Part shown: piece after piece, positions 1 to 54,902 of the stretch
How positions within the stretch are numbered: position 1 is the stretch's first letter
Layout: each line of letters starts with the position of its first letter
Assembly (NCBI GenBank): GCA_002305615.1
Contig: DBPU01000026.1
Span: 40,660-95,561, forward strand
Source: Verrucomicrobia bacterium UBA1412
Lineage (GTDB): Bacteria; Verrucomicrobiota; Verrucomicrobiia; Limisphaerales; UBA1412
Reading direction: 5' to 3'
Length of the DNA stretch: 54,902 nucleotides
Program-made: the position numbers and the translations under genes
Notes under the pieces: generated by a model
What the model saw: the letters and a program-made list of their open reading frames with translations, nothing else
Database searches by the model: none
What the model was told of the DNA's origin: nothing

Positions 1-1007
1 TGCCAGGCTTTGTGTTTCATCTTCTTGATATCCTCCAGAACGGCATCGGCTTGCTGCCCCGAAACAATGGCAACCATGCCAACCCCCATATTGAAAACCT
101 GATATATCTCTGATTCATCTATGAGACCGGACTCCTGAATCAGCTTAAAAATGGGCAATACAGGCCACGATCCCCTCTCAACCACAGCATCGCAGTTACG
201 GGGCAACACCCGTGGGATATTATCAATGAATCCGCCACCTGTGATGTGAGCAAACCCCTTCAACACGCGGGGAGCTTTAGGCTGATTGTACTTCTTCAAA
301 AGCATTTGAATCACATTCCCGTAGCTGATGTGAACCTTGAGCAGCTCCGCACCCAGCGTGGTTTTGAGGCCGGCCGGTTTGGAATCCAGCTCTAACCCCA
401 GCTTTTCAAGGAAGATTTTGCGAGCCAACGAATATCCATTCGTATGAAGGCCGCTGGACGCGATTCCAATTAACCGATCGCCCTTTTTAATCCCCTTTCC
501 GTCAAGCAGATTAGATTTCTCAACCACGCCGACGATTGTTCCGGACACATCATATTCACCCGGAGCGTAAAAATCAGGCATCTGAGCGGTCTCTCCTCCA
601 ATGAGAGCACAACGGTTCTCCTTGCAAGCCTTGGCAAAACCGCTGATCAATTGGGGAAATACCTTCGCATCCAGCTTGCCGGTCCCAATATAATCCAGGA
701 AAAAGAGCGGCTCGGCTCCCATGACCGCAATATCTCCCACACAATGATTCACTAAATCCGCGCCCACGGTATTGTGCTTATTCATTGCGAAAGCAATCTT
801 CAGTTTGGTACCAACACCATCCACGCTGGAAACCAAAACAGGCTGTTTATATTGGCTTGTCTTAAGAGCAAATAGTCCCCCAAACCCACCTACCTTCCCG
901 AGGACTTCGGGGCGATGGGTCGAAGCTAATAACTTGGGGAGTTTGGATTTTACAGAATTGCCGAGGTCTATATCCACCCCGGCTTGAGCATAAGCTTTTT
1001 TCTTCAC
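1..1007 (-). CDS. purM: Phosphoribosylformylglycinamidine cyclo-ligase (AIR synthetase); the 3' end runs off the left edge
   Basis: Absent from the ORF track because no stop lies inside the window. My reverse-strand translation from a GTG at 1007 reads VKKKAYAQAGVDIDLGN..GKVGGFGGLFAL..VSSVDGVGTKL..LIGGETAQ..YQVFNMGVGMVAIVSGQQADAVLEDIKKMKHKAW. These are conserved PurM blocks. About 335 codons are present. Confidence 0.85.
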   Translation of the reverse strand, partial: MKKKAYAQAGVDIDLGNSVKSKLPKLLASTHRPEVLGKVGGFGGLFALKTSQYKQPVLVSSVDGVGTKLKIAFAMNKHNTVGADLVNHCVGDIAVMGAEPLFFLDYIGTGKLDAKVFPQLISGFAKACKENRCALIGGETAQMPDFYAPGEYDVSGTIVGVVEKSNLLDGKGIKKGDRLIGIASSGLHTNGYSLARKIFLEKLGLELDSKPAGLKTTLGAELLKVHISYGNVIQMLLKKYNQPKAPRVLKGFAHITGGGFIDNIPRVLPRNCDAVVERGSWPVLPIFKLIQESGLIDESEIYQVFNMGVGMVAIVSGQQADAVLEDIKKMKHKAW

Positions 1008-1110
1008 AATTTGTCCAGTTGAAATGTTATTTTGCCAGGCAAGAGAATCCCGCCGCCCTTATCCAAACGGGAAAACCGGTTCTTCGCAAGCCTCAAATGC
1101 AATCTGAGAA

Positions 1111-2547
1111 TTATTTTTCATTTTTTTCGCCGATCTCCTCCTCTCTGACCTTGGCAACGGGCAACTCGCTCACAAGCCAGCGATGTTTCCCTCGAGCCGT
1201 CCGTTCCGTTTCTTCTACGGCCCTAAAGCTCACTTCAAAGTCATCACCAAGCTTCTTTCTTATCCCTGCACGAATAGTCTCCAGCTGAGTATTACTGAAT
1301 TGAGGGGTCGGTTTATAGCGGAACTCGGCGACTCCAGGCTCTCTTTGATAAAACTGTACCGCATAGAGATTGTCAAAAACGGCATCATGCATGTTAAACA
1401 TCGTCAGAGAAATCCTTCTTCCCATCGCGCTAACCAAAAATTCCTGCTCTCGCCCGGCTATTTCCGTCGCAGCCAACCAGGGCAGCTCGTGCGGATAATC
1501 CGCCGTAGCCACTTTCACATAATCTCCGGTCCGATACCGAATAAGAGGCATGACGTGGTTGTGAAAAGAGGTAGCGATCACCTCTTGATATCCCTCCTCA
1601 TCGGCAGGCCCCAACTCAGTATAACCATAAGTCGGCCAAAAGTAGAAAAAAGGCGTGCTGGCTCCTTCGCCGGCCAATACAGCCCGCTCGGAATGACCAT
1701 ACCAGCGATAAACCTGGCATCGAAAGACCCGTTCTAGCATCCGCTTCTGAGGAAGGTTCAAACGCTCTGAACCACACAGAACCGCTTTCAACGGAACCCG
1801 CCAGGATTGGCGGCTCTGGTCCAAATACTCTGCTATCTGCAAAGCAGCCGAAGGATATGCGTGGAGAAAATCGGGCTTAAACGCTTCAATTCTCTCCAAA
1901 TATTCCGGCATTCTCTCTGCTGTCAAGTGAGCCGAAGACATCAGAAGCCAGTTGCGAGTCGCATCATAAGAGTAAATACGCCCTGATGAGGATTGCGTTG
2001 TCACATGCCCCCGGATTAAAACCAGCCGAGCTCCGGACTGCCATCCCGCCCGCTGCCACATGGCTTCCAAAAAAGCCTGCTCTTTCGGGCGGCTGACTCC
2101 TTTTTGTAGGTAAAAACCAACAGGCACCCCGGTCGAACCGCCTGTCGTAATATAAAGCCGCTTGGAAGCTGGGTATTCCAGGGAAACGAATTCTTGCAGA
2201 TGCTCTTGAATATCCCTCTTTTCCAATAGGGGAGCAGAAACTATATTTTCCGGTTCAAGAACTTTTTCCGGGTGAAACTTAGCCCGTTCAAAAGCCTTTC
2301 GATACCATGGACACGAGCTCTGCGCCCTCATTAAAGTAGAGCGTATCTGCTTTAACTGGTATTCTCGAATATCCTCCTCATCCCAATCCAAGGATTCTCG
2401 GATAAGGCGTTTGAATTGAGAGTAACCTTCACCCCACTTCCATTTCCCTGGAAGAATACGATAAACCGACCCCAGAAAGGTTTTCATCCCATCTGGAACA
2501 GAATCGTACACTTTTAAAAGCGGATAAAGCTTATCTTCCAGCGACAT
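1111..2547 (-). CDS. Adenylate-forming enzyme of the phenylacetate-CoA ligase / CapK / F390-synthetase family
   Basis: 478-aa ORF. It has the ANL-type P-loop YITTGGSTGVPVGFYL, plus RYRTGD later, and the length is typical of PaaK/CapK-like ligases. The substrate cannot be inferred. Confidence 0.6.
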   Translation of the reverse strand: MSLEDKLYPLLKVYDSVPDGMKTFLGSVYRILPGKWKWGEGYSQFKRLIRESLDWDEEDIREYQLKQIRSTLMRAQSSCPWYRKAFERAKFHPEKVLEPENIVSAPLLEKRDIQEHLQEFVSLEYPASKRLYITTGGSTGVPVGFYLQKGVSRPKEQAFLEAMWQRAGWQSGARLVLIRGHVTTQSSSGRIYSYDATRNWLLMSSAHLTAERMPEYLERIEAFKPDFLHAYPSAALQIAEYLDQSRQSWRVPLKAVLCGSERLNLPQKRMLERVFRCQVYRWYGHSERAVLAGEGASTPFFYFWPTYGYTELGPADEEGYQEVIATSFHNHVMPLIRYRTGDYVKVATADYPHELPWLAATEIAGREQEFLVSAMGRRISLTMFNMHDAVFDNLYAVQFYQREPGVAEFRYKPTPQFSNTQLETIRAGIRKKLGDDFEVSFRAVEETERTARGKHRWLVSELPVAKVREEEIGEKNEK

Positions 2548-2620
2548 CTCAATTCAATAGGTAACCATCTCTCCGGCCAGCACTTCACACATATAAAGCA
2601 CTGGCCAGAAAGAATGTTTT

Positions 2621-4408
2621 CTACTCCTGTCTTTTTGCTTTAATATCCCGCAAATTTACAGGAGACCACGCAGAATCCGCGCTACGTACCAGAAGCTGAA
2701 TCGGCTGACCGGCTTCGAATTCAAACACGCCCAGAGAAACCGGGGCGCTGAACTTCTCATAGCTGCCTGTGCTTTTGACCTTAACCGGGCTGACCTTGTC
2801 GCCTACGACCACTTCCATTACCGTATCACCTTGGCTCGCAACGGAGCTGAAAAGCTCAAATTTACCTGAGTTTTTCAGTTTAAAATTCCATGAAAAAGAA
2901 TCCTTGGAATCCGTCCAGTAACCGATATTGTCTTTGCTTTCTTTTTGCTCAACAATGAGTTTTCCGGTTAATTCTGCCTCGCCCACGGCAAGATCGAAAT
3001 CTTTGCTTCCATCAACGATCAAGGGAATGACCTCAACATTCAGAAAACCTTTCAACTTCAATGAAATAACCTCCGGTCTTTCCAGGTTTCCGGGAGTTCT
3101 TCCGGGCACTTTAACCCATACCCCTGATTCGTCGATTTGAGTGCTGACCGGGACGGGTTCCCATAGCAAATTAGCGCTGAGAACTTCATTACGAAGCCCG
3201 GGCAGTAACAGAGTTCCATCTTCGGGCCAATCAAAGACATGCAGATAAAGACGCACGCCATCGGGCTCCAGGCGTTTCGTGCAGCGGCCCCAGGACAATT
3301 TCTTGAAAGGACTTGCCGTAGTATTGTAAATGCTCTCTCCGTTAATGTGCATCCAATTGCCAACCTCACTAAAACATTCCACAGTCGCTTCGGGAACACT
3401 GCCATCAGCCTTGGGCCCCATGTTGATGAGATAATTTCCTCCTTTGGAAGCAATGTCCACCAGGTTTTTAATAACTCTTTCAGGAGATTTCCAGTTTTGA
3501 TCATGCTCTGAATACCCCCAGGTATTGTTCAGCGTCATGCACACCTCCCAATCACGGCCATCCGCATAACCCGTAGAAGGAATATGTTGCTCCGGCGTCG
3601 CAGAATCACCATGGAAATTACCGCCCAGGCGGTCATTCATAATGATTCCGGGCTGGAGTTCATGAGCCAGCTTGAATAGAGGTTCCGCCAGCTCCGGTGT
3701 CATATTGGCAGGAGTATCCCACCAGATGATGTCAATCTTGCCGTAATTGCTTAAAATTTCCCTGGTTTGGGGTATCGCTATTTCATTAATGTATTTGGCA
3801 AAATCCCCCTTCTGTGCATCGTCCCACTTATTCTTGTAAGCGCCCCCACCCGGGTGTGTCCAGTCCTGCGCCTGAGAATAGTAAAACCCGAATTTCATGC
3901 CGTGCTTGTGGCAGGCTTCTGCCAATGGAGCAATTAAATCTTTTCCATAAGGAGTCGCATCCACCACATCCCAGTTGCTAACCTTACTATTGAAAAGAGC
4001 AAAGCCATCATGGTGTTTGGACGTAATCACAATATATTTCATCCCGGCCTTCTTTGCCATGATCACCCATTGCTCGGGCGTGTAGTTCACCGGATTAAAC
4101 TTCTCAGAATAGGCCTTGTAATCGGCCACAGGAATCTCCATGTCGTTTAATATCCACTCTCCGGCGCCCCCTGTCTGCTTACCGTTGTGGGCCCCTGCCA
4201 GAGCCGCATAAACACCCCAGTGTATGAACATTCCGAATTTGGCTTCTCTCCACCAGGCCATCCGAGCATCATGCTCAGCCTTACTTTCCACCGGCTGGGT
4301 AATGACGGGTTGAGATTTCGTTTCTGCGGCCTCGGACGCCAAGGGCGACACGCTCACCCATGCCGCCAGTAACGCCGCAGCACTCATTTTCTTAGTAAAA
4401 CTTTTCAT
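2621..4408 (-). CDS. Secreted alpha-L-fucosidase (GH29) with a C-terminal beta-sandwich (CBM-like) domain
   Basis: GH29 blocks WWREAKFGMFIHWGVYA and KYIVITSKHHDGFALFNS. I prefer the ATG at 4408 (MKSFTKKMSAAALLAAWVSVSPLASEA, a signal peptide) over the track start at 4462. The last ~140 aa (IGYWTDSKDSFSWNFKL..) look like a carbohydrate-binding module. Confidence 0.85.
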   Translation of the reverse strand: MKSFTKKMSAAALLAAWVSVSPLASEAAETKSQPVITQPVESKAEHDARMAWWREAKFGMFIHWGVYAALAGAHNGKQTGGAGEWILNDMEIPVADYKAYSEKFNPVNYTPEQWVIMAKKAGMKYIVITSKHHDGFALFNSKVSNWDVVDATPYGKDLIAPLAEACHKHGMKFGFYYSQAQDWTHPGGGAYKNKWDDAQKGDFAKYINEIAIPQTREILSNYGKIDIIWWDTPANMTPELAEPLFKLAHELQPGIIMNDRLGGNFHGDSATPEQHIPSTGYADGRDWEVCMTLNNTWGYSEHDQNWKSPERVIKNLVDIASKGGNYLINMGPKADGSVPEATVECFSEVGNWMHINGESIYNTTASPFKKLSWGRCTKRLEPDGVRLYLHVFDWPEDGTLLLPGLRNEVLSANLLWEPVPVSTQIDESGVWVKVPGRTPGNLERPEVISLKLKGFLNVEVIPLIVDGSKDFDLAVGEAELTGKLIVEQKESKDNIGYWTDSKDSFSWNFKLKNSGKFELFSSVASQGDTVMEVVVGDKVSPVKVKSTGSYEKFSAPVSLGVFEFEAGQPIQLLVRSADSAWSPVNLRDIKAKRQE

Positions 4409-4568
4409 AATTAAACAAAAATTATCAAGAGGGATACTGGCAAAACAACCCCGCTTTGGCAAGCTTTTTAGCCTTTTGGGAACAGATCATCCCAGAATAT
4501 CTGCTAATACTCTTTTTTCTTCTCCCTACACTTCAAAAAATCTGCCGAAATAAAAGAATCCGGGACTC

Positions 4569-6527
4569 TCAGGAATTGTCCGGGAGAAAGGCATCATAGC
4601 GGAGCGCCATCACCGTTATATCGTCGGACTGTGGTTCGTCTTGTGCGTATTGATGCACAGCGTCACACAGAGAGGCCGTTATCGAAGAAACAGGCTCAGA
4701 CGCTTTATCCTCCAAAAATGCAAGAAGACGATCTTCACCAAAAAGTTTCTGCTCGGAATTCATCGCTTCATTCACGCCGTCGGTATAGATAACGAGAGTT
4801 TCACCGGGGTTTAGCCGAACACACCTGTCTTCGTAAATGGGATAATTGCTGATTCCCAATACAATTCCTTTAGGTAAATCCATGCAGATGGGAGCGAGCC
4901 CCTCCTTCAGGAGTATCGGAGGCAGATGTCCTGCATTGGAATACTCCAACACGCCGGTTTCCGTATCCAGTATACCGCAGAAAACGGTCACAAACATCGT
5001 GTGCTCATTCTGCAAGGCAAGCTCATGGCCTACTTGTTTGAGAATCCCCGAGGGAGAAACTTTTTGATGCTGCATCCCTTTCATCAGGGTGAGAGTTACG
5101 GCCATAAAGAGAGCCGCGGGCACACCTTTGCCGGAAACATCTCCGACCGCAAAGAAAAGCCGCTTATCATCCATTCGGAAAAAGGTATATAAATCCCCAC
5201 CCACTTCTTTGGCCGGCTCCAGAAGAGCATGGATTTTTACGTTATCGACGCCTGGAATATTAAAGTTTCGAGTCAAAAAACTCATCTGGATATGTGTCGC
5301 AATTTTCAGCTCACTCGTAATTCGTTCCTGTTGGACTAAGGATCTGCCCAGGCTGGCAATATAATCCTTCAAACTCGTCCTCATGTTATCGATAGAGCTG
5401 GAAAGAAAGTCGATTTCATCTCGCCTTCCATATCGTTTGATGGCGATGTCCAGATTCCCCTTGGCAATTTCCCCCGTCTCTTTTGCCAGGCCAGCAATAG
5501 GGTGTGTAAACCTTTTTGAAATCCAGAGGACGGTCAAAAGCAAAATGATGAGCCCCAGAATGGCCGAGTGAATAGCGATATCTCTTACGTCGTCCAAGTC
5601 ATCCAGGACCTCTGCCTCCGTCACAACGAAAAGAATAGACCAACCGCTTTTCTGAATCTTTGATAGATAAAGCCAAATTTTCTCTCCTGAACTGGGGACG
5701 AATTCGTCGATGCGCCCGGAATTATCCTTTTGCTCTTTAATGATGGCCGCCAATTTTTTCGGATCCGGCATCCAGCGGTTTTCTTCCCCTTCCGAGGACG
5801 GAAGAACCAATATTTCCCCCCCGGCAGAAACCAGCATGGCAGAGCCAGTATCATACACTCTGACCCGATTGATAATTTTCTGCACTGCCAAAAGCCCCAT
5901 ATCAGCAGTCACTACCCCCATGAAGGAGCGCGTTCCATCCGGTTCGGTTTTAAAAAACGGCACACTATAGGTACACATGGAGGCATTGCCTCCACCTTGA
6001 TCATAATAGGGTTCCGACCAATTGGGGCGGAGCTCTCTCTCAGGAATAGTAAACCAATCCCAAACAGGATAGTTATAACTGGGGTCGTTTAAATTTGTCT
6101 CAACCAGTTCCCCGTCTTTCCAGTAGGAGTAAAAGGCCATGTTTGTCCCAAAGTAGCTTCCGGGCTTAAAGGCGACAGCTGAACCGTAGAAAAGCTCCGG
6201 GCTCATATTCAAAAGATTTTTGATAGACCACTGAATTTCCTCCGGACTGGTGTAGCCGTGTTCCACGTTGCGTTTAAGACTTTCTGTGGCATTCTCAATG
6301 CCGGATAGCAGTGCCGTAATTCGACTGCCGGTCTCTTCATTGAGCCTTTCTACCACCTGGGATACAGCCTCTTGCATCACTCTTTGAACCCTGACATGCA
6401 AATACCACATAATCCCAGAAACAATCAGGGAAGTGCAGAGAAACACGTAGAGACACAAACGAAATGTCAGGCTGTGATAAAAATTTACTTTCTTTGTCAT
6501 GAAAAAGTTACACTGCTTTTCCGTCAA
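4569..6527 (-). CDS. Membrane sensor phosphatase: Cache-like periplasmic domain, HAMP, PP2C/SpoIIE (RsbU-like)
   Basis: Two TM segments flank a ~270-aa periplasmic region (PNWSEPYYDQGGGNASMCTYSVPFF, Cache-like). HAMP segment: IAGLAKETGEIAKGNLDIAI. SpoIIE blocks: GGDLYTFF, VGDVSGKGVPAALFMA, YTDGVNEA and SDDITVMAL. Confidence 0.8.
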   Translation of the reverse strand: MTEKQCNFFMTKKVNFYHSLTFRLCLYVFLCTSLIVSGIMWYLHVRVQRVMQEAVSQVVERLNEETGSRITALLSGIENATESLKRNVEHGYTSPEEIQWSIKNLLNMSPELFYGSAVAFKPGSYFGTNMAFYSYWKDGELVETNLNDPSYNYPVWDWFTIPERELRPNWSEPYYDQGGGNASMCTYSVPFFKTEPDGTRSFMGVVTADMGLLAVQKIINRVRVYDTGSAMLVSAGGEILVLPSSEGEENRWMPDPKKLAAIIKEQKDNSGRIDEFVPSSGEKIWLYLSKIQKSGWSILFVVTEAEVLDDLDDVRDIAIHSAILGLIILLLTVLWISKRFTHPIAGLAKETGEIAKGNLDIAIKRYGRRDEIDFLSSSIDNMRTSLKDYIASLGRSLVQQERITSELKIATHIQMSFLTRNFNIPGVDNVKIHALLEPAKEVGGDLYTFFRMDDKRLFFAVGDVSGKGVPAALFMAVTLTLMKGMQHQKVSPSGILKQVGHELALQNEHTMFVTVFCGILDTETGVLEYSNAGHLPPILLKEGLAPICMDLPKGIVLGISNYPIYEDRCVRLNPGETLVIYTDGVNEAMNSEQKLFGEDRLLAFLEDKASEPVSSITASLCDAVHQYAQDEPQSDDITVMALRYDAFLPDNS

Positions 6528-6671
6528 TTCCAGGGTGAAAACTTACTTCGATTCAAACCATTCAATAACGGGGAAAGTATGAAGAAAAAGGTGAATAAGT
6601 TCAAGGGCAGAGTCTAATCTTTTTCTGAGCAGAGTTTCCGATTATTAATTTGTTTTCTAGCAAACAACCCC

Positions 6672-6717
6672 CGAAAAACAGAAAGCAGGCAAACACCAAC
6701 TCCGGCACTTGCCTGCT
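6672..6717 (-). terminator. Rho-independent terminator downstream of the 6748..8034 gene
   Basis: On the minus strand, a 9-bp stem AGCAGGCAA (6717-6709) pairs with TTGCCTGCT (6692-6684) around a 16-nt loop, followed by TTCTGTTTTT. It sits ~30 nt after the stop at 6748. Confidence 0.55.
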
Positions 6718-6747
6718 ACTTAAAAAATATTCCGAAAACAGAGCGAG

Positions 6748-8034
6748 CTATCTGCCTCCGCCGCCTCTCATTCCTCTGCCTCCCATCATCATACGAAAAT
6801 CCATTTGTGGCGGCTCTGAAAAGGCACCCGGATTAGCACGATACTCTAATTGTGTCCTTGCGCTCCGAAAGAGTCCAAGCATATTTTGGTCATTTGCATA
6901 TTGAGACTCCAGCGTAGAGAGGTAGTTCAATCGGGTTTGAGCTACATCAGGGGTGAGGCCTTCACCCCCGGGACCGGCACCCGAAAGCCCCATCAACAGC
7001 ATTCCCCTCAGCCCTTGATTGTCACCAACGGAATTCAAAGCCGTATTAAACATCTCATTAGCCTGAGAGTTCGAGCCGACAAAATTCAATGCTGAGGCCA
7101 TCAGGCGAGCCTGATCTTGCTGGGCTATATTGGGATCCATGAAGCTACTGTAGATTGCCGGCATTGCACCTTCACCCAGAGATCGAACCAGGAAATCCAA
7201 GGTCGTTCCATCCACTCTGCCATCTACTATGAGACTGTTCTGCAGGGCTGCCGCATATTCAGTATCCCCCAGTTGAGCCAGCAAATCGTAAAGCTGGCGC
7301 TTATCAGCATTGTTAATTTCAGTGGAAGCCAAAAGGTTGCGGGCTGTCGTAATAGTCACGTTACGAAAAGCGCTCTCATCAATGCCTTGCAGAATCCTCG
7401 ACAGATAAACCAACTCGGATGCATCCATGGCAGTAGGAACCAGCTGTCCTAAAAGGCCAATCGCCTCATCTCCTCCAATATCTCCAAGAACCTCGATCAG
7501 CCCCTGTCGAGTGCTGGCGGGAATCATGCCGCCGCCGCGACCCATGCCCATCATTCCCATTCGATTTCTCATGTCACCAGGCCCATTACCTCCCGGCTGC
7601 ATACCCATCTGCCCTTCGAAGGGATTACCACCTCCACGGCCCATACCTGAAAGCTGCACATTGTCGCCACTCAAAAAATAACCCTTGATGGGATCAACGG
7701 ATTCAGTACCCGCTTCCACCAATCCTTGGAAACAGAAAAGAGCCTCACGGATTCTCTTGCGGTTATCTTCCCCCAGATTGCGAAGCCGCTCCACAAGAAC
7801 GATCGGGTCCAGACCTGAAGTGATTTCATGGGCCGGAGCCGCTATGTTGCTCGCCCCAGACCTCGCACGGCTGATTTCCGCTTCCAATTGCGCCCGTTCC
7901 TGATTCCAAAGCGCGGTGCGCTTGGCAACCTCTTCTGCTGCATTGCGATCGACTTTTAACACATAAAAACCGCTAGCGCCCACCACACAAAAGCAAATGG
8001 CAACAGCGCCGGCTAAAATACTTTTCGCACTCAT
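6748..8034 (-). CDS. Membrane-anchored HEAT-like repeat protein with Gly/Met-rich insertions (function unknown)
   Basis: ORF 6748..8100; I prefer the ATG at 8034 (MSAKSILAGAVAICFCVVGASGF, a TM anchor). A coiled-coil stretch is followed by HEAT-like GLIEVLGDIGGDEAIGLLGQLV. Low-complexity GMGRGGGNPFEGQMGMQPGGNGPGDMRNRMGMMGMGRGGGM and the C-terminal tail FRMMMGGRGMRGGGGR are present. I recognise no family. Confidence 0.5.
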   Translation of the reverse strand: MSAKSILAGAVAICFCVVGASGFYVLKVDRNAAEEVAKRTALWNQERAQLEAEISRARSGASNIAAPAHEITSGLDPIVLVERLRNLGEDNRKRIREALFCFQGLVEAGTESVDPIKGYFLSGDNVQLSGMGRGGGNPFEGQMGMQPGGNGPGDMRNRMGMMGMGRGGGMIPASTRQGLIEVLGDIGGDEAIGLLGQLVPTAMDASELVYLSRILQGIDESAFRNVTITTARNLLASTEINNADKRQLYDLLAQLGDTEYAAALQNSLIVDGRVDGTTLDFLVRSLGEGAMPAIYSSFMDPNIAQQDQARLMASALNFVGSNSQANEMFNTALNSVGDNQGLRGMLLMGLSGAGPGGEGLTPDVAQTRLNYLSTLESQYANDQNMLGLFRSARTQLEYRANPGAFSEPPQMDFRMMMGGRGMRGGGGR

Positions 8035-8202
8035 ATCGTTCTTTCTAAAAAATAGCCCCGTCGTGTAACACCAATGAAAAACAAAAGTTTCGTTATTCAC
8101 TTTTTTTGAGGAGACGGCACTCTCATTTTATCCTTGCTTTAAGAAACCTCCTTTTCCACAATCTGTTAAGAGCCAGATGGGCAAATTGAAAATCTGAAAA
8201 AT

Positions 8203-9243
8203 ATGATGAAAAATAAATTGATTGTACTTCTTTTCTTGGGGCTGCCATTTCTTTTCCTCCCCTGGAGCAGCCCGGCGGTATCTCCCGAAACCAACGCCTC
8301 TTCAGCTCGAATGATGTTTGGAGATACACGGCGCAAAGGAGTCCCTTTCTCCAAAGACCCTCACGTCATCTATTTCAAAGAACGTTACCTCATGTATTAC
8401 TCTATTCCACCCTTCAAAGACGAAGCGCATAATCCCGTCAAAGGTTGGGGAATCGGTATTGCCCAGAGCGATAATCTCGTCGACTGGAAACCCATTGGCG
8501 AAATCATCCCCTCTCAGGAATGTGACGCCAAGGGCCTTTGCGCTCCATGTGCACGAGTCATCAATGGTGAGGTTCACCTGTTCTATCAAGTTTATGGGAA
8601 CGGGAAAAAAGATGCCATCTGCCATGCCCGAAGCAGCGACGGTATAAAGTTTGAAAAAAATCCCACAAATCCCATTTTTCGACCAGCCGAAGGCACCTGG
8701 AGCTGCGGAAGAGCCATTGATGCCGAGCTCTACTTTTTTAAGAACAAGTACCTCCTTTACTATGCCACGCGGGATGTGGATTTTAAAAAACAACTCCTGG
8801 GAGTTGCTGTGGCTGAGTCAACGGATGGGAAACCGGTGAATTTTGATCGTCACCGCTGGACCAACCTATCCACGGAAAAAGCGATCCTGGCACCTGAGCT
8901 CCCCTGGGAAGGGCAATGTACTGAAGGCGCCTCAGTAATTGAGCGGAATGGGAAGCTCTACATGTTCTATGCCGGGGCTTACAACAACTGGCCTCAACAA
9001 GTCGGAGTCGCCGTAAGCGATGATGGCATTAGCTGGAAAAGACTCTCTGAAGAACCTTTCCTCCGCAACGGCGCCCCGGGACAGTGGAACCATAGTGAAT
9101 CAGGCCACCCCCATATCTTTGATGCTCCGGATGGACGAACTTTTCTCTTTTATCAGGGCAATAACGATAAAGGCAAAACGTGGTATCTATCCCAAGCAGA
9201 GGTTTTCTGGAATGAAAAAGGGCCTTACTTGAAAAACAAATAA
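8203..9243 (+). CDS. Secreted glycoside hydrolase with a five-bladed beta-propeller fold (GH43/GH117/GH32-clan-like)
   Basis: Signal peptide MMKNKLIVLLFLGLPFLFLPWSSPAVS. Repeated blade-like blocks: WGIGIAQSDNLVDWKP, CHARSSDGIKFEK, LGVAVAESTDG and VGVAVSDDGISWKR. The exact CAZy family is not assignable by eye. Confidence 0.55.
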   Translation: MMKNKLIVLLFLGLPFLFLPWSSPAVSPETNASSARMMFGDTRRKGVPFSKDPHVIYFKERYLMYYSIPPFKDEAHNPVKGWGIGIAQSDNLVDWKPIGEIIPSQECDAKGLCAPCARVINGEVHLFYQVYGNGKKDAICHARSSDGIKFEKNPTNPIFRPAEGTWSCGRAIDAELYFFKNKYLLYYATRDVDFKKQLLGVAVAESTDGKPVNFDRHRWTNLSTEKAILAPELPWEGQCTEGASVIERNGKLYMFYAGAYNNWPQQVGVAVSDDGISWKRLSEEPFLRNGAPGQWNHSESGHPHIFDAPDGRTFLFYQGNNDKGKTWYLSQAEVFWNEKGPYLKNK

Positions 9244-9296
9244 AGCCCTTTGCTTGTTAAAATTTCAGCCGGCAGAGCCGGTCTTCTCAGCCAACT

Positions 9297-10670
9297 CTAG
9301 AAAGACCAGCCCTCACGGTAATTCTTATGAACGTAGTGGTTCGCCTCTTCTGAATTGGTGAACTTAAACTGCTCCTGGTCCCAATGCAGACGAATGCGGG
9401 TCAGCTCTTCACGCAATCCGACACGCAGCGCCACATTGCCCATCAACACCACCTGGGCCAGAGGACCGGCTTGGTCGAAGTTCATGCGGGCCGGTTTCTT
9501 GGGATCCTTACAGGCTTGGACAAACTCGGCATAATGCCCCGGGGAACGCTCCAGTGTTTTGGGAATTTCTCCCACCACTTTCCGGCGATTCTCATCGTAA
9601 ATAGTAGAATCCAGAATGATACCTTCTTCACCCACAATCAAACGACCGTTTTCCGCCATAGCGGCTCCCTCCGGAACGATGTCAGGGCGGAATGGACGTA
9701 ATCCACCATCGTACCAAACCATCTTGAGCGGCGGATTATTCCCGTAACTGTCAAACTGCCACTCCACCATTGAGCCTAAAGGAAAAGTCTCCTCATTCAC
9801 GCGAGTGGAAACCGCATGAACAGTCTTGGGATAGTGCCCCGTCAGTCCAATAGCTCTGAAGATCGGTGCAAAGAAATGACATCCGATATCTCCCAAGGCC
9901 CCTGTTCCGAAATCCCACCAGCCACGCCAGATGAAGGGATGATAGGCAGGATGGTAAGGACGCTCAGGCGCCGTACCGAGCCACAGATTCCAATCCAAAT
10001 TATCTGGCACCGGAGGAGTCCCTTGCGGGCGATTTACCCCCTGAGGCCAGTATTCACCGAATAAACCGTTGGAAGGACGGTCAGTCCAAACATGCAGCTC
10101 TTTAACCTTGCCGATAGCACCGGCCTGGATCATCTCACACAACCGATAAGTATCCTCAGAAGCCTGCCCCTGGTTTCCCATCTGCGTAGCTACTCCGTGC
10201 TTGCGAGCCTCTTCAGCAACCCATTTAGCCTCGAACATCGTGTGGGTTAAAGGCTTCTCGCAGTAAACATGCTTACCCCTGCGAATGGCAGTGATGCTGG
10301 CAGGAGCGTGAGTATGATCGGGCGTCGCAACGATTACCGCGTCTATCTCCTTATCCATTTCTTCGAGCATCTTACGGTAATCTTTATATTTTTTAGCCTT
10401 CGGAAAAGAATTGAATGAATTGGCTCCGCGATCCCAGTCCACATCGCACAAAGCTACCACGTCTACAGGCAAATTTTTGAATTGCCCCAGATCATGACCT
10501 CCTTGTCCGCCAAGTCCAATACCGGCTATACGTACTCTTTCACTTGAAGGCGTGGCACCGTTCAAGCCCAAAACATGTCCGGGCACAATCGTAAAAGCTG
10601 TTGCTGCTAACGTCGATGCTTTCAAAAATTGTCGTCTTGAAAGCCCATTATTATGTTGGATTTTTCTCAT
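9297..10670 (-). CDS. Tat-exported Gfo/Idh/MocA-family NAD-binding oxidoreductase (possibly GH109-like)
   Basis: Twin-arginine signal LSRRQFLKASTLAATAF, Rossmann motif VRIAGIGLGGQGGHD, and the EKP motif HVYCEKPL. Length is 457 aa. Confidence 0.85.
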   Translation of the reverse strand: MRKIQHNNGLSRRQFLKASTLAATAFTIVPGHVLGLNGATPSSERVRIAGIGLGGQGGHDLGQFKNLPVDVVALCDVDWDRGANSFNSFPKAKKYKDYRKMLEEMDKEIDAVIVATPDHTHAPASITAIRRGKHVYCEKPLTHTMFEAKWVAEEARKHGVATQMGNQGQASEDTYRLCEMIQAGAIGKVKELHVWTDRPSNGLFGEYWPQGVNRPQGTPPVPDNLDWNLWLGTAPERPYHPAYHPFIWRGWWDFGTGALGDIGCHFFAPIFRAIGLTGHYPKTVHAVSTRVNEETFPLGSMVEWQFDSYGNNPPLKMVWYDGGLRPFRPDIVPEGAAMAENGRLIVGEEGIILDSTIYDENRRKVVGEIPKTLERSPGHYAEFVQACKDPKKPARMNFDQAGPLAQVVLMGNVALRVGLREELTRIRLHWDQEQFKFTNSEEANHYVHKNYREGWSF

Positions 10671-10799
10671 AAAGCACGCCGGTGACTATCTCAAAAAAGC
10701 CCTGCAAAGTAAACATCAATTTGAGAATGAGAACTGACAAAGGTGTAAAATCAAGGCACTTTTTGCATTCCAAGAAAAGGGAGTCTGCTTTCAGTATAA

Positions 10800-12995
10800 C
10801 TAGCACGCACGAGTTTTTTCCAGAACCTCGCGCAGATTCATATAATCAACCTTGCCAGATCCCAACCGAGGCAACTCACTCATTTGAAAAATATTACGGG
10901 GCGCACAGAGATTGCTTAAACCACTCTCTCTGACAATCTGCCTGACACGGTCTTCCTTCAATCTGGGTTCATTCGTAACAACAACGAGAGACTCACCGCG
11001 CTCCTGACAGTGAACAGCACAAACCGCCAGCTCAAACTTTTCACCATACTCCTTCAAGTTTTCTCTGAGGACATCTTCCACTGAGGTCAAACTGATCATT
11101 TCTCCGCTGATTTTGGCAAACCTCTTCACTCTTCCCAAAATGGTGATAAAGCCGTGTTCATCAATCTTTGCGATGTCTCCGGTATCATACCAGCCCCCCA
11201 AAGCTTGGAAAGCCTCGTTGACCTCCTGGTTCAGGTATCCGGTCATCACATTGGGACCTTTCACCAATAAACGTCCGCCTTCGGTAATCCCAGGCACCGG
11301 CTCCAGGCGTGCCTGCATTCCGGGCAAAATTCTTCCCACTGAACCGGGTTTGTTATCAAAGGTGGTGTTCACTGAAATCACCGGGGAACATTCTGTCACT
11401 CCGTACCCCTCGCCAATCAACGTAGAAAACTTTTCTATATAAGTTTTAACCGTACTGGGCTGCAATTTCTCCGCTCCGGCGATGGTTATTTTGAGGCTTT
11501 CAAAATCACACGCATGGGCATAGTGTGCGTATCCGTTGAGGAAAGTGTTGGTCGTGGCAAAGACTGTACAGGCTGAATCGTAAATGAGCGAAGGAATGAC
11601 CCGGAAATGCATTGGCGACGGATAGTTTAAGCAATAAATACCGCGCAGCAGGGGGATAACCACACCCAATATCAACCCGAAACCATGAAAAACAGGCAGC
11701 GCATTAAAAATTTTCTCCGAATCGGATAAATTTACGAACGGAACTGCCTGCTCGCAGTTGGCGATCAAGTTTCGGTGAGAAAGCTCCACTCCCTTGGGGG
11801 TGCCCTCAGAGCCACTGGTAAATAAAATAACCGCCGTGGACTCATGAGTCACTCGTCTGGGCACTGGGCATGTGCAATGAATAGAATAAAGCAGCTTTTT
11901 CCAAAGCGGAATTTCCGAGCCGATATCCTCCAGATAAAGAAGCTCAACTCCGATTTCCTTCATCTTTTCTACGTCAAAGTTAAGTTGTTTCACAAAACTT
12001 CGCGAAGTGATGATCTGCTTTAACTTGGCTAATTTCACACAATCGCAAATGGTTTTAATGCCGGCGCTGAAGTTCAAAAGAGTAGGCACTTTCCCCAAAC
12101 CCCAAAGGGATAGCAACGTCACCACGGTGCCATTAACTCCGGGCATCATGAAGCCAACCCTACCCTGTTCTGAGGCAACCAGACGTTTTTTCAAGACGTC
12201 GCCCAGGAGCTTTGCTCCCAATACCAACCTCTTATAAGTCAGATGATTGTGCTTGAAATCACTCCAGATAACCTTTTTCTTCAGAAGACCGTACATCGAC
12301 CGAACCGCCTCCGGCAACGTCTGGGGACCATACTCCAGGTTCACTTTCAACTGATGCTCCAGCATCTCGTCACGCAGCCAACTGGTCACCTGGGCTCTTT
12401 GTTCGTGACTGTGCTCCGCATGAGAAGCCGTCTCCTGCGATGTGACAGGTGCAGTTTCCACATTCGGCTTGAATGCCTGACGATTCAGAGGAAGAGCCAG
12501 ATGCAGTGAGACTCTCGGGAAGAGTTGAGTGTAGCCTCTGTGCTTAACCCATTTGATATAACGAGCTCCTCGCAAATATCCCAAAATGATCTTGGCCTCT
12601 GTTTTTTTGATAAGAAAGCTGACGCCGGGAAGCGTTTTCATAAGCTCCCCTGTCAGGGAGAGTCTTCCTTCCGCAAAAATGACGACACGCCCTTTTTTGG
12701 AGAGTATTTCGGCCAAATGTTTAACCGCATAGGGTGAACCGGGGTCAATCGGGATCGTCCGCTTGTTGATCATCACCTTCTTGTGAAACCAGCTGGTCCG
12801 GGCCGTAATGGTCGAAGTGACAAACAACCAATCCTTTTCCAGTACAACGAGCAGAAAAAGCCAGTCCAACCAGGAAACGTGATTCGGAACCAGAATGACG
12901 GGACCTTTTACGTTTAAATGATCCTTACCGTAAACCTTATACCCATAGAGAAGACGCAGTAACAACCTCAACAGAACTCGAACAATCCGATACAT
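10800..12995 (-). CDS. aas: Bifunctional 2-acylglycerophosphoethanolamine acyltransferase / acyl-ACP synthetase
   Basis: The N-terminal PlsC-type acyltransferase has PNHVSWLDW (HX4D) and VIFAEGRLS. The C-terminal AMP-binding domain has LFTSGSEGTPKGV, EGYGVTEC, WYDTGD and GRVKRFAKISGEM. It is collinear with E. coli Aas (~719 aa) as I recall it and lies directly downstream of lplT. Confidence 0.85.
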   Translation of the reverse strand: MYRIVRVLLRLLLRLLYGYKVYGKDHLNVKGPVILVPNHVSWLDWLFLLVVLEKDWLFVTSTITARTSWFHKKVMINKRTIPIDPGSPYAVKHLAEILSKKGRVVIFAEGRLSLTGELMKTLPGVSFLIKKTEAKIILGYLRGARYIKWVKHRGYTQLFPRVSLHLALPLNRQAFKPNVETAPVTSQETASHAEHSHEQRAQVTSWLRDEMLEHQLKVNLEYGPQTLPEAVRSMYGLLKKKVIWSDFKHNHLTYKRLVLGAKLLGDVLKKRLVASEQGRVGFMMPGVNGTVVTLLSLWGLGKVPTLLNFSAGIKTICDCVKLAKLKQIITSRSFVKQLNFDVEKMKEIGVELLYLEDIGSEIPLWKKLLYSIHCTCPVPRRVTHESTAVILFTSGSEGTPKGVELSHRNLIANCEQAVPFVNLSDSEKIFNALPVFHGFGLILGVVIPLLRGIYCLNYPSPMHFRVIPSLIYDSACTVFATTNTFLNGYAHYAHACDFESLKITIAGAEKLQPSTVKTYIEKFSTLIGEGYGVTECSPVISVNTTFDNKPGSVGRILPGMQARLEPVPGITEGGRLLVKGPNVMTGYLNQEVNEAFQALGGWYDTGDIAKIDEHGFITILGRVKRFAKISGEMISLTSVEDVLRENLKEYGEKFELAVCAVHCQERGESLVVVTNEPRLKEDRVRQIVRESGLSNLCAPRNIFQMSELPRLGSGKVDYMNLREVLEKTRAC

Positions 12996-13014
12996 ATATA
13001 TTAATTAAAATCCC

Positions 13015-14286
13015 TTATCTACAGTACTCTTTATCTGAATTAAAACTATTATTTGTAAACCTTAACGACAGAGTAACACATCCAATGATCAAAGCCAACA
13101 CCACAAATACGCCCTGTACCGGACAATTGATATATGCGATCAACCCAACAAATCCGCCAGAAACACACATAGCGATGTTTTCAACGAAATTTTGAACCGC
13201 GACCGTTTTTCCCAGTTTCTCCGGCGGTGTTTCAGCCTGAAAGGCCGCATTTTGGGGAATAAGATAAAGTCCGCCCATGGCTCCCGTAAGGATTAAAACG
13301 GCCACCACCAGCCCGTAGGCACTGATAAACCCAAGCAATAACACACCCAGTCCCAAAATAAAACCATAACGGCGAATATGCCTCAGGTCCCCGGTTTTAT
13401 AGAAATAGCCCGATACCGCATTCCCGACGATGAGCCCGATAGATAGCCACAATCCCAATAAAGAGATTTGAGTGTTATCCTTGAGCCCCAGCACCTGAAG
13501 TCCCCAAGGCTGAAAATTCATCTTCACCGCAGAACCCAAAAACCAAAAAAGAGTCGTCCCAATCAAAATATTTCTCAATCGACCATTTCGTAATAGAAAA
13601 CCCACATGTGAAAAAAACGTTTTCAGGCTTTCAGAACTTTTTAAACCCGATGTCTGTGATGTTCGGCTCATTGCACACGCCGCACCCAGGGATATCAAAT
13701 ACCCGCCTATTAAAATCCAGTAACAGGCCGGTGCAGGCAGACGATCAATGAGAACCGAACCTCCAATCACCCCGGTCAGTATAGCAACCATTGTCAACAT
13801 TTCGACCATCCCGTTTGCCTTTACCAGCTTTTCCCGATGTACTATTTCGGGTAGAATGCCGTACTTGGCCGGCGAATAAACACAGGATCCTGTTCCAACG
13901 ATAAAGTACCCGATTCCCTGCAAAAAAGTCGGATGATTCAAACAAAGCAGGCAAAGAAAGGTACCGAATATCTTGAAGCCATTTCCCACCCGCAGGAGCG
14001 TTGTCTTCGGAAAGCGATCATTCAGATACCCTACCCAGGGAGCAAAGACGACATAGGGAATGAAGAGCATCGTGGTGAAAAGTGCATTATAAAAACGCAG
14101 TGTTTCATCACGCATGTCTCCGTCCAGGTTCAAAAAAGTTAACTGCCCCAGGATTACAGCCAAAAGAGCATTGTCTCCTAATGCGCCGAAAAACTGGCCG
14201 CAAAGGAGCAGGGGGTAGTTCTTCATAGGGTTAAGACCAGTGCCGTCACTGGCTGGATAATATACGGAACTGGCAAAACTGTCCAC
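13015..14286 (-). CDS. lplT: MFS lysophospholipid transporter
   Basis: Multi-TM MFS protein with GQFFGALGDNALL and YSPAKYGILPEIVHREKLVKANG, both close to the E. coli LplT blocks as I recall them. Its stop is 19 nt upstream of the aas start. An alternative start is the ATG at 14226 (MKNYPLL). Confidence 0.8.
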   Translation of the reverse strand: MDSFASSVYYPASDGTGLNPMKNYPLLLCGQFFGALGDNALLAVILGQLTFLNLDGDMRDETLRFYNALFTTMLFIPYVVFAPWVGYLNDRFPKTTLLRVGNGFKIFGTFLCLLCLNHPTFLQGIGYFIVGTGSCVYSPAKYGILPEIVHREKLVKANGMVEMLTMVAILTGVIGGSVLIDRLPAPACYWILIGGYLISLGAACAMSRTSQTSGLKSSESLKTFFSHVGFLLRNGRLRNILIGTTLFWFLGSAVKMNFQPWGLQVLGLKDNTQISLLGLWLSIGLIVGNAVSGYFYKTGDLRHIRRYGFILGLGVLLLGFISAYGLVVAVLILTGAMGGLYLIPQNAAFQAETPPEKLGKTVAVQNFVENIAMCVSGGFVGLIAYINCPVQGVFVVLALIIGCVTLSLRFTNNSFNSDKEYCR

Positions 14287-14357
14287 AGACGAAAAAGTAA
14301 CAATCAGCAGCCAGGTTCAAAAATAGGCTGGAAAAAAAGAGCGGGCCTTCCATAATT

Positions 14358-14364
14358 AAGGAGG
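14358..14364 (+). promoter_or_regulatory. Shine-Dalgarno sequence for ispA
   Basis: AAGGAGG lies 11 nt upstream of the ATG at 14376. Confidence 0.5.
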
Positions 14365-14375
14365 AATGTTCTACT

Positions 14376-15269
14376 ATGAGCAAAAAATTTGATTTAGCTA
14401 AGTGGTTAGGTGATTCTACGGAAAAGGTGAACCGGTCATTGGATTTCTATCTGCCTCCGGAAGATCAAAAACCGATTGTTTTGCACAAGGCCATGCGATA
14501 CTCCGTTTTTGCCGGTGGCAAACGGGTACGGCCAGCCATTCTTCTGGCTGCGGCTGAAGCATGTGGAGGGAATGCAGAGCCTGCACTTCCTCTGGCCTGT
14601 GCGATTGAGTGCATCCATACCTATTCACTGATACATGACGATTTGCCGGCGATGGATAATGACGATTTCAGACGCGGCAGGCCGACCAGCCATAAGGTTT
14701 TCGGCGAAGGAATCGCGATACTGGCAGGAGACGGGCTCCTCACCGAAGCTTTTGCCATCGCCTCCCGCTGGGATGCTGTCGAGCGTTATTCTCACAAAGA
14801 TATCACTGCGGAGCTTGCATATCACTCCGGCAGCCTTCAAATGGTAGGCGGGCAAGCCATAGATTTGGAAAGCGAAGGCAAAGCGATCAGTCCGGAAGAG
14901 CTGAAATATATTCACGAGCGCAAGACCTCCGCGCTGCTCTGCCTCTCCACCCGTCTGGGAGCAATGAGTGCGAATGCCACTCCCGCGCAACTGGAAGCCC
15001 TAACCGTATTTGGATACAAGGTCGGACTGGCTTTTCAAATTATTGACGATATTTTGGATATTACTCAGAGCACGGAAAAGCTGGGCAAAACCGCGGGTAA
15101 AGACGTACAGGAGCAAAAGGCAACCTATCCGGCTCTGCTCGGTTTGGAGAAATCCAAGGCCCTGGCCGCCGAGCTCACCCAGGAAGCCTTTTCCAGCTTG
15201 GATATTTTCAAAGGCAAAGCGGTTGCCCTCAGTGCCCTTGCCCAGTACCTTCTGAAAAGAGACCACTAA
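14376..15269 (+). CDS. ispA: Short-chain polyprenyl (farnesyl/geranylgeranyl) diphosphate synthase
   Basis: First Asp-rich motif LIHDDLPAMDNDDFRRGRP, second Asp-rich motif FQIIDDILD, and KTAGKD. Length is 297 aa. Confidence 0.85.
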   Translation: MSKKFDLAKWLGDSTEKVNRSLDFYLPPEDQKPIVLHKAMRYSVFAGGKRVRPAILLAAAEACGGNAEPALPLACAIECIHTYSLIHDDLPAMDNDDFRRGRPTSHKVFGEGIAILAGDGLLTEAFAIASRWDAVERYSHKDITAELAYHSGSLQMVGGQAIDLESEGKAISPEELKYIHERKTSALLCLSTRLGAMSANATPAQLEALTVFGYKVGLAFQIIDDILDITQSTEKLGKTAGKDVQEQKATYPALLGLEKSKALAAELTQEAFSSLDIFKGKAVALSALAQYLLKRDH

Positions 15270-15330
15270 CTATTTAGCCTCATGTTCGGTGTGGACATTC
15301 CTGTCCGAGCATCGTACAATCTGGCCACTT

Positions 15331-16467
15331 ATGCGAAGTGTAAAGATATTAACCTCGATCGTGCTGGCCGCGGCAGTTTTCCATCTGGGAGACTCTGACG
15401 CTATGGCCAAAGATAAACCTATGAAAATAGAAAAATCATATTTTGATACTACCCCACAGGGTACTAAAATAGATGCATACACCCTCTGCAATGGCCAGGG
15501 TGTAACAGTCAAGCTCGTCACTTGGGGAGCTACCATCGTCCAAATCACGGCACCTGACCGCAACGGAAAAATCGGCAATGTCGCCCTGGGATCTGATAAA
15601 ATCGCCCCTTATCAGAAAGATTATCAAGGTTCAATCGTGGGCCGCTACGCTAACCGAATCGCCAAAGGCAAGTTTTCAATCGGAGATAATGAATACACGT
15701 TAGCCAAAAACAACGGTGAGAACCATCTTCACGGAGGCCTTGTCGGCTTTAACCAGAAGATATGGAAAGCCAAGACGATCAAAAGAAAAGATTTTGTGGG
15801 AGTGGAATTCACCACGACCAGCGCCGATATGGAAGAAGGCTACCCCGGCAATATGACTATTAAAGTTGTTTACACTCTGGATAAGGAAAACAATCTTAAA
15901 ATAGAATACTTTGCCAAAACGGATAAGACTACGGTAGTCAACCTGACCAACCACGTCTACTTCAACCTGGCCGGTACGGGCACCATCCTGGACCACATCG
16001 TCACGCTGAACGCTGACTTCTACACTCCGGTGGATGAGGGCCTTATCCCCACAGGCGAAATCCTTTCGGTCAAAGGAACTCCTTTTGATTTCACTAAGCC
16101 CAACCGGATTGGCCACGGCTTTGATAAGCTCAATAACAACCCCAAGGGAATTGATCACAATATCGTCTTGAACCAATGCACCTGCAGCGACATGCATCAG
16201 GTTGCCACGGTCCTGGAGCCTAAATCCGGTCGCGTCATGGAAGTCTACACCACTCAGCCCGGTGTTCAATTCTACACGGGCAACTTCCTGAATGGTGCTT
16301 TTGTGGGTAGAGAAGGTGCCTATCAACAGTATGCCGGTTTCTGTCTGGAAACTCAGCACTATCCCGATAGCCCCAATCAGCCGCATTTCCCCTCTACTAT
16401 TCTGAAGCCGGGCGAAAAATACAACGAAGTGACAATCTACAAGTTCACCGTTGAAAATGCGGATTAG
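15331..16467 (+). CDS. galM: Periplasmic aldose 1-epimerase (galactose mutarotase)
   Basis: Motifs NHLHGG, EEGYPGN, TNHVYFNL and GFCLETQHYPDSPN. I prefer the ATG at 15331 (MRSVKILTSIVLAAAVF, a signal peptide) over the track start at 15289. Confidence 0.85.
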   Translation: MRSVKILTSIVLAAAVFHLGDSDAMAKDKPMKIEKSYFDTTPQGTKIDAYTLCNGQGVTVKLVTWGATIVQITAPDRNGKIGNVALGSDKIAPYQKDYQGSIVGRYANRIAKGKFSIGDNEYTLAKNNGENHLHGGLVGFNQKIWKAKTIKRKDFVGVEFTTTSADMEEGYPGNMTIKVVYTLDKENNLKIEYFAKTDKTTVVNLTNHVYFNLAGTGTILDHIVTLNADFYTPVDEGLIPTGEILSVKGTPFDFTKPNRIGHGFDKLNNNPKGIDHNIVLNQCTCSDMHQVATVLEPKSGRVMEVYTTQPGVQFYTGNFLNGAFVGREGAYQQYAGFCLETQHYPDSPNQPHFPSTILKPGEKYNEVTIYKFTVENAD

Positions 16468-16502
16468 TGAGTGAGTGTTAAGTAACTGACATTACACTTG
16501 TC

Positions 16503-16940
16503 ATGAACTTCAAAGCAGTAACTGTTTTGATCTGCTGTGGCGCAATGCTGTGTGCTTGCGCCACAAGCACCGTAGATAAGCGCCGTTCAGAAAGAATGGC
16601 GGCATATCAGGAACTCACGCCGGAGTTTCAAAAATTGGCTGATACCGGTGAAATCAAGGTAGGAATGCCTAAAGATGCCGTTTATATTGCCTGGGGAAAA
16701 CCCGATGATATTACCTATTCGGAAACCGAGGGCGGCAAACTGGAAACATGGCTTTATTATGGGCGCTACATGAAGGAGTATCGCTACTGGAATTATCGCA
16801 GCGTCTCCCGCAGTGACGGCGAGTACCTCATTCGCCATTTGGATACCGAGTACAATCCGGAAAGTTTCCTGAAGGCAGAGCTCGTCTTTTCGGGTAATAA
16901 ACTCATCCGCTGGAATACTCTCCCAAAACCCCAAGACTAA
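16503..16940 (+). CDS. Small lipoprotein, SmpA/OmlA (BamE)-like
   Basis: Lipobox-type signal LICCGAMLCAC, followed by GMPKDAVYIAWGKPD, which is typical of BamE-like domains. Length is 145 aa. Confidence 0.5.
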   Translation: MNFKAVTVLICCGAMLCACATSTVDKRRSERMAAYQELTPEFQKLADTGEIKVGMPKDAVYIAWGKPDDITYSETEGGKLETWLYYGRYMKEYRYWNYRSVSRSDGEYLIRHLDTEYNPESFLKAELVFSGNKLIRWNTLPKPQD

Positions 16941-17058
16941 AGTAACTCTCCCCCTCAGGCGCTCTCACCTTGTGAAGCGAGGGCCATCCTCTCATTTCAG
17001 GATAGAAGTAAATAGTCTTGCCCCGTCTACTGGCGCGCAGTAGAATTGGGTCGCTTTT

Positions 17059-18384
17059 ATGGAAACCGAGAATATGAAAAATGAAGATCGGCCGGGTATT
17101 TCTCGCCGGCAATTTTTGAGTAATAGTATGGTCGCCACGGCGGCTGTGGCTGCCTTTCCCTATGTTATGACTCGCCCTGCGTTTGGAGCTGAGGGTACAG
17201 AGGGAATTCGTTTAGGTGTCATTGGCACCGGTAATCAGGGACGTGGGCACTTGAATCAGGAGCTGGTATACAAAAACGTCGTAGCTATCTGCGATGTGGA
17301 CGATAAAATGCTGGCTGAAGGCAGAAAGAGAATCGAAGATAAAACCAAGCGCACTCCAGCCACTTATAAGGATTATCGCATAATGCTGGAGAAAGAAAAT
17401 CTGGATGCAGTTCTGATCTGTACTCCTGATCATTGGCATGCCCTTCAAACGATTGATGCATGCGCCGCCGGCAAACATGTTTACGTGGAAAAGCCGATGG
17501 CTTTGACAATCAGCGAAACTCAGCTCATGCTCAAAGCCGCCCGGAAATACAACGTGGTCGTACAAAATGGAAGCATGCAGCGCTCAATGTCGGGATTCCG
17601 CGAGGCCTGTGAATACGCCCGCAACGAGTATTTGGGCGAGGTCAAAATGGTCCGTGTCGGTTTACCGGGTGTAAACTATAACCAACCTTTCCGCCCCAAT
17701 ACCAATCCTCCTCCCGAGCTGGACTATGATATGTGGCTGGGCCCGGCCCCCTGGCGTCCTTATAACCAAAACCATGTTCACTATAATTTCCGCTTCTTCT
17801 GGGATTTCGCCGGCGGCCAAATGGCCAACTGGGGTGCCCACCATCTGGATATTGCTCAATGGGGCTTAGGTATGGATGAATCCGGCCCGGTACAGATCAG
17901 CGCTCGCTGTGAGTATGATCCCCAGAAACGCTATGAAGTCCCCTCCTGGTTCGAGATTGATTACAGGTATGCCAACGGTGCAAGGATCATTTGTGGACAA
18001 AGCCAGCGTGACGGCACCACCTTTGAAGGTCAGGATGGAACACTCTGGGTCAATCGCGGCAAAATTCAATGCTCCGTTAAAGGCGTTTTGGGGACTCCTC
18101 TGAAAGAGGATGAACTCCATCTCTACAAGAGCACAAATCACCATCAGGATTGGTACAACTGCATCCTGGCAGGCCCCGATGCGGATGGGAAGTATAAGAA
18201 ACCGATTTGCGATGTAGAGATCGGCCATCACTCGACCACCGTTTGCAACCTGGGTAACATCGCCTGCCGTACCGGACGCACGATTAAATGGGATCCGGTC
18301 AAAGAAGAGATCATCGACGACAAGGAAGCCGCATGGTACTTGGGTTACGAGTATCGTGCCCCTTGGAAGCTGCCGACGCTCTAA
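17059..18384 (+). CDS. Tat-exported Gfo/Idh/MocA-family NAD-binding oxidoreductase (possibly GH109-like)
   Basis: Twin-arginine signal ISRRQFLSNSMVATAAVAAF, Rossmann motif IRLGVIGTGNQGRGH, and the EKP motif HVYVEKPM. Length is 441 aa. Confidence 0.85.
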   Translation: METENMKNEDRPGISRRQFLSNSMVATAAVAAFPYVMTRPAFGAEGTEGIRLGVIGTGNQGRGHLNQELVYKNVVAICDVDDKMLAEGRKRIEDKTKRTPATYKDYRIMLEKENLDAVLICTPDHWHALQTIDACAAGKHVYVEKPMALTISETQLMLKAARKYNVVVQNGSMQRSMSGFREACEYARNEYLGEVKMVRVGLPGVNYNQPFRPNTNPPPELDYDMWLGPAPWRPYNQNHVHYNFRFFWDFAGGQMANWGAHHLDIAQWGLGMDESGPVQISARCEYDPQKRYEVPSWFEIDYRYANGARIICGQSQRDGTTFEGQDGTLWVNRGKIQCSVKGVLGTPLKEDELHLYKSTNHHQDWYNCILAGPDADGKYKKPICDVEIGHHSTTVCNLGNIACRTGRTIKWDPVKEEIIDDKEAAWYLGYEYRAPWKLPTL

Positions 18385-18399
18385 TTTAGAACCTTACGA

Positions 18400-18431
18400 C
18401 AAAGCCGGGTGTATCCCATCCGGCTTTGTTT
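18400..18431 (+). terminator. Rho-independent terminator after the 17059..18384 gene
   Basis: A 9-bp stem CAAAGCCGG (18400-18408) pairs with CCGGCTTTG (18420-18428) around an 11-nt loop, followed by TTTG. It starts 16 nt after the stop codon. Confidence 0.7.
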
Positions 18432-18553
18432 GCGATCGAAATCACGTTTGGCGATAAGAGGTACGCCAAACAATCAGCTCGAATTCTCTCCCTAAAAAAC
18501 CAGACATTCACCATCTTGAGGGAGTGGAAAAATGAAATTCTCTTTTAGCCAGG

Positions 18554-19264
18554 ATGAAACCGATTCTTCACAATTTGCCCAGCTCTGAAATTCTCTGCCA
18601 GAAAATGGCAGAGCAGGCCTTGCATATCCTTCAACCTTCTGAGACTCCGGCTTCGATCGCTCTGACCGGGGGCAGAACCGCAGAGGGTATCTATCGCTCC
18701 ATTTGCGAACAGTCTCTGGATATCCCTGTGCGTTGGAGAAACGTTCATTTTTTCTGGGGTGACGAACGCTGTGTGCCCATGAACGCCCCCGAGAGCAATT
18801 ATCGCCTTGCTCAGGAATCCCTCCTGACGCCGCTCAGAATTCATCCCGCCAATATCCATCGGATACCGACTCAGCTTCCGCCCGATGAAGCAGCAGCAAA
18901 AGCCACCGAAGATTATGAAAACTTCCTTAAATCTGCTGAGGCCTCTTCCCTTCGTCTGGTTCTTCTCAGCATGGGAGAAGACGGCCACATCGCCTCTCTC
19001 TTCCCGGACGGAATAACGAACTCACTCAATTCCTATTTGGCTTACAGTTTCGTGACGGGTTCCAAACCTCCGCCGGAGCGAATTACTCTTAATTTTTCAG
19101 AACTGTCAATCGCCGAACATGTTTTAATTGCTGTCTCCGGTGAAGAAAAAAAAGAGAAACTTGAGGCTATCCTCGCTTCAAACATCCAGCAGTCTCCGTT
19201 GGGAGAACTCCTACACCTCCGTAATCGTTCCCAAAAAGAGACCCACCTCTATATTACCCCTTAG
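18554..19264 (+). CDS. pgl: 6-phosphogluconolactonase
   Basis: Motifs IALTGGRTAEGIY, FFWGDERCVP, SNYRLAQESLL and LLSMGEDGHIASLFP. Length is 236 aa. Confidence 0.8.
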   Translation: MKPILHNLPSSEILCQKMAEQALHILQPSETPASIALTGGRTAEGIYRSICEQSLDIPVRWRNVHFFWGDERCVPMNAPESNYRLAQESLLTPLRIHPANIHRIPTQLPPDEAAAKATEDYENFLKSAEASSLRLVLLSMGEDGHIASLFPDGITNSLNSYLAYSFVTGSKPPPERITLNFSELSIAEHVLIAVSGEEKKEKLEAILASNIQQSPLGELLHLRNRSQKETHLYITP

Positions 19265-19269
19265 GAACA

Positions 19270-22200
19270 CTACTTGGCCTCTTCAACTTTGTTCGGCTTA
19301 AACAGGCCTTTAATCGTCTTAAAAGGACGCATGATCATCATGACTGGCTTGGGAATGTAAATAAACTCCATCTCCGGTTTTTCAAATGTTCCTTTGACTG
19401 TGCAGCGGAAAGCCCGCCGCAAAGGAGTTACGGCAAAGTTAATGGCCTTACCCACGTCGCCCCAGCCTTTCAGTATATCCATATCCACTACGGCATCCAG
19501 GTTGCGGTTGAAATCTATCGTCCCTTTGTAAAGCATTTGAAATGTCGGTGAAGCTATTTCCAAGTCTTCGGTCAAAATGACGGAATCTGTCATCGTAAAG
19601 GTCCCGCCACCCTTGGAGGCTTGAGAGTTGCCCAGCCCCGGAGAAACCTCGTTGAGCACATCAGAAAAAAGCCCAAAGACGGGTATATCCCAGATCAGTC
19701 CATTGGTGATGCTGGCATATCCATGTCCATTCCAGCTCCCCCAATCCATGGTATTTGCCTTTTCAACCACGAGCCGACCTTCCATCAGCCCCTCAAGCTT
19801 GTTCGGCTTGTTGTTGAAGCTATCGATAAAAGGTTTCAATGCACAGTTTTCAAACTGAGTGTCGAATTTGAAATTGGCTCCCGGTTTTGACGTAAAGTCA
19901 AAAGCAGCCCAGCCATTGAGAGTCCCTTCATAAAAATCAGCTTGGATATTAGTCAAAGACAAATACTCCCCTTGCCAGCGAACCAAACCCGTTACATTCT
20001 GAGGATTCAACTTCCACCACTTTAGGCCAACACCTTTTTCAATCTGAAAATCCACATGAGAGTGCTCGGCTTCATCCACGGGTATGACTCCATTCACACT
20101 TACATGAGGAGGCTGGTCGAAGAAATAGTGCTCCATAGCCGAATCAGTTACAGGCCCGATCATCCGGGTGATGATGCGCGGATAAAGATGGCAGACCGCA
20201 TTGGTGATCGTCACCTCCTTGTTGACGCTCGAAAAGGTGACCTCTCCAACCTTCCCACCTTGGCCGGCTACAGGCTCTGCAGGAGTCTCATTTCCACCTT
20301 CCGGCAGAGGAGCCGAAGTAGGAGGCAATCGCAGTTCCGTATCCGTAGCGCGCACAAGCCCGTTTGTGTAAGTAACGCTGGACTGAACATACTCCAGAGG
20401 CTGCCCTCGAAAAATAAAATTCTCCGCAACGACTTTTCCATCCAGCCCACTTTTGCTCAGATCCTTCCATCGTCCCCAGAGCTTGGCCTGAATCTCGGGG
20501 GCTGTAGTAAACTGGAACATATCCAGCGCTTTGACGGCTCCTTCTCCCAGAATGGGCGCCAAGGCTTGTGGATTGCACTGGCTCTTGAAATTCCATAGAT
20601 AATCCTGGCTTTCGGAGTCGCCTTCATAATAAAAAACAACACTTCCTTCAGGGCGGGCGACTTTGAATTCAGGGAGAGTCCACAATTTGTTCGTAAGACA
20701 AAAGTCGCCCTCTGCACTCAACACGGGAATTCCCCGGAAGTTCGCATTGGTCCCCTGCACGTGCCCTTTTAATTCCAGCGAAGGCAAAACTTCCCGGTTC
20801 CAATTTGGTTTGAGATTCGTCCACTCGGCCAGCTTCACCTTGGCCGATGCACTGACCGTCGGAGGAGAATCCGGTTCCCAACCAAATTGTTTAATCCACC
20901 TTTGTCCGGCTGCATCCAGCAGGTGAGCCATTTGATGCGCATCAAAATCCATCTCCCCTTTGCCCAAGGCAAAACGGGTTTCCATATTCAATTTTGCAGA
21001 TAGGTCCAGCTCACCGTGATGAAGTTGAGAATAGATTTTTTTCAATTGAAACTCCGGTGCAGACCAATCCAGAGCAAGATTCAAGTGGTCAGTTCTTACC
21101 AACGGTTTCGGGACATAGAGAGGCCCCAAGTTCAAACTCAGATCACAGCTCAAGGGAATTGCCCAGCGCCAAAGACCATATTCGGGTGTGTTCCACTTCG
21201 CATACTCCGCAGGCTGCCGGTTGGTCAGAGTCACATCTGCATCCATCCAGTCGGTCTCACCCCATTGGGTCTTGGGGCGTGCTAGCCGGAATGAAGTACG
21301 CACCCGCTCAGGAAAATCAGGGTGACTCAAAAGCGCCTGATATTTCTCTAAATTGAAGTCTTTAAACAAACCTGAGTTGAAAAGAGAAAAGGGGCCCTTC
21401 TCCAAATCCCAGTTGCTATCCATTTCTGCCTGAAATTCGAGGAGCTCCGTTCCGCCAATTTTATCAATTTGTAAATTTCCGGCCTGGATATTGACGTTCA
21501 CCCGTGTTTTCGTGGCTGTTTCAGAATCCCGCTTGGCCTGCAGATCAAAATGGAAATCACGCGCCGAGAAAAGTTGATTCGAAGCCCAGTTCGCATTCGC
21601 CTCCAAATTCAAGGCCACCGGAATCATCTTTTCGCTATTGAAAGAAAGCGCTCCCTCAAAATTGATCTGATCCAAATAAATATTCAAACGCTGGCTGGAG
21701 GCCTTTTCCAAACTGGCCCGCAATTTCAAATTCTTCAGTCCCTCCCCGCTTTCTAAATCCGACAATGAAAGTTGTGCCTGAAAATGATCGCCCACACCAT
21801 AGCTTCCGTCTAAATCCTGAACATCAAAAATCACATCGGCGCTGGATTTCATCCAATCTTCTGCATCAAGCTTGAGTCTGAAAAGCAATTTCGGTGAAAC
21901 TTTCGTCTCAAAAGTCTCCAGCCAATTTTGTGCATATAAAATAGACCTTTTGATCTTCTTGAGCTGCTCCGGGTCGCGCTCTTTTCTCTTTGGCAGGCGT
22001 AAACTGGCCAGGGCATCTGCATTTATCAACTCTCCGCTGATATTTATCTCCATGTTCAGCAGCTTGCCTCTTAAATTCTTGAGAGTCCAAACATCCTGAT
22101 CCATCTCGTCAAATACCATGACTCCGGATATTTCATCGAGCCGAAGCACCTCATTGTCCTTTTCTCCAAGAGGCCACTCCAAAAGCCCCTGGCGAATATA

Positions 22201-22584
22201 GACTGAATCGATGATATTACCGCTATGCAGCCACCTCCAGCAACTCATGTTCAGCACGGCATCTGATAAAAAGAAGTGCGCTGTCCCCTCCTTATCTTGA
22301 GTCAAAGAGAGCCCGGTGGCGGAAACCCCCAGCCCCCATGCTAGCTTTAATTTCTGAGCCTTAAACTCAAAACCCAAAGATTTAAGCTCTCGGGCAATTT
22401 GACGCGTCGCAAAATCCGGCAGGCCAACCGTCGTAAGCCAGAGAAAGCAGAAAAAAAGCAACAACACGGCAGCAAACAGCGGATAGAACATCCAGCGCAT
22501 CAGCTTCCTTTTTCGCTTCAGATACAGCCAAAAAGCGGAGGCTCTTTGACCTATCAGGCTCCAATTATTTCTTTTCAACAGCAT
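19270..22584 (-). CDS. Large AsmA/TamB/YhdP-like envelope protein (N-terminal TM anchor, beta-rich, AsmA-like C-terminal region)
   Basis: 1104 aa. A basic N-terminus is followed by the TM segment MRWMFYPLFAAVLLLFFCFLWL. The long beta-rich body ends with GTIDFNRNLDAVVDMDI...CTVKGTFEKPEMEF, resembling the AsmA-family C-terminal motif. The first ATG overlaps the upstream DUF4340 gene by 20 nt; an alternative ATG is at 22500. Confidence 0.55.
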   Translation of the reverse strand: MLLKRNNWSLIGQRASAFWLYLKRKRKLMRWMFYPLFAAVLLLFFCFLWLTTVGLPDFATRQIARELKSLGFEFKAQKLKLAWGLGVSATGLSLTQDKEGTAHFFLSDAVLNMSCWRWLHSGNIIDSVYIRQGLLEWPLGEKDNEVLRLDEISGVMVFDEMDQDVWTLKNLRGKLLNMEINISGELINADALASLRLPKRKERDPEQLKKIKRSILYAQNWLETFETKVSPKLLFRLKLDAEDWMKSSADVIFDVQDLDGSYGVGDHFQAQLSLSDLESGEGLKNLKLRASLEKASSQRLNIYLDQINFEGALSFNSEKMIPVALNLEANANWASNQLFSARDFHFDLQAKRDSETATKTRVNVNIQAGNLQIDKIGGTELLEFQAEMDSNWDLEKGPFSLFNSGLFKDFNLEKYQALLSHPDFPERVRTSFRLARPKTQWGETDWMDADVTLTNRQPAEYAKWNTPEYGLWRWAIPLSCDLSLNLGPLYVPKPLVRTDHLNLALDWSAPEFQLKKIYSQLHHGELDLSAKLNMETRFALGKGEMDFDAHQMAHLLDAAGQRWIKQFGWEPDSPPTVSASAKVKLAEWTNLKPNWNREVLPSLELKGHVQGTNANFRGIPVLSAEGDFCLTNKLWTLPEFKVARPEGSVVFYYEGDSESQDYLWNFKSQCNPQALAPILGEGAVKALDMFQFTTAPEIQAKLWGRWKDLSKSGLDGKVVAENFIFRGQPLEYVQSSVTYTNGLVRATDTELRLPPTSAPLPEGGNETPAEPVAGQGGKVGEVTFSSVNKEVTITNAVCHLYPRIITRMIGPVTDSAMEHYFFDQPPHVSVNGVIPVDEAEHSHVDFQIEKGVGLKWWKLNPQNVTGLVRWQGEYLSLTNIQADFYEGTLNGWAAFDFTSKPGANFKFDTQFENCALKPFIDSFNNKPNKLEGLMEGRLVVEKANTMDWGSWNGHGYASITNGLIWDIPVFGLFSDVLNEVSPGLGNSQASKGGGTFTMTDSVILTEDLEIASPTFQMLYKGTIDFNRNLDAVVDMDILKGWGDVGKAINFAVTPLRRAFRCTVKGTFEKPEMEFIYIPKPVMMIMRPFKTIKGLFKPNKVEEAK

Positions 22585-24553
22585 CCCTGCCCATCAGGAT
22601 ATCGAGCATATTCCCGTAATACTCATAGACTACCGGCGGGAACTTGAAAACCCACGTTTTTCCAAGCCGCTTGACCACAGCAGTCTGCATTCCGTCCACT
22701 CTGAGATTACCAAAAATTATCTGGCAATCCCGCACATTGCCTTTATTCAAGTATTGAATCGTCAGGGAACGCTCCGCCTCTGCCGTTTCAAATTCCGGGG
22801 GAATGCTCTCTCCCATGTATATCCAACTTTCAGCCCGCAACGTCCCCAGGCGATAAACCAGCTCATCAAATATAAAAACCACCTCATCCGGAATCTCCCC
22901 AACAAAGCCCGAAATCTTATATTCACCATCCATTTCGCGCTCGACTACCCTGCTGCGCGCCCCGAGTTGAAAGGTCGCCTGCACGAAATCATTCGTTGTG
23001 AAATTCATGACATCCCGGACACTCATCTGGAATGCGTCGGTGGGGAACTTCATTGCATCGTCTTTGGTCACTTCACTCACAGAAGATTCATTTGCAATAT
23101 TGCCGTCACCGAAAGCTCTCATATAAACCTTCTCCTGAACCCCTTCCGCTTCTGAAGCTGGCTGTTGAACCGAACCAAAATCCACTTGTTGAGAAGCAAG
23201 CTCTTCTCTTTCCACCCGGATACTCTGAAACGGTTTCGTCAATCCATACGAGGAAAAATCGGTCACTGCGTCCTTAACGACTTCCAAGACCTCCGTATGA
23301 GCCAATTGATCCAAAAGCCATTCCACCACCTCGGAATCAGCCTCGTAACTATTGGTCCCGCTGAGTGTGTTTGTCCCAAATCCTTCAGCCATCCACGCCT
23401 CTCCGGAATTCCCCTTTTTCAGGACAAAACCGCCTTTACCCTTTTCATCAAAAGGCGAGCTTGTAAAAACGACCTCTTTGACTTCGTTGGTCTCAATATC
23501 CCAGAGTCGCCGCGTCCGCAGTTCCTGCCACGGAAACATCAAATTCCTCAGAAATTCCCCTTTTGCAAGAACCACATTGGTGCTGTTTTTGTCAATTAAT
23601 CCTATGTAGGCCGCTGCCGTATTAGTGACGTCTATGTTCCCGAATTGAACCTTCAGGTTTCTAAGCTCCACTGCCGCATTTGCATTAGATGAAGCCCCAC
23701 CCGATGGGACAGCTACCGCTCCACTCCCCGCAGCCGGAGGCACACTGGCAAACGTAAACTCTATTTCAGCTTGCGGCCGCTCCAATCCGTAACGAACATT
23801 AAATTCTCTGGGGTTATCTGTTACAAACTTGAGTACATCCCAACTGGAAAAAAGCGCCAACAAATCAGCAACCTTCTTCGATTCAGCCCTTGCCGGCGTG
23901 GGCCGAACAATGCTCCATCGCTCTGCGTCCCCTTGTCTTCGCTCCAGGTCAAAACCGTAAGGAGTCGGTGCCTTGAAGCTGACTTTTTCCACTCTTTGCT
24001 GGTCCAACCGCACAACTCGAGAATCTCTCCATCCGTCCGCCTCTTCGGGGATTAACTGAGAAAAAGAAGCAGGCGCCAGATAGACTCCATCTTTGCCAAT
24101 CAATTGAAAGAAGAGTTCGTCCTCACCCACTGTTTGATTGCCCAATCGGATTTCCACCCGTTCGTTTCCATGTTGAAGAATCAAGGAACGATGAAAAGGC
24201 TTGATGCCATAATCAACCAGTTCCTTTTTGTTGCTGGTTAATTCTTCTCCGGAGATGTATTGATCTGAGGTAAGAGATCGAATTGAGGAAACGATTTCTT
24301 CCAAAAGTTTTTCGTTTGCCGGATAACGGAGAGGTGCCTGCAAATTCCAATGCGCACCTTCTTTTAAGACGCTTACAAAACTGTTGGATGAATAAAAGAA
24401 ATCTACCGAGCTCACCTTCTTTTCATCCCAGCGGGGAAACAGGGGCCCCTTCTGCAGCACGACCGGTTGAATAGGCGACTTATCGAACCAGAACACAGCC
24501 ACGCCCAGAACAACAGCCAACCCAATCAATACCCACGTTAATCCCGTCTTCAT
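22565..24553 (-). CDS. DUF4340-like membrane-anchored periplasmic protein (partner of GldG-like ABC auxiliary proteins)
   Basis: 662 aa. The N-terminal anchor MKTGLTWVLIGLAVVLGVAVFWF is followed by repeated beta-rich modules. The gene lies immediately downstream of a GldG-like gene, and the second copy of this arrangement occurs at 37438..38817. Confidence 0.6.
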   Translation of the reverse strand: MKTGLTWVLIGLAVVLGVAVFWFDKSPIQPVVLQKGPLFPRWDEKKVSSVDFFYSSNSFVSVLKEGAHWNLQAPLRYPANEKLLEEIVSSIRSLTSDQYISGEELTSNKKELVDYGIKPFHRSLILQHGNERVEIRLGNQTVGEDELFFQLIGKDGVYLAPASFSQLIPEEADGWRDSRVVRLDQQRVEKVSFKAPTPYGFDLERRQGDAERWSIVRPTPARAESKKVADLLALFSSWDVLKFVTDNPREFNVRYGLERPQAEIEFTFASVPPAAGSGAVAVPSGGASSNANAAVELRNLKVQFGNIDVTNTAAAYIGLIDKNSTNVVLAKGEFLRNLMFPWQELRTRRLWDIETNEVKEVVFTSSPFDEKGKGGFVLKKGNSGEAWMAEGFGTNTLSGTNSYEADSEVVEWLLDQLAHTEVLEVVKDAVTDFSSYGLTKPFQSIRVEREELASQQVDFGSVQQPASEAEGVQEKVYMRAFGDGNIANESSVSEVTKDDAMKFPTDAFQMSVRDVMNFTTNDFVQATFQLGARSRVVEREMDGEYKISGFVGEIPDEVVFIFDELVYRLGTLRAESWIYMGESIPPEFETAEAERSLTIQYLNKGNVRDCQIIFGNLRVDGMQTAVVKRLGKTWVFKFPPVVYEYYGNMLDILMGRDAVEKK

Positions 24554-24566
24554 GAATATTCCAGAG

Positions 24567-26072
24567 CTAGTTGCGTCTTCGAGCCCACACGATCAAACCA
24601 ATCCCCAATATGCACCCCGGAACGATCGCCATCATGATCCACATGAGCAGATTGATTTGAATATCACTCAGGTTCAGCTGGTATTCCACGATGGCTCTTG
24701 GGCCGACTCCCTTCATCAACTGTGCCCGATCCAGCAACCAGTTGACTGCCAGAACCGCAAAATCCCGATTCCCGAAAGAAGCGTCTATCCAATTGTTATT
24801 GAGAAACACCGAGCTTCCCACGGCTACGATGCGGGTCGTTCCTTTAATGGAATCCACTCCTTGGAGCGCTCCTTTTTCCACTGAAACGGCCATGCTGTAT
24901 TCCTTGCTTTGCGCACTCTCAACCTGCATCTCTTTTCCATCCGTCGTAGGAGCTATGAGAACTCCCTTAGGCCCACTCATAAGCAGCTCCATAACCTGGG
25001 GTGCATCAGCTGCCTTTCCTGCATAGTCCGTCTTGGAGACCGCACGAGTCAGAGGCATATACATCTGAGAACCATACAAAGGCCGGGTAATAGGACTTTG
25101 AGAATTGAAGTTAGTCAACATGAGGCCCTGATTCAATCTGACAACCTCTGGGTCGTAAACCAGTTGATCCTTCACCTCAACGCCCCACTCCTTCAATAGA
25201 GGCTCCAGCCGGGTCGCTCCGGATTGAGGAAAGAGAACCAGCAAACTGCCGCCGCGCTTCAGATACTCCCCGACTTTGACGACCTCCTGATCTACCAACG
25301 GCTTTTTAGGTCCGGGAATAATCAGAAGGTTGCAATCGGCCGGAACCGTTTCTTCAGCCCAGATATGGAATTTTTTCACCTTTACGTAATTCTGAGTCAG
25401 AATCTCCGCAAATTTTGAATAACCGCTGATCTCATCCTTCTCTTCCGGGTCGAACTCATTATGCCCCATGGAAAAGTATGCCACACGTTCTCCGGTTTCC
25501 ATCAGTGAGGCAAGCGCCCCCGTAAAGAGCATTTCCCCTTTGAAGGTAATTCTTTTAACCTTTTGATCACGCCCCGAAACAACATCCGATACGTTAAAAT
25601 CAGAAAATTCCTTCTCATAGATTACTCTGGGGGGCTTGCCCTCAACTTCAAAAATTACCAGATCCCGAAAGAAAGTCTCCTTGTCTGAAGCAGGCAATGT
25701 GAGACGATACTTATTCTTTATGGCCTCTGCAGCCTGGGGATTTTCAATATAATCCACCCGCTGAACCTTCAGCCGACTGGTTACAGTTTCATACTCCTTG
25801 AGCAAATTATTAATGGATGCATAAAGCGGCAAATCCTCTTTAAAAAGCACGACGACTTTTACATCCTGTTTCAGGGATTTAAGAGCCTCCACCGTCATGG
25901 GTGAAAGCTTAGACGTATCCCGGTAATCCAAATGCCACCTAAAAAAATGCCTTGAACCCAGTAAATTCAGTAAAATGACCACTACCAGCAAACCGACCAG
26001 GGACCCCAGGACGTTGAGCTTGATCCGTCTGCGTTTGGTTGCTGAAAAACTAATTTTATCGTATTCCATCAT
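24567..26072 (-). CDS. GldG-like ABC-transporter auxiliary protein (ABC_transp_aux type)
   Basis: 501 aa. It has an N-terminal TM (LNVLGSLVGLLVVVILLNLL), a large periplasmic domain and a C-terminal TM (LLMWIMMAIVPGCILGIGLIVW). Its start directly abuts the permease stop (26072/26073). Confidence 0.7.
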   Translation of the reverse strand: MMEYDKISFSATKRRRIKLNVLGSLVGLLVVVILLNLLGSRHFFRWHLDYRDTSKLSPMTVEALKSLKQDVKVVVLFKEDLPLYASINNLLKEYETVTSRLKVQRVDYIENPQAAEAIKNKYRLTLPASDKETFFRDLVIFEVEGKPPRVIYEKEFSDFNVSDVVSGRDQKVKRITFKGEMLFTGALASLMETGERVAYFSMGHNEFDPEEKDEISGYSKFAEILTQNYVKVKKFHIWAEETVPADCNLLIIPGPKKPLVDQEVVKVGEYLKRGGSLLVLFPQSGATRLEPLLKEWGVEVKDQLVYDPEVVRLNQGLMLTNFNSQSPITRPLYGSQMYMPLTRAVSKTDYAGKAADAPQVMELLMSGPKGVLIAPTTDGKEMQVESAQSKEYSMAVSVEKGALQGVDSIKGTTRIVAVGSSVFLNNNWIDASFGNRDFAVLAVNWLLDRAQLMKGVGPRAIVEYQLNLSDIQINLLMWIMMAIVPGCILGIGLIVWARRRN

Positions 26073-26825
26073 CTACCTCCACCTGCGCCACTCCAAAACC
26101 CGCCATGTTAAAAAAAGAAAAAGAAAAGTTGATGTCACCAGAAAAATAAAGGGCCGGCTGTCCAATATTCCACGCGAACAATCCCTCATGTAATCCGCCA
26201 GAGATACCTTTGCCAATATTAAGGAGATTGGACCGGGATCGGGAACCACGAAGAGCACATTCACGCTCAACATAAAAATCCCCATGCCCAGGGTAAAACT
26301 CACCATTCCCGCCACAATCTGACTGCGGGTGAGAGCCGAGCCGAAACATCCAATGGAGATATAAAGAGCGCCCACCATCAATACTGCAAAATAGGTCGTA
26401 ATGATACTGGTGATATTCACCACCAGGGGATTATTAATGTAAAATCTCAAAAGCAGCATTGAGATAAATACAGGCAGCCAGATAATCGCATGGAAAAACA
26501 AAGCCCCGCAAAATTTACTCATGAGCACCTGTATATCGTTGACCGGGGCCGTCATTAAAATTTCATAAGTCCCCGTAGATTTTTCGTGCGCAAAAGTACG
26601 CATTGTGATGAGCGGTGCCGAAAGGAGCAATATCAGCCAAAAATACCAGGAAAAGAAAAACATTTCCGTCAATGTCATATCAGTCGGCTGATTATTTAAC
26701 CGATACACCAGGTCGTAAAAGCAAACCCCAACCAGAAACAGCGCTGCGCTTACAATCACATACCCGTTTAATACGCCAAAACAGACACCCAGCTCTCTTC
26801 TGAGTAACGTCTTAAAAACTTTCAC
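26073..26825 (-). CDS. ABC-2 type permease (GldF-like)
   Basis: 250 aa with about 6 TM segments, located between the ABC ATPase and the GldG-like gene. Confidence 0.75.
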   Translation of the reverse strand: MKVFKTLLRRELGVCFGVLNGYVIVSAALFLVGVCFYDLVYRLNNQPTDMTLTEMFFFSWYFWLILLLSAPLITMRTFAHEKSTGTYEILMTAPVNDIQVLMSKFCGALFFHAIIWLPVFISMLLLRFYINNPLVVNITSIITTYFAVLMVGALYISIGCFGSALTRSQIVAGMVSFTLGMGIFMLSVNVLFVVPDPGPISLILAKVSLADYMRDCSRGILDSRPFIFLVTSTFLFLFLTWRVLEWRRWR

Positions 26826-26846
26826 TGGTAAATCCTCCTCATTTCT

Positions 26847-27872
26847 CTATTCTTCATCCTCTTCTTCGTCTTGCTGTTTCCTGGTCAGGTGGACAAAAAC
26901 ATCCTCCAACGAAGGCCGGCTGATTGTCAGTTCTCTCAAAAACCAGTTGTTTCTTACTACCATTTTATAGAGTTCTTCTCGGGGATCAGCCGTTTCAGCT
27001 CCGAAAGAAAGAGAGCAAAGATAGTAATCCCCCTCAGCCGCAGAAATATCTACCGCCAGCAGTCCTTCAAAATTTTTCAGAGAGAACTTCAAATCTTCCA
27101 AAGGCGCCTTTATCTCCGCAACTACCCGGGAAGATTGCCCCATGACAGACTGTAAATGGGTCGTATCGTCAGAGGCCAATATCTTTCCCTGATTCAGAAT
27201 CAACACCCGATTGCAGGTCATCTCTATTTCATGCAGAATATGGCTTGAGATCAGGACCGTGTGTTTGCCTCCCAGATTTTTAATCAGTTGCCGAGCCGCA
27301 CGCACCTGGTTCGGGTCCAATCCCAAAGTCGGCTCATCCAGAATAATCAGCTCCGGCTCACTCAAAAGCGCATCTGCCAAACCTACCCTCTGCCGATACC
27401 CGAGCGAAAGCTGCCTGATCATCTTTCTGCGAACATCCTCCAGATCGCATTCCTTCATCACGGTTTCGGCGCGATCTCTGCTTTGGCGTGCATCCAGCCC
27501 CTTAAGCCGGCCTCGATATTTGAGATATTCATAAACCCGCATATCGTAGTAAAGGGGATTGTTTTCAGGCATGTAGCCTATCCGCTTGCGAACTTCATGA
27601 GATTCATCAAAAACATCAAATCCGGCCACCTTGGCCGTCCCGGAAGTCGCCGCTAAAAATGTGGATAATATACGCAGAGTGGTGCTTTTGCCTGCCCCGT
27701 TGGGCCCCAAAAGCCCCAAAATCTCCCCACGCTTCACGGTAAAATTTAAATTGCTGATCGCTTCAAAATCTCCGTAGCGCTTCGTCAGCCCTTTTACCTC
27801 AATCATCCACTCTTTGCTCGCATCACCCATAACAGCGCTTTTAAGTATAAAACCTTGCTTATCTGACTCCAA
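26847..27872 (-). CDS. ABC transporter ATP-binding protein (GldA-like) with an acidic C-terminal tail
   Basis: Walker A GPNGAGKST, signature LSLGYRQR, Walker B LIILDEPT. The C-terminus is KQQDEEEDEE. The true start may be an internal ATG (MGDASKEWMIEVKGL). Confidence 0.9.
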   Translation of the reverse strand: MESDKQGFILKSAVMGDASKEWMIEVKGLTKRYGDFEAISNLNFTVKRGEILGLLGPNGAGKSTTLRILSTFLAATSGTAKVAGFDVFDESHEVRKRIGYMPENNPLYYDMRVYEYLKYRGRLKGLDARQSRDRAETVMKECDLEDVRRKMIRQLSLGYRQRVGLADALLSEPELIILDEPTLGLDPNQVRAARQLIKNLGGKHTVLISSHILHEIEMTCNRVLILNQGKILASDDTTHLQSVMGQSSRVVAEIKAPLEDLKFSLKNFEGLLAVDISAAEGDYYLCSLSFGAETADPREELYKMVVRNNWFLRELTISRPSLEDVFVHLTRKQQDEEEDEE

Positions 27873-27967
27873 CCAAATTCTCTAAAGAATGCATGCCGGT
27901 TTTTCAGACCTGCAGCACCCAATAAGAGGCCCCCTTTTCGAAAGCCTCACCGTGTCAGAAACTGGAA

Positions 27968-29308
27968 TTAAAAAATACTCCAGCGGGAGAAAAAGATTAA
28001 CGATACCAGTAGAAATATGGGAATCAAAAAAGGTATGGAATATTTAAAAATATACCCGAAGAAAGTGGGCATCTTTATCTTTTCCCGGTCCGCAATGGAT
28101 TTGACCATAAAATTCGGGCCGTTTCCAATATAAGTCATAGCCCCAAAGAAAACCGCCCCCAGAGAAATCGCCACCAGATGATGATCATGTTCCAACACAA
28201 ATTGCATTACATCCGCCTTGGATGAAATGTCCCCTCCAAAAAGCCCCATTGCTGTCGCCAGAAAAGTCAAATAGGTCGGAGCGTTGTCCAAAGCACCGGA
28301 GAGAAGCCCTGTAAACCAGAAAAACTTCGTCTGAGTGTCGATTCCGAAAGACTCCGCATGACCGCCCAAATAGCTGAGCGCAGGCAACATTGTCAGGAAT
28401 ATCCCGGCAAACAACCAGGAGACCTCCTGTATTGGATGAAAGTTGAAATTGTTGCTTTTGTGAACCATCTCTGGCGTTGTCAGATAAGAACCGACCGCTG
28501 CCAAAATCATAAGAATTTCCCTGAAGAAATAAGGGCTTTCAATAAAGACAGCGATCAAAATCATGAGGAGAAAGCCCAAATTGGGCAATCCACTTACTTT
28601 CCAGAAAGGATTGTCGGGTTCATCGGACAAATCATCCGTCAGGTGGAGATGAGCCCTCCGATAATTCCGGACATCGAAAAAATAAAAAGTAGAAATAGTG
28701 ATTACCATCCCGGCCAACCATCCCGGCCAACAATGTTCCAACGTCCACCAAAAAGGAACTCCTCGTAAAAAGCCGAGAAAGAGAGGCGGATCCCCAATAG
28801 GAGTCAAGGCTCCGGATATGTTACTAATAATGAATATAAAAAAAACAATGTGAAAGCTGGTAACCCTTCTCTTGTTCATCCGTATCCACGGACGTATGAG
28901 GAGCATGGAAGCCCCTGTAGTACCGATAACATTGGAAAGAATACCTCCCACTGCCAGAAAAGCGCAATTCATGAGCGGAGTTGACTGCCCTTTCGGTGAA
29001 ATATGAATTCCCCCGGAAACCACGAATAGAGAACCAATAAGCGCAATAAAGCTCGCGTATTCAGCAGCAACATGCAGCAGAGGGCCAGGTGCTTTAAAAA
29101 CAAAAAGATAGTATAAAAGAACAACTGCCCCCCAGCCGATCGAGACATAAGGATAATATTTCTCCCACCACTTGTTGTTGACCAGGGGCATAACGGCAAT
29201 CGAAAGAAGCAACAACACAAAAGGTAAAATCAGGAGAGGATGAATTTCTAACTCCGTTGTAGTTGTCGCAAGTATTGAAGAGCTCAACATGCGTACGAGT
29301 CTAACCAC
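27968..29308 (-). CDS. Polytopic ion transporter of the ArsB/NhaD (sodium:proton antiporter-like) superfamily
   Basis: 446 aa with more than 10 predicted TM helices and no soluble domains. The family assignment rests on overall resemblance only. Confidence 0.55.
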   Translation of the reverse strand: MVRLVRMLSSSILATTTTELEIHPLLILPFVLLLLSIAVMPLVNNKWWEKYYPYVSIGWGAVVLLYYLFVFKAPGPLLHVAAEYASFIALIGSLFVVSGGIHISPKGQSTPLMNCAFLAVGGILSNVIGTTGASMLLIRPWIRMNKRRVTSFHIVFFIFIISNISGALTPIGDPPLFLGFLRGVPFWWTLEHCWPGWLAGMVITISTFYFFDVRNYRRAHLHLTDDLSDEPDNPFWKVSGLPNLGFLLMILIAVFIESPYFFREILMILAAVGSYLTTPEMVHKSNNFNFHPIQEVSWLFAGIFLTMLPALSYLGGHAESFGIDTQTKFFWFTGLLSGALDNAPTYLTFLATAMGLFGGDISSKADVMQFVLEHDHHLVAISLGAVFFGAMTYIGNGPNFMVKSIADREKIKMPTFFGYIFKYSIPFLIPIFLLVSLIFFSRWSIF

Positions 29309-29423
29309 AAAAAATAGAGCATCTCAAGCAGATTCAAACCCCATAAGCTTTTAAAAAACAATGAAATTATGCTTTAGGAGCGAAGTAAAACCAATTAAAA
29401 GAATGCTCTGAAATTCTGATTGT

Positions 29424-30818
29424 TTAATCCAGAAACTCGTTGTCCATAAAGCGAATCCATTGCCGCTTCTTCACACAATAGAGTTTTTCCCGGGTGCGTA
29501 TGAAGAGCCTTTGATTAGAGATCGCGATGCCGGAGTTAAAAACCTGACCGTTCATTTTTATTACTGCGATTTCTTCATATTGTTCACGCTCGCCCGCACC
29601 GATAATGACTACAGTCCCTTCGTCACTCAGACAATATATTTTATCGTCCGCTCCTGTGGGTGAACTGCTGAAAGTCTCCTTCACGCTCAGCGTTCCTTCC
29701 CAAAGTTTTTTTCCACTCCCCGCCTCTCTGCAAACCATTGAGCAAGGATTCTCTCCTTCCAGAGTATAAAGTCTATTATTGTAGTAACGAGTTGATCCTG
29801 TGGATATTGTTCCTGATTCAACATGGACCCTCCAGGCTAAATCCTCCTCCCGAATTAAGCCCGAGGCCGAATCCATGTTAATGGCAATGAGTGAATTATC
29901 GCCAAGGAAAGAAACGAAAAGAAGCCCCACATCAGGTGCCGGCACCGGGGGTGGAAGGATATTCCCTTCCCCCTGGGGTGTTTCTCCTTTTGAGAGGTAG
30001 TGCCAAAGCTCTTCACCCTCGCCGAGGCTATATCCCGCAACGCCGTTGGCTCCGGAAACTATGAGTTGGCTTTTCCCCACCCCCTCTCCTTCATAAAGAA
30101 TAGCACAAAGGGGGCCCGCTTTAAGTTTGTCATTGGCTTGAGCTAGCCACTCCCGCGTCCAGAGAGTTTTCCCACTGGCAGCGTCCAAACACATAATAAC
30201 AGGTTTTTCCATTATCCCCTCTTTTTCAGCCCCGGATTCAGAAGCCAAACCTGAGAAGCCGACAGGGATATAAAGCTTTCCGGCAAAAAAAACAGGGTTT
30301 GCCGCATTGAGAAAACGATTTTCGCTATACCCATGATCCCGGACCAGGTTACGCTTCCAGAGTTCATTCCCGGCAAAATCATAGGCAGCAATGTCGCCGC
30401 TTCCAAATAATGCCCAAATGTTTTTAGCGTTGGTTATGGGAGAACATTGAGAATAAAACCCTCTTTCGAAAAAAGAGTTCCCTTCCCAGTTTCCAAGGCG
30501 GCCAATTTCTTTTTCCCAAAGGACGGTGCCGTTTTTCATAGCCAGGTTGAGTAAAAGCAACCTGCCATAAGAGCCTTGGCTGACGGCGAAGATATTCGTG
30601 TTGAAAACGATAGGAGTTGAACCGCTTTTCCCCGGCATCGTAATTCCCCAGACAATATTGGTCTGCTCCGACCATTCTACCGGCAAATTAGTCGTCGTCG
30701 TGGAGCCATTCATGGACGGGCCTCTCCACTGCATCCATCCTTGGGCCGAAAGCTCCATGACACCCCCCAGCCCCACACAGAAAAACATCAACAAGCACAG
30801 TAATCTCTTCATAACCAC
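29424..30818 (-). CDS. Secreted PQQ-like (BamB-like) beta-propeller repeat protein
   Basis: A signal peptide is followed by WMQWRGPSMNGS, the hallmark N-terminus of PQQ-like propeller proteins abundant in PVC bacteria, with repeated blade-like segments. Length is 464 aa. Confidence 0.7.
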   Translation of the reverse strand: MVMKRLLCLLMFFCVGLGGVMELSAQGWMQWRGPSMNGSTTTTNLPVEWSEQTNIVWGITMPGKSGSTPIVFNTNIFAVSQGSYGRLLLLNLAMKNGTVLWEKEIGRLGNWEGNSFFERGFYSQCSPITNAKNIWALFGSGDIAAYDFAGNELWKRNLVRDHGYSENRFLNAANPVFFAGKLYIPVGFSGLASESGAEKEGIMEKPVIMCLDAASGKTLWTREWLAQANDKLKAGPLCAILYEGEGVGKSQLIVSGANGVAGYSLGEGEELWHYLSKGETPQGEGNILPPPVPAPDVGLLFVSFLGDNSLIAINMDSASGLIREEDLAWRVHVESGTISTGSTRYYNNRLYTLEGENPCSMVCREAGSGKKLWEGTLSVKETFSSSPTGADDKIYCLSDEGTVVIIGAGEREQYEEIAVIKMNGQVFNSGIAISNQRLFIRTREKLYCVKKRQWIRFMDNEFLD

Positions 30819-30947
30819 TTACCCAAAGGCCCTTATTTGTAGCAGCAATTCCTCTTTCAAAAAAGATCAAACTCCCAGGAAGCTCTCCAAACCACCCACC
30901 GCTATTTTATCCTTCGGTCTCAGGGAGTCTTTACGTTTTCTGGCCCT

Positions 30948-32174
30948 TTGCTAAACTGGACCCGCATGAAAAAGATGCAAGGAAATTTCTTCCTCTTCGG
31001 GGTTGGACCTGAAAGGTTGCCATTTGTGAGCACTCGCGTAACGGAACTGCTCTCGCGGGCTAATAAAGTGATTCTGGACCAGGAAATCTCGGACCTGGCC
31101 CAGGACTATATCCAATTCCAGTGCCAAAAAAATAAAATTGAGTTGCTGACTTTTGCTCAAGCCCAAACAGTGAAGAATCTCTGCGGTTCAGAAGAGAATG
31201 TCCTTTGCCTTTCCAAAGTAAAAACCTGGGGAGATGTCCCCGCCTTGCCCGATTTTCTGCAGGGAGAATCCTTCATTACGGAGCCGCTGCCTTCGCTCGA
31301 ATCGGGGAAACCCGTTCTCCTGCTCCAGAAAGAAAGCGCTGTTGAGCTGGAAATTCATAAAGCGGCCGGCACCACTCAGCAAAAAAACAACCCTCTCTCG
31401 GGCAAACGAATTGTTGTTACAAGAGCCAAAACACAATCAGAGTCCTTCCTACGCGACCTTTCCCAACGCGGAGCACTCCCCATCGAAATTCCCTCTATCC
31501 GAATTGAGCCTCACCCGGACCATCATGGAATTGTCGAGGCGATGGCCGGTTTAAACGCCTATGATTGGATTGTTTTCAGCAGTGCCAACGGTGTAGAGAT
31601 GTTTTTCAATCTCTTCTTTCGCAAGTTTAAGGATATGAGAGATTTTGGCGGCGCAAGGATTGCCGCGGTGGGTCCGGCGACCGCCGAGCGCTTAAAGCAA
31701 CTGCACCTACAGGTGGATGTCATGCCCGAAAAACATACTGGCAAGACTCTTGCCAAGGCGATAGACCAATTTGATGCCCTGGAAAACCGCAGAATCCTGC
31801 TGGTGAGGCCGGAGAGCGGCAGCGCTGATCTACCCCGTTTACTCGAAGAGATGGGCGCCATCGTGGACGACATTCCCTTTTACTGCACCCAGGGGGAATC
31901 CCCTGAAGCTATGGAAAATGCCTTTTTCCGCGCCGAAGGTGCCGATTGGCTCACTTTTTGCAGCGCCTCTTCGGTAAAGCATTTTCATGATTTTTATCAC
32001 CTTCCCTCTCTCCTGAAGAAATTCGCTTCCCTGAAAGTTGCCAGTATCGGCCCGGAAACCACCAAGGCCCTCAAGGCGCTCCGTGTCGCCGTCACAGTTG
32101 AGGCGGATCCCTACACAATCCCGAGCCTGCTCGACGCCATGGAAAAATATGAAGCTGAGCAAGGAAGCCGTTGA
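30948..32174 (+). CDS. hemD: Uroporphyrinogen-III synthase with a ~155-aa N-terminal extension resembling a degenerate tetrapyrrole-methylase half-domain
   Basis: From LSGKRIVVTRAKTQSESFLRDLSQRGALPIEIPSIRIEP onward the protein is a two-lobe HemD pattern (..WIVFSSANGVEMFF.., ..WLTFCSASSVKHF..). The N-terminus FFLFGVGPERLPFVSTRVTELLSRANKVILDQ mimics the SUMT VYLVGAGPGDPELLT..ADVVLYD block but lacks key residues. Confidence 0.7.
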   Translation: MLNWTRMKKMQGNFFLFGVGPERLPFVSTRVTELLSRANKVILDQEISDLAQDYIQFQCQKNKIELLTFAQAQTVKNLCGSEENVLCLSKVKTWGDVPALPDFLQGESFITEPLPSLESGKPVLLLQKESAVELEIHKAAGTTQQKNNPLSGKRIVVTRAKTQSESFLRDLSQRGALPIEIPSIRIEPHPDHHGIVEAMAGLNAYDWIVFSSANGVEMFFNLFFRKFKDMRDFGGARIAAVGPATAERLKQLHLQVDVMPEKHTGKTLAKAIDQFDALENRRILLVRPESGSADLPRLLEEMGAIVDDIPFYCTQGESPEAMENAFFRAEGADWLTFCSASSVKHFHDFYHLPSLLKKFASLKVASIGPETTKALKALRVAVTVEADPYTIPSLLDAMEKYEAEQGSR

Positions 32175-32187
32175 AAGTGATTAGCTT

Positions 32188-33447
32188 CTAAGGATTCCAG
32201 AGCTTTTTAATCGTGGCCTCTTGCGAATAGCCAATCGGGCATTGGTCGCTCTTCCGGTTGGCACGGTATCGCCCTTCTGTCTCGTTGGGACAGGTAATAA
32301 TCCGGTTGCCCGGCATTTGCAAATGTCCAACGGGATCGGTCTTTTTGAGCCAGTCATAGGCATACTCAAGCCAGCTGTTTCTCTCCTCTTCCGGTAGAAG
32401 AGAAAACCAGGAAATCTCATCCCATCCCCAGGCATAGTGACTGTCCACATTGGCAACACCGGGAGACTTGCTTCTCCCAAAATTATCAAACTCGACTAGG
32501 TAAGGCAGATGCTCACAGCTCCAACTGGAGGGTGTTTCACACCCCAGACTCCTTTTATAGATAGAATCCAGATAATTCACCTCTAATTTTCCTCCCATCT
32601 TCTTTTCCGGAACATCCTTAATCCGGAGCGGGAATGAATTGAAATCAATCAAACTTTTACCCTTCAAAAGCATTCCCCCGTGAGGAACATGAGCATCGAG
32701 AATCACCCAGTGCCGCCGGGCTTTCTTCTTCCCGAGCTCTCGGATTTTTCCAATCAGGCCGGCCCATGCCTTTCGTTCGGGATCGTTCATTCCGATGAGC
32801 TCCACTTGTCCCAGGTGAAAAGCCTCGCAGCCCATATCCATATAAGCGCCGGCCATGTAATAAAACCACAGCTGACTTTCCTGCCGCGTGATATCGGGAA
32901 CGCTGCTATCCCGGGACCAATGGTCAACAAAAACGCCCTTCTCATTGAGCATCTTCTCATAGGAAAAATTCCGCTTCTCAGCGGGCAGACCATAACCTTC
33001 AAAAACCCAGTCAGGTACCGCCAACTTTTCAACCTGCCTCGTCACGATCTCAAAAAGACAGGCTTGGAAAACGATGTCTGAATCAAAAGCATGAAACTCC
33101 TGGATAATTTTCCGGGCATTAGCCCCGAATTCATCCGCGCTCAACTGATCCTCTCCTCCCCAGCGGTAAATAGCTCTGCCGATAAATTTGGCACCCAACT
33201 CCTTCAACATCCGTTTATCATCCTCATGGTAAGGATTCGTATGGCTGCCTTCGGGTAAATGAGGAGAAAGAAAACAGGCCATTGTAATGGAGCGCTCCAG
33301 GTAGTTATCCAGGACTTCGCGCGAGATACCCTTCTCATCAAAATGATACGATTTCGACGAAGACTCAGACCAACAACTGGAAATCCCAAAAACCTGAAAC
33401 ACAATCGTCCCCAAAATCAGAATAAAAAAGTGACACCTTACTTTCAT
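32188..33447 (-). CDS. Secreted hypothetical protein (possibly a TIM-barrel glycosidase-like fold)
   Basis: 419-aa ORF with the signal peptide MKVRCHFFILILGTIVFQVFG. I recognise no motif. The alternating pattern and Trp/acidic-rich blocks are compatible with a glycoside-hydrolase-like fold, but this is weak. Confidence 0.45.
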   Translation of the reverse strand: MKVRCHFFILILGTIVFQVFGISSCWSESSSKSYHFDEKGISREVLDNYLERSITMACFLSPHLPEGSHTNPYHEDDKRMLKELGAKFIGRAIYRWGGEDQLSADEFGANARKIIQEFHAFDSDIVFQACLFEIVTRQVEKLAVPDWVFEGYGLPAEKRNFSYEKMLNEKGVFVDHWSRDSSVPDITRQESQLWFYYMAGAYMDMGCEAFHLGQVELIGMNDPERKAWAGLIGKIRELGKKKARRHWVILDAHVPHGGMLLKGKSLIDFNSFPLRIKDVPEKKMGGKLEVNYLDSIYKRSLGCETPSSWSCEHLPYLVEFDNFGRSKSPGVANVDSHYAWGWDEISWFSLLPEEERNSWLEYAYDWLKKTDPVGHLQMPGNRIITCPNETEGRYRANRKSDQCPIGYSQEATIKKLWNP

Positions 33448-33566
33448 CGCTGAAAAGAAGATATCATTTTCACCCTTTTCTCCGCAACAGGTTTCCGCCA
33501 GCTTCCGCCGAGTAAAGAAATACTGAAATGCGTGAAATAACGACCCTTGCTCCCCTTATTTTAGGA

Positions 33567-33596
33567 TTGATTAGGTACGACGTCTTGTCTTATAAA
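33567..33596 (+). promoter_or_regulatory. Candidate sigma-70-like promoter for the 33727..38817 ABC operon
   Basis: TTGATT (33567-33572), a 17-nt spacer, then TTATAA (33590-33595). This would give a ~125-nt leader. It is a pattern match only, and promoter rules for this lineage are uncertain. Confidence 0.3.
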
Positions 33597-33726
33597 GGGG
33601 CAGCGAGGATGGGTGGTTGTTTGGAAACGCCCGCCAAGGCTATACGTATACTTTCAAAAAATGAGGACCGCTGCATGCTCCCTTTCAGTAAGAAGCATGG
33701 TGGGGGTTTTGATTTAAGGAACACAA

Positions 33727-34716
33727 ATGATTAAGATAGAAAATCTAGTCAAATTATTTGGCTCCAAGCGAGCTGTAGACGACATCTCTTTTACAGTTGG
33801 CAAGGGGGAGGTACTGGGCTTTCTGGGACCGAATGGTGCCGGTAAATCCACGACGATGCGAATGATCACGGGCTTCATCCCTCCTGATTCAGGAAGTATT
33901 CGCGTAGGCGAATTTGATATGCTGACTGACCCTATTCGGGCAAAACAAACATTAGGATATCTGCCCGAAAATGCCCCTCTCTATACAGACATGACTGTAT
34001 ATGGTTTCTTGAACTTTGCGGCCGAACTTCGCGGCTTGCGCGGAGCTGACCGCAAAAAGGCAGTCCATTCAGCCATTGAAACCTGCTTCCTGGAGTCCGT
34101 CATCCATCAGAATGTAGACACTCTTTCCAAAGGCTTCCGTCATCGTGCCTGCTTTGCTCAATCCATTCTTCACGATCCGGAATACCTGATTCTGGATGAA
34201 CCGACCGATGGTTTGGATCCCAACCAGAAGCATGAGGTTCGCTCTCTCATCCGCAATATGGGCAAGCGTAAGGCCATCATCTTTTCTACTCACATTTTAG
34301 AGGAAGTCCTGGAAGTCTGCACCCGCACTATCATTATTGACCGCGGCTCCATTGTCGCCAATGGGTCCCCGTCTCAACTTAAGGCGATGCACCCGGATTA
34401 TGGTTCCATTCTGATCACGGTTAGAAATGTGACGGAAGCGGAGCTGAGAGATAAACTTAAAACCCTTTCAGCCGCAGCACAAATTGAAAGTGTGAAAAAT
34501 AAAGACGAGGTGGTCACCTTGCGGGTCTACCCCAAAGATAAAAAGTCTTCCGGTCTGGCAACCCAAATGGCCGAGCTGGCAATTCAATCAGGGTGGAAGT
34601 TTGATGAACTCCACACGGATGACGGCCGCCTTGACGAAGTCTTCCGCGCCATCACCCTTCCGGATACAGTAAAGAAATCCAAGAAAGATGGACCTGTCAT
34701 TACCGTTAATGTTTAA
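33727..34716 (+). CDS. ABC transporter ATP-binding protein (GldA-like), second copy
   Basis: Walker A GPNGAGKST, signature LSKGFRHR, Walker B LILDEPTDGLD. AAGGA lies upstream of the ATG. It is a paralog of 26847..27872. Confidence 0.9.
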   Translation: MIKIENLVKLFGSKRAVDDISFTVGKGEVLGFLGPNGAGKSTTMRMITGFIPPDSGSIRVGEFDMLTDPIRAKQTLGYLPENAPLYTDMTVYGFLNFAAELRGLRGADRKKAVHSAIETCFLESVIHQNVDTLSKGFRHRACFAQSILHDPEYLILDEPTDGLDPNQKHEVRSLIRNMGKRKAIIFSTHILEEVLEVCTRTIIIDRGSIVANGSPSQLKAMHPDYGSILITVRNVTEAELRDKLKTLSAAAQIESVKNKDEVVTLRVYPKDKKSSGLATQMAELAIQSGWKFDELHTDDGRLDEVFRAITLPDTVKKSKKDGPVITVNV

Positions 34717-34744
34717 TTTCACCAACAAAGAGTAAACTGTCGAT

Positions 34745-35491
34745 ATGAATTTAGCTGTACGAAATATTTATACGATCGCAAAACGCGAGATGGGAGGCTA
34801 CTTCACTTCCCCTGTCGCTTATGTATTTATTGTTATCTTCCTGATTCTGGCGGGAGTCTTCACGTTTCCTTTGAGCGATTTCTTCGCTCGGAATGAAGCA
34901 TCACTGAACGCCTTCTTCTTTTGGCACTGCTGGCTCTACCTCTTCCTGGTTCCGGCTGTTGGGATGCGCCTCTGGAGCGAAGAACGCCGCCTGGGCACCA
35001 TAGAGCTGCTCCTCACTATGCCTGTCACCGGATGGCAGGCGATCGTTGGCAAATTCCTTGCATCCTGGTTATTCCTGGGGCTGGCTCTAGCATTGACTTT
35101 CCCCATGGTGATTACGGTCAATTATTTGGGCAACCCTGATAACGGTGTAATCTTCTGCGGTTATCTGGGCAGCTTCCTGATGGCGGGTGCCTATCTGGCC
35201 GTCAGCTGTTTAACCTCTGCAATCACTCGCAGCCAGGTCGTTAGCTTCATCCTTTCCGTCGTCCTTTGTTTGGCCCTGGTAATGGCCGGCTGGCCTCCTT
35301 TGAACGACATGCTCAGTCAATGGTTCAGCTCCGGCGTAATTAATGCCGTTGCCTCCATCAGCGTGATGACCCATTTCTCACAATTTCAGCGGGGTATCAT
35401 AGACTCCGGCGATATTGTTTTCTTCCTGGGATTGATCTTCTTCTGCCTTTTCACCACCGGCGTTGTAATACGAAGCTACCGTGCCGGATAA
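34745..35491 (+). CDS. ABC-2 type permease (GldF-like), second copy
   Basis: 248 aa with about 6 TM segments. The N-terminus IYTIAKREMGGYFTSPVAYVFIVIFL is typical of this permease family. Confidence 0.8.
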   Translation: MNLAVRNIYTIAKREMGGYFTSPVAYVFIVIFLILAGVFTFPLSDFFARNEASLNAFFFWHCWLYLFLVPAVGMRLWSEERRLGTIELLLTMPVTGWQAIVGKFLASWLFLGLALALTFPMVITVNYLGNPDNGVIFCGYLGSFLMAGAYLAVSCLTSAITRSQVVSFILSVVLCLALVMAGWPPLNDMLSQWFSSGVINAVASISVMTHFSQFQRGIIDSGDIVFFLGLIFFCLFTTGVVIRSYRAG

Positions 35492-35527
35492 CACTCATCT
35501 GAAACATTAAGGAATTAAGGATCAAAT

Positions 35528-37441
35528 ATGAAAAGTAACAAAAGTATATCATTCCTCTTTAGCTCAGTAGGCGTCCTGATCATGGTTGTGGTGGTGGCCG
35601 CCGTCTGCATGATCGCCAATGTCGTAAAAGTCCGCCTGGATTTCACCGAAGACAAACTCTTTACCTTGAGTCAGGGCACCAAAGACATTCTGCAAAGCCT
35701 GGACACTCCGGTGGAATTGCGTTTTTACTGCTCCCAGGGAGGCTCCGATGCAGCCCAGCTCTTTGTAAAAAATTATTCGCGCAATGTGGATGATCTTTTA
35801 AAGGAGTACAGCAAAGCCGCTAAAGGCAAACTGCGTGTCAAACGCTATAACCCCGAACCCGATTCGGACGCTGAAGATATGGCTCGGGCTGACGGCGTAG
35901 AAGGGCAAATGATCAATACCGGCGACACAATCTATATGGGTATTGCCGTCAGTTGCCTGGATAGTACCGTTGCGCTCCCCTTTCTCGCACCTGTACGCGA
36001 ACGCCTCCTGGAGTATGATATTACTCGCGCCATCGCACGTGTATCCAATCCGGAGAAGGTAAAAATTGGCATTTTGACCGATCTGCCCATGTTCGGAATG
36101 CCCATGAACCCGATGATGATGCAGCAACAACAGGCTTCTCAACCTTGGACCGTCGTCAGCGAGCTCAAACGGGATTTCGATGTCGTGGAACTTCATTCCG
36201 ATGTAGAAGAAATCGATGAGACTATCAATACGCTTCTGGTCGTACATCCCAAGAATCTCCCCGATCAGGCCCTTTATGCACTCGATCAATTTGTCCTGCG
36301 CGGGGGCCACCTGATCGCCTTTGTGGATCCCCTTTTCCGTTTGGACCCAGCCGCCATGTCGCAACAAAACCCCATGGCGCGCATGGATGTCGCCTCTAAT
36401 ATGGAGAAACTCTTCTCAGCTTGGGGCATGAGCTTTGACTCCACTCGCGTGGTCGCAGATAAAAACTATCCGACCATGCTTTCCGGTCAAGGAGGGCAAG
36501 CGGCTGAATTTTTCACAGTCCTGAGCCTGACGTCCTCCGCATTCGACGAGAAGAACATCTCCACAGCCCAGGTTGATAATATGCTTCTGGCTTTCCCGGG
36601 ATGCTTTAGCGGAACGCCTGCCTCCGGACTCACCAAAGAAGTGTTGATCAAATCTTCCAATAACTCACAATTGGTAGATAAACTGATGGCAGAAAGAAAC
36701 GCCCTGATCAGCCGCGATTTTCAGCCTTCCAATAAGGAATACGAAATGGCGATTATGCTTTTCGGGCAATTCAAAACTGCTTTCCCTGAAGGTGCCCCGA
36801 AAAAAGCATCGGACGAAAAAGATTCCGAGGAAGATTCGACAACGGCATCCACAGAAACCAAGCCCTCTCTGAAAGAATCGGTTCAAGATGGCTCTGTCGT
36901 TTTGGTCGGTGATGTGGATATGCTCCATGATAACTTCTCAGTCCGCGTTTCTTCCATCTTCGGGCAGAGATTTGTCCAGCCGCTCAACGGCAATTTGACC
37001 CTGGCCCAAAACCTGGTCGAACAAATGGCTGGGAGCAGCAGTCTGATCAATATGCGCAGCCGCGCGACATTGAACAGGCCTTTCACTGTGATTCAGGAAT
37101 ATCGTGCCAAAGCTGAAGCACAATATCAGTCCCAACTCTTGGAGCTGGAAAACAGGCTCAATGAAGCGCGCAACAAGATCAGCGAGCTTCAACAGGCCAA
37201 GGCCGAAGGTTCTCAAAAGTTCATCCTTTCGGACGAGCAACGGGCAGAGCTGGCCGAATATCGCAAGAGCGAGGCCGAAGCCGCCAAACGCCTCAAGGAA
37301 GTTCGGAAAAACCTGCGCAAAGACATCACCTCTTTGGAAAACAACCTGACTTGGATCAACACGGCCGGCATGGCTTTTGTGGTGGTTCTTGTGGGAATCG
37401 TAATCGCTATTATTAAACGTAAACGTACTGCAGCAAAATGA
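35528..37441 (+). CDS. GldG-like ABC-transporter auxiliary protein, second copy, with a C-terminal coiled-coil stalk
   Basis: 637 aa. It has an N-terminal TM, a large periplasmic domain, a long heptad-like segment (AEAQYQSQLLELENRLNEARNKISELQQAKAEG..RKSEAEAAKRLKEVRKNLRK) and a C-terminal TM (AGMAFVVVLVGIVIAII). Confidence 0.75.
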   Translation: MKSNKSISFLFSSVGVLIMVVVVAAVCMIANVVKVRLDFTEDKLFTLSQGTKDILQSLDTPVELRFYCSQGGSDAAQLFVKNYSRNVDDLLKEYSKAAKGKLRVKRYNPEPDSDAEDMARADGVEGQMINTGDTIYMGIAVSCLDSTVALPFLAPVRERLLEYDITRAIARVSNPEKVKIGILTDLPMFGMPMNPMMMQQQQASQPWTVVSELKRDFDVVELHSDVEEIDETINTLLVVHPKNLPDQALYALDQFVLRGGHLIAFVDPLFRLDPAAMSQQNPMARMDVASNMEKLFSAWGMSFDSTRVVADKNYPTMLSGQGGQAAEFFTVLSLTSSAFDEKNISTAQVDNMLLAFPGCFSGTPASGLTKEVLIKSSNNSQLVDKLMAERNALISRDFQPSNKEYEMAIMLFGQFKTAFPEGAPKKASDEKDSEEDSTTASTETKPSLKESVQDGSVVLVGDVDMLHDNFSVRVSSIFGQRFVQPLNGNLTLAQNLVEQMAGSSSLINMRSRATLNRPFTVIQEYRAKAEAQYQSQLLELENRLNEARNKISELQQAKAEGSQKFILSDEQRAELAEYRKSEAEAAKRLKEVRKNLRKDITSLENNLTWINTAGMAFVVVLVGIVIAIIKRKRTAAK

Positions 37442-38817
37442 ATCTTAAAGCACTCATCGCATTGATCGCAGTCGCTGCTGTGGCTATTGCCATTACAGCG
37501 ACCCTCGTAAAAAAAGATTCCGCCTCCTGGCAAACAGCAGAGGTGGGCGGCTTACTTTTCGAAAACCTGCCTGTCAATGATGTGGAGACTATTCATATCA
37601 CTCAGGGAAGCGAAAGTCTCACCCTCAACAAACAGGAGGGCATCTGGGTCGTCAAGGAACGATACAACTACCCTGCCAATTTCCAGGATATTGGACAGCT
37701 AGTCATTAAGCTCTCCGAAGTGAAACCGCTTCGAGTGATTGAAGCCGGAGAAAGCCAACTGGGCCGTCTGAACCTCCTGGCCTCCGATCAGGCTCAAGGC
37801 GGAGGAACTCTCCTTGAAATGAAGGGCGTTAACGATAAAACGCTTGTTTCTATGCTTCTGGGCAAACCCTACGTGCGCCAATCAGAAGCTCAGAAAAATC
37901 CGATGATGGGCATGTCCGGAGATATCCCCGAAGGACGTTATGTGCTCATGGGCGGAACACCCCCTGTCTACCTTATAGGTGAGCCCTTCGACAACGTGGC
38001 CCCCGCCCCGACCGCTTGGCTAAACAAAGATTTTTTCAAAGTTGAAAAGCTCTCTTCAGTTTCAGTTCAGTTTATGGGCGAATCGGCTCCTGACTGGGAG
38101 TTTTCCCGGGACGCTGTTGGAAGCGACTTTAAGCTCAAAAATCCGCTTCCCACTGAAAACGTAGACGCATCTAAAACCAGATCCTTCTCCAGCCTTTTCT
38201 CCTATGCGTCATTTACCGACGTTCTGCCTCTGGATAGCGACCCAGAGCTCACCCGGCTAAATATTCCAACGATTGCTGTAATTAAAACCTTTGACGGTTT
38301 CACCTACACAATCCACATTGGCAAGCTGACGGCGGACGAATCAGGCCGTTACCTCACCCTTAAAGTGGATGCTCAACTGCCGACCGAGCGCACAATTACT
38401 CCGGACGAAAAAGAGGAAGATAAAGCCCGTTTGGATGCCGAGTTTGTAAAGGAGCTGGATCGTCTCCAGAAAAAACTTGCTCAGGAGAAAAAGTGCGAAC
38501 AATGGATTTATCTGGTCTCGACATGGACTGTCGAAAATCTATTGAAGAACCGCGTCGATTGGATGGCCGCTGCAGACCCCAATGCAGTGAAGACAGAAGA
38601 AACTGTCATTCCTGAAATGCTGGCTTCTCCAAGCGAGGACATCGAGGAGGAAGTCGAACCTCTCCAAGACGGCGACATTGAACAGGGCGAGCCCGCAGAG
38701 CTCAATCCTGATCACCTCGAAAATGAGGAAGAAATAGTTGTGCTGGAGGATGAATTGGTTCCTCCCGATGATTATTACGAAGAGGACGATCAGGATCCCG
38801 CTGAGCCGGAAGAGTAG
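37438..38817 (+). CDS. DUF4340-like membrane-anchored periplasmic protein, second copy, with a strongly acidic C-terminal tail
   Basis: ATGA start/stop overlap with the GldG-like gene. N-terminal anchor: MNLKALIALIAVAAVAIAITATL. The last ~65 aa are Asp/Glu-rich (EDIEEEVEPLQDGDIEQGEPAEL..EDELVPPDDYYEEDDQDPAEPEE). Confidence 0.6.
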   Translation: MNLKALIALIAVAAVAIAITATLVKKDSASWQTAEVGGLLFENLPVNDVETIHITQGSESLTLNKQEGIWVVKERYNYPANFQDIGQLVIKLSEVKPLRVIEAGESQLGRLNLLASDQAQGGGTLLEMKGVNDKTLVSMLLGKPYVRQSEAQKNPMMGMSGDIPEGRYVLMGGTPPVYLIGEPFDNVAPAPTAWLNKDFFKVEKLSSVSVQFMGESAPDWEFSRDAVGSDFKLKNPLPTENVDASKTRSFSSLFSYASFTDVLPLDSDPELTRLNIPTIAVIKTFDGFTYTIHIGKLTADESGRYLTLKVDAQLPTERTITPDEKEEDKARLDAEFVKELDRLQKKLAQEKKCEQWIYLVSTWTVENLLKNRVDWMAAADPNAVKTEETVIPEMLASPSEDIEEEVEPLQDGDIEQGEPAELNPDHLENEEEIVVLEDELVPPDDYYEEDDQDPAEPEE

Positions 38818-38831
38818 ACCTGCTCTCCAGC

Positions 38832-38864
38832 AAAAAACCGCCATCTCTGGATGGCGGTTTTTTT
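38832..38864. terminator. Bidirectional rho-independent terminator between two convergent operons
   Basis: AAAAAACCGCCATC-TCTG-GATGGCGGTTTTTTT. A perfect 9-bp GC-rich stem (38837-38845 / 38850-38858) is flanked by an A-run on one side and a T-run on the other. It lies between the stops at 38817 (+) and 38888 (-). Confidence 0.8.
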
Positions 38865-38887
38865 ACCCCTACACGATTAACCTCAGA

Positions 38888-39460
38888 TCAAATGTTAAGA
38901 GGAATTACACCCAAATCCGAGGCAATCGTGCTGCCATTAGGATCGTGGTAGAGTGCTCTTACCGTCACCTTTTTCTGAGCAGGCATTTCTTCATCTTCCC
39001 AAACAAGGAGCAACTGATAGCCCACACCAAGGAGACTTTCCTTGGAAAGAGGTTTCAGCTCTTCGGGTGAGTATTTCCAGGTTTTAATTAGAGGAAGCTC
39101 CTCTCTATTATCCGGCTGATAAAAACCGTCGAAAAGCTCCACCTCCAGTTCCCCCTGAAGGATCGGCGAACCTTTAGCTTTACCCGGCTTAACCGCGAAA
39201 ACCTGAATAGCCACCGCTTTTTTTGAGTGCTTCGCATCTACCTCAAGACCGAAAGGAACCATCAGAAGGTTCAGCTCGGAAAATTGCCTGCTCGCTGGCG
39301 TAGACTGACTGGAGACACCCGTCCGGGAGACTTCCCCCGTCTGACACCCGGATAAAACAGGCAGCAGACAACACAGAAACAGGGATATCCACAAAGGCTC
39401 CTGTCTTAGCAAGAGCCTTCGCTTGCTTTTTCTAACAAACCTATTCCAAAAAGAGATCAT
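38888..39460 (-). CDS. Lipoprotein translationally coupled to the secretin (candidate pilotin or secretin accessory factor)
   Basis: 190 aa with the lipobox LPVLSGC and a beta-rich mature part. Its ATG overlaps the secretin stop as ATGA (39457-39460). It is the last gene before the terminator. Confidence 0.6.
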   Translation of the reverse strand: MISFWNRFVRKSKRRLLLRQEPLWISLFLCCLLPVLSGCQTGEVSRTGVSSQSTPASRQFSELNLLMVPFGLEVDAKHSKKAVAIQVFAVKPGKAKGSPILQGELEVELFDGFYQPDNREELPLIKTWKYSPEELKPLSKESLLGVGYQLLLVWEDEEMPAQKKVTVRALYHDPNGSTIASDLGVIPLNI

Positions 39461-42400
39461 GGATCAATCAAGAGTTCCTTCGTATGATTCACACTCCGTT
39501 TCGTCTTTTTATCAGAGCCCTCAGCATCCTCATTCATTTCCAGACCTTCCGGAAGAATCCCCTTCAGAACTTTTTCCTGCAAAGGATCCCGTTTCATTCC
39601 TGTTTGAAGAATGGAATCCTGGAATCCCTTGCGGGTCATATCCATCACGTCCATGATGTTTGTTCCGGTCTGTGAACTGGACATAATGACCTGAGGCGTT
39701 AATACAATCAGGAGCTCTTTACGGTCAACTTCATAAGCCTTGTTGCGAAACAGAGCTCCCAGGAGAGGAATATTCCCAATCCAGGGAACCTTCTTGGACC
39801 GCGAATCGTCCGTGGTACTGATGAGGCCGCCGATGAGAACCGATTGACCACTCTGAACACTTACCGTCGTGCGCGCTGTTCGCTGCGATATAATCGGAAT
39901 TTTCACATCCTTGCTCACTTCCACCGTATCGCTCGTCAATTGGCTCACTTCCGGCTCAACCGTCATTTTCACAGTTCCATCCGGACTGATGCTGGGAGTC
40001 ACCGTCAAAATGACACCCACATTCTCGTACTCATAGGTACTGGTCTGGTTTCCGTAATCGCTGAACCGTGTATCGGTCACGATCGGGACCCTCTCGCCAA
40101 TATTGATGTTTGCCTCCACGTTGTCTGCTGTGAGTATCTGAGGCGAGCTTAGCACCTCCAGCCTCCCATCCTCCTGCAACGCACGCATGAGGAAGTTGAC
40201 TTTACTGCCGGTTACAGCCGCACTGAAACCGCCAAACTTCTCCAACGCATCGGCCACACCCAGATCGGTTCCTAAACTGAAAGGAGTCCCTCCGGCCGCA
40301 TCCATATATTTCCATTCAACTCCAAGCTCCGTTTTGCTGTCAAGTGTCACCTCAGCCAACACGACTTGAATCAAGACTTGCGGCAACGGTTGATCCAATT
40401 CCTCAATCAAGGCCTCGACCTCAGTGAAATAACGGGGGCTTGAAGAAATGAGCAAAGAGTTGCTCACGGTTTCGGCAACAATGGAGACCTCCCTGTCCAG
40501 AATGGTTTGGGCCGCACCGGCTCCGCTTTGTCCCAGAATGGATATCGTTCGGTTCAAGTCTTGTTGCAAAAATGTCCGCAGTGCTGTTTCCATATCAGCA
40601 GCTCGGGAGTTGCGCAAGCGATAGACTTTTGCCTTTCGTTCTTGAGCAGGATGTGAATCCAGGGTTTGTATAATCTCGCTGGCCAACGATACGTAATGCT
40701 CGGTACCTCCCACCAAAACGGTATTAGTACGCAGATCAATCGTCACCGTCAGTGCATACTGTTCAGCTGAGCCCACGACGGCTGATTTTCCGTCGCTCCC
40801 ACCTGCTGCTTCTGTTGGTTCGATCCCCATTTGTTCGCTCAAAGCATCACTCATCGGCTTAACCAGTGTGTACTCCACAGAGCGCTGTGAGGCCGCACCT
40901 GTCGTCGCCTGCAGCCGGAAGAGTGCCGTCAGAACGGTCGCCATCTGCCGAGCATCTGCATTCTTGAGAGAAAAAATCTGAATCTTCGCCTCTTGAGGAG
41001 AGGCCTGATCCATACTCTTCACCAGGGAAACCAGAAACTCCATATAATCCACCGGTGCTGATACGATGAGAGAGTTGGAGCGAGCATCCGGTGTAATCAA
41101 AATTCCTTCTCTGAGCGCGGAAGAAACTATATCTTTGCCTTCCTGCGTACGAGTAATAAATTGGAGAAGTGATTGGCGCGCTACGCTCGTTTGAGTCAGA
41201 TTCTGCGGGTTTGTATTCAGAACTGAATTCAAAATACTGGAGAGCTCCGTCGCTCTTGCATAGGTCAGCGAAAAAATGCGAATCTCATTTACTCGAGCAA
41301 CCTGGGTCGTATCCAGTTTTTCCACCAGCTCCTGAAGCCGCTTGATGTCATTCTCGCCCGCTGAAACAATAATTGCATTGATACGCTCATCGGCATTAAC
41401 CGTCGGTCCTACACCGGCCCCAAAGCCGCCTCCACCCTGTTGCCCACGCAGCAACGCCTGCACCGTCGTAGCCACACGGCGCGCATCCGCATTCTTCATG
41501 GGGAAAACCTGCACCTTCACTGTATCAGTTTCCGGCTGATCCAATTGAGTAATGAGCGACTGAACCATTGATTCGTCGTCGGGACTCGAGCCAATAACCA
41601 ACGCATTCGACCACGCATCTGCCACGATTGTGATGGGGTCCGAAGGAACTCCTCTGGACTGAGCGGGACGATTCTGGAAAAGGCGCTGAAGAGTCATCTG
41701 CATTTTTGACGCCGTCGAATTCTTCAATGGATAAATATTGAAGAGAATCCGGCTGTTAGCATCTTTGACATCCAGCTCTACGAGCATTTTCCCTAAAAGG
41801 TCCAAGTCTTCTTTCCCGCCAGTAACCAGAAGAACGTTCGAGCGTTCATCGGCCGCAATGGTAATCGGCATGGCGCGCTCACGAATACCAGCACGACTTT
41901 CTGCATTGCTCTTGTTTCGGAAAAAGGTATCCAGTGTCGTAATTATCGTACCGGCTCGAGCATGTTTGAGCGCATAAGTCTGGATATCGCTCGCGTTGCG
42001 ATTTTCCTCTGTATCAATCTCCGAGATGAGCTCTTTGGCCAGTGCCATGTTTTCCGGACTTGCCGAAATAATTAACGTATTGGAGGGAATATCCGAAGTA
42101 ATCGCGAATGCATCCCGTTGAGAGCCCCCTCCACGTCTTCCTTGCACAGAAGACCCCGGGCGGTAAACACCTTGCTGAATAAGCGTACGCAGCATGGTGC
42201 TGACTCTTTGCGCATCGGCATACTTGAGGACGAGTGTCTCCACCAAACCTTCCGCAATCGGTTCCTGATCGAGTTTTTTCACCAGGTCGTGAACCGTCTT
42301 CAGATTATCACTATTGGCCGTGACGATCAGCGAATTGCTCAGAGTATCAGCTTCCACATTGACTCGATCTTGAGGATCCGGTTGGACTCCCGGCTGAGAT

Positions 42401-45400
42401 ATTGCCTGCAAACGTGCAGCAAATACACTGCGAATCGTGGCTGCCAACCGAGTGGCGTCATTTTGCTCAAGAATGATCACCTCCGGCTCCAGGTTTGGAT
42501 TCTCCATTGGCTTATCAAGTTTAGCCAATAACTCATCCAACAACTTATTATCTTCATCACTGGCCGCCACAAGCAAACTGTTGCTGCGAGGATCAGGCAA
42601 GATCACCGCCTGGTTAGCAACTCCTCCGCCTCGGCCACCTCCCCATCCGCCACCGGAAGAGCGGCGTTGGAAAAGCGCGGAGAGCGTACTGCTCAGCCTT
42701 TGCGCGGTGGCATGTTTAAGCTCAATCTGGCGTATATTGTTAAAGAGTGCCGAATCCCTGGAATCCAGCTCCTGAGCCAGATTTTCTATCAAGGCCATGT
42801 TCGCATTGGAGCCCCCGATAATGAGGCTGTTGCTGCGAGCATCGGCCAAAATAACCGTTCTCACCTCATCGGCTTGTCCTCGCTGCCGCACCCGCTCATT
42901 AATTAAGCGCTGCAACGACATCGACAGCGAATTAGCATCCGAGTTCTTCAACGCAATAATCCGAACTCCGCTCATATCTGAAGGGAGCTCCCGGTCCAAC
43001 TGACGGATCACCTCATCCAACGCAACTTTATTGGATTGAGAGACGCCCACGATCAACCTGTTTAAGCCTGCCGGCGAAGGGTCGGTAATGATCTTAATCG
43101 GCTTGGATAAATCCAAGATAATATCCTTACCCTCCTCATCTTTGAGGCTGAGGCGCTGCACCATCTCTGTCTGTGTCCCGGGGCGCCCGGGACCTCTTCT
43201 CATCCCGGCTTCGGCTCCGAAGAGGTTCTGCAATAGAACTCCCATTTGAGTCCCAGAAACATACTTCAACGGATAAACCTTAACCTCCATTTCTGCAGTT
43301 CCGGTATCCATATCCAGTTCAGATATGATCTGAACCAGCTTCTCCATCACCGCATCACGCGCTATGAGGAAAAGCGAACGCGTCCGTTCATCTGCAGAAA
43401 CCGCTACTGGGTCTCCGGGCCGAACCACATCAAGCTGATTGAGCACCCGATTGACAATCTGCAGCATTTGCGTCGGATTGGCATTCTTCAGAATCACCAT
43501 CTTGTATTCCAATAGTGAATCAATCCCCTCCGCATCCAGCTGTTTGATAAGTGACTCCAGAGCGACGAAATCAGCCGGCTTGGCTCTAACAATCACACTG
43601 CGAGTCCGGGTTTCCGGAACGATAATAGCACGCGGAACCGGAGGCAACCCCGGCTGGCCCTGTTGCTGCTGAGGCGGTTGCTGAGGTTGGCCCTGCTGCT
43701 GCCCTTGCTGTTGGCCCTGCTGCTGTTGTTGTTGCTGGCGGCCATTTCTGCCTTCTCCCCTGGCTCCAAATCTGGATTCCGCATCCACCGAAATGGGGGC
43801 CGTACTGAAAAGCTGATTAAGCGTGCGGGCTAACATCACCGGGTCCGCCTCGTTCAACCTGAAAAGACGAATCTCCGAGTCCCCTTGGCTGAAAGAACTT
43901 TGCAGCTGAGAAACAATGGAGCGTATCCGATCCACCTCAAAGCTCGGACCCGAAACAATCAGCGTATTGGCATTTGAATCTACCGCCAAAGTCACCTTCA
44001 TCGGCTCGGATTCCTCTGCCTGAGATACCGTCGACACCTGCGGCGCAACTTCCTCCTCAGTCGCCTTCGGTGCTTTATACCCGGTTGCAGTTCCTGTCTT
44101 TTCAGCGGTGCGGGGTGGAAGCTTTTCCACAATCTCGAGCATAGAGGGCGATATCTGCGGATAGATATTCTCCAGCACTTTCGCCATCTGCTCTGCCGAC
44201 ATGTTCGTTACGGGAATAAGACGGACCACCTCGGTTAGATCACGAGCGATGTTGTCCATCTTTTCGATCATCTCTTCAATCTCTTGGAAGTCCTTTTCCC
44301 GTGCCACGACAGTCAACGTATTGGCAATGAAGTCGGACTCAAAAATCATCTGTTCCGGCCGGCCCGGGTCGTTAAAAAGCCCATCCAGCCTCAGCTCAAC
44401 GTCCAAAGCATCCGCATTCACCAATGTGTAGAAACGAACCTCTCTATCCGGCTTCTCCGGTTTTTGATCAACCACCTTGAGAATTTTTTCCAGCATGGAA
44501 AGCTTGCTCGGAGAGCCCATAACCACAATGCTGTTGTTTTTCTCGTCCGGAGACATGGTCAGAGAATCCTGATTTGAAGAGCGGCTCCATGCCCATGAGA
44601 TTCCCCTCCGTGAGGAGCCATGCCCTTGCATCAGGGTGTTGATGGTGCGCATCGCCTCACTGGTGTAAATATTCTCCAGTTTATAGGTTCGGAGCTCCAT
44701 CTGGCGCTCCGGCAACTCTGTAAGCAGAGTTTGCATGATGGATTCGATCAAGGGCATCTGTTTTTCATTGGCAGCCACAATGAGACGCCCGGAAAAGTCA
44801 TCCGGCAAAATGATCGCATCCGGCGGGCCAGCCTCGGTTAAACCTTTGATCTGATCACGATAAAGCTCCTGTAAACGCTCGGAGTACCCCCAGACATCCC
44901 AGGTGTCGATATCAAACATTCTCAAGACGCGTGCATCCCGCACTTGTGGAACATCCAACTGCTCGATGAGTTTGCCAAGGCGATCAGCCTCCCCTGCACT
45001 TCCGGAAACGATGATTCGGTTATTCAGATCATCTGCAGTAGCTCTCGTGGAAACAGTGCTGCGGCTGGTTCTGCTGTAAATCACGGTGTTCAACACCGGC
45101 ACCAATTGTGAAGGTCTTGCCGATTTCAGTGTGAACATACGAACCGTGGGCTCGGCCGCATCGCTCTTTTCCTGGAGCGTTTTCACGACGCCGTCCATCA
45201 TCTCCTTCTGATCTTTGCGCACCCCCACGATCAACTTGCCGCTATAGTCATCGCCAAAAATATATGCATCGGCAGCGCCCAACCCGCTATTACCCTTCAA
45301 CTGATCTTGATAGAGGTTTTTCACGTTGTTGGCAAATTGGTACATGTTCGCATATTGCACGTCATAGGTGCAAACCACGCGCTCCAATCCTTGTCCGGCG

Positions 45401-48400
45401 CTATCAAACTCTTTAACTAGCTGCTCCGCGTATTCAATATCCTCCAGCATGCCGAATACAAAAATACCACCCGTGCGCGTGTCAGCCGAAATCCAGGGCG
45501 CCATTCCCGGCCTCTGCATACGTCGAGCCCGCACCACGAAGTTAAGCGCGGCGGCAATCTCCTGATTGCTGGCATTGGTCGGCTGCAATAGCTTCAACTG
45601 CATATCCGGCAGTGTCGCTTTGTCGTCGAGCTTATTTACAATCTCGTCAATCAACGCAAGCTGATCGCGAGATGCAGCTACCATCATTCTGCCAAATTCG
45701 TTATCCGGCAAAAAAATGGCATCCGCTATTCCCAGTTCCGGTTTAGCCTTGATCTGGTCTGTGTAAAACGTACGCACCCGGTTGATTTGATCATTTACAT
45801 TGCGGGAGGTTACCCGATAGGTTTTCATCTCCCGAGCTTGCTCCATTTCAGAGCTGTCCAGCTCATTAATGATCATCTCCACCTGAGTAATATCTGTCGG
45901 CCGGCCATAAACAACGATAGCATTGCGTTGGATATCAAGGTTCACGGTAGGAGCAACCCCTCTGGTCCGCACGCCGCCCCGATATAAAGTCACATGCTGC
46001 ACCAATGGGTAGATATTTCTCGCATCAGCTCGTTTCAGCTTAAAAACACGCAGACTGCTTTCGATTTGAACGTCCTGATTCAGAGCCTCAATCACCTTCT
46101 CAATGATCTGCATCTGATTCTGAGAGGCCGATACGACTAGTCGCCCCGTGTAATCAGGAAAAAATTTCGCATCTCCTGCACCCTTTCCCGGAGCCGCCCC
46201 CATTTGATCCCGATAGAGTTGCTGGACCTGCTCAGTAAAACTCCACATATCCGGAGTTTTCACGTTGAAAATCTTCATTTCACGTGGATTATCCGTCGCA
46301 GCCCCGTCCAGTTCCGCAATGATCTGTTCGGCCTTGGCTATATCAGCCGGTCTGCCATAAACGAAAATTTTGTTCTCATTCCAATCCGGATAAACCCAGG
46401 GCCGCATTCCTCTGGAGCGAGTCTCACGGTTGAAAATCATCTGCAAAGCGCTCTGAACCATGCTCGGGCTGGAACCTTTGAGCAGAAATTGGCGAAATTC
46501 ACCGTTAGCCGCAGCACTCTCTCCCAACAGTAATTCCAGGAGCTCCTCCAGCAATTTCATATGCGATTCGCTGGCTGCTACCGTAATACTGTTGGCAGAA
46601 TAATCGGGGATAAAAACCGCATCGGGAGCGCCCGCTTCCGGTTTTGATTTAAGCTGATCATTGTAGATCATCTTCAACCGATTCATCAGCTCATAAGGGT
46701 CCGAATACTGGGCCGAAAAAACTTTAACAATGCGGGGTTCACGATCCTGATTGAGATCAATCTGCTCAATCAGTGCGCTTGCCTGTTCGATATCGCTTAT
46801 CGTGCCACAAACAACCAGGCTATTGTTGTGGCCATCAACAAAAACCGAGGGGTTCGGTCCCCCCTTTCGTTTTTCTCGATATGTGTTTAAGTAACGATTT
46901 AAAACGCTGGACAGCTCATAGGGATAGTTTCCTCGAAGCCGAAAAACTTTTACACCCAGAGAACCTCCGCTTTTAAGGTCTATCTCCTCGACAATAGCTT
47001 TGATCTTTTCTAGCTCTTCATCCGAGCCGCAGATAATTAACCGGCCCGTGTTGGGCTCGGGAATAATCCTTGGCACATCCATTCGTTGCATCTGCTGAAG
47101 CCTGCGGCGCTCCTGAGGCGTACTGCCCGCAACGTCATTGCGCATTTGCTCCGCCAACACTTGCGTTGTCAGATTGGCTATTTGATACGGATCCCCTTGA
47201 ATATCCAGAAAACGGATTTGCCGCGAACTCACTGAAGAGGACTGCACATCCAGGTCTTTAATCACGTCCCGAACAGCCTGCAGCACTCCGGCTTTGCCAT
47301 TCAATACCAGGCTGTTGCTGCGCTCATCCACCAGAACCCTCAAGCCAAAACGGCGATCATTGAACGTTTTTTCAATGAGCCCTCCAATTTCCAGTGCCAC
47401 TGCATACTGCAGACGAACCACACTGGTTTCATTTTTTTCAAGACTGGCTTGGTCCGGAGTTCCCTTCTGCGTGGAATCCGTATCTGCAGTGCTAAAACCA
47501 TCCACCTTCTCAATTGCCGCTTCAATCTCCTTGAGCAGTGCTGCATTCGAACTGATGACCATCAGGCGATCGAACTTCGGATCAACAACCAGCTTGGCCT
47601 TCTGCGGATCATTCTCATTGGCCGCCGCGATTCCATTGACCATCTGGCGTAACATCGTGGAAAGCTCCTCCGGAGTCATCCTTCGCGGATAAAATATCTT
47701 GGTATCCAGCGTCACTGCCGTGGATTTATCTCCTTCAGTATCCAGCTGAGCTATCACTCGCTCAATGAGAGCTAGCTGCTCAGGGTCTGCAGTGATAACC
47801 AGAAGACGGCCCTGTTTAGCATCCACAACCAGGCGGGCTTTGTTGGAAACTCGCTCGCCCGGCGCTGCTATTCCGCTCACGCTCTGGCGCAACATATCCG
47901 ACAGCTCACTGGGCGAAAGATGTTTCGGGTAGATAATCTTCATATCCGACACCGTTGATGCTGGGGCAATTCCCGCTCCCATACTGGCCGGATCGACTTT
48001 CTTGATCACCTTTTCAATAGTCTCCATTTGCCCGGCTACCGGAGTCGTCACAATCAATCTTCCCAGTTTTTCATCAACCACTAACCGGGCCTTAGTGACG
48101 GCTGTATCCGGATTTTCTCGAGGGCCGGCTACACCGCTCACCGTCTGAAAAATCACGTTTGAGAGTTCAGCTGGAGTCATCTCAATCGGATAAAAAATTC
48201 TCACATCCGTCGGTGAGAGGCCTTCCTTATTTTCAAAGCGGTTGATCAGCTGTTCGGCTAAATCCACGCGTTCGGTAGGACCAAAAATAACCATCGTCCT
48301 CGATGCTTCATCCCAAACCGCTGTCACATAATCTTCAGGGCTCGGAGGCAGAGGTATGTAGCTATTCTTCTCTTTATTGTACTGACTCTTGACCGGGGCA

Positions 48401-49140
48401 GTCGCTATACCGAAAGTCCGGTTGATTAAATCCGTCAGTACCGGCCCCGACGCACTCAGGATATTGAACGTGCGCATCTGACGTTCCATCGGAGGGGCTA
48501 CGTCTGCCAGCATCAATAGCTTTTCTATCCGCTCAATATTCTCAATCCGGTCGGTCACGATAATCCCTTTGCCACGGCCGGCAGGGAAAACCGAACCCGC
48601 ATTGGAAAGCATCGTTGTTGTCGATTGAGCGATTTCATTCGGATCCAGATTCTTGAAATTCAACGCCACCGTTACGATTTCACCGGGGCGTACATCTCCC
48701 TTTTCTTCCAGATTCCTCAAGACTTTGACCGGAGTCTGCCGAAGCTTGGACAGCGGAAGCAGTCTCAAATAACGGTCTTGCTCAACCAGCATGGCATCCT
48801 TCATCGAAAGAATCAGGTTCAACGTATCCAGCGCCTCAGTATAGCCGTAAGGCTCAGGATCCGAGAACTTCATCGTCCCATCCAACGAAACGTCTACCAA
48901 TAAAGGCTTATTCACCATCTGAGCAAATCGCTCAATGACGGTCATGTAAGGAATTCCGTCAAACTGGAAGCGAATATTTTTGGCTTCCTGATTTGTCGTC
49001 GGCTCTGGAGCCGTCGGTGCATTCACGGGGGCGTTCGTGCCCCCTGCATTGGGTTGAGCCGTCTGCGCTTTAGCGTAAACCAGGCTGGCTACCATGCAGC
49101 CCAGCAGCGCCGAAAGTCTTATTGCTTTTCTAATTGTCAT
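39457..49140 (-). CDS. Giant secretin (GspD/PilQ superfamily), 3227 aa: signal peptide, N0, about 33 N-domain modules, secretin core, 75-aa tail
   Basis: Signal peptide ..LVYA|KAQ and an N0-like domain at aa 55-130. Repeated modules end in the motifs VDERSNSLVLNG, ADARSNSLIIGG, PDPRSNSLLVAA, AADERSNVLLVTG, PDARSNSLIVSA and IDLRTNTVLVGG. The C-terminal secretin core (aa ~2919-3152) has VLSSPQILTADNVEANINIGERVPIV, GVILTVTPSISPDGTVKMTVEPEVS, VPWIGNIPLLGALFRNK and LLIVLTPQVI. Confidence 0.9.
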   Translation of the reverse strand: MTIRKAIRLSALLGCMVASLVYAKAQTAQPNAGGTNAPVNAPTAPEPTTNQEAKNIRFQFDGIPYMTVIERFAQMVNKPLLVDVSLDGTMKFSDPEPYGYTEALDTLNLILSMKDAMLVEQDRYLRLLPLSKLRQTPVKVLRNLEEKGDVRPGEIVTVALNFKNLDPNEIAQSTTTMLSNAGSVFPAGRGKGIIVTDRIENIERIEKLLMLADVAPPMERQMRTFNILSASGPVLTDLINRTFGIATAPVKSQYNKEKNSYIPLPPSPEDYVTAVWDEASRTMVIFGPTERVDLAEQLINRFENKEGLSPTDVRIFYPIEMTPAELSNVIFQTVSGVAGPRENPDTAVTKARLVVDEKLGRLIVTTPVAGQMETIEKVIKKVDPASMGAGIAPASTVSDMKIIYPKHLSPSELSDMLRQSVSGIAAPGERVSNKARLVVDAKQGRLLVITADPEQLALIERVIAQLDTEGDKSTAVTLDTKIFYPRRMTPEELSTMLRQMVNGIAAANENDPQKAKLVVDPKFDRLMVISSNAALLKEIEAAIEKVDGFSTADTDSTQKGTPDQASLEKNETSVVRLQYAVALEIGGLIEKTFNDRRFGLRVLVDERSNSLVLNGKAGVLQAVRDVIKDLDVQSSSVSSRQIRFLDIQGDPYQIANLTTQVLAEQMRNDVAGSTPQERRRLQQMQRMDVPRIIPEPNTGRLIICGSDEELEKIKAIVEEIDLKSGGSLGVKVFRLRGNYPYELSSVLNRYLNTYREKRKGGPNPSVFVDGHNNSLVVCGTISDIEQASALIEQIDLNQDREPRIVKVFSAQYSDPYELMNRLKMIYNDQLKSKPEAGAPDAVFIPDYSANSITVAASESHMKLLEELLELLLGESAAANGEFRQFLLKGSSPSMVQSALQMIFNRETRSRGMRPWVYPDWNENKIFVYGRPADIAKAEQIIAELDGAATDNPREMKIFNVKTPDMWSFTEQVQQLYRDQMGAAPGKGAGDAKFFPDYTGRLVVSASQNQMQIIEKVIEALNQDVQIESSLRVFKLKRADARNIYPLVQHVTLYRGGVRTRGVAPTVNLDIQRNAIVVYGRPTDITQVEMIINELDSSEMEQAREMKTYRVTSRNVNDQINRVRTFYTDQIKAKPELGIADAIFLPDNEFGRMMVAASRDQLALIDEIVNKLDDKATLPDMQLKLLQPTNASNQEIAAALNFVVRARRMQRPGMAPWISADTRTGGIFVFGMLEDIEYAEQLVKEFDSAGQGLERVVCTYDVQYANMYQFANNVKNLYQDQLKGNSGLGAADAYIFGDDYSGKLIVGVRKDQKEMMDGVVKTLQEKSDAAEPTVRMFTLKSARPSQLVPVLNTVIYSRTSRSTVSTRATADDLNNRIIVSGSAGEADRLGKLIEQLDVPQVRDARVLRMFDIDTWDVWGYSERLQELYRDQIKGLTEAGPPDAIILPDDFSGRLIVAANEKQMPLIESIMQTLLTELPERQMELRTYKLENIYTSEAMRTINTLMQGHGSSRRGISWAWSRSSNQDSLTMSPDEKNNSIVVMGSPSKLSMLEKILKVVDQKPEKPDREVRFYTLVNADALDVELRLDGLFNDPGRPEQMIFESDFIANTLTVVAREKDFQEIEEMIEKMDNIARDLTEVVRLIPVTNMSAEQMAKVLENIYPQISPSMLEIVEKLPPRTAEKTGTATGYKAPKATEEEVAPQVSTVSQAEESEPMKVTLAVDSNANTLIVSGPSFEVDRIRSIVSQLQSSFSQGDSEIRLFRLNEADPVMLARTLNQLFSTAPISVDAESRFGARGEGRNGRQQQQQQQGQQQGQQQGQPQQPPQQQQGQPGLPPVPRAIIVPETRTRSVIVRAKPADFVALESLIKQLDAEGIDSLLEYKMVILKNANPTQMLQIVNRVLNQLDVVRPGDPVAVSADERTRSLFLIARDAVMEKLVQIISELDMDTGTAEMEVKVYPLKYVSGTQMGVLLQNLFGAEAGMRRGPGRPGTQTEMVQRLSLKDEEGKDIILDLSKPIKIITDPSPAGLNRLIVGVSQSNKVALDEVIRQLDRELPSDMSGVRIIALKNSDANSLSMSLQRLINERVRQRGQADEVRTVILADARSNSLIIGGSNANMALIENLAQELDSRDSALFNNIRQIELKHATAQRLSSTLSALFQRRSSGGGWGGGRGGGVANQAVILPDPRSNSLLVAASDEDNKLLDELLAKLDKPMENPNLEPEVIILEQNDATRLAATIRSVFAARLQAISQPGVQPDPQDRVNVEADTLSNSLIVTANSDNLKTVHDLVKKLDQEPIAEGLVETLVLKYADAQRVSTMLRTLIQQGVYRPGSSVQGRRGGGSQRDAFAITSDIPSNTLIISASPENMALAKELISEIDTEENRNASDIQTYALKHARAGTIITTLDTFFRNKSNAESRAGIRERAMPITIAADERSNVLLVTGGKEDLDLLGKMLVELDVKDANSRILFNIYPLKNSTASKMQMTLQRLFQNRPAQSRGVPSDPITIVADAWSNALVIGSSPDDESMVQSLITQLDQPETDTVKVQVFPMKNADARRVATTVQALLRGQQGGGGFGAGVGPTVNADERINAIIVSAGENDIKRLQELVEKLDTTQVARVNEIRIFSLTYARATELSSILNSVLNTNPQNLTQTSVARQSLLQFITRTQEGKDIVSSALREGILITPDARSNSLIVSAPVDYMEFLVSLVKSMDQASPQEAKIQIFSLKNADARQMATVLTALFRLQATTGAASQRSVEYTLVKPMSDALSEQMGIEPTEAAGGSDGKSAVVGSAEQYALTVTIDLRTNTVLVGGTEHYVSLASEIIQTLDSHPAQERKAKVYRLRNSRAADMETALRTFLQQDLNRTISILGQSGAGAAQTILDREVSIVAETVSNSLLISSSPRYFTEVEALIEELDQPLPQVLIQVVLAEVTLDSKTELGVEWKYMDAAGGTPFSLGTDLGVADALEKFGGFSAAVTGSKVNFLMRALQEDGRLEVLSSPQILTADNVEANINIGERVPIVTDTRFSDYGNQTSTYEYENVGVILTVTPSISPDGTVKMTVEPEVSQLTSDTVEVSKDVKIPIISQRTARTTVSVQSGQSVLIGGLISTTDDSRSKKVPWIGNIPLLGALFRNKAYEVDRKELLIVLTPQVIMSSSQTGTNIMDVMDMTRKGFQDSILQTGMKRDPLQEKVLKGILPEGLEMNEDAEGSDKKTKRSVNHTKELLIDP
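43648..43740 (-). repeat. In-frame Gln/Gly/Pro low-complexity tract (CAG/CAA-rich) within a secretin N-module loop
   Basis: Encodes RQQQQQQQGQQQGQQQGQPQQPPQQQQGQPG (aa 1801-1831). The plus strand reads ..ctgctgctgttgttgttgctg... Confidence 0.9.
44467..46728 (-). repeat. Five consecutive ~150-aa (450-nt) two-module super-repeats inside the secretin (aa 805-1558)
   Basis: Type-A modules start at aa 805, 955, 1105, 1256 and 1406. Their YxDQ motif (IYNDQLK, LYRDQMG, FYTDQIK, LYQDQLK, LYRDQIK) falls at aa 826, 976, 1126, 1277 and 1427, and a DA-x-F/I-x-PD motif follows. They alternate with type-B modules (..RPWVYPD..IFVYGRPADI.., ..VVYGRPTDI.., ..APWISAD..IFVFGMLEDI..). Confidence 0.75.
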
Positions 49141-50170
49141 TGTTTTTTAAATCTTCTTTCTGTTTAAGGTCTAAGGGGAGTTGCTCTTCGTTCATCTGAT
49201 GCAGCTGAGCCAGCGTGCATCCCTGTTCCAAAGCCCAATATCCCGAGGTGTTCTTCAAAATTACTCTACTTTCCGAATCCAGAATGGAATCGGGCATAGG
49301 CATGGAGCGATAATCTACTGCCATAATTGTCCATCCCTCAATGGTGTCGCCGGGCTGATAAACCGCAACGGAACCGGATTCCACGTTTTTGAGGTGTATT
49401 TCGGCCTTTCCGGCCCACTCGGAAAGTGAAATCACTTTAAAAATTTCCGGACGAAAAGCCGGAGGAGTACTGTTTTCCGCAACAGCAGTCTCTCCCGGAG
49501 AAGAAACATTTTCAGGCCGTTTCACATAGGGACGGAATAAATCTCTGACCACGATTCCTTCATAAAGCTGCCTCTCCGGAGTCCCCAGCTCCGCCACGGC
49601 AACCTCCGTCATCGTATTCGTACCCAGGTTCGCCGGCGGGGGCTCCAAGACCAAAGTCAGATAGCGAAAACCTATCTTAACGACACCCGGCTGACTCGAT
49701 GCCGAAAGTCTGACTCCGTCCAGTTTGTGCAAAGCTTCTGCACTCTGTAAAAGGTAAAGTAAATCCACGACTTTTGTGAGCGGTCCCTCTCCTTGTACGG
49801 TCCAACCGACTTCACGCGCCAGGCCGCGCCCGACTCGAGTCGGGCCTACAGGGGAACGAGTGAACTGCCGCGGATTTAATCCCACTTGCTCTATCAATTT
49901 GTTCAGCAGTTCGCCCAGCACTCCGTTGGCCTGATCCGTGTGAGTGTGAATCATCTTTTGCGCAGCAGCCTGGACTTCCTTCTCAGCTATCTTGTATTGA
50001 TCCTGTTCTTTCTTGAGTTTCCCGAGTTTTACCTGAAGTTGAGTCTTCTGACTTCTCAAGTCTTTAGCCGGTTTTACGATAGCCCCCTGTATCAAAAGAA
50101 CGACAACAATAACCGCAACAAAGGAGAGAACTACAATTGCCAATATCTTTTCGCGACCTCTTATCTGCAT
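49130..50170 (-). CDS. Inner-membrane platform protein: PilO/GspM-like N-terminal half fused to a PilP/GspC-HR-like C-terminal domain
   Basis: 346 aa. The TM segment ILAIVVLSFVAVIVVVLLI is followed by a coiled coil and a ferredoxin-like block (WTVQGEGPLTKVVDLLYLLQS..LDGVRLS..GFRYLTLVL). A VRDLFRPY motif and the beta-domain KAEIHLKNVESGSVAVYQPGDTIEGWTIMAVDY resemble PilP. Its stop overlaps the secretin start by 11 nt. Confidence 0.6.
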   Translation of the reverse strand: MQIRGREKILAIVVLSFVAVIVVVLLIQGAIVKPAKDLRSQKTQLQVKLGKLKKEQDQYKIAEKEVQAAAQKMIHTHTDQANGVLGELLNKLIEQVGLNPRQFTRSPVGPTRVGRGLAREVGWTVQGEGPLTKVVDLLYLLQSAEALHKLDGVRLSASSQPGVVKIGFRYLTLVLEPPPANLGTNTMTEVAVAELGTPERQLYEGIVVRDLFRPYVKRPENVSSPGETAVAENSTPPAFRPEIFKVISLSEWAGKAEIHLKNVESGSVAVYQPGDTIEGWTIMAVDYRSMPMPDSILDSESRVILKNTSGYWALEQGCTLAQLHQMNEEQLPLDLKQKEDLKNNDN

Positions 50171-50172
50171 AA

Positions 50173-51939
50173 CTATCGGCCTCCTCTACCGGCTTGTTGT
50201 TGAGCACGCGCAGGGTTCCTGCGTTGCTGCTGTTGTTGTGGCGATTGAGCCTCAGCTGCCTGTGCCGCCTTTTGATTCATCTCCCGCCGCTGCTGTGCAT
50301 TCAACAAGGAAATATCATCCTGCGGCCGCTCCGGTGCCACACCCAGTGTTTCCAGATCCGGCTTGGCTCCGGGAGAGAGCAATAGCTCCATGCTCGTCTG
50401 GAATCCATATCCGCTTCTGCCACTGACCGGCGTAATTGCCGGAGTTTTCAGCCTATAGCCCGCTTCCCGCAATTGGGCATCAAGCTTTGCAATGATATCA
50501 CTTCGAGTAGCCCGGACTGACAAAACAATATTACTACGGGCTCCCGTCGAAAAACTGGCCACATACAGCTCTTGAGACTCGGGCAGTAATGTACTCAGAA
50601 CGGCCAAGTGGTCCAGCCAGTGCAACTCTCCGCTTTGCCATGCCCTCAACGAAAGAGCCTGAATTATGTTTTGCCTCCAGAGATTTTGGTTTTTTGAGAG
50701 ACTGTTGAACTCTTCTTGAACCACGGCAAGCTCAGCCGTCCGGGTTTTAAGAACATGAGAGCGAATTATGAAAAACGAGCCAAATAACATCAATACAACG
50801 ACAACCGCCAGCACAGCCTGACGGGTCTTGCCGGTATTGGGCATTGTAGGCTTTTTAGGATTCAAAAAGTCGATGGATAAATGATCTTTCTCCAAAATTC
50901 CTGCAGCCAGCCCGACCATCGAAGTAAGAGAAAGAGTATCGAGATTCTCCTTATTTTTCAGCTGCAAAAGCTCTGCAGGGTTGAACTCCTCAACTCCGAT
51001 GCCGGCTGTCTGAGTTCGGGCCCTGAGCGAATCTAATACCTGGGCCGTTTCTGCCCCCATGTTCATCACATAAATCTTGCTGATCTGCCCCTGTAAATCC
51101 TCCTGCTCATAAGAGTGCAGACACCGTACCGTCTCTGTCGTTATCTGCTCTATTCGCTCTTCCTCCTGTTTTTTATCCTTCTGATTGGGTGCCGATTCTT
51201 TCAAAGAGGCTTCACGGCTGAATACCAGATTCTCTCCCTTGACCACATCCAAAATAACCGTATCCTCCGTCACAGAAAGGAGCATCAAGGTTTCAGTAAA
51301 ATCTTTCGGGACTACGCCGCAATAGTGCAAGCTCTCTGCCCTGCCGTCCGATTGAAAGCCCAACGCAATCAGCTTCAAACCGGCCGCTTTGCAAATCTCC
51401 CTGTAGCGGTTCACCACCATGACCGGAACCACTGCCACAGTAATCTGCAGCTGCTTTTCGGGCTTCTTTTCAGCTTCCGATGCTTCAGGAGAATCCAGAG
51501 CTTTCGGCTGTTCTTTGGCGATCTGAATTGAAAAATCTATAACCGCATCCTCTGAGCGAAAGGGCAAATCACGGGCAATCTGGAAGTGAACCATGGAAGC
51601 AGCCTCTCCCTCATTTTCCACAAAGGGAATCATCATCTGCCTCAGCATCACCTCTGAGCGAGGAACCCCAAAAGCCACACCCCCGGGGTGGAATTTCAAC
51701 TCCTTAAGCTTCTTGCCCAGTATCTCTCCGAGCTCTTTGTCTTTCGCCATGGGAGGCACTTCCAGCCTTGCCTCTTCATAGCGCGATATCCTCATACCGG
51801 AGCCGCGCTTGGCCGCATAAAGCAATCTAAGCTCTTCCCCCGCCAAGTCTAAAACCGCCACTGAGGTGGGCGCTTTTTTCATATTCAAAAGCTCCCTCAC
51901 CTTCTTCTCCAGATTTTTTATATTAAATTTTTCTGCCAC
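50173..51939 (-). CDS. PilM-like cytoplasmic actin-fold domain fused through one TM to a PilN-like periplasmic domain (GspL-equivalent)
   Basis: 588 aa. The PilM-like part has VAVLDLAGEELRLLYAAK..GVAFGVPRSEVMLRQMMIPF..VHFQIARDLPFRSEDAVIDFSI. The TM segment is AVLAVVVVLMLFGSFFII. The PilN-like part has a coiled coil plus WLDHLAVLSTLLPESQELYVASFS. The tail is Gln-rich (SPQQQQQRRNPARAQQQAGRGGR). Confidence 0.65.
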   Translation of the reverse strand: MAEKFNIKNLEKKVRELLNMKKAPTSVAVLDLAGEELRLLYAAKRGSGMRISRYEEARLEVPPMAKDKELGEILGKKLKELKFHPGGVAFGVPRSEVMLRQMMIPFVENEGEAASMVHFQIARDLPFRSEDAVIDFSIQIAKEQPKALDSPEASEAEKKPEKQLQITVAVVPVMVVNRYREICKAAGLKLIALGFQSDGRAESLHYCGVVPKDFTETLMLLSVTEDTVILDVVKGENLVFSREASLKESAPNQKDKKQEEERIEQITTETVRCLHSYEQEDLQGQISKIYVMNMGAETAQVLDSLRARTQTAGIGVEEFNPAELLQLKNKENLDTLSLTSMVGLAAGILEKDHLSIDFLNPKKPTMPNTGKTRQAVLAVVVVLMLFGSFFIIRSHVLKTRTAELAVVQEEFNSLSKNQNLWRQNIIQALSLRAWQSGELHWLDHLAVLSTLLPESQELYVASFSTGARSNIVLSVRATRSDIIAKLDAQLREAGYRLKTPAITPVSGRSGYGFQTSMELLLSPGAKPDLETLGVAPERPQDDISLLNAQQRREMNQKAAQAAEAQSPQQQQQRRNPARAQQQAGRGGR

Positions 51940-51951
51940 GCCTCGTTCTCC

Positions 51952-53418
51952 CTAGATTGCTGCTGAACTGGTCCCACTAATCCCGTTAACTCCGTTATCG
52001 ATTTTAAAAGGCATTCCCAAACGCGTCAAATCCCGCATCATCAAAATCCGGGGTGTCTTCCCGGCTATATCGACAATTACTTCCAATATCCTGTACCTCC
52101 CCGAAGGGATTGAATACCCCATTACATAAAAATGATACTGCCAGGAACGGGTCGTGATATAAGGATAAACGGCTTGAAACTTTTCAAGGCTCAAAACGCC
52201 CTGATTCAAAAGCCATGCAGGAGTATTGAGCTGATCTGCCAATAGTCCTTCCCGTGCGGAGATAATCGCCTCTGCTTCGCTCTCTTCCATTCCCGGCAAA
52301 ACCATCAGCACCTCCTTTGAGGCCGTATTCACGTTGATTAAAGCCGGAAGGTAAGCTTCGTCTATCGTAGTACACGAATCAAAAACCTTTTCCATCTCGT
52401 CGTCTGACAGTTCCACCCGATAATCCTTTTCATTGCCCTCTTCATCTTTCAATTTCTCACTGGAATTGAGCAATACAGTCAGACTCTCGATCTTTTTATT
52501 GTTCCTCTGCATGGCTTCTATAAAAGAAAGGGTCTCCATGGACAACCCCAGAGACGCCAGCTCCGCATTGGTGCTGTTGATATTGAGCCGCGGCTCTCCC
52601 AAGCTATCCCGATTCAGATCATAAGATGCTGTGGTCAAAAAATGTCTCAGTCCCATGCCTAAAGGCCCCGAACCTACACCTTCCTGAAAAATCTCCCCCA
52701 CATCCTGGGTACCGCTGTCGCTCTTCAGATTCATATCCAAATCCTTTCCATAAAGAGCTTTCAAATTATATCCTTCCCGGGCCACAAAAGCATCCAAAAA
52801 CTCATACGTCGGAGCCTCTGAGCTACCTTTCTGAACAGGCACTTCAGCTTTACCCTCTTCCGGCTGACTGGGAGAGGCTCCTTCCTGGCTTTCACCGGAG
52901 GTCGGAGCCATTTCATCTACTTCTTCTTCCGGAAGGGACACATCAAAATCGTTTTCTTCAGCGGAGGATGTTTTATCCTTCAGCGCAGCCAGAAGCTCTG
53001 AATCTTCAATGGATTCCTTCAGAGCATCGGGCAAATACTTTAAATTCAATTTTCTGGCCTCATCCGTTAACCCATACGCTATAGCGCTTTCACTATCTTC
53101 AGAGCCACTCCAGTCATACACGGTGAAATACCATTTTTCCTGCCCATCCTCCACTACAAATTGATCTTTGAATTCATCAGGATTATCTCTCCATTCTGCC
53201 AAGCCGGTTTCTGCAGCAAGTGCCACCTGAATAGCCTTATAAACACCGCTGAGCGCGACAGCCCACGCCTGTTCACCCTCCTGGCCTGCGCTTGACGCAG
53301 TCTCTGCAGATTTCATCGCATAGAGCAAACTCACAGCAACCATTGAGCTCAGCAGAATAACCACCAAAACCGCATACAACACAAACCCGGGACAAACCGT
53401 TTTCCTGTAAACTCTCAT
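51952..53418 (-). CDS. gspK: GspK-like minor pseudopilin with an acidic insertion
   Basis: The N-terminus ..CPG|FVLYAVLVVILLSSMVAV has no Glu at +5, as in GspK. It also has the helix-hairpin-helix block INVNTASKEVLMVLPGMEESEAEAIISAR and the C-terminal WQYHFYVMGYSIPSGRYRILEVIVDI. ATGA overlap with the upstream gene. Confidence 0.65.
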   Translation of the reverse strand: MRVYRKTVCPGFVLYAVLVVILLSSMVAVSLLYAMKSAETASSAGQEGEQAWAVALSGVYKAIQVALAAETGLAEWRDNPDEFKDQFVVEDGQEKWYFTVYDWSGSEDSESAIAYGLTDEARKLNLKYLPDALKESIEDSELLAALKDKTSSAEENDFDVSLPEEEVDEMAPTSGESQEGASPSQPEEGKAEVPVQKGSSEAPTYEFLDAFVAREGYNLKALYGKDLDMNLKSDSGTQDVGEIFQEGVGSGPLGMGLRHFLTTASYDLNRDSLGEPRLNINSTNAELASLGLSMETLSFIEAMQRNNKKIESLTVLLNSSEKLKDEEGNEKDYRVELSDDEMEKVFDSCTTIDEAYLPALINVNTASKEVLMVLPGMEESEAEAIISAREGLLADQLNTPAWLLNQGVLSLEKFQAVYPYITTRSWQYHFYVMGYSIPSGRYRILEVIVDIAGKTPRILMMRDLTRLGMPFKIDNGVNGISGTSSAAI

Positions 53419-54659
53419 CGTCCCCTCCTTGGGCTGACTGTTCCAGCCCCGGTGGCTCCGGCATCCAGCCCGCCACTCAACGATACACCAGAAGCGCCCC
53501 CTGGAGACGCACTCTGTTTTCGCGCATTGGGCAAAAATATGATCCTTTGAAAAACAACCACGTTGGTATCCAGCCCGCTGCTGATATCTTCTATCTGCTC
53601 CAGGCCCAAATCCTCATAAGGCGTGGTCTCTTGAATATCATCGGCAAATCCATTCGTTTCTGAACCGGCAGATTCTGACTCCGAAAATGCCTGCTCAAAA
53701 ACCTTGGACTCTTCTTCGGCTTCCCGGTCAGCCTTGGCTTCTTCTGTCTCGGGGTCTTCCGCAGCCATCCGGATTTCAATACCCAGGGGCAATTCCTTTG
53801 CGTTCCAACTGCTAACCCACTGTGTTCCATCGTAATAACGGAGATTAAAGTAGCCTATCCCGCGGGCGAACACATTGCTGATTACGATCTTCTTTTCCTG
53901 AGGAGCCCCTTCATCAATCAACCCTTCCATCGCCATGAAACCGTTGCTCTGTTGCAGCCCAGCATCCTCGCCCCAGAACGCATCGCCTGCAAAGAGAACT
54001 TCTGCATTCGTACCTTGAGGAGTAGACTCTTCATCTTCCAAATTCTCCGAGAGCAAATTCGTCGCACTAAGACCGGAATTCAAGTTCCCCAAAAGATTCG
54101 TTTCCATCTCCGAGGTTTCTCCACTCACAACGTTTGTATCGCCTTCATCCTCCTGCCCAGCAGTAAGATTTGTCTCTGTTTGCCCCAGCAAAATCGGCTC
54201 TTCTATGCGCTCCAGAACAGAAAGACCTCCCGCCGGATCCGGAGAAATTCGATAAAAAGTTTTTTTGAAAGTCGGCTGCATCCGAATGGACGCCATTTCT
54301 CCACTTTCATTCGTGAGCAGGCTTCCCCTGACCGGCGGATCCAGCCGGATAAATTCAATCGAAGAGGCGCTTCCTTTCACCCCTGCAAGGAGATCACTAC
54401 CCGGCACAGCGCAACGCAACTCAGAACTGAGCCGGTCCATAACCAGCCGCACGGCCGTTATCCGGTCCATCTCCTCAAGAGCATCCTTCCTGAGCCGTGT
54501 AGACTGCTCATAAAAATAGAGAGCCACAACCATGATGCCGATGGCGATCGTCACAGCTAAAACGACTTCAAGCAACGTAAAGCCCAGCCGGCCCCTTCGC
54601 ACTTGTTGCGAGTTGCTCTCCGGGATCAAATTGCTTTCCATTCTATCAACCATCGCCAT
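53415..54659 (-). CDS. GspJ-like minor pseudopilin, enlarged (414 aa) by acidic low-complexity insertions
   Basis: Prepilin-type N-terminus RRGRLG|FTLLEVVLAVTIAIGIMVVALYFY with Glu at +5. The GspJ-like block is GIGYFNLRYYDGTQWVSSWNAKELPLGIEIRM. Two Asp/Glu/Ser/Thr-rich insertions are present. Confidence 0.6.
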   Translation of the reverse strand: MAMVDRMESNLIPESNSQQVRRGRLGFTLLEVVLAVTIAIGIMVVALYFYEQSTRLRKDALEEMDRITAVRLVMDRLSSELRCAVPGSDLLAGVKGSASSIEFIRLDPPVRGSLLTNESGEMASIRMQPTFKKTFYRISPDPAGGLSVLERIEEPILLGQTETNLTAGQEDEGDTNVVSGETSEMETNLLGNLNSGLSATNLLSENLEDEESTPQGTNAEVLFAGDAFWGEDAGLQQSNGFMAMEGLIDEGAPQEKKIVISNVFARGIGYFNLRYYDGTQWVSSWNAKELPLGIEIRMAAEDPETEEAKADREAEEESKVFEQAFSESESAGSETNGFADDIQETTPYEDLGLEQIEDISSGLDTNVVVFQRIIFLPNARKQSASPGGASGVSLSGGLDAGATGAGTVSPRRGR

Positions 54660-54668
54660 ACTGCCCCC

Positions 54669-54902
54669 CTATTCTGAAGGCTCCATAAAAATAAACTGCC
54701 CCATCCTGTGAATCACCTGTCCATCAGGCTTGTGAATCGCCACCTCCACCTTCAGCATCTCAGGAACGGAGCGGGCACTTCCACTGTAAAAACCGATCGT
54801 CTCAGCCTCCACCTCCTCCGTCTCTATATCGTAGGCCCATTCTTCAAAAGGCGCATCAAAGCGAACACCCTCCACATTTTCAGCATCCACAAGGCCCATC
54901 TG
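54669..54902 (-). CDS. C-terminal fragment of a further operon gene, probably a GspI/GspH-like minor pseudopilin; the 5' end lies beyond the right edge
   Basis: The open frame continues to the window edge. It sits 9 nt upstream of the GspJ-like gene on the same strand. The call rests mostly on position, as no diagnostic motif is visible in the 77 aa present. Confidence 0.35.
   Translation of the reverse strand, partial: QMGLVDAENVEGVRFDAPFEEWAYDIETEEVEAETIGFYSGSARSVPEMLKVEVAIHKPDGQVIHRMGQFIFMEPSE

What the first reader, a model, noticed from the sequence alone, without database searches (positions are those of the whole stretch)
39457..49140. Giant 3227-aa secretin carrying about 33 tandem N-domain modules
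A single uninterrupted 9684-nt minus-strand ORF has a signal peptide and an N0-like domain (aa ~55-130). It ends with a textbook secretin core (aa ~2919-3152: VLIQVVLAEVTLD, VLSSPQILTADNVEANINIGERVPIV, GVILTVTPSISPDGTVKMTVEPEVS, VPWIGNIPLLGALFRNK, LLIVLTPQVI). In between I count by eye about 33 consecutive 60-110-aa modules. Each opens with x(K/R)(V/I)(F/Y)xL and closes with D-x-R(S/T)N(S/T)L(I/V)..(L/I)xxLD, which is the secretin N1/N2/N3 ring-building pattern. From established knowledge, characterised GspD/PilQ/pIV secretins are roughly 450-800 aa with N0 plus one to three such modules. This protein therefore expands the periplasmic vestibule about tenfold. If all modules stacked as rings as in solved GspD/PilQ structures (a few nm per ring, recalled from memory and not computed), the conduit would greatly exceed a normal periplasm. 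Alternatives are folded-back modules, externally decorating modules, or partial oligomerisation. I cannot map this architecture onto any characterised secretion machine.
Basis: partly seen in the sequence, partly recalled or inferred. Interest (0 to 1): 0.9.

Follow-up and report, generated by a model that had tools for sequence, protein, structure and literature searches.

The report
Giant 33-module type II secretin
This gene encodes the outer-membrane pore protein of a bacterial type II secretion system, but with 33 copies of the ring-building domain where studied secretins have one to five, and this oversized design is shared by hundreds of uncultured Verrucomicrobia and appears never to have been described or imaged.

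Summary
Window 39457-49140 (-) is one uninterrupted 3227-aa ORF. It has a signal peptide, a GspD-type N0 domain, 33 consecutive beta-alpha-beta-beta-alpha ring-building modules, one secretin core and a 75-aa tail. Pfam finds 20 separate Secretin_N stretches (E=1e-239). A profile trained on the protein finds 32 modules, plus N1.

It is not an assembly artefact:
- The modules share only 23% median identity.
- The gene has no DNA tandem repeats apart from a short Q-rich tract.
- 23 independent contigs encode an identical 94%-identical ortholog.
- dN/dS is about 0.05 in every module block.

The gene sits in a type II secretion operon: gspG-H-I-J-K-L-M-like, then the secretin, then a lipoprotein. 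A distant relative also has gspE-F in the operon.

The protein belongs to a large family, almost entirely uncultured Limisphaerales/Pedosphaera-type Verrucomicrobiota. I found 219 full-length members of 2794-5532 aa with 23-51 modules. Length varies through gain and loss of A/B-type modules in the middle of the array.

I found no paper describing such secretins. The largest characterised one, Thermus PilQ, has six N-terminal rings (N0 plus five ring-building domains).

How 33 modules are arranged is inferred, not shown. They may form a conduit over 100 nm long or a folded or flexible array. Verdict: a real, functional, extreme new variant of a known kind.

The parts
39457..49140 (-). Giant gspD gene: 3227-aa secretin (mature about 353 kDa, pI 5.1)
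   Evidence: Uninterrupted ORF. TIGR02517 type_II_gspD scores 899.8 bits against a cut-off of 351. MW.
49066..49140 (-). Sec-type signal peptide (aa 1-25, cleavage probably AKA/Q)
   Evidence: Read from the sequence. Not run through a predictor. Cys15 is not conserved in homologs, so it is not a lipobox.
48742..48978 (-). N0 domain (aa 55-133)
   Evidence: Family profile aligns to N0 of GspD 3EZJ and PulD 6HCG. AF2 pLDDT is 83-88, and Foldseek hits XcpQ/GspD N0-N1-N2. Pfam N0 is below cut-off. The region is 95% identical to the 86% ortholog, with dN/dS 0.03.
48499..48741 (-). Module 0 = canonical N1 ring-building module (aa 134-214)
   Evidence: Aligned to GspD N1 by profile. Beta-alpha-beta-beta-alpha in the AF2 model. 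Only a weak hit with the self-trained HMM.
40393..48498 (-). Modules 1-32: contiguous array of Secretin_N / ring-building modules (aa 215-2916)
   Evidence: AF2 secondary structure covers modules 1-3 and 23-32.
47500..48234 (-). Subtype 'N' modules 2-4 (aa 303-547), 44-45% identical to each other
44725..46977 (-). A/B di-module super-repeat: modules 7-16 (aa 722-1472), five A-B pairs. This is the region whose copy number varies across the family.
   Evidence: B modules are 31-36% identical to each other and mostly 14-22% to adjacent A modules. This part of alignment A1 is variable.
43651..43737 (-). Q/G/P-rich low-complexity insert in the alpha1-beta2 loop of module 20 (aa 1802-1830); length-polymorphic between close orthologs
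   Evidence: Indels at aa 1809-1826 against L004, L005 and L001.
40393..42993 (-). Conserved C-proximal block of canonical 'D-x-R-S-N-S-L-I-V' modules 23-32 (aa 2050-2916). Module 32 is the N3 equivalent.
   Evidence: Aligns 1:1 in all homologs. Matches PulD N2/N3 plus secretin. AF2 model.
39685..40392 (-). Secretin core / C-domain (aa 2917-3152)
   Evidence: PF00263 E=6.7e-52. PulD 6HCG E=3e-43. Foldseek ExeD/GspD E=1e-21.
39460..39684 (-). C-terminal 75-aa tail after the core, at the position of an S-domain
   Evidence: Sequence only. Least conserved part of the protein: 71-91% identity to three of four orthologs (100% to L005, inside the putative recombination tract), dN/dS 0.07-0.19. No test of pilotin binding.
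49130..50170 (-). 346-aa bitopic partner: N-terminal TM plus GspM-like half, Pro-rich linker, and a conserved C-terminal domain of unknown family. Overlaps the secretin start by 11 nt.
   Evidence: NF040576 GspM E=8.9e-6 here; 7 of 17 family members match, best 2.9e-13. Directly upstream of the giant gene in 57 loci. 38% identity to the L014 copy.
38888..39460 (-). 190-aa lipoprotein (lipobox LSG-C39); overlaps the secretin stop by 4 nt; candidate pilotin or accessory
   Evidence: Sequence. G38 and C39 are invariant in the family. Directly downstream in 76 of 82 loci. No Pfam, NCBIfam or PDB match.
50173..51939 (-). 588-aa PilM/GspL-like assembly-platform protein
   Evidence: PF11104 E=1.8e-7; TIGR01175 E=7e-10, below cut-off.
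51952..53418 (-). 488-aa GspK-like minor pseudopilin
   Evidence: PF03934 E=1.2e-6; NF037980 E=5.8e-11, below cut-off.
53415..54659 (-). 414-aa GspJ-like minor pseudopilin
   Evidence: TIGR01711 E=6e-5, and a prepilin N-terminal motif at aa 25-39.
54669..54902 (-). 3' end of a GspI-position gene, cut by the window edge
   Evidence: Its translation matches the 149-aa ORF of L001 that follows gspG and a gspH-like gene.

Best explanation
Identity (confidence about 0.95). [quoted passage not shown] It keeps the canonical ends. At the N-terminus, N0+N1 dock in other systems onto the inner-membrane platform. At the C-terminus there is an N3-like module, a secretin barrel and a tail. The single N2 position has been expanded by ancient serial duplication into 31 extra ring-building modules. 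All of them are maintained by purifying selection.

Mechanism (inferred, about 0.4). The protein oligomerises through its core like other GspDs, which are 15-mers in solved structures; that would give about 5.3 MDa. The modules are joined by linkers of only 5-10 residues. They stack ring upon ring into a very long periplasmic vestibule. This vestibule connects the outer-membrane pore to the platform formed by the GspL-like protein and the GspM-like partner. The pseudopilus (GspG with unusually large GspH/J/K-like tip proteins) would polymerise inside the tube and push folded exoproteins out.

Extrapolating from Thermus PilQ (six N-terminal rings plus the secretin domain = 35 nm), 34 rings would be roughly 100-150 nm long. 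That fits only if the periplasm is greatly enlarged or the inner membrane is locally displaced, as has been reported for PVC bacteria. The number of A/B-type middle modules varies between lineages and would set the length.

The overall confidence given (0.55) blends the near-certain identity with the much less certain stacking mechanism.
For: Identity:
- Pfam and NCBIfam GspD scores.
- Best PDB sequence and fold matches are T2SS secretins, ahead of PilQ and InvG.
- N0-N1 matches by profile.
- The operon is gspG-H-I-J-K-L-M-like, then gspD, then a lipoprotein. A 32%-identical relative on a closed chromosome also has gspE-gspF.

Function of all modules:
- dN/dS is about 0.05 in every block with unsaturated dS.
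- Indels occur only in alpha1-beta2 loops.
- At least about 20 modules align 1:1 across a family that has diverged to 30% identity.

Stacking:
- Module period (median 80.5 aa) and linkers of 5-10 aa (from the secondary structure) resemble those of GspD N1-N3.
- N-modules of secretins are described as 'several superposed ring-like structures' joined by short linkers (PMC10550240).
- N0 and N1 are the most conserved parts outside the core.
- The inner-membrane partner stays at 331-353 aa while the secretin ranges from 2905 to 5121 aa. So it is the secretin, not the partner, that must cover the distance.

Wide periplasm:
- Ellin514 (Pedosphaera parvula) shows a ribosome-free 'paryphoplasm' between two membranes (PMC2647929).
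- This compartment has been reinterpreted as periplasm of a Gram-negative plan (PMC3422733; PMC5394234).
Against: - No oligomer was modelled and there are no in-situ images. Low AF2 pTM (0.31-0.34) says nothing about how modules pack against each other.
- A conduit of 100-150 nm would be a large fraction of a small cell's width.
- Module number varies two-fold (23-51) among related lineages. This argues against a tightly tuned ruler.
- The N-modules of isolated secretins are known to be flexible and poorly ordered.
- In the window's lineage gspE/gspF are not adjacent.
- There is no recognisable GspC, so the N0-platform contact is assumed by analogy.
- The paryphoplasm width of this organism is unknown.
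Confidence: 0.55

Rival explanations
1. Compact arrangement. The modules do not stack one ring per module. Instead the chain zig-zags, or pairs of modules (the A/B di-modules) lie side by side or concentrically. This would give a thicker, multi-walled or wider vestibule of much shorter length that fits a more ordinary periplasm.
For: There is a clear two-module (AB) super-repeat here and four-module (ABBB) super-repeats in relatives, which suggests a structural unit larger than one module. In T3SS basal bodies, ring-building motifs build rings of different stoichiometry arranged concentrically (established knowledge; InvG/PrgH is mentioned in PMC10550240). This arrangement would avoid needing a periplasm wider than 100 nm.
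Against: Linkers of 5-10 residues leave little slack for reversing direction at every module. The conserved C-proximal 13-14 modules show no pair periodicity. No known secretin has such an arrangement.
Confidence: 0.25
2. Flexible tether or cage. Only the last few modules form rings under the barrel. The remaining modules are 15 flexible bead-chains. These could act as an elastic tether that keeps the pore linked to the platform while the inner membrane moves or invaginates. They could also act as a periplasmic basket that captures substrates or binds the cell wall.
For: N-modules of isolated secretins are flexible and poorly resolved, and symmetry mismatches are tolerated (PMC10550240). Thermus PilQ ring spacing varies. 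Module number is evolutionarily labile in the middle of the array. PVC inner membranes invaginate, and envelope-spanning complexes act as 'press-studs' (PMC5394234). Long acidic, Q-rich or Pro-rich loop inserts occur in modules 19, 20, 22, 30 and 31.
Against: Purifying selection on the middle modules is as strong as on the C-proximal ones. The fold is strictly retained in every module. Both facts are more than a simple spacer would need. No peptidoglycan-binding domains (AMIN, LysM, OmpA-like) were detected.
Confidence: 0.2
3. The protein belongs to a type IV pilus, competence or other type IV filament machine rather than a T2SS.
For: The platform protein hits PilM models. The precedent for multiple rings, Thermus PilQ, is a T4P/competence secretin. 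The GspK-like protein has a ComEA-like helix-hairpin-helix hit.
Against: The GspD model scores 900 bits against 301 for PilQ and 313 for SctC. PDB hits are GspD/PulD at E=3e-43 against PilQ at 5e-26. The major pilin is T2SSG-type, and GspH/J/K/M-like genes are present. There are no AMIN domains and no retraction ATPase in the operon of L014.
Confidence: 0.05
4. Assembly or annotation artefact: a collapsed or expanded repeat, a chimera, or a pseudogene read through.
For: Repeat-rich giant ORFs in metagenome assemblies are a classic source of such errors.
Against: Repeats are only about 23% identical at the protein level, and there is no long DNA repeat. The identical protein lies on 23 contigs from separate samples. 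Co-linear orthologs at 97, 96, 86 and 65% identity have indels only in loops. Intact copies lie on a 2.74-Mb contig and a closed 7.9-Mb chromosome. dN/dS is about 0.05.
Confidence: 0.01

Closest known systems
Canonical T2SS secretins GspD/PulD/XcpQ/ExeD (about 650-750 aa; solved 15-mers such as 6HCG, 5WQ7, 5WLN, 6I1X)
   Same: Same family by every test made: N0, ring-building N-modules, N3-like module fused to the secretin barrel, C-terminal tail, T2SS operon context, and the best sequence and fold matches.
   Different: It has 33 ring-building modules instead of three (N1-N3), which makes it about 5 times longer. There is no recognisable GspC. The partner is a GspM-like protein with an extra conserved C-terminal domain. 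A dedicated, unrelated small lipoprotein is encoded downstream.
Thermus thermophilus PilQ (757 aa; N0-N5; 13-mer, 35 nm long)
   Same: It is the known precedent for lengthening a secretin by adding beta-alpha-beta-beta-alpha rings so that it spans an unusually wide periplasm (PMC5745081).
   Different: It is a type IV pilus/DNA-uptake secretin, not a T2SS one. It has five ring-building domains (N1-N5) after N0, six rings in all, against 33 after N0 here. It is described as 'exceptionally long', yet it is about one sixth of this array.
Deinococcus radiodurans envelope secretin complex (8CO1; DR_0774)
   Same: It is another large, multi-domain secretin from an organism with a thick, atypical envelope, and it is among the top fold hits.
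   Different: It has about 740 aa with a handful of N-domains plus separate belt and cap proteins. The expansion there is by accessory proteins, not by tandem modules.
T3SS basal-body ring-building-motif proteins (InvG/SctC, PrgH, PrgK)
   Same: They use the same ring-building motif fold, stacked and nested to build a trans-envelope channel.
   Different: In the T3SS the rings come from several different proteins with one to three motifs each. Here a single polypeptide carries 33. There are no T3SS genes in the locus.

Membership tests
Secretin superfamily (PF00263) | C-terminal secretin (double beta-barrel) domain | tested here: met
   PF00263 E=6.7e-52 at aa 2987-3152. PulD E=3e-43. Foldseek to ExeD/GspD at E about 1e-21. 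There is exactly one core per protein in 219 family members.
T2SS secretin GspD (TIGR02517) | Score above the curated equivalog cut-off, and higher than for the sister families PilQ and SctC | tested here: met
   899.8 bits against a cut-off of 351.35. SctC scores 312.8 and PilQ 301.4. The total is inflated by 17 repeated stretches. However, the single best stretch (aa 2796-3156 onto model positions 194-594) and the PDB ranking agree.
T2SS secretin GspD | N-terminal N0 (TonB-dependent-transducer-like) domain followed by N1 | tested here: met
   The Pfam N0 model is below cut-off (18.8 bits against 27). But the family profile matches N0-N1 of 3EZJ (E=4e-9) and 6HCG, and the AF2 model matches XcpQ/GspD N0-N1-N2 (TMt about 0.48, E about 1e-10).
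T2SS secretin GspD | Canonical domain count: N0 + N1 + N2 + N3 + secretin + S | tested here: not met
   The protein has 33 ring-building modules instead of 3. This is why I rate it a new variant.
T2SS secretin GspD | Encoded with T2SS pseudopilins and assembly-platform genes | tested here: met
   GspJ-, K-, L/PilM- and M-like genes lie directly upstream in the window. gspG, a gspH-like and a gspI-position gene are present in the 94% ortholog locus. The full gspE-F-G-H-I-J-K-L-M-D order is present in L014.
T2SS secretin GspD | Homo-oligomer (about 15-mer) inserted in the outer membrane; required for exoprotein secretion | not testable with these tools
   This needs biochemistry, EM or genetics. 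Only single-chain prediction was available.
T2SS secretin GspD | S-domain bound by a pilotin lipoprotein (in pilotin-dependent subclasses) | tested here: inconclusive
   A 75-aa tail follows the core, and a strictly co-occurring downstream lipoprotein exists. The lipoprotein has no similarity to any known pilotin or to any PDB, Pfam or NCBIfam entry.
T2SS secretin GspD | N0 contacted by the HR domain of GspC | tested here: inconclusive
   There is no gspC in the operon. The GspM-like partner carries a conserved extra C-terminal domain that could take this role. Neither a single-sequence nor a profile search found an HR/PilP match.
Type IV pilus secretin PilQ | AMIN domains and/or a pilMNOPQ context with PilP; best match to PilQ models | tested here: not met
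   No AMIN hit. The PilQ model scores far lower than the GspD model, and PDB PilQ hits are about 17 orders of magnitude weaker. The pilins are T2SSG/GspH/J/K types.
T3SS secretin SctC/InvG | N0+N1 only; injectisome gene context | tested here: not met
   Lower scores, and no T3SS genes in the window or related loci.

The most novel reading that the evidence does not exclude
The 33 modules (up to about 50-60 in relatives) assemble as stacked 15-fold rings into a continuous protein tube 100-200 nm long and more than 5 MDa in mass. This would be by far the longest secretion conduit known. If so, Limisphaerales-type Verrucomicrobia run type II secretion across a hugely enlarged, variable periplasm, with a pseudopilus piston of matching length. 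Module number would then be a genomic read-out of envelope geometry in uncultured PVC bacteria.
Probability: 0.3. Interest if true: 0.9.

Novelty: new variant of a known kind. Interest (0 to 1): 0.72.

Why it matters
Secretins are the shared outer-membrane gates of type II and III secretion, type IV pili and filamentous phage export. Their periplasmic part has so far been seen with one to five ring-building domains after N0 (six rings in all in the extreme case, Thermus PilQ).

A family of hundreds of proteins with 23-60 such domains, all under purifying selection, shows that this part can be extended about ten-fold. The architecture therefore poses several concrete, testable questions:
- How wide is the periplasm of these abundant freshwater, soil and wastewater Verrucomicrobia?
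- How does a pseudopilus piston work over such a distance?
- How is a complex of more than 5 MDa targeted and assembled?
- Does module number track envelope geometry?

It also bears on the long debate about PVC cell plans. If the array spans the envelope, it is a built-in molecular ruler for the 'paryphoplasm'.

On the practical side, the diverged self-stacking modules are a natural library of ring-building parts for protein-nanotube design.

Tried and rejected
1. Misassembly or recent amplification: rejected. TRF and repeat scans find only the Q-rich tract, and modules are 23% identical.

2. Identity of the 346-aa partner's C-terminal domain. By eye it looks like a PilP/GspC-HR beta-domain. 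Single-sequence and 17-member profile searches of the PDB, and Pfam and NCBIfam scans, gave nothing beyond GspM for the N-terminal half.

3. Identity of the 190-aa lipoprotein: no match in Pfam, NCBIfam or the PDB, even with a 16-member profile.

4. Lipoprotein ('liposecretin') reading of LLGC at aa 12-15 of the giant protein: rejected, because the Cys is not conserved and the preceding h-region is too short.

5. Pfam hits to KH domains (KH_PARP14_2, KH_DEAH11, KH_SLS1_1) and Maelstrom: treated as fold-level cross-talk of the beta-alpha-beta-beta-alpha module. They give 0 independent stretches.

6. Literature. Eight full-text searches found no description of multi-module giant secretins. Reading the giant-gene preprint and the PVC cell-plan papers also found none. 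The library lacks most subscription journals, so absence is not proof.

7. First dN/dS run against the 86% ortholog: dS was saturated. I repeated it with 94-97% orthologs.

8. Terminator and promoter scan after the lipoprotein gene: nothing found.

9. Rfam and tRNA scans of the window: nothing found.

10. Inter-module geometry from the AF2 models: not usable.

Full report
THE OBSERVATION

Window 39457-49140 on the minus strand is a single 3227-codon ORF with no internal stop.

Pfam scores it at E=1.3e-239 for Secretin_N (PF03958), with 20 separately significant stretches. It has one Secretin domain (PF00263, aa 2987-3152, E=6.7e-52) and a sub-threshold N0 hit at aa 67-122.

I built a repeat profile from the protein by iteration. 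It finds 32 modules with i-E<0.01 that tile aa 215-2916 without gaps. Modules are 71-122 aa (median 80.5) and nearly all end in ..LD. Aligned together they show beta1-alpha1-(variable loop)-beta2-beta3-alpha2.

The stretch before them, aa 55-214, is N0 plus a canonical N1. A 12-sequence family profile of aa 48-470 aligns to N0-N1 of solved GspD (3EZJ, E=4e-9) and PulD (6HCG). The AF2 model of that segment has mean pLDDT 72, with N0 at 83-88. It shows N0 followed by four beta-alpha-beta-beta-alpha units, and its best fold matches are PulD, XcpQ N0-N1-N2 and GspD N0-N2.

AF2 on aa 2050-3160 shows ten consecutive E-H-E-E-H modules (pLDDT mostly 70-86) joined by 5-10-residue linkers, and then the barrel. 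Its best fold matches are ExeD, GspD and PulD.

The architecture is therefore: signal peptide, short Pro/Thr/Ala-rich linker, N0, 33 ring-building modules, one secretin core, and a 75-aa tail.

One caveat: the self-trained profile is circular as a significance test. The independent evidence is the Pfam result, the PDB profile match and the AF2 secondary structure, which together cover 14 of the 33 modules.

NOT AN ARTEFACT

- Modules share a median of 23% identity, with a maximum of 45%.
- At the DNA level there is no tandem or long direct repeat apart from a 50-nt tract that encodes a Q-rich loop.
- A 94%-identical 3214-aa ortholog is encoded, as an identical sequence, on 23 contigs from independent samples.
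- Co-linear orthologs of 3212-3227 aa occur in three other MAGs at 97, 96 and 86% identity. One lies on a 2.74-Mb contig.
- Against the 94-97% orthologs, dS is unsaturated (0.24-0.6). dN/dS is 0.013-0.09 in every block of modules, which is comparable to the core.
- The only indels are in-frame and lie in alpha1-beta2 loops of modules 17, 19, 20 and 31. One search gives per-module values against the 86% ortholog; all are at or below 0.24.

Every module is being kept functional.

WHAT MACHINE IT BELONGS TO

NCBIfam's GspD equivalog scores 900 bits (cut-off 351). SctC scores 313 and PilQ 301. The last 516 aa match PulD/GspD structures at E=3e-43 to 1e-32, PilQ at 5e-26, and InvG at 2.5e-15.

Upstream on the same strand, with overlapping or abutting ORFs, lie four genes:
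- a GspJ-like pseudopilin (414 aa)
- a GspK-like pseudopilin (488 aa)
- a PilM/GspL-like platform protein (588 aa)
- a 346-aa bitopic protein whose N-terminal half is GspM-like; 7 of 17 family members hit NF040576, best E=2.9e-13

The window edge cuts a GspI-position gene. In the 94% ortholog locus the operon starts with gspG and a gspH-like gene. The gene before that is an unrelated transporter on the other strand, so gspE/F lie elsewhere in this lineage.

In a 32%-identical relative on a closed 7.9-Mb Limisphaerales chromosome the operon is complete: gspE-F-G-H-I-J-K-L-M-like, then a 4220-aa secretin, then a small ORF.

The GspM-like gene lies directly upstream in 57 loci. A 190-aa lipoprotein gene (invariant G-C lipobox) lies directly downstream in 76 of 82 loci, which is essentially all loci with enough flank. 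The two partners are 38% and 30% identical between the window and the distant relative.

No gspC is present. The GspM-like partner has a strongly conserved extra C-terminal domain (aa ~240-335) that I could not assign. The lipoprotein has no detectable relatives of known function.

THE FAMILY

A word-indexed search returned 327 relatives at E<1e-20. The best 120 were all 2300-5100 aa.

An exhaustive HMM search of 1.84 billion cluster representatives with the module profile gave 2068 proteins at E<=1e-30. The top 150 are 1794-5532 aa with 22-60 matched stretches.

Among the sequences I hold, 219 are full length, with N0 at the N-terminus and exactly one core at the C-terminus. They are 2794-5532 aa long (median 4054) and have 23-51 modules by a conservative count. 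Length tracks module number (r=0.95). This window's protein is at the small end.

At least 228 GTDB species genomes encode a relative. The 80 best are almost all MAGs labelled Verrucomicrobiota, Limisphaerales or Pedosphaera, from lakes, groundwater, bioreactors and digesters. A few are labelled Klebsiella, Akkermansia, Cyanophyceae and similar, which I take to be mis-binned or mislabelled. The window is 97% identical to JALNXY010000005.1.

Public names are generic: 'type II secretion system protein D', 'secretin N-terminal domain-containing protein', or 'hypothetical protein'.

INTERNAL ANATOMY AND EVOLUTION

Four module subtypes can be told apart.
- Modules 2-4 ('N' type) are 44-45% identical to each other.
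- Modules 7-16 alternate between two subtypes: A (7, 9, 11, 13, 15) and B (8, 10, 12, 14, 16). B modules are 31-36% identical to each other and mostly 14-22% to their A neighbours. The unit here is therefore a di-module.
- Modules 23-32 are the canonical D-x-R-S-N-S-L-I-V 'C' type.

Across the family, three parts align 1:1:
- the N-terminal ~380 aa (N0, N1 and modules 1-2)
- the C-terminal ~1100 aa (modules 23-32 plus the core)
- most of modules 17-22

The middle of the array differs by the number of A/B-type modules: ABABABABAB here, and ABBBABBBAB-like patterns in longer relatives. So the array is ancient. Its ends are fixed and its length is tuned in the middle by unit duplication and loss.

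The inner-membrane partner does not scale with it. It stays at 331-353 aa while the secretin ranges from 2905 to 5121 aa (Spearman -0.39).

MECHANISM: SHOWN AND INFERRED

Shown: the protein is a GspD-family secretin in a T2SS operon. All 33 modules have the ring-building fold signature and are under purifying selection. The ends that in other systems touch the inner-membrane platform (N0/N1) and form the pore (N3 plus core) are the most conserved.

From established knowledge and the cited papers: secretin N-modules are 'several superposed ring-like structures' joined by short linkers, and N0 contacts the inner-membrane partners (PMC10550240). Thermus PilQ uses six N-terminal rings, 35 nm in total, to span a wide periplasm (PMC5745081).

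My preferred model is therefore a 15-fold oligomer of about 5.3 MDa (15 x 353 kDa). Its modules would stack into a tube of roughly 100-150 nm, extrapolating about 4 nm per ring from Thermus. N0 would sit on the GspL/GspM-like platform, and a GspG pseudopilus would polymerise inside the tube.

Such a length fits only a greatly enlarged periplasm or a locally displaced inner membrane. That is plausible in this clade:
- Ellin514 (Pedosphaera parvula) shows a ribosome-free 'paryphoplasm' between two membranes (PMC2647929).
- This compartment was later reinterpreted as periplasm of a Gram-negative plan (PMC3422733).

I give this model about 0.4.

The main rivals are a compact, multi-walled or zig-zag arrangement suggested by the AB/ABBB super-repeats (0.25), and a flexible tether or basket in which only the C-proximal modules form rings (0.2). 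The two-fold variation in module number and the known floppiness of secretin N-modules keep both rivals alive. The uniformly strong constraint and short linkers argue against a mere spacer. A non-T2SS assignment (0.05) and an artefact (0.01) are unlikely.

COMPARISON AND NOVELTY

The protein meets the family-defining features that could be tested: the core, N0-N1, ring-building modules, the GspD model cut-off, and the T2SS context. It fails only the canonical domain count. Pilotin and GspC contacts are unresolved.

It works like, and is a member of, the GspD family, but with an about ten-fold expanded N-module. Eight full-text searches and targeted reading found no description of such secretins. 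The giant-gene survey of PVC bacteria does not mention them. The library lacks most subscription journals, so I cannot exclude a passing mention elsewhere, and domain databases implicitly contain the architecture.

I rate it a new variant of a known kind. It is real, widespread and uncharacterised, and it would surprise a secretion-system specialist. Interest: 0.72.

Noticed in passing
window 39460-40392 (secretin core + tail) vs L005:10001-19654: Against the 96% ortholog in L005, the last ~310 codons have dS=0.012-0.022. The rest of the gene has dS 0.3-0.55. This looks like a recent recombination or gene-conversion tract covering the 3' end of gspD.
   Followed up: partly
window 33727-38817 (+) and 22565-27872 (-): There are two paralogous four-gene clusters: ABC ATPase, ABC-2 permease, ABC_transp_aux/DUF7088 (GldG-like), and DUF4340. 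One lies convergent to the T2SS operon. The second is followed by a 1104-aa ORF (19270-22584, -) with no Pfam hit. The first cluster is syntenic with the giant secretin in close relatives (L001-L003, L006).
   Followed up: partly
window 50173-54659 (-); L001:3151-8968: Other periplasmic T2SS parts are also oversized relative to their family models. The GspJ-like protein is 414 aa (model 192), the GspK-like 488 aa (model 307), the GspH-position protein 288 aa in L001 (model 169), and the PilM/GspL-like protein 588 aa. The pseudopilus tip complex may be enlarged together with the secretin.
   Followed up: no
window 49130-49395 (C-terminal ~90 aa of the 346-aa partner): The GspM-like partner carries an extra, strongly conserved C-terminal domain (invariant S-L-S-x-W, D-Y-R, S-R-x-I, W-A-x-E-x-G) with no Pfam, NCBIfam or PDB match. 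The operon has no gspC, so this domain may be the N0-binding element.
   Followed up: partly
L009, L018, L023, L032, L041, L048, L054, L060, L062, L064, L073, L078: Public MAG records labelled Klebsiella pneumoniae, Akkermansia muciniphila, Cyanophyceae, Proteobacteria, Methylomirabilota and Kapaibacterium carry this Limisphaerales-type giant gspD. This probably reflects mis-binning or mislabelled taxonomy in the deposited records.
   Followed up: no
window 43651-43737 (aa 1802-1830) and aa 1630-1747, 1944-2049, 2611-2828: Several modules (19, 20, 22, 30, 31) carry 30-50-aa inserts in the alpha1-beta2 loop. These are acidic, Q/G/P-rich, or contain an extra hairpin. The Q-rich insert varies in length between 94-97% orthologs. 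If rings form, these loops would decorate one face of the tube.
   Followed up: partly
window 39457-49140, Pfam hits: Pfam reports whole-protein hits to eukaryotic KH-domain families (KH_PARP14_2, KH_DEAH11, KH_SLS1_1), with no stretch that is independently significant. This is fold-level cross-talk with the ring-building module. The same families appear in the precomputed annotation of nearly all homologs and could mislead automatic annotation.
   Followed up: partly
window 1111-19264: The rest of the window encodes a polysaccharide-degrader repertoire: GH29 alpha-L-fucosidase, a GH43/GH32-like enzyme, two GFO/IDH/MocA oxidoreductases (one with a weak, below-cut-off TAT-signal hit), aldose 1-epimerase, and a glucosamine-6-P isomerase-like protein. 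It also encodes a Cache-HAMP-SpoIIE phosphatase sensor. This is consistent with a secretion-dependent saccharolytic lifestyle. ORFs 6748-8100 (-), 32188-33447 (-) and 16503-16940 (+) have no Pfam match.
   Followed up: partly
window 53415-54659 (-): The GspJ-like protein gives a weak hit (E=1.2e-3, N-terminal 59 aa only) to the 'Verru_Chthon cassette protein C' model (TIGR02599), a pseudopilin-like cassette family specific to Verrucomicrobia.
   Followed up: no
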